Assembly (NCBI RefSeq): GCF_001458695.1
Contig: NZ_LN885086.1
Location: 270,001 to 302,000 of the forward strand
DNA: 32,000 nucleotides
DNA from: Candidatus Nitrospira inopinata
GTDB lineage: Bacteria > Nitrospirota > Nitrospiria > Nitrospirales > Nitrospiraceae
Direction: 5' to 3'
The position numbers were made by a program, and so were the translations under genes. Numbering within the stretch: position 1 is the stretch's first letter; every line of letters begins with the position of its first letter. The notes below the pieces were generated by a model. It searched no databases, was not told where the DNA came from, and worked only from the letters and a program-made list of their open reading frames with translations. Below are positions 1-32,000 of this stretch, piece by piece.

Positions 1-566
1 ATCAAGAGACGAGGCGGCGAGTGGAGGGCGGGGGCATCGGAAGACCGATCGTCCTGGGACACAAATTCCCGTCGAATCGGCGTGCCGGTCACCCGAACCT
101 TTCGGCGGTCGAACCCCTGAGCCGCCGACTCGAATGCCAGAAAAATCCGCTGCGCGAACGGAGCGACGACCTTGTTCGCCATGCCGGGATAGGCGTTCGG
201 CTCCACGATGACACGCGGGGTTCCCCGCAAGAGAGCGGCCGCCAGCACGGCCGGACTGGTGTAGCCTCCGACTCCGATCACGAGATCAGCCCCGCGCCGT
301 TTCAAAATGGCGCGGGCTTGCCACAAGCCGATCGGAAGGGATAGTAATCCCTTCAGAACCTCGAACGGCCCCTTTCCCATCACCGGTTTCGCCGTAATGA
401 ACGCCAGCTCGAACCCTTCATGGGCCAACACCTTGGCTTCAATGCCGCGTTTCGTTCCGATGAACAGGATCTTGTTCGTGGCATCGCGGCGGAGAAATTC
501 GCGGGCCAGCGCCACGGCCGGATACAAATGGCCTCCGGTTCCTCCCGCGGCGATCACAACGGTCAT
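1..566 (-). CDS. murG: MurG, UDP-GlcNAc:lipid I N-acetylglucosaminyltransferase (N-terminal ~188 aa; 3' end lies beyond the window start)
   Basis: Not in the ORF track because it runs off the window. The reverse complement of 566..1 reads MTVVIAAGGTGGHLYPAVALAREFLRRDATNKILFIGTKRGIEAKVLAHEGFELAFI... The GGTGGH glycine loop is the MurG N-terminal signature. The ATG at 566-564 overlaps the ftsW stop (ATGA). It sits in the canonical dcw position after ftsW. Confidence 0.9.
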   Translation of the reverse strand, partial: MTVVIAAGGTGGHLYPAVALAREFLRRDATNKILFIGTKRGIEAKVLAHEGFELAFITAKPVMGKGPFEVLKGLLSLPIGLWQARAILKRRGADLVIGVGGYTSPAVLAAALLRGTPRVIVEPNAYPGMANKVVAPFAQRIFLAFESAAQGFDRRKVRVTGTPIRREFVSQDDRSSDAPALHSPPRLL

Positions 567-1762
567 CGGCGTTTCGAGCCTCCTCTTCTCCGTCCCGTGT
601 CTTCCCGCCCGGCCTGACGATCGCGCGAGATGTTCAGCAGAATTCCGACCCCCGTCATACAGGTCACCAACGACGAGCCCCCGTAACTGACGAACGGGAG
701 AGTCAGTCCTTTGGTCGGCAACAACCCCGTCACCACGCAGGCGTTGATCAAGACCTGAACGCCGATGAGCAGCGTAATGCCCATCCCCAGGTACCGGCCG
801 AACGGCATCCTCGCCCGAACCGAGATCTGAAACCCACGGACGACGAACAGGGCGAAGAGCGTGATGATGAGCCCCGTACCGATCAATCCCAATTCCTCGC
901 CCACCAACGCCAGCACGAAATCCGTATGGGCCTCCGGCAGAAAAAACAATTTCTGTTTCCCTTCCCCCAACCCCACGCCGAACAGCCCTCCGTGCCCGAA
1001 GGCCAGAAAGGACTGTGTGATCTGAAACCCCGTATTTGTCGGATCCTTCCAAGGCGCCAGGAAGACCAGCACTCGTTGAAGGCGAAAGCCGGACTGAAGC
1101 ACCAGCGCCGCAACGGCCGCGATGCCCCCCATTCCTAACAACAGAAGATGCGACAGCTTCGCTCCCGCCAAGAAAAAAAGCCCCATGACCGTCAGGCCCA
1201 TGACCACCACCGTGCCCAAGTCCCGCTCCAACAGCACCAAGCCCCCCAGCCCACCGAACACGACCAACGCCGGAACGAGGCCCGCAAAGAACCCGGTGAT
1301 CCGGTCTTCTTTCCTGGCCAAATATGCGGCAAGGTAGATCACCAGCGTCAGCTTGGCCATTTCCGCCGGCTGGACCATGATCGGTCCCGCCTGCAACCAT
1401 CGCCTGGCTCCCTTGGCGACGACGCCGATCGACGGAATCAAGACCATCGCCAAGAGAACCGCCGTCAGACCGAGCAGGGGAACGGCCAGCCTCTTCCACC
1501 AGACGTAGTCGAGGCGGGACACCACGTGCATCAGCAGAAGACCGATCGCCAACCAGGCGATCTGCCGTTTGAGAAAATATCCCGCGTCGTGAAACCGACT
1601 CCCGGCCACGACGGTGCTCGCGCTGAAGACCATCACCAGCCCGACAAGAGTCAGAACGATCGTGACGGCCAGCAAGGTATGGTCCATCGCCACCCGCTTG
1701 GCCGAACGCGATCCGGAAGAAGTCCAGGGCAACGGCAGCGTCCCCGAAGTTTTGTGCGACAT
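563..1762 (-). CDS. ftsW: FtsW, SEDS-family peptidoglycan polymerase / lipid II flippase-like division protein
   Basis: 399-aa polytopic membrane ORF with the SEDS hallmark ...FFLPEAHTDFVLALVGEELGLIG... It lies between murD and murG. An internal ATG at 1687 (MDHTLLAVTIVL...) is a plausible alternative start. Confidence 0.9.
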   Translation of the reverse strand: MSHKTSGTLPLPWTSSGSRSAKRVAMDHTLLAVTIVLTLVGLVMVFSASTVVAGSRFHDAGYFLKRQIAWLAIGLLLMHVVSRLDYVWWKRLAVPLLGLTAVLLAMVLIPSIGVVAKGARRWLQAGPIMVQPAEMAKLTLVIYLAAYLARKEDRITGFFAGLVPALVVFGGLGGLVLLERDLGTVVVMGLTVMGLFFLAGAKLSHLLLLGMGGIAAVAALVLQSGFRLQRVLVFLAPWKDPTNTGFQITQSFLAFGHGGLFGVGLGEGKQKLFFLPEAHTDFVLALVGEELGLIGTGLIITLFALFVVRGFQISVRARMPFGRYLGMGITLLIGVQVLINACVVTGLLPTKGLTLPFVSYGGSSLVTCMTGVGILLNISRDRQAGREDTGRRRGGSKRR

Positions 1763-1796
1763 TATTCGGCATCAACTTTCTTGCGACCCATCGCGG

Positions 1797-3215
1797 CTAT
1801 TCGGGCAAGGCGCACACCAACGATTTGAATTGGCGCCCCCTGTCCTGATAATCGGCAAACATGTCGAAGCTCGCACAAGCCGGCGACAGCAACACCACGT
1901 CGCCGGCCGTCGCGCCGGAGGCGGCGATCTCCACCGCTTCGCGGAGCGTGCCGGCCCGCTCGATCGATTCATACCCGCGCACGGCGTCGGCGATGAGCGG
2001 CGCGGCCTCTCCGATCAGCACCAGCCGCTTCACCCGTTGGCGGACGGCTGGAAGCAGGCGAGAGAAATCCCCTCCCTTGTCCCGCCCGCCGGCAATGAGC
2101 CAGATCGGCCGATCGATGCTTTCCAAGGCCTTGAGCGTGGCGTCCACGTTGGTGCCCTTCGAGTCATTGATGAATCGGACCCCCCGCCGGTCGCGAACGA
2201 CTTCCAGCGCGTGTTCAAGGCCGGGGAATTCCCGCAGAACCGATCGAACCGCCTCGACGGGACACCCGCACAGCAACGCAAACACGGACGCGGCCATCGC
2301 GTTCTCCACGTTGTGCGGCCCGATGATCGTGATCTCCCCGCGATGACAGACCTCCTGAACCCGTCCATCGATCACCGCCGTCACGCGCTCACCGTCCAGA
2401 TAGGCGCCTCCTTCAACGTCGGACGGCAACACCCCTTGCTTCGTGAACCCCAGGACGCGGGCCTTCGCCTGCCGCCTGAGCGGCGCAACCAGCGGATCGT
2501 CAAGGTTAAAGAGGGCGTCGTCGTCGGACGTTTGATTCTCGAAAATCCTGGCCTTGGCCGCGATGTACTCATCCAGCGAGTCGTATCGGTCCTGATGATC
2601 GACGGTCACGTTCAAGATCGCGGCGATTCGCGGATGAAACCGCTCCACGGTTTCCAACTGGAAGCTGGACACTTCCACGACCAGCGCGTCGAACGGACCG
2701 GATCCCGCATCGGCTCGATCGGCACGGAGCGCCCGGCTCGCCGCTTCGCTGAGCGGAACGCCCAAATTTCCTCCGACGAACACGCGCTTGCCGCTTGCCT
2801 GCAACATCTTGCCGATCAACGTCACGGTGGTGCTCTTGCCGTTGGTGCCGGTGACGGCCAACAGCGGAGCGGACAGAAACCGGGAGGCCAGTTCGAGCTC
2901 GCTCAACACTTTGACTCCCCGCCGGCGCGCCCGTTCCAACGCCCCCGCCCGGTACGGCACGCCCGGACTGATGACCACCAGCTCGGCGGCATCGATCGCC
3001 GACTCATAGTCCGGTCCCGCCGCGACGGTAACCGCGGACCGATCAAGCCGTTCAAGGCTCTGCCGCAATTCGGCCCGATCCTTTCGATCCGCCACCGTCA
3101 CCAGAGCGCCGGCCTCTTCCAGCAATCGGGCGGCGGCCACCCCGCTTCGAGCCAACCCCACGACCGTGACCCTGACTCCTCTGACGTTCAGTCTCTCCGG
3201 CGCGACCATGTTCAT
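1797..3215 (-). CDS. murD: MurD, UDP-N-acetylmuramoyl-L-alanine:D-glutamate ligase
   Basis: 472-aa ORF with an N-terminal Rossmann-like [15 protein letters not shown] and the Mur-ligase P-loop [11 protein letters not shown]. It lies between mraY and ftsW. Confidence 0.93.
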
Positions 3216-3219
3216 CTCG

Positions 3220-4296
3220 TTACCGCAGCTTCAACGTGCTCAGGCTCAGCAGCGCCAAGAGAATGGCGATAATCCACAGACGCACCACCACCTTGGGTTC
3301 TTCCCATCCCTTCATTTCAAAATGATGGTGAATCGGAGCCATCAGAAAAATGCGCTTCCCCCTGGACTTGTAGGAGAGCACTTGAAAAATGACCGACACC
3401 GCTTCGATCACGAAGACCCCGCCGACCAAGAGCAGCAGCAACTCGTGCTTGGTGATGACCGCCACCGTCCCCAACGCGGCGCCGAGGGGCAGCGAGCCCA
3501 CGTCTCCCATGAACACGGACGCCGGGTAGGTGTTGTACCAAAGGAATCCCAAGCTGGCCCCCAGGATCGACGCCGTGAAAACGGCCAATTCCCCCGCTCC
3601 CTCGATATGAGGGATCAACAGGTACTCCGACATCAACCGGTGTCCGGTCACGTAGGCGACCACGGTGTAGGCCAAGGCCGCGATCATGATGGGGCCGACC
3701 GCCAGCCCGTCCAACCCGTCGGTCAGGTTGACGGCATTGGAGCTGCCCACGATGACAAGCACGGCGAAGACGACGTAGAACCATCCCAGATCCGGCATAA
3801 AGTTTTTAAAAAACGGCACGCTCAGCTTGGTGCTGTAATTGGGCAGTAAATACAGCGTGAGCGCGATACCCAGGGCGATACAGACTTGCGCCGCAAATTT
3901 TTGCGACGCCGACAACCCCTTCGAACGGGCTTTCACGAACTTGAGGTAGTCGTCCGCAAACCCGATGACGAAGAAACCGAAGGTGGCCGCGAGGACCAGC
4001 CAGATGACGGGTCGGGAGATGTCGGCCCACAGCAGCGTCGACAGCATGACGGCGAAGATGATCAGAATTCCCCCCATCGTCGGCGTTCCGCTCTTGGCCA
4101 GGTGCCGCTTCGGCCCGTCCTCCCGCACCTGTTGTCCCAACTTGATTTCTTGCAGCTTGCGAATCATGGGAGGGGCCAGAACGAACGCGATCAGAAACGC
4201 CGTCACGGCGGCGTAAATGATCCGAAAGCTCTGATACCGAAACACGTTCAGAAACGAAAATTCCGTATGGAGCGGATAGAGCCAGTTATAGAGCAT
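3220..4296 (-). CDS. mraY: MraY, phospho-N-acetylmuramoyl-pentapeptide transferase
   Basis: 358-aa membrane ORF with MraY signatures [22 protein letters not shown] and MAPIHHHFE. Confidence 0.95.
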
Positions 4297-4354
4297 GGTC
4301 CGTTTCGGATCTCGTGATGCGGAGCGATCGAGCCCCTCTCACGAACACTCCCGG

Positions 4355-5848
4355 TTATGAAGCCTTTCGGGTCTCGCTTCCGACCCCTTGCAGCGCCTCG
4401 ATCGCCCGCTCCAATTTCATCCCGCGCGACCCCTTGACCAGCACCACGTCCCCCGATTTCGCGACGGCCTTGACGGCCTCCCCCGCGCGAACCGCGTCGG
4501 AAACAAGGACGATTCTCGATCGATCCAAACCGCCGCGCTCCGCTCCGGCCGCGACGTGCCTTCCCAACGCCCCGCACGCCACCAATCGGTGAATTCCCTG
4601 TTCCGCTACGAACGCTCCGATCTCCTCGTGCATCGAGGCGGCGTCGGCCCCCAGCTCCAGCATCTCGCCGAGGACGGCGATCGTCGTTCGTCCGCTCCCC
4701 CGTTGCGCCAACAGCCGCACCGCCGCTTTCATCGAGGCCGGGTTGGCGTTGTAACAATCGTTGATGATCGTGACGCCGCGGCTCACGACGATTTGCGACC
4801 GCATGGCCGCCGGTCTGAAACGGGAGAGCCCTTTGGCGATCAGGCCTCCGGAAAGACCCAGCTCGCAGCCGACCGCCGCGGCGGCCAGGGCGTTCATGAC
4901 GTTGTGCTCCCCTTGGACGTGCAATCGCACCGTCGTGTGTCGGATTTTCCCGGGCAGCGTCAGGTTGAAAACCGTTCCGTTGCGCCGGTCGGGTTTGATG
5001 TCGGTCGCCCACACGTCGGCTTTCGGAGACAATCCGAACGACACGACGCGGCACCGGGCCCTCGACGCCAGATACTCGAAATAGGGATCGTCGGCGTTCA
5101 AGACGGCCGCGCCGTTTTCCGCGAGCAGATCGAGCAGTTCGGCCTTCGCCTGAGCCGATCCCTCCATGTTCCCGAAGAATTCCAAATGATCGGGGCCGAC
5201 GTTGGTCACGATGCCGATGGTCGGCCTGGCGATCTCGCAGAGCCTCGTCGTCTGACCGACACGATCGACCCCCATCTCGATCACGGCCGCCTCGTGCCTG
5301 CCGTCAAGGCGGAACAACGTCCGGGGAACGCCGATCCGATTGTTCAGGTTGCCTTCGGTTTTCAGCACCCTCCAGCGCCTCGCCAACACGGCGGCCACCA
5401 TTTCCTTGGTCGTGGTTTTGCCGTTGCTTCCCGTCACCGCCACCACCGGAACGTCGAACCGGCCGCGATGATGGGCGGCGAGCTGCTGATACGCGAACAA
5501 TGGGTCGCGAACGCCCAGGATGAGCGGCGTTCGTCCGTTCCGCCCCATCTTCTTCATCAACGACGCGCCGTCAAAAGAGTCATGAACGATGGCGCCCATC
5601 GCTCCGCGGGAGACCGCCTCCCCGACGAAATCATGACCGTCGAACCGATCGCCTCTGATCGCCACGAACAAATCGCCCAGTCGAATGGATCGGCTGTCCA
5701 AATGCACTCGCCGAACGGGCCGTTTGAGCCAACCGAGCCGCTCGCCCGACAAGACCTTGGTGCTGATCACTTCCCTCAGTTCTTCAACGGTAAACAGGGG
5801 CATGGGAATCTTGCGTCCCTCCGACGCGGATTTCTCTTTCACGCACAA
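4355..5848 (-). CDS. murF: MurF, UDP-MurNAc-tripeptide:D-Ala-D-Ala ligase
   Basis: Mur-ligase P-loop VAVTGSNGKTTTKEM, in dcw position after murE. The longest ORF starts at 5848 and overlaps the murE end by 10 nt. The ATG at 5803 (MPLFTVEELREV...) looks more like a native MurF N-terminus, so the start is uncertain by 45 nt. Confidence 0.9.
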   Translation of the reverse strand: MCVKEKSASEGRKIPMPLFTVEELREVISTKVLSGERLGWLKRPVRRVHLDSRSIRLGDLFVAIRGDRFDGHDFVGEAVSRGAMGAIVHDSFDGASLMKKMGRNGRTPLILGVRDPLFAYQQLAAHHRGRFDVPVVAVTGSNGKTTTKEMVAAVLARRWRVLKTEGNLNNRIGVPRTLFRLDGRHEAAVIEMGVDRVGQTTRLCEIARPTIGIVTNVGPDHLEFFGNMEGSAQAKAELLDLLAENGAAVLNADDPYFEYLASRARCRVVSFGLSPKADVWATDIKPDRRNGTVFNLTLPGKIRHTTVRLHVQGEHNVMNALAAAAVGCELGLSGGLIAKGLSRFRPAAMRSQIVVSRGVTIINDCYNANPASMKAAVRLLAQRGSGRTTIAVLGEMLELGADAASMHEEIGAFVAEQGIHRLVACGALGRHVAAGAERGGLDRSRIVLVSDAVRAGEAVKAVAKSGDVVLVKGSRGMKLERAIEALQGVGSETRKAS

Positions 5849-7341
5849 CGTTTGATCCGCTCGATGGCCTCGCGCGCCACCTCGCGATCGTCGAAATGAA
5901 ATTTTTGCGTCCCGATGATCTGGTAGTCTTCATGCCCTTTGCCGGCGATCACCACCATGTCACCGGGACGGGCCAGGCCGACGGCCGTCTCGATCGCCGC
6001 TCGCCGATCGGCGACTTTTTGATACTGAACCTCGGGACGTTCCTTTAACGCCTCGATGACGCCGGCCTCCACTTCGCCGAGGATCGACAGGGGATCTTCG
6101 GTTCTTGGATTATCCGAGGTCAAAATCACGACGTCGCTGTGTCGCACGGCCGCTTTCCCCATCTTGGGTCTCTTCCCCCGATCACGATCTCCTCCGCATC
6201 CAAAGACCGTGATGATGCAACCGGTCTTGACGGCCTGCGCGGCGGTCAACAACCGGATCAAGGCGTCCTCCGTGTGGGCGTAATCGACCACCACCGTAAA
6301 CGGCTGCCCAGCCATCACGCGCTCGAATCGTCCTGGCACGTTGGTCACGCGCGCCGCCGCCTCCCGTATCTGATCGGGCGTGGCGCCTTCATGCAGCGCG
6401 ACCCCGATCGCGGCCAGCAGGTTATAGACATTGTGCTCGCCAACAAGGTGACTCTCGACGGGAAACGATCCGGCCGGCGTCACGGCCGTGAAGGTGGCGC
6501 CTCCTATCGACAGCCGAACGTTGTCCGCCCGCACATCGGCCTTTTCTCTGATCCCGTAGGTCCAAACCGGTGCGGGGCACAGCCGCGCGATCCGCACCCC
6601 GGCCGGGTCATCGACGTTCACAATGGCCCGCTTGTTCGATTTGCCCGTCCCCGTCAGACCGGTAAACAGCCGCAATTTCGCCTGAAAATACGCTTCCATC
6701 GTCTTGTGAAAATCGAGATGGTCCTGCGTCAGGTTCGAAAACACGGCGACGTCGTATTCGCAGCCGGCGGTGCGGTCCTGGGCCAGGGCGTGGGAGGACA
6801 CCTCCATCACGACCGCCGCGCAACGATCCGCAACCATCTTGGCCAGCAACTGTTGCAACTCCAGCGCGCCGGGCGTGGTCTGCGAAGCCGGAACCGTCTG
6901 CCCCCCGATCCGGTAGGCCACGGTGCCGATCAAACCGACCCGGAGCCCCATCGTTTCCAGCATGGCCTGGCACAGGTAGGTCGTGGTCGTCTTGCCGTTC
7001 GTGCCGGTCACGCCGATCATGCGCATCGTGGACGACGGTTCCCCGTAGAATCGGCTTGCGAGAAACCCGAGCGACTTTTTTGAATCCGCCACCAGCGCGA
7101 AGGGAATCGAGCGGTCCCAGGGCGGCCGCTCCAGCACCAACGCGATCGCGCCGGCCTTCGCCGCCGCGGGAACATATTCATGGCCGTCCACCCGTTCGCC
7201 CTTCACGGCCACGAATGCGCTCCCGGGCCGAACGGATCGAGAATCGTCCGTGACGGCGACGACGGTCACGCCATGATCTCCCCCTCGGTCGATGATCTCG
7301 ACCCGCCCTTCAAGCGCCCGAAGGAGTTCCGCAAAGGTCAT
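5839..7341 (-). CDS. murE: MurE, UDP-MurNAc-L-Ala-D-Glu:meso-diaminopimelate ligase
   Basis: 500-aa ORF with the P-loop IGVTGTNGKTTTTYL. It has a DNPR motif (LTSDNPRTEDP), which is typical of meso-DAP-adding MurE. Confidence 0.93.
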   Translation of the reverse strand: MTFAELLRALEGRVEIIDRGGDHGVTVVAVTDDSRSVRPGSAFVAVKGERVDGHEYVPAAAKAGAIALVLERPPWDRSIPFALVADSKKSLGFLASRFYGEPSSTMRMIGVTGTNGKTTTTYLCQAMLETMGLRVGLIGTVAYRIGGQTVPASQTTPGALELQQLLAKMVADRCAAVVMEVSSHALAQDRTAGCEYDVAVFSNLTQDHLDFHKTMEAYFQAKLRLFTGLTGTGKSNKRAIVNVDDPAGVRIARLCPAPVWTYGIREKADVRADNVRLSIGGATFTAVTPAGSFPVESHLVGEHNVYNLLAAIGVALHEGATPDQIREAAARVTNVPGRFERVMAGQPFTVVVDYAHTEDALIRLLTAAQAVKTGCIITVFGCGGDRDRGKRPKMGKAAVRHSDVVILTSDNPRTEDPLSILGEVEAGVIEALKERPEVQYQKVADRRAAIETAVGLARPGDMVVIAGKGHEDYQIIGTQKFHFDDREVAREAIERIKRCA

Positions 7342-7369
7342 CGCCGTTCACCGAGTCTGGGAATGAACT

Positions 7370-9094
7370 TCACCGCCTCGCGGTTGCCATCGCAAGCCGG
7401 ACCGGTTCATTCGATGAGATTCCCCAATACTTCAACACCTGTTCGCCCACGCGACGAAACACCGGCGCGGCCACGGTCCCTCCCCAGGCCTCGCCGTTCG
7501 GCTCGTCGATCACCACGATCATGGCCAATTTGGGATTCTCCGCCGGAACGTATCCCGCGAAAGAACTGACGAACTTCGTGGTCGAATAGGTCCGCGTGCG
7601 CCGATCGATTTTCTGGGCCGTTCCGGTTTTTCCGGCCACGCGAAATCCCTCGATCGCGGCTTTGCCGCCCGTGCCGTCGGTCACCACTCCTTCGAGAATC
7701 GAAGTGACGGTTCGCGCGGTTTCCGGGGAAATGACGCGGCGCTTCGCGGAAGGGAGCACCCGCTTGATGACCAATCCATGGGCATCTCGAATTTCCGAGA
7801 CCACATAGGGTTTCATCAATATCCCGCCGTTCGCGATGGCCGCCATCGCCGAGACCATTTGAATCGGCGTCACGCCGATTTCCTGCCCCATCGAAACGGA
7901 CGCCGCCGTCCTTTTTCCCCACTCCTTGGGATTTTTCAGCAATCCCGCCGTTTCGCCGGGAAGATCGATCTCCGTCCGCTCTCCGAATCCAAAGGCCCGG
8001 AAATACCGATACAGCCGTTCTTCACCCAGCGCCATGCCGACCTTAGCCGCGCCGACGTTGCTCGACTTCTGCACCACTTGCGCAAACGACATCCAGCCGA
8101 GTTTCTCGTGATCATGAATCACGGTGTTGGAGACGGCCAGGCGGCCCTGTTCGCCATAGACCAACGTGGTCGGCGTCATCACTCCTTCCTCGATCGCCGC
8201 CGCGGCCAATATCGCTTTCATCGTCGAGCCCGGCTCATAGGCATCCGCCACGGCCCGGTTGCGCCACCGATCCGGCTCCAACCCGGCGATCGCGTTGGGA
8301 TTAAATCGCGGGCTGACGGCCAAAGCCAACAGAGCCCCGCTGCCGGGGTCCAGAACGATCGCCGTTCCCGACTTGGCGCGCGAGCGGGCGACGGCCTCTT
8401 CCAGTTCCTTCTCCACGATGTATTGAATCACCTCGTCGATGGTCAACACCAGTTGGTGGCCCGGCGCGGGAGCCGGCTCCTCCGACAAGCCTTTCGGAAA
8501 GACGGCGCGGCCTCGAGCATCTTTCTGAAGCACGATCGCTCGTTTTTCCCCGCGCAATTCTTTCTCATATCGACGTTCAATGCCCTCCAGTCCCTCCCCG
8601 TCCATGCCCGCAAAGCCCAGCACGTGAGACAACAGCGGCCCCTTCGGGTAGAACCGCCGGCCCTCCATCTTGACGCCGACGCCTTCCATGGAAGATACGC
8701 GCTCGACCAGATGTCGCCGGTCAGGATCCACTTTTCGGGCCAGCCACACAAATCCTCTCGGCTGGCGGAGCTTTCGCTCCAGATCCTCGCTCCGCACGTG
8801 TAGAAGAGGGGCCAGCTCTCGGGCCGTTCGGGCGGGGCTGTCGAGAACGGTCGGAACACCATAAACCGACGGCACTTCCAGATTCATCGCCAATACTTTT
8901 CCATGACGATCGACGATCGCGCCCCGCACTCCCTCTACCGAGACGGTCGTTTGATGTTGTCGGTCCGCCTTGGCCGTCAGTTCGGCGGCTTGCAAAACCT
9001 GCAATGTAACCAGTCTAGACAGTACTACTCCGAACCCGCTTAAAAGCAATAAGATCGTGAAGAATCGACGACCGCGGGAAAGGGGGGCTGCCAC
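7370..9094 (-). CDS. ftsI: FtsI-type class B penicillin-binding protein (peptidoglycan D,D-transpeptidase)
   Basis: 574-aa ORF with an N-terminal TM anchor and the SxxK (STMK), SxN (SSN) and KTG (KTGT) transpeptidase motifs. The start is GTG at 9094. It lies between ftsL and murE. Confidence 0.92.
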   Translation of the reverse strand: MAAPLSRGRRFFTILLLLSGFGVVLSRLVTLQVLQAAELTAKADRQHQTTVSVEGVRGAIVDRHGKVLAMNLEVPSVYGVPTVLDSPARTARELAPLLHVRSEDLERKLRQPRGFVWLARKVDPDRRHLVERVSSMEGVGVKMEGRRFYPKGPLLSHVLGFAGMDGEGLEGIERRYEKELRGEKRAIVLQKDARGRAVFPKGLSEEPAPAPGHQLVLTIDEVIQYIVEKELEEAVARSRAKSGTAIVLDPGSGALLALAVSPRFNPNAIAGLEPDRWRNRAVADAYEPGSTMKAILAAAAIEEGVMTPTTLVYGEQGRLAVSNTVIHDHEKLGWMSFAQVVQKSSNVGAAKVGMALGEERLYRYFRAFGFGERTEIDLPGETAGLLKNPKEWGKRTAASVSMGQEIGVTPIQMVSAMAAIANGGILMKPYVVSEIRDAHGLVIKRVLPSAKRRVISPETARTVTSILEGVVTDGTGGKAAIEGFRVAGKTGTAQKIDRRTRTYSTTKFVSSFAGYVPAENPKLAMIVVIDEPNGEAWGGTVAAPVFRRVGEQVLKYWGISSNEPVRLAMATARR

Positions 9095-9426
9095 TATCTC
9101 CCCCCTTCGCCCGCGTCGTTTCGCGCCACGCGGATTTCAACCGGAACGGGCCGCGGAACGGAGGGGCTCGCCGGCCTGGAGTTCACCATGACGATCTGCC
9201 CGTCCTGCGGCAACGTCATACCCAGCCGTTCGGTCGCCACTTTGGCGATGCGATCCGGCGCGCTGAGCGCGGACAGTTGCACGCGAAGATGATCGCGCTC
9301 TCGCTCAAGGCGCGTCTTCTCGGCCTTGAGCCGTTGGATCTGGTATCCGACCCGCACGATGTCGCCGCGCTCCCACACAAACGCCAGCACCAGGCACAAG
9401 CCGCCAAGGCAGGCCAGAATCCTCAT
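9094..9426 (-). CDS. ftsL: FtsL-like cell division protein (short bitopic coiled-coil protein)
   Basis: The 176-aa track ORF (9094..9624) overlaps rsmH. The ATG at 9426 gives MRILACLGGLCLVLAFVWERGDIVRVGYQIQRLKAEKTRLERERDHLRVQL..., a TM helix plus coiled coil as expected for FtsL. That ATG overlaps the rsmH stop (ATGA at 9423-9426). The FtsL stop TAG shares one nt with the ftsI GTG. Confidence 0.7.
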   Translation of the reverse strand: MRILACLGGLCLVLAFVWERGDIVRVGYQIQRLKAEKTRLERERDHLRVQLSALSAPDRIAKVATERLGMTLPQDGQIVMVNSRPASPSVPRPVPVEIRVARNDAGEGGR

Positions 9427-10358
9427 CGCGTCGTCCTTTCCACCACGCGTTCGGCGACTCGCAGCTTGGCGCTGCGCGCCCGTGGATTTTCCCGACATTC
9501 CTCGTCCGAGGGAACGATGGGCTTTTTGGTGAGCACCGAAAGCCGCGCGCCCGGCCCTTGCGCCAGCGCACGAAACACCCGCTTCACGATGCGATCTTCG
9601 AGCGAATGAAAGGAAACGACGCACAGTCTTCCTCCCGGCGCCAACAGGTCCGCCGCGTCGTCGAGCGCGGGTTCCAGACTTTCAAGTTCGCGGTTGACGG
9701 CGATCCTCAGGGCCTGAAACGCTCTCGTCGCACAATGAATCCGTCCGTGGCGATAGGCGGAGGGAACCGCCTTGGCGATGATCGACGCCAGCTCGCCCGT
9801 CGTCTTAATAGGGCTTCGCTCTCTCGCCCGCACGATCGCGCGGGCGATCCGTCTGGCATACCGCTCGTCCCCATACTGGTAGATGATGTCCGCCAGGGCA
9901 TGCTCCGACTCCCGATTGACCAACGTCGCCGCCGTCACCCCCGCCGTCTGGTCCATGCGCATGTCGAGCGGCCCGTCTTCCCGGAAGCTGAACCCTCGCT
10001 GGGGATCGTCAAATTGAGGGGACGACACTCCCAAATCAAACAACACGCCCCCAACTTGCGGAACTCCCATGTCCATCAGGCAACATTTGAGATCCCGATA
10101 ATCTGTCTGTTTTAACGTCACCCGATCTCCAAATTCCGCCAACCGCTCCTTTGAAGAGGCGATCGCCTCACCGTCACGATCCAGACCGATCAATTTCATG
10201 GTTGAATCCGAATTTCTCAGAAGTATTTCAGCATGCCCGCCATATCCCACCGTGCAATCAAGAATGACTCGTGGATTCTGAGAAAGTAGCCATCCTGTGA
10301 CTTCAGTTATCAGAACTGGAATGTGTACCAATCGATCTCCACATTCAAACCAAATCAC
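9423..10358 (-). CDS. rsmH: RsmH (MraW), 16S rRNA m4C1402 methyltransferase
   Basis: Carries HIPVLITEV, the SAM-binding DCTVGYGGHA and VVSFHSLEDRIVKRVF. It is the first gene of the dcw cluster. The GTG at 10358 is the longest start. The TTG at 10331 is preceded by GGAG at 5-nt spacing and is an alternative. Confidence 0.9.
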   Translation of the reverse strand: MIWFECGDRLVHIPVLITEVTGWLLSQNPRVILDCTVGYGGHAEILLRNSDSTMKLIGLDRDGEAIASSKERLAEFGDRVTLKQTDYRDLKCCLMDMGVPQVGGVLFDLGVSSPQFDDPQRGFSFREDGPLDMRMDQTAGVTAATLVNRESEHALADIIYQYGDERYARRIARAIVRARERSPIKTTGELASIIAKAVPSAYRHGRIHCATRAFQALRIAVNRELESLEPALDDAADLLAPGGRLCVVSFHSLEDRIVKRVFRALAQGPGARLSVLTKKPIVPSDEECRENPRARSAKLRVAERVVERTTR

Positions 10359-10377
10359 TCCACTTTATTCCACTTAG

Positions 10378-10397
10378 GTGGGGAGTATACTCCCCAC
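10378..10397. promoter_or_regulatory. Perfect 20-bp palindrome GTGGGGAGTA|TACTCCCCAC just upstream of rsmH (candidate operator or 5'-UTR hairpin)
   Basis: Read directly from the sequence. It lies 20 bp upstream of the GTG at 10358. Two GTGGA boxes phased 10 bp apart sit on the minus strand next to it (10363-10359 and 10373-10369). Confidence 0.4.
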
Positions 10398-10574
10398 ATT
10401 CTCGTTGTCAATGGGAATTTCAGAATGGAAACCCCTTGACATCACGTGCATTCTCAAACGGTTTCATATTCGTGCGAGGAGGCGGCACCCCTGGACCGCG
10501 GCGGCTTCTTCTTTTCCGCCTTCATACTTTCCCTCCTCCACACCAAATCAATTTGGCCGCTTCTCGACGTTTCG

Positions 10575-10603
10575 TTGACTTCCAAGGGATTGAGCCGGAG
10601 AAT
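10575..10603 (+). promoter_or_regulatory. Candidate sigma70-type promoter TTGACT-17-GAGAAT ending 6 nt before the ATG at 10610
   Basis: TTGACT at 10575-10580, a 17-nt spacer, GAGAAT at 10598-10603, then ATG at 10610. This overlaps a possible GGAG Shine-Dalgarno (10597-10600), so a leaderless and an SD-led reading compete. Confidence 0.3.
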
Positions 10604-10609
10604 GTTCTC

Positions 10610-11689
10610 ATGTTGCTCCCTCATCGACTCAGCAAGCACCCCTTTGTTATTTTTTCTCTTCTCGCCCTGTCCCTTGCCGCATTTTTGGGCTCAGGCCGAC
10701 CTGAGGCCAAAAACTTCAATCCGGACAATCCGATCAATCCCCCGGCACCCATTTATTGGTGCCCCGACAAGACTCGAGACCAGCAGATTTCAGCAAACCC
10801 CAAAGGCGGTTGTCAGCCGCTGTACAACAAGGGGGAAGATGAATCGCTTCGAGAGGAGGCGAAACGGTTGGGGTACGACCTCCCCGATCGAGCCCCCATT
10901 AAGATTGTCGATCTACAGAGCGCGACCACGCGGTTCTCGGATCGCTATCGACATTTCCTTGCCTGTTGCGTGACCGATGACGAGGCGCCCAGAGAGATCT
11001 TTCTTTTGATCGACGAAGCGAACCATATCCTCCACGCCGTACAGCACAACGGCATTTTTAACGCCGCCGGTTTCGGGGTCGGGTCCGGCAGCGATGGGCT
11101 CGGCGGCGGAGCGGGAGTGGCGCCGAAGCTGGGGACGTTCGCGCGGCAATTCACGTTGAGCGAAATCGTCGGCACGGTCGCACGCGCGCGTGAGGACTTG
11201 CTAAGTCTTCGGCAACGTCTGGACAGGCTCGGCGACTTGCGGCAAAACCTGGAGGATCAGGACTACGAAACGGCCGGACGGACGAGATTGCTTCTCCAAG
11301 AGGAAGAAGAAGCCATCCGAAGGGACTTCCGGGCCAAACGACCGCCGTCTTCGGCCCCCACCGGAATGGATATCCAAGACACGACCCTGCCGACCAGAAT
11401 CGGCGGCGACATCGAAGAGACGATGCTCAACTCTCACTTCGGCGCCGACATCGGCGCGGCCGTCTCTCCGTACAGCAACGTCAACGAATCACTTCGACCG
11501 AGGCGAGGGGACGCCGTGCATGACAGCCTTCTTCCCCACCGACCCGGCACGGAGATGGAAGATACCACCCTTTCCAACAGCACCGGCTTTGAAATCGACA
11601 AGACGCAAAACCGGGGCGGAACATCGACCATCCCGCTGCGCGGCGTCGGTCCCTCCATCGGGGACTCCGATCTCAACCGCCGTCGCTAG
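10610..11689 (+). CDS. Hypothetical secreted protein with a C-terminal degenerate acidic repeat region
   Basis: The in-frame ATG at 10610 yields a signal-peptide-like MLLPHRLSKHPFVIFSLLALSLAAFLGSGRPEA. The upstream part of the track ORF (from 10436) has no such logic. The C-terminus has repeated G-x-[DE]-[IM]-x-[DE]-T-x-L units (GMDIQDTTL, GGDIEETML, GTEMEDTTL, GFEIDKTQ). I recognise no family. Confidence 0.6.
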   Translation: MLLPHRLSKHPFVIFSLLALSLAAFLGSGRPEAKNFNPDNPINPPAPIYWCPDKTRDQQISANPKGGCQPLYNKGEDESLREEAKRLGYDLPDRAPIKIVDLQSATTRFSDRYRHFLACCVTDDEAPREIFLLIDEANHILHAVQHNGIFNAAGFGVGSGSDGLGGGAGVAPKLGTFARQFTLSEIVGTVARAREDLLSLRQRLDRLGDLRQNLEDQDYETAGRTRLLLQEEEEAIRRDFRAKRPPSSAPTGMDIQDTTLPTRIGGDIEETMLNSHFGADIGAAVSPYSNVNESLRPRRGDAVHDSLLPHRPGTEMEDTTLSNSTGFEIDKTQNRGGTSTIPLRGVGPSIGDSDLNRRR

Positions 11690-11696
11690 CGTCCAT

Positions 11697-12728
11697 TCAG
11701 CGCCGATCCGTCACCGCCGGCATGGCTTCCCAGGTTTCTCCGGCGTCGCGACTTCGATATAACCCGCTCCCGTTCGTGCCGGCGTAGAAGAGCCGAGGAT
11801 CCGTCTCGCTCTGAACCAACGATCGGACATTCATCGTGGCCAACCCCCGATTGATCGTCTTCCACGTGATCCCCCCGTCCTCGCTCCGATGGATCCCGTC
11901 GCGCCCGGCGAGATACACCGTGCCCCTCCGCACCCGGTCCACGACCATCGCCACGATCATCTGATCGGCCAGCGCTTCGCCGATCCTCTTCCACGACTTG
12001 GCCCCGTCCGTCGTTTTGTATAGCCCGGCCAGGGTCGCGGCATAGACGGTGTCCGGCTCGTAGGGATCGACTTGGACGGCGGTGACGTTCAACGCGCGAG
12101 ATGTCTTGAGCAAATTCGGCGGCACGAGGCCGTTATTCACCGGCTCCCAACGGCCGGCTTGATCGACGGACTTGTACACGCCGCCGCTCGTGCCGGCGTA
12201 CAGCACGGTTCGGCGCGTCGGATCCATTCCCAGCGCCGTCACCATCAGCACTTCTCTCATGCCCTCCATTTTTTTGACCCAATGTTCACCGCCGTTCTTC
12301 GTTTCAAACACACCCATGGTCGTGGCCGCGAAGAGATGTTGGCTGTCGGCCGGATCAAAGAGCAACTGGTTGACGACCGAGGTGATCGTGGCGTCATCCA
12401 ACCCCCTCCGCATGGAGGTCCACCGCTGGCCTCCGTCGTGACTTTTGTACACCGCGTCTCCCTTTGTTCCCGCGTACACCGTCGCCGGATAGACCGGATC
12501 GATGGCCAAAGCGATGACGCGCGAATGACTCATCCCTCGGGACAGATTGGCCCACGTTTGGCCTCCGTCCCGCGTCTTGTAAATGTAATCGTTCGTCGCC
12601 ACGTAGAGGATATCCGGATTGGCGGGATGAGGCTGAATCACGACGATCGCGTCGCTGCGACTACAACCCCCGCTCAGGGCCGCGCACGCCAAGAGCAGGA
12701 CGCCGACCACACCCCCGACTCTCTTCAT
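11697..12728 (-). CDS. BNR/Asp-box repeat beta-propeller lipoprotein (Ycf48/sialidase-like fold)
   Basis: Seven Asp-box-like repeats: TRDGGQTW, SHDGGQRW, TKNGGEHW, SVDQAGRW, TTDGAKSW, SEDGGITW, SRDAGETW. The N-terminus MKRVGGVVGVLLLACAALSGGC has lipoprotein-signal character. ATG at 12728 is preferred over the TTG at 12740. Confidence 0.8.
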   Translation of the reverse strand: MKRVGGVVGVLLLACAALSGGCSRSDAIVVIQPHPANPDILYVATNDYIYKTRDGGQTWANLSRGMSHSRVIALAIDPVYPATVYAGTKGDAVYKSHDGGQRWTSMRRGLDDATITSVVNQLLFDPADSQHLFAATTMGVFETKNGGEHWVKKMEGMREVLMVTALGMDPTRRTVLYAGTSGGVYKSVDQAGRWEPVNNGLVPPNLLKTSRALNVTAVQVDPYEPDTVYAATLAGLYKTTDGAKSWKRIGEALADQMIVAMVVDRVRRGTVYLAGRDGIHRSEDGGITWKTINRGLATMNVRSLVQSETDPRLFYAGTNGSGLYRSRDAGETWEAMPAVTDRR

Positions 12729-12788
12729 GGAAGAAGACAAAGAACGATGCGTCCTCTCACGGAGACGGGCCGTTTCCGCCTCCGGACT

Positions 12789-13286
12789 TTAACGATAATT
12801 GGTGAACTGCAAATCGATGCCGAAATCTTTGCCCTTGAGAAAAGCGATGGTCGCCTGCAACTCGTCCTTGCTCTTCCCCAACACCCGCACCTGGTCGCCT
12901 TGAATCTGCGCCTGCACCTTCAACTTTGAATCCTTGATCGCCTTGACGATCTCTTTGGCCTTTTCCGCCGCCAATCCGCTTTGAATTTTCGCGGTTTGCC
13001 GGACCGTCCCACCCAGCGCCGGCTCCACGGTTCCGTAGTCGAAGGCTTTGAGCGACACGCCACGCTTGACGCACTTGGTTTTGATGACATCCTGCACCGC
13101 TTTCAGCTTGTAGTCGTCGTCCGACACCACGACCAGTTCCTTTTCTTTTTCCTTCAAGGTGATCTCCGTCTTCGTGTCCTTGAAGTCGAACCGTTGTTTG
13201 ATCTCCTTGTTCGCCTGATCCAGCGCGTTCTTCAGCTCCTGCATATTCACTTCCGACACCACGTCGAATGAGTACTGTTCAGCCAC
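12789..13286 (-). CDS. yajQ: YajQ-family (UPF0234) nucleotide / c-di-GMP-binding protein
   Basis: It is colinear with E. coli YajQ as I recall it, e.g. [32 protein letters not shown] and [28 protein letters not shown]. The GTG at 13286 is preceded by GGAGGAG at 5-nt spacing. The 44-codon extension in the track ORF looks spurious. Confidence 0.88.
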
Positions 13287-13424
13287 GATCTCCTCCTCTC
13301 TTCCGTTTATCCTGGCGAGGCGGCTCCCTTGACACTCGTTTCTTGGAGGAGCGCCGCGAGAGGCGGACGGGCATCGAGAGAAAGAGCGCAACGCCCTCCC
13401 GGATGGAAGAACGGGCAAGCCCGC

Positions 13425-15440
13425 TCAGCAACAGCCTGACCCATGCGGCAGTGTGAATCTCCCCGCCGAATCATGATCATCCGCGCTCGCGGCCGTCCTG
13501 GTCCGCCCTACCGACCCTCCCCCCGCCGTGATGATCACCTCGCTTGACACGAACGGCTTCTTCAAAACTACATAGCCGTACCATTGCTTCAGGCCGTCGC
13601 TCAAGACGATCGCTCCCAACAGCGCCACCACCCCCACCAGCGCGGCGTCCAGGTACAACGCAAACGCCTGCCCCGCCCCGGCCGCCGACGCCTTCCCAAG
13701 GAACAGCCAAAACATCTCATAGGACCCGCTCAACGTAATCACCCCCACAAAGAGCATGGGCAGCGCCGTCACCCACAGATACGACGACTTCCACATCTTA
13801 ATCAGCACCGTCGTCCCGATACAGAGGGCCAACATGCCCAGCAATTGATTGGCCGCGCCGAACATCGGCCAAATGGTCGAGATACTGCCCGTCCCGATCA
13901 GATAGGCCCACGCTCCCACCACCGCCCCGCTGCTGATCACCACGCCAGGCCACCAATTCATCCGGCGAAACGGCGCATAGATGCGCCCGGTCATTTCCTG
14001 GATCAAATAGCGAGCCACGCGGGTTCCCGTGTCGATCGTCGTCAGGATGAACAAGGCCTCGAACACCAAGGCGAATTGATACCAATAGGCCATCAACCCG
14101 GCCATCCCCGGCAACGCGGTAAAGATCGAGGCCATGCCGACAGCGAGAGACACCGCGCCACCCGGCCGACCGGCTACGTCCACTTCAACCAGTTGCGACA
14201 GCTCGGCGATCCGAGCGGGGGCGAAGCCCATGGCGGCCAAGGCTTCGTTGCTCAATGTCGTGTTGATCGCCAGATAGTCTCCGGGAATCAACACCGACGC
14301 CGCGATCAACGCCATCACGCCGACGAAACTTTCCAAGAGCATGGCGGCATAGCCCACCACCGCCTGCGATTCCCGCTCGATCATCTTGGGCGTCGTGCCC
14401 GACGACACCAACGAATGAAACCCCGAGATCGCCCCGCAGGCGATCGTGATGAACAGAAAGGGAAAGAGTGTCCCGGGAATGATCGGCCCGCCGCCCGCCG
14501 CAAACTGAGTCACGCGCGGCATCTCGATGGTCGGAGCCATGAGGATGACCCCCAGGCCGAGCAGCACGACCACGCCCAATTTCATGAACGTCGAAAGATA
14601 GCCGCGCGGAACCAACAACATCCAGCCGGGCAACACCGACGCCAAAAAACCGTAACCGGCCAACAACCACACCAGCGCCGGTCGGTCAAACTCAAACAGC
14701 CAGGCATAGGGAGACTGGGCGACGACCCGGCCGAACAACACCGCCGCGATGAGCAACAGCACGCCGATCAACGAGACCTCCCCCACCGCTCCGGGACGGA
14801 ATTTCTGGAGATAGAACCCCATCATGAGCCCGATGGGAATCGTCATCGCGATCGTGAAGGTGCCCCAGGCATTGTGGTAGAGCGCGTTCACCACCGCGAA
14901 TCCCAGTCCCGCCAGCGCCACCACCACGATAAACAGCACCGCCACGGCCGTCGCCGTCCCCGTGACCGAACCAAGCTCGTCGTGGGCGATTTCCGGGAGC
15001 GATCGCCCGTTGCGCCTCATCGACGCGACCAAAATGATGAAATCCTGCACCGCGCCGGCCAGCACCGCGCCGATGACGAGCCACAGAAACCCCGGCAGAA
15101 ATCCGAATTGCGCCGCCAACACGGGGCCGAGCAACGGCCCAGCCCCCGCGATCGCCGCAAAGTGATGGCCGAAGAGCACCGCTCCGTTGGTGGGATGAAA
15201 ATTGACGCCGTCGTTCAGCCGCACCGCCGGCGTCACGTGCCGATCGTTCAACTCCACGACCCGGCTTGCCAGCCAGCGACCATAAAATCGATAGGCGAGC
15301 ACATAGATGCAGGCCGCGGCCACGACCAGCCAGAGGCCGTTGACTTTTTCACCTGGATGGACGATTCCCGTTACAAAAGCCAAGGCCGCCGCGCCGACGG
15401 TCGCAAGCACGACCCAAAGGAGATTCATTGCCGCGTTCAT
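13425..15440 (-). CDS. cstA: CstA-family carbon starvation protein (peptide/pyruvate transporter family)
   Basis: Its N-terminus is colinear with E. coli CstA: MN...LWVVLATVGAAALAF...NGLWLVVAAACIYVLAYRFYGRWLA...VTPAVRLNDGVNFHPT...FGHHFAAIAGAGPLLGPVLAAQFG. Candidate starts are 15449, 15440 and 15428. The start at 15551 adds a non-homologous extension. Confidence 0.9.
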   Translation of the reverse strand: MNAAMNLLWVVLATVGAAALAFVTGIVHPGEKVNGLWLVVAAACIYVLAYRFYGRWLASRVVELNDRHVTPAVRLNDGVNFHPTNGAVLFGHHFAAIAGAGPLLGPVLAAQFGFLPGFLWLVIGAVLAGAVQDFIILVASMRRNGRSLPEIAHDELGSVTGTATAVAVLFIVVVALAGLGFAVVNALYHNAWGTFTIAMTIPIGLMMGFYLQKFRPGAVGEVSLIGVLLLIAAVLFGRVVAQSPYAWLFEFDRPALVWLLAGYGFLASVLPGWMLLVPRGYLSTFMKLGVVVLLGLGVILMAPTIEMPRVTQFAAGGGPIIPGTLFPFLFITIACGAISGFHSLVSSGTTPKMIERESQAVVGYAAMLLESFVGVMALIAASVLIPGDYLAINTTLSNEALAAMGFAPARIAELSQLVEVDVAGRPGGAVSLAVGMASIFTALPGMAGLMAYWYQFALVFEALFILTTIDTGTRVARYLIQEMTGRIYAPFRRMNWWPGVVISSGAVVGAWAYLIGTGSISTIWPMFGAANQLLGMLALCIGTTVLIKMWKSSYLWVTALPMLFVGVITLSGSYEMFWLFLGKASAAGAGQAFALYLDAALVGVVALLGAIVLSDGLKQWYGYVVLKKPFVSSEVIITAGGGSVGRTRTAASADDHDSAGRFTLPHGSGCC

Positions 15441-15661
15441 GCGCGGCATCCTATCACAAGTCGACCGGACGACACCCCGCTCATCTCTTCTGTTCGGCAC
15501 GCACGGAGCCTCCGGCAGACCCATGTCCGACGACACGACATCGGATTGCATCAGGAGGACGAGGCGGAAATTATCGGCAGCCGCTTACCTTCCGGGATCA
15601 ATGAATCGGCGGGGCCTGCTCGCACGTTGGTGGGGTTGTCGGGTCAGACGCCGACCCGTGC

Positions 15662-15705
15662 GGAAAAGACGATGCGGGGAGAGTTCGATCCTCTCCCCTC
15701 GCATC
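15662..15705 (-). terminator. Intrinsic terminator (13-bp GC-rich stem with a 2-nt bulge, 7-nt loop, then TCTTTT on the minus strand)
   Basis: 15676-15683 GGGGAGAG pairs with 15691-15698 CTCTCCCC, and 15671-15675 pairs with 15701-15705. The minus-strand downstream sequence is GTCTTTTCC. It lies 24 nt after the stop of the 15729..15902 micro-ORF. Confidence 0.55.
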
Positions 15706-15728
15706 GACCGACTGGTGACACGAGAAAT

Positions 15729-15902
15729 TCACGCCGCTTTGGGAAGCGATTCGGGGTCCATTTGATGCGATTGGATCCGAGCCGGCGGCTCGGAGACGGA
15801 CAGGGCGTCGGGCTCGACGGACAAGGTTGAGAGTCCCATCGCGAGCACCGCAATCGCTCCCGTGACCACCAGTCCGGCATCAATGACCGAACTCCAATCC
15901 AT
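15729..15902 (-). CDS. Candidate 57-aa small membrane protein (below the ORF-track length cutoff)
   Basis: My own translation is MDWSSVIDAGLVVTGAIAVLAMGLSTLSVEPDALSVSEPPARIQSHQMDPESLPKAA. It has one hydrophobic helix, and its third-position GC is high like the real genes. AAAGGAGGTGA lies upstream, although the spacing is about 11-12 nt. An intrinsic terminator follows directly. Confidence 0.35.
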   Translation of the reverse strand: MDWSSVIDAGLVVTGAIAVLAMGLSTLSVEPDALSVSEPPARIQSHQMDPESLPKAA

Positions 15903-15949
15903 CCTGCCGGTTCACCTCCTTTCTCAAAAGAAGAAGTCGACTTGCCGAA

Positions 15950-16159
15950 CTAAAACAAGCCGAGCGACAGCGAAGACGAATCATTGTTCACCGCACACTC
16001 CGCGGCGGAAGCCCCGGAGCGCTCGCTCCTTTTCCGCCACAGGCCGCTGACTTTGCTCCAGACACTCGATCCCCGTCGTCCGCCGGCCTGTTCGGATTGT
16101 TCCGATTCTTTGCTGCCGTTCTCTTTTCGCCATCGTCGCCACAGTGCGTCGTATCTCAT
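15950..16159 (-). CDS. Candidate 69-aa basic, Trp-containing small protein (very tentative)
   Basis: The ATG at 16159 is preceded by GGGAGGG at 6-nt spacing. It has the same orientation as hsp20 and the downstream micro-ORF. I recognise no homology. Confidence 0.2.
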   Translation of the reverse strand: MRYDALWRRWRKENGSKESEQSEQAGGRRGSSVWSKVSGLWRKRSERSGASAAECAVNNDSSSLSLGLF

Positions 16160-16241
16160 CCGCGTCCCTCCCTGTTCTTTGTTACATGATCGAGTTGAGT
16201 CGCCTTCCGGACTCTTCTTTCAGGCGACCGCCGCCCACGCG

Positions 16242-16271
16242 GGCCTCGCCGCGGAAAACATCGGCGAGGCC
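16242..16271 (-). other. Perfect 10-bp GC hairpin (GGCCTCGCCG-N10-CGGCGAGGCC) 30 nt downstream of the hsp20 stop
   Basis: The inverted repeat is read directly from the sequence. There is no U-tract on either strand, so it is at best a partial terminator or an mRNA-stabilising or processing hairpin. Confidence 0.3.
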
Positions 16272-16300
16272 TTCGCATCCATGTCAGCAACCGGGCCCCG

Positions 16301-16738
16301 TTACGAACCTTGAATCAGAATCTGCCGAGGCTTCGCCTCTTCCTTCTTGGGGAAGGTCACGGTCAACAGACCATGTTTGTGCGTCGCGGAAGCCTTGTCC
16401 TGATCGACAAAACCCGGCAGCTTGAAGAGCCGCGCGAACCGCCCATCCGCGATCTCGCGCAGGTGATACGCCCGCGCATCCGACGGCTGCGCGTTCCGCT
16501 CGCCCTTGATGGTGAGAACCTGGTTGTTCATTTCCAACGTAATGTCCTTGGGCTCCCACCCCGGCAACGCCATCTGGATGTAAAAGCCGTTGTCGTCCTC
16601 CCACACGTTGCAATCGGGAGCCCATAGACCGTCGGACGCGCCGAATGCACGCATCGCTTCGTTGAAGAGCTGATCGATCTGTCGGTCGAATTCATCGGTT
16701 CGCGCGGAAGAAATCACGCTTGGAAGATAGCTGTTCAT
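16301..16738 (-). CDS. Hsp20/alpha-crystallin family small heat-shock protein
   Basis: Alpha-crystallin domain: WAPDCNVWEDDNGFYIQMALPGWEPKDITLEMNNQVLTIKGER...FARLFKLPGFVDQDKASATHKHGLLTVTFPKKEE. The ATG at 16738 is preceded by AAAGGAGGG. The 23-codon extension in the track ORF is unlikely. Confidence 0.9.
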   Translation of the reverse strand: MNSYLPSVISSARTDEFDRQIDQLFNEAMRAFGASDGLWAPDCNVWEDDNGFYIQMALPGWEPKDITLEMNNQVLTIKGERNAQPSDARAYHLREIADGRFARLFKLPGFVDQDKASATHKHGLLTVTFPKKEEAKPRQILIQGS

Positions 16739-16949
16739 TTTGAACCCTCCTTTTATCCAAAAAACCTTGATTGAGTCGATCGGTGGAAACGAGGAAGGTC
16801 GGCCCAAACGGGGAGGTACTACGCTGCCGCCGCTACTCCGCCGGTGTCGGGCGCTCCTCGCTCCACCTCGTCAAGTATCAGCAACGGCTCTCAGATAATT
16901 TCCGGGTTCTGAAAGTCAAGAGGAACTTCGGCGCGGCGGCAAGGAACGT

Positions 16950-17960
16950 TCATCCGGGGGAGCCCACGTTCCCTACTTCTCCGTGGACTTTTTTCTTTCC
17001 CATGACCGCCAGGCAGAGAAGGCCGATGCCGATCCAAACCAGCTCGCGGAATCGCCGCAACAGCGCGAAGGTCAAACCGGTCACCTCGCCGTAGCCGAAC
17101 GCCTTCAGCAACAGCACGTTTCCTCCGTCCTGGGCGCCCAAACTTCCGGGGATAAAAAAAGACCCCCCTTTGATGAAAACGGCGAGCGCGCCGATGGAAA
17201 ACGCCGACAGAATGGTGGTTGGGCCTCCCAAATAGTGCAGAATGACCAGGACTTCCAATGATTCAGCCATCCAGCCGAAAAAATACACGCCGATCGAGAG
17301 ATAGAACACCCGTTGGTGATGGCGGTAGAAATGCAGAATGGTCCGGTCGATGGAGTGCAAATGCTCTTCCTGCGATTCCAGAAACGCGCTTCGCACTCGC
17401 AACGCCCTGGCGACCCCCAAAATCGACGCAAAGAGGCCGCGGCGCTGCACGAAGACGAAACCCGCGATCGAACAGACCAGCACGCCGACGCTCAGCAACG
17501 CTGCCGTCACCGTATAGCCGGCCGAATCTCCCGCGCCCAGCAGCAGAAATCCGAGCGCGATGCCCGTTAAAATGTAGCAGACCTCGGCGATCGTCATGGT
17601 CGTCTTGGCGATCACCACGGAAGCGGCTCCCTCCGCCACCGGCACGTTGTATTTGTTGAGGAGATAGGCCTTGATCGGCTCGCCGCCCAAATAGGCCGTC
17701 GGAGTCGTCATGTTCACGACTTCCCCCGCCGTTCTGATCGCCAGCAGCCGCCAAAACGGCACCGCTCGCCCCGCAGGCCCCAGCACGACTCTCCAGCCGT
17801 AGGCCTCGACCGCGTACATAATGAAAGAGGGAAGGAGGATGACCGCGAGGACCGAGGGGCCGAGCTTGGCGACGGCCTCGTAAATATTCAGGGGACCGAT
17901 GTGCCAAATGAGAAAACCGAGGACGGCGAGACCGAGCGCCAATAAGAAATAGCGAAGCAC
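16950..17960 (-). CDS. Flippase-like polytopic membrane protein of the lysyl-phosphatidylglycerol-synthase TM-region family (MprF N-terminal-like, UPF0104/TIGR00374-like)
   Basis: 336-aa polytopic protein whose pattern matches that family as I recall it: ...YGWRVVLGP...VPFWRLLAIRTAGEVVNMTTPTAYLGGEPIKAYLLNKYNVPVAEGAASVVIAKTTMTIAE... It starts 13 nt after the stop of the CDP-alcohol transferase fusion and is the last gene of the operon. Confidence 0.7.
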   Translation of the reverse strand: MLRYFLLALGLAVLGFLIWHIGPLNIYEAVAKLGPSVLAVILLPSFIMYAVEAYGWRVVLGPAGRAVPFWRLLAIRTAGEVVNMTTPTAYLGGEPIKAYLLNKYNVPVAEGAASVVIAKTTMTIAEVCYILTGIALGFLLLGAGDSAGYTVTAALLSVGVLVCSIAGFVFVQRRGLFASILGVARALRVRSAFLESQEEHLHSIDRTILHFYRHHQRVFYLSIGVYFFGWMAESLEVLVILHYLGGPTTILSAFSIGALAVFIKGGSFFIPGSLGAQDGGNVLLLKAFGYGEVTGLTFALLRRFRELVWIGIGLLCLAVMGKKKVHGEVGNVGSPG

Positions 17961-17973
17961 GCGGGGCTCACGC

Positions 17974-19410
17974 TCAGACGTCGATCGAGGTCACGGCCGA
18001 CGGGCGAACGACCCACACCATGACGCCGGCGAAGAGAAAAGAACCGATCGCCGCAAACCCAAGAAACCATTCCAGCTTGGCGAACAACGCGAACAGCACG
18101 AGCGTCACCGAGAAATCCCGACTGGCGACGTTCTTGAGCATGAAATCCGCCCATGCCGCATCCGACGGCGCCTTCCACCGATTCGCGGCCTTGATTTTCT
18201 GCGCCCGCTCCACCAGCGCAAACGACAACCCGTTTCCCAGCACGGCCGTCGCGCCGAGCGCCAACATGCTCCACGCCCACGGCTGTCCCGTCTGCGCCGT
18301 GTAGAGCCCGACCGCGATACCCGCAAAGATGGCCATGTGCACGAGATTGTCCATAAACAGGTCCAGCCAGGCGCCGAACGGCGATTCGGCGAACGTCAGT
18401 CGCGCCACTTCGCCGTCGCAGCAATCGATGACGGCCGCCAACTGGAACACCAGCGCCGCGGCGACTCCCGCCCCGTAGGTTCCCATAGAAAATCCCGCCG
18501 CGGCCGTAAAGCCGATCAGAGAGGCCACGACCGTAATGACATTGGGAGACAGTCCTGCGGCGAGAAACAGGCGCGTGAACCAACGGGAAACCTTGCGGTT
18601 GAAATACCGATCGACGAACCCCTCCGTGTCGCTCCTCAGGGAGCGGAACAGCTTCTTCTCAGCGATCGGCAGATCGTCGGGAGTTCTGACCGCCTGATAC
18701 CACAGGCCGCGGTCCTCCGCCGTTTCTATGACGCGCACGCGCCCCTCGACCGCCGCCCGTTCCAGCCAACGGCGGATCGGCAGCCGACCGTTCTCCGTCC
18801 CGGCGCCCCGCGCGGCGCTCATCAGACCGGCCGGCAAGACCGCCATTTCGGCGGCGGACGGCGCCGAATCATCGAAATGCGCGGGAGCAAACGACGTCAA
18901 TCGCTCGGCGCGGGTTCTCAGCCGGACGCCTCCGCCCGTCACCGCCTTGGACGATCGCAACGTCGCTTGCGCCACGACCATCGCCTCGCCGTCTCGCGCC
19001 TCTTGCCTGAGATGCTCAATCAAACCTCGCGAGAAGACCGCGTTCGCACTCAAGACAAGGGCGCAGTCGCCCACCTCGGCGCCCAAAAACTCCCACGTCC
19101 TCGGATCATCGAGCGGAAATTCCCGGACCGGCATCCATCGCACGGGGATCGTCACCCGCGGCCCGTTGCACAAGGATTGTTTGAGCTGTTCTTCCTCGGG
19201 ACCGGCCAACACGATCAATTGGCGGATTCCCCCTCGCTGCAACGTGAGGATCGCGCGCTGAAACAGCCCGATTCCCACCACGCTCGTCAGCGGTCCCACT
19301 GCTTCCCTCCGCCGCCCGATCGAATCGCCGAACAAGTCGACCGACGGCAGCAGAATTGCCGTCGTCAATCCTTGGATCCCGACTCGTTTCTGGACAAGAC
19401 TCTCGTTCAT
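17974..19410 (-). CDS. Bifunctional protein: N-terminal nucleotidyltransferase-fold domain plus C-terminal CDP-alcohol phosphatidyltransferase (IPCT/DIPPS-like architecture)
   Basis: The C-terminal half has an exact CDP-OH-P-transferase motif, D-G-x2-A-R-x8-G-x3-D-x3-D (DGEVARLTFAESPFGAWLDLFMD, nt 18349-18417), within about 6 TM helices. The N-terminal ~250 aa resemble an NTP-transferase fold (PLTSVVGIGLFQRAILTLQRGGIRQLIVLAG), but the glycine-rich signature is degenerate (AILLPSVDLFGDSIGRRR). Confidence 0.85.
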   Translation of the reverse strand: MNESLVQKRVGIQGLTTAILLPSVDLFGDSIGRRREAVGPLTSVVGIGLFQRAILTLQRGGIRQLIVLAGPEEEQLKQSLCNGPRVTIPVRWMPVREFPLDDPRTWEFLGAEVGDCALVLSANAVFSRGLIEHLRQEARDGEAMVVAQATLRSSKAVTGGGVRLRTRAERLTSFAPAHFDDSAPSAAEMAVLPAGLMSAARGAGTENGRLPIRRWLERAAVEGRVRVIETAEDRGLWYQAVRTPDDLPIAEKKLFRSLRSDTEGFVDRYFNRKVSRWFTRLFLAAGLSPNVITVVASLIGFTAAAGFSMGTYGAGVAAALVFQLAAVIDCCDGEVARLTFAESPFGAWLDLFMDNLVHMAIFAGIAVGLYTAQTGQPWAWSMLALGATAVLGNGLSFALVERAQKIKAANRWKAPSDAAWADFMLKNVASRDFSVTLVLFALFAKLEWFLGFAAIGSFLFAGVMVWVVRPSAVTSIDV

Positions 19411-19463
19411 TTGAACGCCGTTCGATTCAACTCTGCTCTCGGCATGGGACTCCGTTCACTTTC

Positions 19464-20183
19464 TCATAATTTCGGCAATACGTCCAATTCGGCTTTTCTC
19501 ACGTCGTCGGGAAAATCGATCTCCGTCCACGGCAACCCGCCGATCCGCTCATAGCCGACCGGGACCGTTTGGAAAAAGGGGAGCAGCGCGTCCTCGTATT
19601 CCATGTTCCACGCCCCTTGATCGACGAACGACCGCAGCGAGTCGATCAAATAGGGGGTGTCGGCGTGCCGCACCCGGAGAAATCCCACACCCTCCCCCGC
19701 AAAGTCATACCGATCCGGCAGCCGTTTCGACAGGGCAATCACGCGCCCGCCCGCCACGGCCACCATACATTCTTCGCCCGTCTGCACGACGGTTTCGTCC
19801 ATCAGCAGGACGCTTTCGTGGGGCGACTCCACCAGGCGCCTGAGAATATCGCGGTGAAAGAGCACGTCCGCGTCCATCACGATCACGTCGTCGTCAAGCG
19901 CCGCGCGGGCGATCCAGAGCGAAGAAATGCTGCCCCGATGAAATTCCTCGTTGACCAGAAAATTTACCGCGACCCCCGAGACATCCCGCCCCACCGCCTG
20001 GCGGATCATCTCCTGCTTGTATCCCACCACGATGTCGGCCCGCTTGATGCCGAGCCACGCCAACGTCTCCAGATAGCGATGGAGCAACGACCGCTCCCCG
20101 ATTTCGATCAGGCACTTGGGACGATGCTGGGTGACCGGCCACAGCCGCTTCCCGACGCCGGCCGCGAGGATGACCGCTTTCAT
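19464..20183 (-). CDS. LicC-like nucleotidyltransferase (candidate phosphonate cytidylyltransferase, PntC-like)
   Basis: MKAVILAAGVGKRLWPVTQHRPKCLIEIGERSLL carries the canonical LAAGxGxRL signature. The C-terminal WTEIDFPDD is LicC-like. The ATG at 20183 overlaps the upstream transaminase stop (ATGA at 20180-20183). Confidence 0.85.
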   Translation of the reverse strand: MKAVILAAGVGKRLWPVTQHRPKCLIEIGERSLLHRYLETLAWLGIKRADIVVGYKQEMIRQAVGRDVSGVAVNFLVNEEFHRGSISSLWIARAALDDDVIVMDADVLFHRDILRRLVESPHESVLLMDETVVQTGEECMVAVAGGRVIALSKRLPDRYDFAGEGVGFLRVRHADTPYLIDSLRSFVDQGAWNMEYEDALLPFFQTVPVGYERIGGLPWTEIDFPDDVRKAELDVLPKL

Positions 20184-21262
20184 ACGGTCCCGCACGCGCG
20201 CTCGAAGGCGCCGAGAAATCCCGTCACCTGCGCTTCGGTCAGCGCCCCCATGTTGGCCACGCGGAAAATCCTGTTTTCCAAATTGCCCTGGCCGGCGTAG
20301 ATGACGTAGCCTTCGGCTTTGAGCCGGTCGTGCAGCGTCCGATAGGACAAGCCTTCGGGCAAATAATACGCCGTGATCGTGTTCGATTGACGATCGTGAG
20401 GGAGCACCGCTTTGACGCCCAGCTTGGCCATGCGTTCGCGAATGACCGCCGCCATTTTCTTGTAGCGTCGAATCCGATTGGCCACCCCCTCTTCCAGCAG
20501 CTCGCTCAAGGCTTCATCAAAGGCGTAGTACACCTGAACCGCCGGCGTGAACGGAATCGTGCCCCGCCCTTCGTCGTCGATATAATGCGTCAGGTGCAGA
20601 TACCACGATCGCTTGGGGTACGACCTCATCCGCTCGACAAATCCCTTGCGCACGAGCACGAACGAGACGCCGGGGAATCCCTGGATGCACTTCCCCGCCG
20701 TGCCCACCACCATGTAAATGTGCGACTTGGCGATATCGAGAGGTTCTCCGGCCAATGCGCTGACGGCATCCAGCACGAAGACGCGATTCTGCCCGTCGAC
20801 GATCTCGGCGATCTCCTGCACCGGGTTGATCAGGCCGGTCGTGGTTTCGTGATGGACCATGGCGACCGCGTGGACCTCCTGATGCTGTCGCAGCGCCAGC
20901 AGCAATTTGTCGGGATCCGGCCGCTCCGTCCAGTCATGCTTCAACTCGCTCACGCCCAAGCGATGGAGCCCGACGATCTGGGACATACGGTCCCCGTAGA
21001 CGCCGTTATTGATGATGAGGACGCGGCGGCCGTGAGGCAACGACGACATCAACGCGGCTTCGACGGCGGCCGTGCCGGACCCGGTGACGACCACCGCCAC
21101 GTAGTCCGACTCCGCTCCCGGCACGAACGCCGTGAGCAGCTTGGCTTGAATGCGGTGCAGCAGTTCCGTGAATTCCGACTCGCGGTGACAGACGTCCGGG
21201 CGCAGCAACGCCTGCCGCACGCGCTCACTGACGTTGACCGGTCCGGGATTGAGAAGGATCAT
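20180..21262 (-). CDS. phnW: 2-aminoethylphosphonate:pyruvate aminotransferase-like class V aminotransferase
   Basis: MILLNPGPVNVSERV... resembles the PhnW N-terminus (LLLTPGPL). The PLP-lysine context GTAGKCIQGFPG matches PhnW SSANKCIQGVPG. An alternative GTG start lies at 21319. Confidence 0.87.
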   Translation of the reverse strand: MILLNPGPVNVSERVRQALLRPDVCHRESEFTELLHRIQAKLLTAFVPGAESDYVAVVVTGSGTAAVEAALMSSLPHGRRVLIINNGVYGDRMSQIVGLHRLGVSELKHDWTERPDPDKLLLALRQHQEVHAVAMVHHETTTGLINPVQEIAEIVDGQNRVFVLDAVSALAGEPLDIAKSHIYMVVGTAGKCIQGFPGVSFVLVRKGFVERMRSYPKRSWYLHLTHYIDDEGRGTIPFTPAVQVYYAFDEALSELLEEGVANRIRRYKKMAAVIRERMAKLGVKAVLPHDRQSNTITAYYLPEGLSYRTLHDRLKAEGYVIYAGQGNLENRIFRVANMGALTEAQVTGFLGAFERACGTV

Positions 21263-21343
21263 CTCGCCTCGCAACCTACGGCGGGAAGGACTCGGCCGCT
21301 CGCCCGTGTTCGGCGGCACGGTCCGTCGCGCCTTCCTTTTTGC

Positions 21344-21922
21344 TCATTCGATGGCTTTCATGAACCGGTTTGTCAGATCGGGGGGGTCGAGCGCGATCCG
21401 CTCCGCCTCCTCCTGAAACTCGTTGACCTTGATCAGCAACATGCTGGGGCCGTCTTTCTTGAGCAGCTCTCGGAACTCGTACACGAGGTCCTCGCGATCG
21501 AGTACCCGGACGACGTTGACGTACCCGGCGGCTTTCGCCACTTTCTCCAACGGCACGACGTTGGAGATCGTCGGCTGATTGCCGGTCGTGCCGTACACTT
21601 CGTTGTCGAAGACCACGTGGATGAAATTTTTCGGCTTCAACGCTCCGACCGTCGCCAAGGTCCCCATGCCCATGAGCACGTTGCCGTCGCCGTCGAACGT
21701 CACGACCTGCTTGTGCGGCTTGGCCAACGCAACACCCAGCGCGATGGCCGGGGCATTGCCCATCGACCCGATCATGTAAAAATGCGTCGGACGGTCGGCG
21801 ATTTTCTGCGTCTCGCGCGACGGAAACCCGTTGCAGACGACGACCGGCTGATCGGTCAACAGTTCCAGCAACGCCCCGATCGCCTGGGCGCGGCTGATCA
21901 AGGTGCCTTCTTCCGGCCTCAT
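21344..21922 (-). CDS. Phosphonopyruvate (sulfopyruvate-type) decarboxylase, beta subunit (ThDP-binding PP domain)
   Basis: 192 aa with the ThDP motif GDGNVLMGMGTLATVGALKPKNFIHVVFDNE (GDG-x24-27-N). GAGAGGA lies 5 nt upstream of the ATG at 21922. Its size and order match ComE-like beta subunits. Confidence 0.87.
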   Translation of the reverse strand: MRPEEGTLISRAQAIGALLELLTDQPVVVCNGFPSRETQKIADRPTHFYMIGSMGNAPAIALGVALAKPHKQVVTFDGDGNVLMGMGTLATVGALKPKNFIHVVFDNEVYGTTGNQPTISNVVPLEKVAKAAGYVNVVRVLDREDLVYEFRELLKKDGPSMLLIKVNEFQEEAERIALDPPDLTNRFMKAIE

Positions 21923-22039
21923 GGCAATCCTCTCGTCATACGCGGCCTCTCACTCGCCATGCGGCGGGGCGAAGCCGCGGCCGCTTGCGATCCCACCAAC
22001 CAACGCTTTCCCGTTCAAGACAGCTCACGGCAAGACGGC

Positions 22040-22537
22040 TCACGGATGGAGCCCCTTCACGACCCCCTTCGTGATCAGGAGCGCCACCGGAATCCGTCTA
22101 TTGTGATAGACATCCGCCACCCAGGCAAAGTCTTCCTTCGCCGTTTTCTCCGACAAGGTCCGATGCGGAATGGTCATCGTATCCAGAAACTGCGGCAGGA
22201 CCTGGCCCATGATCAGATGCTCCGGCGCGTCTTTTCCTCCGTAGCCCCTCCACGACACGATCAGAATGCAAGGCTGGCGGTAAATCATGTTCAACGAAAT
22301 CAACGTATTGAGCGACGTTCCCAACCCCGAATTTTGCATCAACACCGCCGGCATCTTGCCCGCCATATAGGCGCCGGCCGCCATGCCCACCGCCTCGTCC
22401 TCCCGCACCGCGGGAATGTACAACCCGCGATTCATAAGCTCGGCGATGATGCCGCCCAGAATCGAGTCGGGTACTCCGGTAAAAAAATTCACTCCCATCG
22501 CCTGGAGAGACTGAACAAACTCGTCGCCGTCGATCAT
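22040..22537 (-). CDS. Phosphonopyruvate (sulfopyruvate-type) decarboxylase, alpha subunit (ThDP pyrimidine-binding domain)
   Basis: MIDGDEFVQSLQAMGVNFFTGVPDSILGG...REDEAVGMAAGAYMAGKMPAVLMQNSGLG is typical of the N-terminal PYR domain of ComD/Ppd. The ATG at 22537 (AAGGTG 7 nt upstream) lies downstream of the mapped promoter. The track ORF start at 22699 lies upstream of that promoter. Confidence 0.85.
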   Translation of the reverse strand: MIDGDEFVQSLQAMGVNFFTGVPDSILGGIIAELMNRGLYIPAVREDEAVGMAAGAYMAGKMPAVLMQNSGLGTSLNTLISLNMIYRQPCILIVSWRGYGGKDAPEHLIMGQVLPQFLDTMTIPHRTLSEKTAKEDFAWVADVYHNRRIPVALLITKGVVKGLHP

Positions 22538-22603
22538 GTCTCGCACCTTGTTTCCGCTTCCCCGTCGGGAAGTCGCTGGCCGAAGCATCCGGAGAAGTGG
22601 CGC

Positions 22604-22632
22604 ATTATAGGCCAGCGTCTCTTCATTCTCAA
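22604..22632 (-). promoter_or_regulatory. Strong sigma70-type promoter TTGAGA-17-TATAAT for the six-gene phosphonate operon
   Basis: Minus strand: the -35 TTGAGA (22632-22627), an exact 17-nt spacer, then a perfect -10 TATAAT (22609-22604). The predicted TSS is near 22597, about 60 nt upstream of the alpha-subunit ATG. Confidence 0.6.
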
Positions 22633-22758
22633 GAAACGCGACGCCGAAAAGAGGTCGGTTGCGCGAGATTTTCTTCCATGGTAGATAGCGTTCGATCACA
22701 CTGCGCGAGGCCGTTCTTTTTATTTGTTATTTTTATTACAGACCTCGTTTTGAACGCC

Positions 22759-23289
22759 ATGAACGACGCCGGTTCGCCATCGTGGGGCCTGGGGCTTGTA
22801 TCGCTTTTCCTGTGTTTGGCCCTTCCCGCGAACCCGTCGTGGGCCGTTCCGATGCTGAACGATCCCAAAGGATTTCACGACATTCCATGGGGAAGTCCGC
22901 TCGCGGCGCGGGACGACTTGGAAGTACTGCGAGCCGGAGCCCACATCACGGAATACCGGCCCAAAAATCGGGAGACGACGTTCGCCGGCGTCGAGATGAC
23001 GAGCATCCTGTACGTGGCGTTCGACGATCAATTCGCTCGGGTGACCATTCGCTACGAGGGAGACTTAGTCCACAAGCACGTGCTCGATTTCCTGGAAACC
23101 CGGCACGGCCCTCTCCAACGGATCCCCGGACAGATGACGCGCGGACTCAACCAACAATACACATGGCGCGGATCGGACACCGAAATCACCCTCACCTATC
23201 AAGCCGGCACGGAACGCGGCTTCATTTTTATCGACAGTCGATCCCTCGCGCCGCGATTCAACGACGACCTGACCGACTCGGCGGAATAA
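22759..23289 (+). CDS. Hypothetical secreted protein (176 aa) between the two arms of the phosphonate locus
   Basis: The ATG at 22759 gives the signal peptide MNDAGSPSWGLGLVSLFLCLALPANPSWA|VPML. The upstream part of the track ORF overlaps the divergent promoter and gene. I recognise no family. An AT-rich stretch (22715-22740) precedes it. Confidence 0.55.
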   Translation: MNDAGSPSWGLGLVSLFLCLALPANPSWAVPMLNDPKGFHDIPWGSPLAARDDLEVLRAGAHITEYRPKNRETTFAGVEMTSILYVAFDDQFARVTIRYEGDLVHKHVLDFLETRHGPLQRIPGQMTRGLNQQYTWRGSDTEITLTYQAGTERGFIFIDSRSLAPRFNDDLTDSAE

Positions 23290-23490
23290 CGCCTCGCTCG
23301 CCGGGCGCGTCTCGATCGAACCGCCGACGCGATTCGTCCCCCCTTATGGATGCGGCTTCGCCGACACAAGCCGGTCCGTTGACGACGTCCCCCGCCCATC
23401 CAGACTTTTCGCCCAAACAAATCCGCTCTTTCCACTCTTCGCTTCCGGGTGCCTCATACGGGACAGGCGCGCGTTCCCGCAAACTTTTCA

Positions 23491-23520
23491 TTGACATCCC
23501 GCCCGCCGCTTTCGCATGAT
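23491..23520 (+). promoter_or_regulatory. Candidate promoter TTGACA-18-CATGAT immediately upstream of, and overlapping, the pepM-fusion start region
   Basis: TTGACA at 23491-23496 and CATGAT at 23515-23520. The in-frame ATG at 23528 ([11 protein letters not shown]...) begins 7 nt after the -10, which is a leaderless-type arrangement. Confidence 0.35.
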
Positions 23521-25204
23521 GGCGCCCATGACCAATGCCGCCAAGCTCCGAGCCGCCCTCAAACGACCCGGCGCCCTGAAAATCGTCGGCGCCCACGACG
23601 CGCTGAGCGCCCGCCTTATCGAACGCGCGGGTTTCGACGGCATTTGGGTCGGCGGGTTCGCCGTGTCGGCCTCGCTGAAGTGCATTCCGGACGCCAGCTT
23701 CATCGATTCGAGCGAGCAGCTCGCCATCGAGCGCAACATCGTCGAGGCGGTCGGCATCCCCGTCATCGCCGATTGCGACACCGGCTATGGAAACGCGCTG
23801 AACGTCATGCGGACCGTCAACGACCGCGAACGGGCCGGCGTCGCCGGCATCTGCATCGAGGACAACGTCTACCCTAAACGATGCAGTTTCTACGCGGGCG
23901 TCCGCCGGGAGCTGATTCCCATCGAGGAGCATTGCAGCAAGATCAAGGCGGCGAAAGCGGCGCAGATGTTCCCCGACTTCGTGGTCATCGCGAGAACGGA
24001 AGCGTTGATCGCGGGGTGGGGACAGGCAGAGGCGCTGAAGCGGGCTGAGGCCTACGCCGAAGCGGGAGCCGACGCGGTGCTCATCCACTCGAAATCGAAA
24101 AAGTTCGACGAGCTGCGGGCCGTCTATCGCGCCTGGTCCGGCCGCGTGCCCCTGGTCGTCGTGCCCACGATCTTCGACCAGACCACGGCGGCGGAGATGG
24201 AGGAGGCGGGCGCCAAAATCATCATCTATGCCAACCAACCGGTGCGGGCGGCCATCCGCGCGATGCGGGACGCGCTCCGTCTCATCAAACAAGACACCCG
24301 CCCCGGAGCCGCCAACGACATCATCGTCCCGCTTCAGGAAGTGTACGATATCGTCGGCGTCCCGCAAATGGAACGGGATGAACGGGAATTCCTGCCCGTG
24401 GGCGGCGAAAAAATCACCGCCATCATCGCCGCCGCGGGGTTCGAAAAGCAGTTGCTGCCGCTGATCGAAGACAAGCCCAAGTGTTTGCTGGACATCAAAG
24501 GCAAGACGATCCTCGACCGCCAGGTGGCGGCGCTCAACGAATGCAACATCAAAGACATCGCGCTCGTGCGCGGGTACAAAAAAGAAGCCATCGCGTTACC
24601 CAATATCCGCTATTACGACAACGACCGGTACGAAACCACGGGCGAATTGTTCTCGCTGTTCTGCGCCGAAAACGAGCTGAGGGGGCGGATCATCGTCCTC
24701 TACGGCGACATCATCTTCGATACGGCCATTCTCGAGAAATTACTGAAGAGCCCCGCCGATATTTCCATCGTGGTGGACTTGGCCTGGTTCGACCAGCATC
24801 AGCGCCACGCTCAGGCCGCCCATCCGAATCCGGACCTCGTCTCCCTCGCCGAACCGCCGGGCAAGAGCTATCTCTCTCGGTTCATCATGTCCGAAGGGGA
24901 GCATCGCGTCGTCAAGATCGGTCGGCACGTGCCCTCGGAGGAGGCGCATGGAGAATTCATCGGCATGGCCATGTTCTCCGAGAAAGGGACGCAAGCGCTT
25001 CGCGACTGCTACCGGTCGGCGCAAGAGTCCGCCCGCTCCATCGGCTTCCACGAAGCCGCCGACCTGACCACGGCCTCGTTCACCGACATGATTCAAGAAC
25101 TGATCGACCGCGGCCACCGGGTCGAGGCCGTTCCGATTTTCAAAGGGTGGACGGAAGTCGATTCGTTCGAGGAGTATCAGAAAGCCTGGGCCAAAATCCG
25201 ATAG
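23516..25204 (+). CDS. pepM: Fusion protein: PEP-mutase-like domain (aa ~1-290) plus LicC-like nucleotidyltransferase domain (aa ~298-562)
   Basis: The N-terminal half is colinear, without gaps, with Mytilus PEP mutase as I recall it ([28 protein letters not shown], [40 protein letters not shown]). The catalytic loop reads [10 protein letters not shown] instead of EDKxxxxxNS. The C-terminal half resembles LicC ([34 protein letters not shown]...GWTEVD). The start may be 23528 rather than 23516. Confidence 0.88.
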   Translation: [562 protein letters not shown]

Positions 25205-25345
25205 AGCGGCCTCCGTTCCCCCTGCGAATCGCCTTCTTTTCTTTTCCGCGCCACGGCGCGCCGGTTGATCCGTCTCCGTGAAATCTCATTTTTCTTAGCG
25301 AAACGGGGGCGGTGTGCTACAACAGCTTCGGATCAACGCCTGTTT

Positions 25346-25753
25346 ATGGAACGAGCACGGAACGGACAAACGTTTAGAACGCGGGCGCGGGAAGACAGCC
25401 GCCACGCGGAACGGATCGCCTACACGTGCCCCGTTTCCTTTACGGGTGAGATTCCCTCCCAACCCCATCAGGGCGAAGGCCTGACCAAGGATATCTCCGT
25501 CACCGGGCTCAAAATCGTCAGCACCCAGCCGGTCACCCGCGGAACCCTTTTGACCCTCTCTCTCGCGCTCCCGGACGGACACCCTCCGCTTCGGATTTAC
25601 TCCGCTCACGTCGTCTGGGTCTCCGGCGTCCATTTTTCCGTTCGCTTCATGCACCTGAGCCGAGAGCATCGCAAACGGATCCTTTCCTTTGTCCTGCGAA
25701 ATATCGGCAAAGAGGCGATGAACGATCACTGGAGCCGCTTCAAGATCGCCTGA
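25346..25753 (+). CDS. PilZ-domain protein (putative c-di-GMP receptor)
   Basis: An RxxxR motif (REDSR) is followed about 30 aa later by DxSxxG (DISVTG). This is a single-domain protein of ~135 aa from the ATG at 25346. The track ORF start at 25265 is less likely. Confidence 0.8.
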   Translation: MERARNGQTFRTRAREDSRHAERIAYTCPVSFTGEIPSQPHQGEGLTKDISVTGLKIVSTQPVTRGTLLTLSLALPDGHPPLRIYSAHVVWVSGVHFSVRFMHLSREHRKRILSFVLRNIGKEAMNDHWSRFKIA

Positions 25754-26000
25754 TCATCTTCCCTCCTTGTAACCTCCTCGTCCGTCATCCTCCCGGCGCT
25801 TGTTCCCCGCAAAGGGAGCGTGTTAGGGTACGGTGAAAGCAGCCGTCTGCTCATCTATGTTCGCCATCGGCACCTTCGTAGACGCCTTCGCCCATCACGA
25901 GATTCCTTCGTCCGATGCCATCGGAAACCGAGCACGGGTGTGGGGTCGTTCCTCGCATCGTGCTCCTCTCTTTTCCCTTTGATATGGCCCGACGACGTTC

Positions 26001-27188
26001 ATGAGCCGCCTCCTCCGACATCCGATCATTGCGCTCGGCGTCATCCTCCTCATTGCCGTGGTCGGCCTGGTCGTCTTTCGTCTGGGGACCGACGCCGACC
26101 CCACTCAGCGGAAAGCCTCCCGCCCCGTGGTGGGCACGATGATCCCGATCAAAGAAGATCTTGACGTCTACCTTTCCTACACGGCCGACGTCCTGCCCAA
26201 CCAGGTCGTCAACGTCTTTTCGCGCGTGGACGGATACATCGCCAAACTGCACGTGGACAAGGGTGATTTCGTGAAACGCCACCAACTGCTGATTGAAATC
26301 GACCACACCGACTATCGGCACGCCGTCGATCAAGCCAAAGCCAATCTCGCCGCCGCAAGCGCCAAAGTCTCGCAGCAACGCGCGGTGCTGCGCAACGCGA
26401 CGCTCACGCTCGATCGCATGAAAGCCTTGATCCAGGACCAATTCGTCTCGCAACAGGACCTTGATACCGCACAAGTGAACGTTGACGCCGCGGCGGCGGC
26501 GCTGGAGTCCCTCCAAGCCCAGGTCAAGCAAATGGAAGTCGCCCTGGCCCAAGCGGAAACCAACTTGGCGTACTCGTACATCAGAGCCCCCTTCGCCGGC
26601 TATATCGCCGAGCGCAATCTCGACGAGGGCGCCTACGTGACCGGCACCACCGCCAGCACCTCGACCTTGTCTCGCGGCATCTTGAGTCTTCATGACATCG
26701 ACACGGTGCGCGTCCTGATCGACGTGGTCGAAAAAGAAGTGCCGCTGATCAGGATCGGGCAAAAGGCCGAGCTGCGGACCGAGGCCTATCCGGAAGAGGC
26801 GTTCGAAGGAACGGTGGCGCGCGTCGCCCAGACCCTCAATCGAACCACCCGCGCCATGCCGGTGGAGATCGACGTGGTCAACGCGGATCGCCGGCTGAAG
26901 GGCGGCATGTTCGCGCGGGTCAAGGTCCACGTCGGCACCCATCAGATGGCCGTCCAACTTCCCATCGACGCGGTGAGCAGAGTGGAGGACGCGCAATACG
27001 TCTTCATCGTGCGAGACGGTCTGGCCCGTCGCACGGCCGTCGAGACCGGCGCCCGCAACGGAAACTGGGTCGAGATCACCGACGGCCTGGTCGGCGACGA
27101 AGAAGTCATCGTGTCCGGAAAGGACATCGTGCGCGACGGCGCCGCCGTGCAGACGCAGCCGTTGAAGCCGCTGAAAGGTGAAGGGTGA
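26001..27188 (+). CDS. RND efflux periplasmic adaptor (membrane fusion protein, HlyD/AcrA family)
   Basis: It has an N-terminal TM anchor, a lipoyl-like VFSRVDGYIAKLHVDKGDFVKRHQLLIEID, and coiled-coil hairpin repeats (DYRHAVDQAKANLAAASAKV...DLDTAQVNVDAAAAALESLQAQV). It lies directly upstream of the RND pump. Confidence 0.9.
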   Translation: MSRLLRHPIIALGVILLIAVVGLVVFRLGTDADPTQRKASRPVVGTMIPIKEDLDVYLSYTADVLPNQVVNVFSRVDGYIAKLHVDKGDFVKRHQLLIEIDHTDYRHAVDQAKANLAAASAKVSQQRAVLRNATLTLDRMKALIQDQFVSQQDLDTAQVNVDAAAAALESLQAQVKQMEVALAQAETNLAYSYIRAPFAGYIAERNLDEGAYVTGTTASTSTLSRGILSLHDIDTVRVLIDVVEKEVPLIRIGQKAELRTEAYPEEAFEGTVARVAQTLNRTTRAMPVEIDVVNADRRLKGGMFARVKVHVGTHQMAVQLPIDAVSRVEDAQYVFIVRDGLARRTAVETGARNGNWVEITDGLVGDEEVIVSGKDIVRDGAAVQTQPLKPLKGEG

Positions 27189-27240
27189 TCGACCGTTCCG
27201 AAGGAGCGGCGCCCGGTTTTCCGCGCCGTAGAGCCCGACC

Positions 27241-30200
27241 ATGTGGCTGACCCTGTTCGCGTTGCGCAACCGCATCGGCATCTTGATGCTGTCGTGCGCC
27301 ATGGTCGTGCTCGGCGTCATCTCGCTCCAGCGGTTGCCCATCGATCTGTTTCCGCAAATTCAAGTCCCCGTGGCGTTCGTCGGCGTCGTCTACAAGGGCG
27401 CTCCCCCGCTCGACATCGAGCAAAGCGTCGTGTATCCCATCGAAAAGGCCGTGAGCTCGGCGTCGAACGTCGAACACGTCGAATCCTTCTCCAAACAAGG
27501 ACTCGGCGCCGTGCAAATCTGGTTCAACTGGGGCGCCGACATCAACGTCGGGCAAATGGAAGTCATGCAGCGCGTCACCCAGATTCTGAGCAGTCTTCCG
27601 CCCGGCATTTTGCAGCCGTTCATCGTCAAGTTCGACGTCTCGAACATCCCGGTCTCGCTCGTCACGATCTCCGGCGAGGACCTGGACGAACGCGCGCTCT
27701 ACGATCTGGCCTATAACACCATCGCCCCGCAGATCGAGCAGATCGCCGGCGTCGCCGCGGCCACGGTGGAGGGGGGAAAAATCCGTCAGATCAACGTCAA
27801 CCTCGACCCGGCCCTCTTGGGCGCGCGCGGGCTTTCGATTCTCGACGTGGTCGCCGCCGTCAAGACGGCCAACGTGATTCTGCCGTCCGGCAACATCAAG
27901 GCCGGCAACCTGGACTACAACGTGTTCACGAATTCGCAGTTCAAGGCCGTCGAGCCGATTCAAGACGTGATCGTGAAGGTCGACGATCGCGGGAACCCGG
28001 TCCGCATCCGCGACGTGGGCACGGTGTCGGACTCGTCCGACATTCAAACCAATATCGTCCGAACGGACGGCGCCAGGTCCGTCTTCCTCCGCGTCAACAA
28101 ACAGCCGCAGGCCAACACCGTCCAGGTGGTCGACTCGCTGCGAGAGGCCATCCCACGATTGATCGGCATCCCGCCGGGCGTGAAACTCGGCATCTCCTTC
28201 GATCAATCCGTCTATATTCGACAGGCCATTCGCAATCTGATCGAGCAGGCGATGCACGGTTCGCTGTTGGCCGCGGCCGTCATTTTGATTTTCCTTCGCA
28301 ACCTGACCAGCACGTTGATCATCTCCGTTTCCATCCCGCTCTCCATTCTGGTCACCCTCGTCGTGCTCGATCTGAGCGGCCAGACGCTCAACGTCTTTAC
28401 GATGGGCGGCCTCGCGCTGGGAGTCGGCCGTCTCGTCGACGATTCCATCGTCGAGCTCGAAAACATTCAACGGCACCTCAACACCGCGTCTCGGCGTTGG
28501 GACGCCGTGTTGGACGCGGCACGGGAAGTGGCGATGCCGATCTTCGCCTCGACTGTCACCACCGTCGTGGTGTTCCTTCCCGTTTTCTTTATCGTGGGCA
28601 TCACCCGCCTTCTGCTGATTCCGCTCACGCTCACGATCGCCATCGCCCTGTTTACGTCGTTCTTCATTTCCCGCACCGTCACGCCGGCGCTCTGCTACAA
28701 ATTTCTCAAACCCGAAGGGGACGCGCTTCGCGATATGCCGATGTGGGTTGCGCGGATCATGGAATGGAGCCGCGACCGCTATGCCGCTCTTGACCAAAGC
28801 TACGAAACGTCGCTGCAATGGGTCTTGCGGCACCGCCGGCTCTTCATCTCCGCCGTGCTGGTCATCTTCGCCGGTTCCCTTGCGTTGCTGCCGAGAATCG
28901 GAACGGAATTTCTTCCGGTATCGGATGAAAGCCAGTTCCGCATCGTATTGCGAGCCCCCGTCGGCCAGCGCGTCGAAAAAACGGCCCGGCAGGTCGAGGA
29001 AGTCGAGCGCGTCCTCTGCGAAAACATTCCTGCTCATGAGTTGGAGACGATCGTGTCCAGCACGGGCGTGCTCACGCAGGGGCGCGCGTCCCTCTTCAAT
29101 CCCAACAGCGGCCCCCACACGTCATGGATCCAAGTCTATCTGTCCTCGCCGGACAAGCGGACCAGAAACCAGGTAGAGATCATGAACGACGTGCGTCCGA
29201 AAGTCGCCAATCTGTTTCCCGGCGTGGCCATGTACTTCGATCCCGGCGGCCTCGTCAAACGAGTGACCAGCTTCGGTTCGCAGAAAGCCGTGGACGTCGA
29301 GATCTACGGATACGATTTCGAGCAAGCCAGAAGCGTGATCGGCCGCGTCAAGGAGATCATGGAACGGACGCCGGGCCTGGCCGACATCGAACCCAGTCGG
29401 GAGGAGAATTATCCGGAGGTCAACGTGATCGTCGATCGCGAAAAGGCGGCGCTCCTCGGCGTCACCGAAGCCGACGTGGCCAACACGGTGCTGTTTTCCT
29501 TGAACGGCAACGGACAAACCGATCCCATCATTTATACGGACCCGCAAAACGGCAACGAGTACTTCATCAGCGCGTGGCTGGCCGAGGAGCATCGAAAAGA
29601 TCTGACCGATCTGGAGAACATCCTCGTGCCCACGAAATCAGGACCGCCCGTCCTGTTGAAAAACGTGGCCTCTCTTCGATTAAACGCCGGCCCCGTCAAG
29701 ATCGACCGCAAATCGTTTCAGCGCGTGGTCCACATCACGGCGAACCCGACGACCAGACCATTGGGCGACATCGCCGCCGATCTGGAATCGGCGTTCGCCT
29801 CCCTCCAACTGCCGGCTGGGTTCAGCGTCAAACTGGCCGGTCAGATCGAGCAGCAGCGGGAGACCTTTCGAGGTCTCCTCTTCGCGAGCGTCCTGGCCCT
29901 GGTGCTCGTCTATATGGTCATGGCCGCGCAGTTTAAGTCGCTCGTCGATCCGTTCATCATCATGTTCTCGGTGCCGATGGGCTTTCCCGGCGTCATCCTG
30001 ATGTTGTTCCTGACGAAGACCACGCTTTCCACGACCTCCATGATGGGCGTCATCATGATGCTCGGCATCGTGGTCTCCAACGGCGTGTTGTTGGTCGATT
30101 ACACGAACGTGCTACGGCGAAGGGGTCGACCGTTGCGGGAGGCGGTGACCGCGGCCGCTCGGACGCGTCTGAGGCCGATCCTCATGACGTCGCTCGCGAC

Positions 30201-30402
30201 CGTGTTCGGTCTGCTCCCCATGGCGATCGGCCTCGGAACCGGAGGAGAAACGAACGCGCCGCTGGCCCGGGCGGTCGTGGGGGGACTGAGCGTCTCCACG
30301 CTCCTGACGCTGTTTCTCATTCCGACGATGTACGTGATCTTGGAAGAACGATTCCCCAGAAAAGCGGAGGACGACCAGGCGTTCTCCTCGGCGTCCGTTT
30401 AA
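27241..30402 (+). CDS. RND-family efflux pump, inner-membrane permease (AcrB/AcrD/AcrF family)
   Basis: 1053 aa with the typical N-terminus FALRNRIGILMLSCAMVVLGVISLQRLPIDLFPQI, two large periplasmic loops and a 12-TM layout. It also has conserved ...GGLALGVGRLVDDSIVELENI... and ...MMLGIVVSNGVLLVDY... segments. Confidence 0.95.
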   Translation: MWLTLFALRNRIGILMLSCAMVVLGVISLQRLPIDLFPQIQVPVAFVGVVYKGAPPLDIEQSVVYPIEKAVSSASNVEHVESFSKQGLGAVQIWFNWGADINVGQMEVMQRVTQILSSLPPGILQPFIVKFDVSNIPVSLVTISGEDLDERALYDLAYNTIAPQIEQIAGVAAATVEGGKIRQINVNLDPALLGARGLSILDVVAAVKTANVILPSGNIKAGNLDYNVFTNSQFKAVEPIQDVIVKVDDRGNPVRIRDVGTVSDSSDIQTNIVRTDGARSVFLRVNKQPQANTVQVVDSLREAIPRLIGIPPGVKLGISFDQSVYIRQAIRNLIEQAMHGSLLAAAVILIFLRNLTSTLIISVSIPLSILVTLVVLDLSGQTLNVFTMGGLALGVGRLVDDSIVELENIQRHLNTASRRWDAVLDAAREVAMPIFASTVTTVVVFLPVFFIVGITRLLLIPLTLTIAIALFTSFFISRTVTPALCYKFLKPEGDALRDMPMWVARIMEWSRDRYAALDQSYETSLQWVLRHRRLFISAVLVIFAGSLALLPRIGTEFLPVSDESQFRIVLRAPVGQRVEKTARQVEEVERVLCENIPAHELETIVSSTGVLTQGRASLFNPNSGPHTSWIQVYLSSPDKRTRNQVEIMNDVRPKVANLFPGVAMYFDPGGLVKRVTSFGSQKAVDVEIYGYDFEQARSVIGRVKEIMERTPGLADIEPSREENYPEVNVIVDREKAALLGVTEADVANTVLFSLNGNGQTDPIIYTDPQNGNEYFISAWLAEEHRKDLTDLENILVPTKSGPPVLLKNVASLRLNAGPVKIDRKSFQRVVHITANPTTRPLGDIAADLESAFASLQLPAGFSVKLAGQIEQQRETFRGLLFASVLALVLVYMVMAAQFKSLVDPFIIMFSVPMGFPGVILMLFLTKTTLSTTSMMGVIMMLGIVVSNGVLLVDYTNVLRRRGRPLREAVTAAARTRLRPILMTSLATVFGLLPMAIGLGTGGETNAPLARAVVGGLSVSTLLTLFLIPTMYVILEERFPRKAEDDQAFSSASV

Positions 30403-30429
30403 CACCGTCGGAGCGGCGAGCCGGGCGGT

Positions 30430-30756
30430 CTATCGCCCGATCCCCGGAAACAACGACTTCAACTGCATGGCCAGCCCGATGTCCCCGTCGATCTGAAGCC
30501 TCCCCGACATGGCGATGGCCATCCCGCTGAGCTGCCCCTTGAGCAGTTTGACGCAATCGTCCGCGTCCATCGACAGCGTGACGTGCGGAGCCGGATGGCT
30601 TCCCTCTTTCACCTCGCAGGTTCCATTGCGCACGAGCAACTGATAGCGCCCCCCCTGCGCCCCCGTCAGGTCGAACTGATAGACGGCTTCGAGTTCCTCC
30701 GCCGCCTCTTTGTCGAGCTTCGAGGGAAGCGAGTCGATGATTTCTTTGGCCGTCAT
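30430..30756 (-). CDS. SCP2 sterol/lipid-binding-fold protein
   Basis: MTAKEIIDSLPSKLDKEAAEELEAVYQFDLTG...VTLSMDADDCVKLLKGQLSGMAIAMSGRLQIDGDIGLAMQLKSLF matches the SCP2 pattern (GKLKIxGDxxxAxKLxxLF). The ATG at 30756 is preceded by GGAGGA at 5-nt spacing. Confidence 0.8.
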   Translation of the reverse strand: MTAKEIIDSLPSKLDKEAAEELEAVYQFDLTGAQGGRYQLLVRNGTCEVKEGSHPAPHVTLSMDADDCVKLLKGQLSGMAIAMSGRLQIDGDIGLAMQLKSLFPGIGR

Positions 30757-30873
30757 GGTGGTCCTCCGGTGTTTGGCGCGAGCGAAACAGGCGAGACGAC
30801 GCGCGGGATGCGACATCGCGTCCCTCTCGCGCACTTGAGCGCGGCGCCCGATCTCGGCACCGCACAGTGCCGC

Positions 30874-31350
30874 TCAGTACCGCAGCGTCGCCGTCGCCGA
30901 ACTGCGACGGGCGCCGAAGAATTGTTTGGAGAAGGACTCGACGACCGTGGGATCGTATCCTTTGCAACTGAAAATGTCGAGATAGGCGTTGTTGGTATCG
31001 TTGGCGAAATGGCCGCTGATCAACGACGTGGAGATGAGCTGGACCATGGAGTAACCGGCGACGCGCCCCTCGCCGAAATCAACGACCTGGCAGTCGCCGT
31101 ATCGCTTCATGCCGATAAGATCGCACAATTCCACGACGTAGCGTTTGATGTGCTCGGCGTCACGGATCAAGTCGGGTTGACAATCCTGAAGATCGACAGC
31201 GGTGCAAAGCCCCCAAGCTTTGCCTTCTCCCACCATGTCTTGGATGGAAACGGACACGGCGCCTGAAACGCCGGGGGAAACATCGGACGAGGCATCGGGC
31301 GAGACATCGGATGACGCGATCGCAAACTCGGAACCTGACGGAATGCGCAT
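30874..31350 (-). CDS. S-adenosylmethionine-decarboxylase-family (pyruvoyl proenzyme fold, SpeD/SpeH-like) homolog, divergent
   Basis: The core aligns with class-1 AdoMetDC: GLCTAVDLQDC... / GYSMVQLISTSLISGHFAND...AYLDIFSCKG against [20 protein letters not shown]...AAIDLFTCGE. The start is either 31350, which adds a Ser/Asp/Val/Pro tandem-repeat extension, or the ATG at 31236 (MVGEGKAWG...). Confidence 0.78.
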   Translation of the reverse strand: MRIPSGSEFAIASSDVSPDASSDVSPGVSGAVSVSIQDMVGEGKAWGLCTAVDLQDCQPDLIRDAEHIKRYVVELCDLIGMKRYGDCQVVDFGEGRVAGYSMVQLISTSLISGHFANDTNNAYLDIFSCKGYDPTVVESFSKQFFGARRSSATATLRY

Positions 31351-31487
31351 AACCTGTATACCTTTCTCAAAAAGTCCATGCCGCCTGACTCATGCGTTCA
31401 CTTACTGCGTGCAACTATACCATGAATCGGCAAACGCCCGGGGCCGAAGGAAAAATTATTTTGCTTTTCCTCCTCCGTGTGGCGCAG

Positions 31488-31517
31488 TTGACAAGATTCG
31501 CAGCCCTTGGAGACAAT
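31488..31517 (+). promoter_or_regulatory. Candidate promoter TTGACA-18-GACAAT ending 6 nt before the ATG at 31524
   Basis: TTGACA at 31488-31493, GACAAT at 31512-31517, ATG at 31524. It has the same geometry as the candidates at 10575 and 23491. Confidence 0.3.
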
Positions 31518-31523
31518 GCGGCC

Positions 31524-31703
31524 ATGGAAACGCCGGAAACGCCCGCCGAGACCGATCTTCCCGACCGACGATGCACCTGGTGCGGAGTGCCGATGAAAAA
31601 ACGTCTGGTCGGCGGCAAGCGGTTCGTTCACTATACCTGCCCGAAGTGCATCTTTCAGCATACGATCAAACTGTCTCCCAAACTCGTGACGCCCGAACGC
31701 TGA
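31524..31703 (+). CDS. Small zinc-ribbon protein (59 aa; CxxC-x18-CxxC)
   Basis: METPETPAETDLPDRRCTWCGVPMKKRLVGGKRFVHYTCPKCIFQHTIKLSPKLVTPER contains two CxxC pairs. The longer track ORF from 31392 has a hydrophobic, low-plausibility N-terminus that overlaps the putative promoter. Confidence 0.45.
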   Translation: METPETPAETDLPDRRCTWCGVPMKKRLVGGKRFVHYTCPKCIFQHTIKLSPKLVTPER

Positions 31704-31782
31704 GAGCGCCGCGCTACCAGAAAGAACCGATCGTCGCGGCCCGTCTTTTACCCATCTCCGCCCGGCATGCAAGAGAGCCGGT

Positions 31783-32000
31783 CTAGAGCTTCCCGGACGT
31801 CAATCGGCGAATTTCTTCCATCCGGCGGCGATTCACGCCGAAATCGCCGTACCCCGTGCGCGAGGCGGACCGAAAATGAACGGTCTTGGCGTCGTCGTCG
31901 AAGAGAAACTCCACGTCGTCGACGAACCGAAAGATCAGGCTGGTAAACTCGTAGCGCAGATAGGCCTCGTCTTCCTCCACGAGACGGGCGCGAGGCAAGG
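31783..32000 (-). CDS. DUF1499-family protein (C-terminal part; 5' end beyond the window end)
   Basis: ...YLRYEFTSLIFRFVDDVEFLFDDDAKTVHFRSASRTGYGDFGVNRRRMEEIR matches the DUF1499 C-terminal consensus (FxDDxEF...RSxSRxGxxDxGxNRxR). The frame stays open to the window edge. The M at 31998 is a TTG artefact. Confidence 0.75.
   Translation of the reverse strand, partial: LPRARLVEEDEAYLRYEFTSLIFRFVDDVEFLFDDDAKTVHFRSASRTGYGDFGVNRRRMEEIRRLTSGKL

Follow-up and report, generated by a model that had tools for sequence, protein, structure and literature searches.

Genome inventories of phosphonate producers tell PEP mutase (PepM) from the other members of its superfamily by a gating-loop motif, EDKx5NS. 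This motif filter reportedly originates with Yu et al. 2013. Its strict form underlies the main inventories, as the original prediction for the locus described here had assumed: it was applied by Rice 2019 (PMC6697681), by Li & Horsman 2022, by Acker 2022 and in a 2025 actinomycete genome-mining study. Within the motif, Asn122 (Mytilus numbering) is held to be important for phosphoryl handling in PepM, and explanations of why phosphonopyruvate hydrolase (PPH) acts as a hydrolase and not as a mutase most often turn on the exchange of this Asn for Thr (PMC7916636). PPH (PalA; model TIGR02321; structure 2DUA) retains EDK and ends its loop in D-T-S. The C-C lyases of the superfamily (methylisocitrate, dimethylmalate and isocitrate lyase, and the petal death protein) carry K-[KR]-C-G-H instead, where the Cys in the aligned position serves as general acid/base (C123S methylisocitrate lyase structures 1XG3 and 1XG4).

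In the RefSeq survey of Rice et al. 2019 (PMC6697681), 883 of the 905 fused PF13714 proteins are motif-positive Ppm, and just 22 of 26,231 motif-negative PF13714 proteins have a further domain attached. The Ppm-PntC fusions of Pnt pathways, in which the mutase is followed by a PF12804 LicC-like nucleotidyltransferase, are themselves defined by the presence of EDKx5NS (PMC6697681). Here we analyse a fusion of this architecture that lacks the motif, encoded in a 32,000-nucleotide stretch of the Candidatus Nitrospira inopinata genome (the window). In the literature searched, no paper links Nitrospira to the aspects of phosphonate biosynthesis covered, namely PEP mutase, Ppd, phosphonolipids and aminoethylphosphonate (one match merely mentions Nitrospira alongside pepM), and the supplements of two Horsman-lab surveys contain nothing on the genus.

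RESULTS

Nitrospira encodes a PEP-mutase-like domain fused to a nucleotidyltransferase

The fusion ORF and its neighbours are listed in Table 1. PF13714 covers residues 12-257 of the 562-aa ORF (E 7e-59) and PF12804 residues 320-418 (E 9e-10). Against curated models the N-terminal domain remains under every cut-off, scoring 264.8 bits with the PepM model TIGR02320 (cut-off 319.55), 253.6 bits with the PPH model TIGR02321 (374.4), 195 bits with prpB (354) and 41 bits with the ICL model (276). Streptomyces PepM 5UNC matches the domain with E 2e-82 (phmmer against PDB), and the AF2 model (pLDDT 94.8) superimposes with TM scores of 0.95 on 5UNC and 0.94 on 1PYM, both of them PepM, 0.92 on PPH and ~0.87 on methylisocitrate lyases. 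Sequence and fold rank the PDB matches alike, PepM before PPH before lyases; the identities are 38-49% to canonical PepM (1M1B/1PYM, 5UNC), 44% to PPH and ~30% to the lyases.

The C-terminal domain has the PF12804/LicC-like fold with an N-terminal nucleotide-binding motif. Its top PDB match is the CTP:phosphocholine cytidylyltransferase LicC (1JYK, E 1e-10), and 6PD1, the PntC Tde1415, is matched only weakly. The fusion and the cluster suggest a putative specificity for 2-aminoethylphosphonate (AEP) and CTP.

Table 1. Features of the Nitrospira locus (window coordinates)
Feature	Coordinates	Strand	Basis
Fusion ORF, 562 aa: PEP-mutase-like N-terminus, LicC/PntC-like nucleotidyltransferase C-terminus	23516..25204	+	PF13714, PF12804
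PEP-mutase/PPH-type TIM-barrel domain, residues 1-295	23516..24400	+	TIGR02320, TIGR02321, prpB scores; 5UNC; AF2
Gating-loop motif E115-D-N117-V-Y-P-K121-R122-C123-S124, in place of EDKx5NS	23858..23887	+	Ungapped alignment
LicC/PntC-like nucleotidyltransferase domain, residues ~300-562	24413..25204	+	PF12804, IspD, NTP_transferase matches from residue 300
Ppd-type TPP enzyme, alpha (N-terminal) subunit	22040..22699	-	TPP_enzyme_N
Ppd-type TPP enzyme, beta (C-terminal) subunit	21344..21922	-	TPP_enzyme_C
AEP aminotransferase	20180..21319	-	TIGR03301 PhnW-AepZ
Second, stand-alone nucleotidyltransferase	19464..20195	-	PF00483, PF12804
478-aa protein, C-terminal CDP-alcohol phosphatidyltransferase domain, IPCT/DIPPS-like	17974..19410	-	PF01066 residues 288-447
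LPG_synthase_TM-family membrane protein, cluster end	16950..17960	-	PF03706, E 8e-36

A variant gating loop on a PepM/PPH-type active site

The codons of the loop (GAG GAC AAC GTC TAC CCT AAA CGA TGC AGT) encode residues 115-124 just as the original prediction had read them, and the Mytilus PepM flank that it had aligned gap-free agrees with the alignment to 1M1B. In phmmer searches of PDB the loop also aligns gap-free to EDKRFPKVNS of Streptomyces PepM 5UNC and to EDKTFPKDTS of PPH 2DUA; with the loop ungapped against three solved homologues, a hidden indel that would bring EDKx5NS back into register is excluded. The diagnostic motif fails at two positions, Lys116 being Asn and Asn122 being Cys (Mytilus numbering; one higher in the query). 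Thr121 of the Mytilus enzyme is additionally replaced by Arg, and Tyr at 125 and Phe at 48 (Leu in canonical PepM) are invariant. The loss of a gating-loop Lys had been singled out at the outset: this is correct for Lys116 of 'EDK', but the Lys emphasised in the Mytilus enzyme is Lys120, which is kept here as Lys121.

Cys123 of the query falls in the alignment column shared by Asn122 of PepM and the catalytic Cys of the lyases. In terms of sequence, the original prediction was right to call the domain a hybrid that combines a mutase scaffold with a lyase-type K-R-C. The resemblance to the lyases extends to an amide residue after E-D (Asn here, Gln in lyases) and ends behind the Cys, which is followed by S-F-Y in Nitrospira and by G-H in the lyases. 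Residues 121-130 have a pLDDT of 73 in the AF2 model, as expected of a mobile loop.

Around the loop, the active site is that of PepM and PPH in its fold, Mg2+-binding acids, phosphoryl-binding Arg and His, and loop Lys and Ser. The query has D59, D86, D88 and E115 at the Mg2+ site and R160 and H191 for phosphoryl binding, corresponding to the Mg2+ ligands D58, D85, D87 and E114 and to R159 and H190 of canonical PepM, with which it also shares the loop residues K120 and S123. Together with W44, E161, N239 and R243 these twelve positions are 97-100% conserved over 101 sequences carrying the variant loop (hereafter EDN-CS). Lyase-like sequences depart from the PepM/PPH type at positions 161, 190, 239 and 243, where the query has E/H/N/R; in them position 161 is D, 190 is I or E, and 239 and 243 likewise differ from the query. 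Arg159, kept in the subfamily, is also common to the lyase-like sequences.

The variant loop defines a widespread subfamily

EDN-CS proteins form a large, widespread and conserved subfamily defined by the loop variant. The 120 closest protein clusters (clustered at 90% identity) reach down to 51% identity and come from bacteria and one fungus; ED[NS]..PK.CS is found in 115 of them, and EDN-x-[FY]-P-K-[RK]-C-S-[FL]-Y is near-universal. All 80 Nitrospiraceae species loci encode EDN[VI]YPKRCSFY. The two variant residues are kept across synonymous codon changes (Cys: TGC 67, TGT 13; Asn: AAC 65, AAT 15), which points to purifying selection on both, and the loop stays nearly invariant over sequences that diverge to ~36% pairwise identity. 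This conservation is far beyond chance; with hundreds of sequences sharing the loop despite synonymous codon variation, a one-off mutation or sequencing error is excluded.

Loss of K116 is accompanied by R or K at 121 (Fisher p 4e-17 overall and p 4e-4 within Asn122 sequences, both with sequences treated as independent of kinship). Ser replaces Cys at position 123 (query numbering) in relatives that adjoin Ppd; a catalytic role of Cys123 that depends on its thiol is therefore less likely. All 80 Nitrospiraceae loci have the nucleotidyltransferase fusion, as do 58 of the 115 EDN-CS clusters, many of which are incomplete sequences; many members stand alone. Canonical PepMs, too, frequently carry this fusion. 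No description of the subfamily was found in the open literature: a literature search for variant motifs returned no relevant paper, nor did a broader one for non-canonical PepM.

In neighbour-joining (NJ) trees, 96% of 200 bootstraps separate PepM, PPH and EDN-CS from the lyase-like sequences, and all EDK..NS sequences share a clade to which EDN-CS does not belong. The bootstraps favour neither EDN-CS monophyly nor a basal grade and do not fix its rooting; the subfamily would be either sister or basal to canonical PepM.

EDN-CS genes occupy the PepM position in phosphonate-type clusters

The Ppd and AEP transaminase neighbours noticed at the outset are real. In the window, the fusion gene adjoins a split TPP decarboxylase whose subunits match both Ppd and sulfopyruvate decarboxylase models under cut-off: the alpha subunit scores 129.9 bits with TIGR03297 (Ppd) and 112.3 bits with the sulfopyruvate decarboxylase alpha model, and the beta subunit 186 bits with TIGR03846 (sulfopyruvate decarboxylase) and 170 bits with TIGR03297. 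Translation of the alpha subunit probably begins around residue 55 of the ORF as listed. The aminotransferase scores 348.2 bits with TIGR03301 (cut-off 360.8; E 6e-104), and the 478-aa CDP-alcohol phosphatidyltransferase protein 94.6 bits with NF041135. Among the 80 Nitrospiraceae loci, adjacent Ppd alpha and beta genes are seen in 74, the stand-alone nucleotidyltransferase and the syntenic CDP-alcohol phosphatidyltransferase gene in 66 each, and the syntenic LPG_synthase_TM gene in 63.

The same set of genes (PepM-nucleotidyltransferase, nucleotidyltransferase, CDP-alcohol transferase, LPG_synthase_TM protein, Ppd and AEP transaminase) recurs with canonical EDK..TNS PepMs at L107, L122, L126, L133, L134, L137 and L143, the CDP-alcohol phosphatidyltransferase being recorded at L107, L122, L133, L134, L137 and L143. 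Split decarboxylase subunits like those of Nitrospira likewise flank canonical EDK..NS PepMs (L150, L155-L166).

A search for further EDN..KRCS proteins next to Ppd was successful. EDN-CS genes lie beside split or fused Ppd, with or without AEP transaminase (L087, L089-L091, L094-L096, L104), with an HMGL-like (FrbC/Pms-type) synthase and aconitase subunits (L088), or with a 2-hydroxyacid dehydrogenase and a nucleotidyltransferase-aminotransferase (L081/L082). Members of the subfamily thus fill the PepM slot beside three unrelated types of phosphonopyruvate-consuming enzyme, all of which are also partners of canonical PepM. No second, canonical PepM was found in any EDN-CS locus examined, the 80 Nitrospiraceae loci included. 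Two EDN-CS genes lie outside phosphonate context, one in Aspergillus (L086) and one in Firmicutes (L083), the latter adjoining a LysR regulator and a solute-binding protein; L083 is the sole distant member in such a setting.

DISCUSSION

Taken together, the conserved loop, the PepM/PPH-type active site, the grouping with PepM and PPH, the PepM-slot context and the PntC-like fusion favour a PepM subclass of the kind that the original prediction supposed motif-based surveys to miss. The prediction had named a different chemistry as the other option, while leaning towards continued formation of phosphonopyruvate. We consider it likely that the N-terminal domain works as a PEP mutase despite its variant gating loop and supplies an AEP surface or lipid pathway in Nitrospira. 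The predicted mutase would convert PEP to phosphonopyruvate, the adjacent split decarboxylase would draw the unfavourable equilibrium on to phosphonoacetaldehyde, and the aminotransferase would form AEP. Activation to CMP-AEP could fall to the LicC/PntC-like domain of the fusion, to the stand-alone nucleotidyltransferase or to both, and the CDP-alcohol transferase and the LPG_synthase_TM protein may then place AEP on a lipid or cell-surface acceptor. The cluster logic would be that of the Ppm-PntC fusions. Within the loop, Arg122 may make up for the positive charge missing at Lys116, and Cys123, or Ser in some relatives, may stand in for Asn122, offering a small polar side chain close to the phosphoryl group as it migrates.

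The K-R-C loop on a mutase site also admits a reading as an evolutionary and mechanistic intermediate between lyase and phosphomutase, in which the Cys would contribute chemistry foreign to canonical PepM: an S-phosphocysteine formed transiently while the phosphoryl group migrates, control of C-P bond formation by a redox or thiol switch, or a combined mutase and hydrolase activity. We regard this as unlikely. Were it true, EDN-CS enzymes would make C-P bonds by a catalytic strategy that is new, and phosphonate producers that have gone uncounted would include Nitrospira and many uncultured lineages of soil and sediment.

Given the role ascribed to Asn122 in setting mutase against hydrolase activity, its replacement could alter the outcome in EDN-CS, and a proton donor near C3, such as the loop Cys, could favour hydrolysis. 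EDN-CS proteins might accordingly be hydrolases of phosphonopyruvate (or PEP), or serve some other catabolic or editing purpose; once the P-C bond is cleaved, their loop Cys would protonate the pyruvate enolate at C3, much as the lyase Cys does. The PPH model scores almost as high as the PepM model, Phe48 is common to EDN-CS and PPH, PPH branches from within EDN-CS in the base NJ tree, an arrangement recovered in just 22% of bootstraps, and the L083 setting looks catabolic. PPH nevertheless differs in the loop itself (EDN..PK-R-C-S in Nitrospira) and at positions 121, 192 and 238, which are Asp/Arg/Gly in 2DUA and Arg/Lys/Ala in EDN-CS, Lys192 and Ala238 being the residues of canonical PepM. 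The Nitrospira cluster, with its Ppd, AEP transaminase, nucleotidyltransferases and CDP-alcohol transferase, is biosynthetic in character, as opposed to the catabolic PalB/LysR arrangement with its phosphonoalanine aminotransferase, regulator and transporter genes. A hydrolase would be senseless when fused to a PntC-like activating enzyme, and clusters with Ppd, AEP transaminase, FrbC-like synthase or 2-hydroxyacid dehydrogenase, where the EDN-CS gene is the sole PEPM-family gene, would be left without a source of phosphonopyruvate. The Ser variant at the Cys position likewise adjoins Ppd. We rate hydrolysis as improbable, more so than the intermediate.

Very improbable is a non-phosphorus analogue or a lyase-type C-C chemistry, for instance a sulfopyruvate step feeding a ComDE-like decarboxylase, with no phosphonate made. 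The lyase-like K-R-C of the loop and the sub-cut-off scores of the decarboxylase subunits, about as high with the sulfopyruvate decarboxylase models as with Ppd, would fit such a step. Against it, His190 (phosphoryl-binding), Glu161, Asn239 and Arg243 are kept, lyase-like sequences differing at all four, no G-H follows the Cys, and the prpB and ICL models score far lower. The matching split decarboxylase moreover flanks canonical PepMs, and the transaminase is of AEP type. Enzymes of the PEPM fold are not known to convert a PEP-like precursor into sulfopyruvate.

That the domain is dead or purely structural, kept as a scaffold for the nucleotidyltransferase, is scarcely credible: two residues of the field's diagnostic motif are absent, but all metal and substrate ligands are conserved, the loop is almost invariant with synonymous codon turnover, and many members have no fused partner to support.

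C-As bond formation by an arsenoenolpyruvate mutase, suggested by the loop Cys, was dropped, there being no ars genes in the window. In the bisenarsan pathway a phosphoglycerate-mutase homologue, rather than an enzyme of the PEPM family, is credited with the C-As step (PMC12159101).

On the PEP mutase reading, genuine phosphonate producers probably escape the motif filter in its standard form. If EDN..CS is an active mutase, surveys undercount such producers and have missed a whole genus of globally important nitrite oxidisers, the cluster being found in 80/80 Nitrospiraceae species genomes examined. An AEP-decorated lipid or surface molecule, unreported in the literature searched, is predicted for Nitrospira. 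Activity would also mean that Lys116 and Asn122 are dispensable for C-P bond formation, and the structure-function picture of the gating loop would have to be revised. The natural variants at these two positions (N/C, N/S, N/N and K/N) should be useful for dissecting mutase, hydrolase and lyase activity.

An altered gating loop in a PEP-mutase-like domain

The fusion ORF encodes a PEP_mutase domain (PF13714, residues 12-257, E 7e-59) followed from approximately residue 300 by a MobA-like nucleotidyltransferase (NTase) domain (PF12804), which is LicC-like (1JYK, E 1e-10) and has a weak match to PntC (6PD1). Nucleotides 23858-23887 (GAG GAC AAC GTC TAC CCT AAA CGA TGC AGT) translate to E115-D-N-V-Y-P-K-R-C-S124. 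In a phmmer comparison with all PDB sequences this loop pairs without gaps with EDKRFPKVNS of Streptomyces PepM (5UNC, E 2e-82), with the loop of Mytilus PepM (1M1B) and with EDKTFPKDTS of phosphonopyruvate hydrolase (PPH, 2DUA). The departure from the canonical EDKx5NS motif claimed in the original prediction is therefore borne out by both codon reading and alignment: no indel returning the EDKx5NS register was found against these three homologues, and the Mytilus flanking sequence given there is correct. In Mytilus numbering, Asn replaces Lys116, Arg replaces Thr121 and Cys replaces Asn122; Lys120 and Ser123 of the gating loop are kept.

From a 5.8-billion-protein collection we took the 120 nearest clusters at 90% identity (down to 51% identity to the query) and found ED[NS]..PK.CS in 115, with the consensus EDN-x-[FY]-P-K-[RK]-C-S-[FL]-Y (hereafter EDN-CS). 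Named sources include Nitrospirales, Rokubacteria, Binatia, Tectomicrobia, Deltaproteobacteria, Firmicutes and Aspergillus violaceofuscus. Several relatives are labelled 'phosphoenolpyruvate phosphomutase' by JGI annotation, and NCBI uses a generic family name. For Nitrospiraceae we took the best 80 loci from a scan in which each GTDB species was represented by a single genome; these are labelled Nitrospira or Nitrospiraceae, plus one 'Nitrospirota', an 'uncultured bacterium' and a 'Planctomycetaceae' MAG. The complete N. moscoviensis genome is among them. In the same scan, MAG JZ-3_Bin7 is 99% identical to the window. Both EDN[VI]YPKRCSFY and the NTase fusion are present in 80/80 loci. Since Cys and Asn are invariant despite variation in their codons (Cys: TGC 67, TGT 13; Asn: AAC 65, AAT 15), both residues appear to be under purifying selection, and EDN-CS is, judging from these sequences, a conserved subfamily and no accident.

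Placement within the superfamily

Scored against curated models, the query domain reaches 264.8 bits with PepM (TIGR02320, cut-off 319.55), 253.6 bits with PPH (TIGR02321, cut-off 374.4), 195 bits with methylisocitrate lyase (prpB, cut-off 354) and 41 bits with isocitrate lyase (cut-off 276), i.e. it falls between families, below all four cut-offs. We then counted residues per class in an alignment of 224 domain sequences, made up of the hits, the 150 top-ranking representatives of 50%-identity clusters from an exhaustive HMMER search, and four PDB sequences. W44, D58, D85, D87, E114, K120, S123, R159, E161, H190, T217, N239 and R243 are conserved at 97-100% in the EDN-CS class, from which lyase-like sequences diverge at positions 161, 190, 239 and 243. 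The class is marked by N116, R121 (91%), C122, Y125 (100%) and F48 (98%); position 48 is Phe in EDN-CS and PPH, and Leu in PepM. The query's Cys123 shares its alignment column with both Asn122 of PepM and the catalytic Cys of lyases.

In a neighbour-joining tree rooted on lyases (200 bootstraps), 79/79 non-redundant EDK..NS sequences form one clade, with EDN-CS sequences mostly outside it. PepM, PPH, EDN-CS and variants together are split from lyase-like sequences in 96% of bootstraps. Neither EDN-CS monophyly (F at least 0.9 in 17% of bootstraps) nor the nesting of PPH within EDN-CS (22%) is robust. The AlphaFold2 model (pLDDT 94.8) gives TM scores of 0.95 with 5UNC, 0.94 with Mytilus PepM, 0.92 with PPH and ~0.87 with methylisocitrate lyases; the lower pLDDT of modelled loop residues 121-130 (73) is as expected for a mobile lid. 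By model scores, tree and fold matches, the domain does not cluster inside a known non-mutase family. It also differs from canonical PepM in its motif and its score and, in this tree, lies outside the EDK..NS clade. Lacking the defining motif and scoring below the curated threshold, it does not belong among the canonical members.

Many EDN-CS genes occupy PepM-type genomic settings

The neighbours in the window are divergent to the fusion gene, and the cluster ends with the CDP-alcohol transferase and LPG_synthase_TM proteins. Synteny of this block holds for 63-74 of the 80 loci from Nitrospiraceae, many of which are short or cut off by the contig end.

Features of the window
Feature	Position	Strand	Remarks
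Mutase-NTase fusion ORF	23516-25204	+	562 aa
Split TPP decarboxylase, Ppd (phosphonopyruvate decarboxylase)/sulfopyruvate-decarboxylase type	22040-22699 and 21344-21922	-	
2-Aminoethylphosphonate (AEP) aminotransferase	20180-21319	-	TIGR03301, 348 bits
NTase, separate gene	19464-20195	-	
Protein with CDP-alcohol phosphatidyltransferase domain	17974-19410	-	478 aa; best named relative: bifunctional IPCT/DIPPS of Thermococcales
LPG_synthase_TM-family membrane protein	16950-17960	-	
ORF between divergent decarboxylase and mutase genes	22597-23289	+	230 aa; no Pfam match
PilZ-domain protein	25265-25753	+	
Probable two-gene efflux system	26001-30402	+	395-aa ORF, then 1053-aa multi-pass membrane ORF; judged by sequence inspection
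MraW and PBP genes of division/cell-wall cluster	7370-10358	-	
Carbon-starvation protein CstA	13425-15551	-	

The 230-aa ORF has a hydrophobic stretch resembling a signal peptide and extends into the Ppd alpha ORF at its annotated 5' end; the true start of the latter is probably ~55 codons further in. Elsewhere the genes of the window are unremarkable.

Outside Nitrospira, EDN-CS genes fill the PepM slot by three mechanistically unrelated phosphonopyruvate consumers: Ppd, with or without AEP transaminase (loci L087, L089-L091, L094-L096 and L104); an HMGL-like FrbC/Pms-type synthase with large and small aconitase subunits (L088); and a D-2-hydroxyacid dehydrogenase with an NTase-aminotransferase fusion (L081/L082). 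No canonical PepM was found in the EDN-CS loci examined, including the 80 from Nitrospiraceae. The set of mutase-NTase, NTase, CDP-alcohol transferase, LPG_synthase_TM, Ppd and AEP transaminase also occurs with canonical EDK..TNS mutases (L107, L122, L126, L133, L134, L137 and L143), and given this identical architecture the two mutase types look interchangeable within one pathway. The pairing of CDP-alcohol transferase and LPG_synthase_TM proteins in canonical PepM clusters (L107, L122, L133, L134, L137 and L143) suggests a shared, uncharacterised route of AEP attachment to a lipid or polyol. What these data show is an active site of the PepM/PPH type under a changed lid, and a genomic role like that of PepM.

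Such surroundings are not shared by all members: neighbours were uninformative for the Aspergillus gene at its locus and for another gene on a eukaryotic-looking contig (sparse genes, an oxysterol-binding-protein gene). On two metagenomic contigs that are unrelated to each other, a stand-alone EDN-CS gene is closely followed by a gene for a protein of ~315-320 aa with weak prenyltransferase/squalene-hopene-cyclase-repeat matches; it comes next in L088 (8926-9870) and after two short ORFs in L170 (9729-10694).

Probable function of the EDN-CS domain

The conserved loop, PepM/PPH active site and PepM-slot context favour the first of the two readings originally proposed, a PepM subclass missed by motif surveys. 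The EDN-CS domain is probably a functional PEP mutase, and the query itself most probably works like PepM. It would convert PEP to phosphonopyruvate, with Ppd pulling the unfavourable equilibrium onward; the transaminase would yield AEP, fused or neighbouring NTases would produce CMP-AEP, and the CDP-alcohol transferase and LPG_synthase_TM proteins would put AEP on a lipid or surface acceptor.

The mechanism is inferred, and the evidence on the loop is indirect. Loss of Lys116 accompanies Arg/Lys at 121 (Fisher p 4e-17 over all sequences; 14/23 vs 16/79, p 4e-4, among Asn122 sequences alone; kinship ignored in both), which would fit a positive charge that has moved. A part in holding the phosphoryl group is ascribed to Asn122, and the usual explanation for PPH hydrolase activity is an Asn-to-Thr difference (PMC7916636). 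Replacement of Asn122, here by a Cys aligned with the acid/base of lyases (C123S MICL structures), speaks against a simple equivalence with PepM and could allow hydrolase or mixed activity. One stand-alone gene also has a setting that looks catabolic: in a Firmicutes MAG (L083 6844-10276, P0108) its neighbours are a LysR-type regulator, divergently transcribed, and the solute-binding protein of an ABC system; no Ppd is seen at the locus, and the subfamily may thus be functionally heterogeneous. On the other hand, EDNVFPKRSS is found in a relative whose gene immediately precedes those for a fused Ppd and an NTase (P0066, L171 8001-8921), and Ser stands at this position in P0112 and P0119 too. 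That a Ppd-linked relative has Ser for Cys suggests that a small polar side chain is what matters here, and the thiol at position 123 is apparently not essential. We consider it unlikely that EDN-CS is a hydrolase or catabolic enzyme. A different substrate or lyase chemistry is very improbable, the shared Cys column standing beside the divergence of lyase-like sequences at four active-site positions, and an inactive scaffold, with so many residues at 97-100%, hardly credible at all.

If EDN-CS is a PEP mutase, a diagnostic rule in wide use would need revision, and Nitrospira and other lineages would count as phosphonate producers; chemistry and pathway logic would most likely be unchanged. A perfect EDKx5NS is required for a PepM call by Rice 2019 (PMC6697681), Li & Horsman 2022, Acker 2022 and a 2025 actinomycete mining study. 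Acker et al., in their 2020 preprint, let up to two motif residues be missing if the gene adjoins Ppd or MpnS; that preprint is the only one of the inventories compared with such a relaxed rule, which shows that these cases were glimpsed, without description. According to Rice et al. (PMC6697681), 883 of 905 fused PF13714 proteins are motif-positive and only 22 of 26,231 motif-negative ones are fused at all; the mutase-NTase fusion, which the query has too, is almost exclusive to motif-positive Ppm there. In our literature searches no paper described the EDN..KRCS loop, and none connected Nitrospira to the phosphonate-biosynthesis terms used; one names Nitrospira alongside pepM and no more.

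Motif variants beyond EDN-CS

The best 150 50%-identity representatives comprise 89 EDK..NS, 21 ED[NS]..CS and 22 with Asn122 but without Lys116 (EDN, EDQ, EDH, EDS, EDG or EDA), and by these counts the K116/N122 pair appears less universal than the motif implies. Several of the latter group carry fused domains, some typical of phosphonate pathways: a D-type 2-hydroxyacid dehydrogenase (P0206), a Fom1-type cytidylyltransferase (P0196), PF12804 (P0162) and an AMP-binding enzyme (P0149, P0180). Their loops read EDN, EDQ or EDH ..PK.NS, and a strict EDK filter would discard these five as well. The fusions to the 2-hydroxyacid dehydrogenase and the AMP-binding enzyme look like pathway entry points yet to be explored.

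Two superfamily members share one cluster on metagenomic contig L110, where a lyase-type PEPM-family gene (3371-4282, EDQTLPKRCGHL; beside 5176-6801) and aconitase subunits lie directly upstream of canonical PepM-NTase, Ppd and AEP transaminase.
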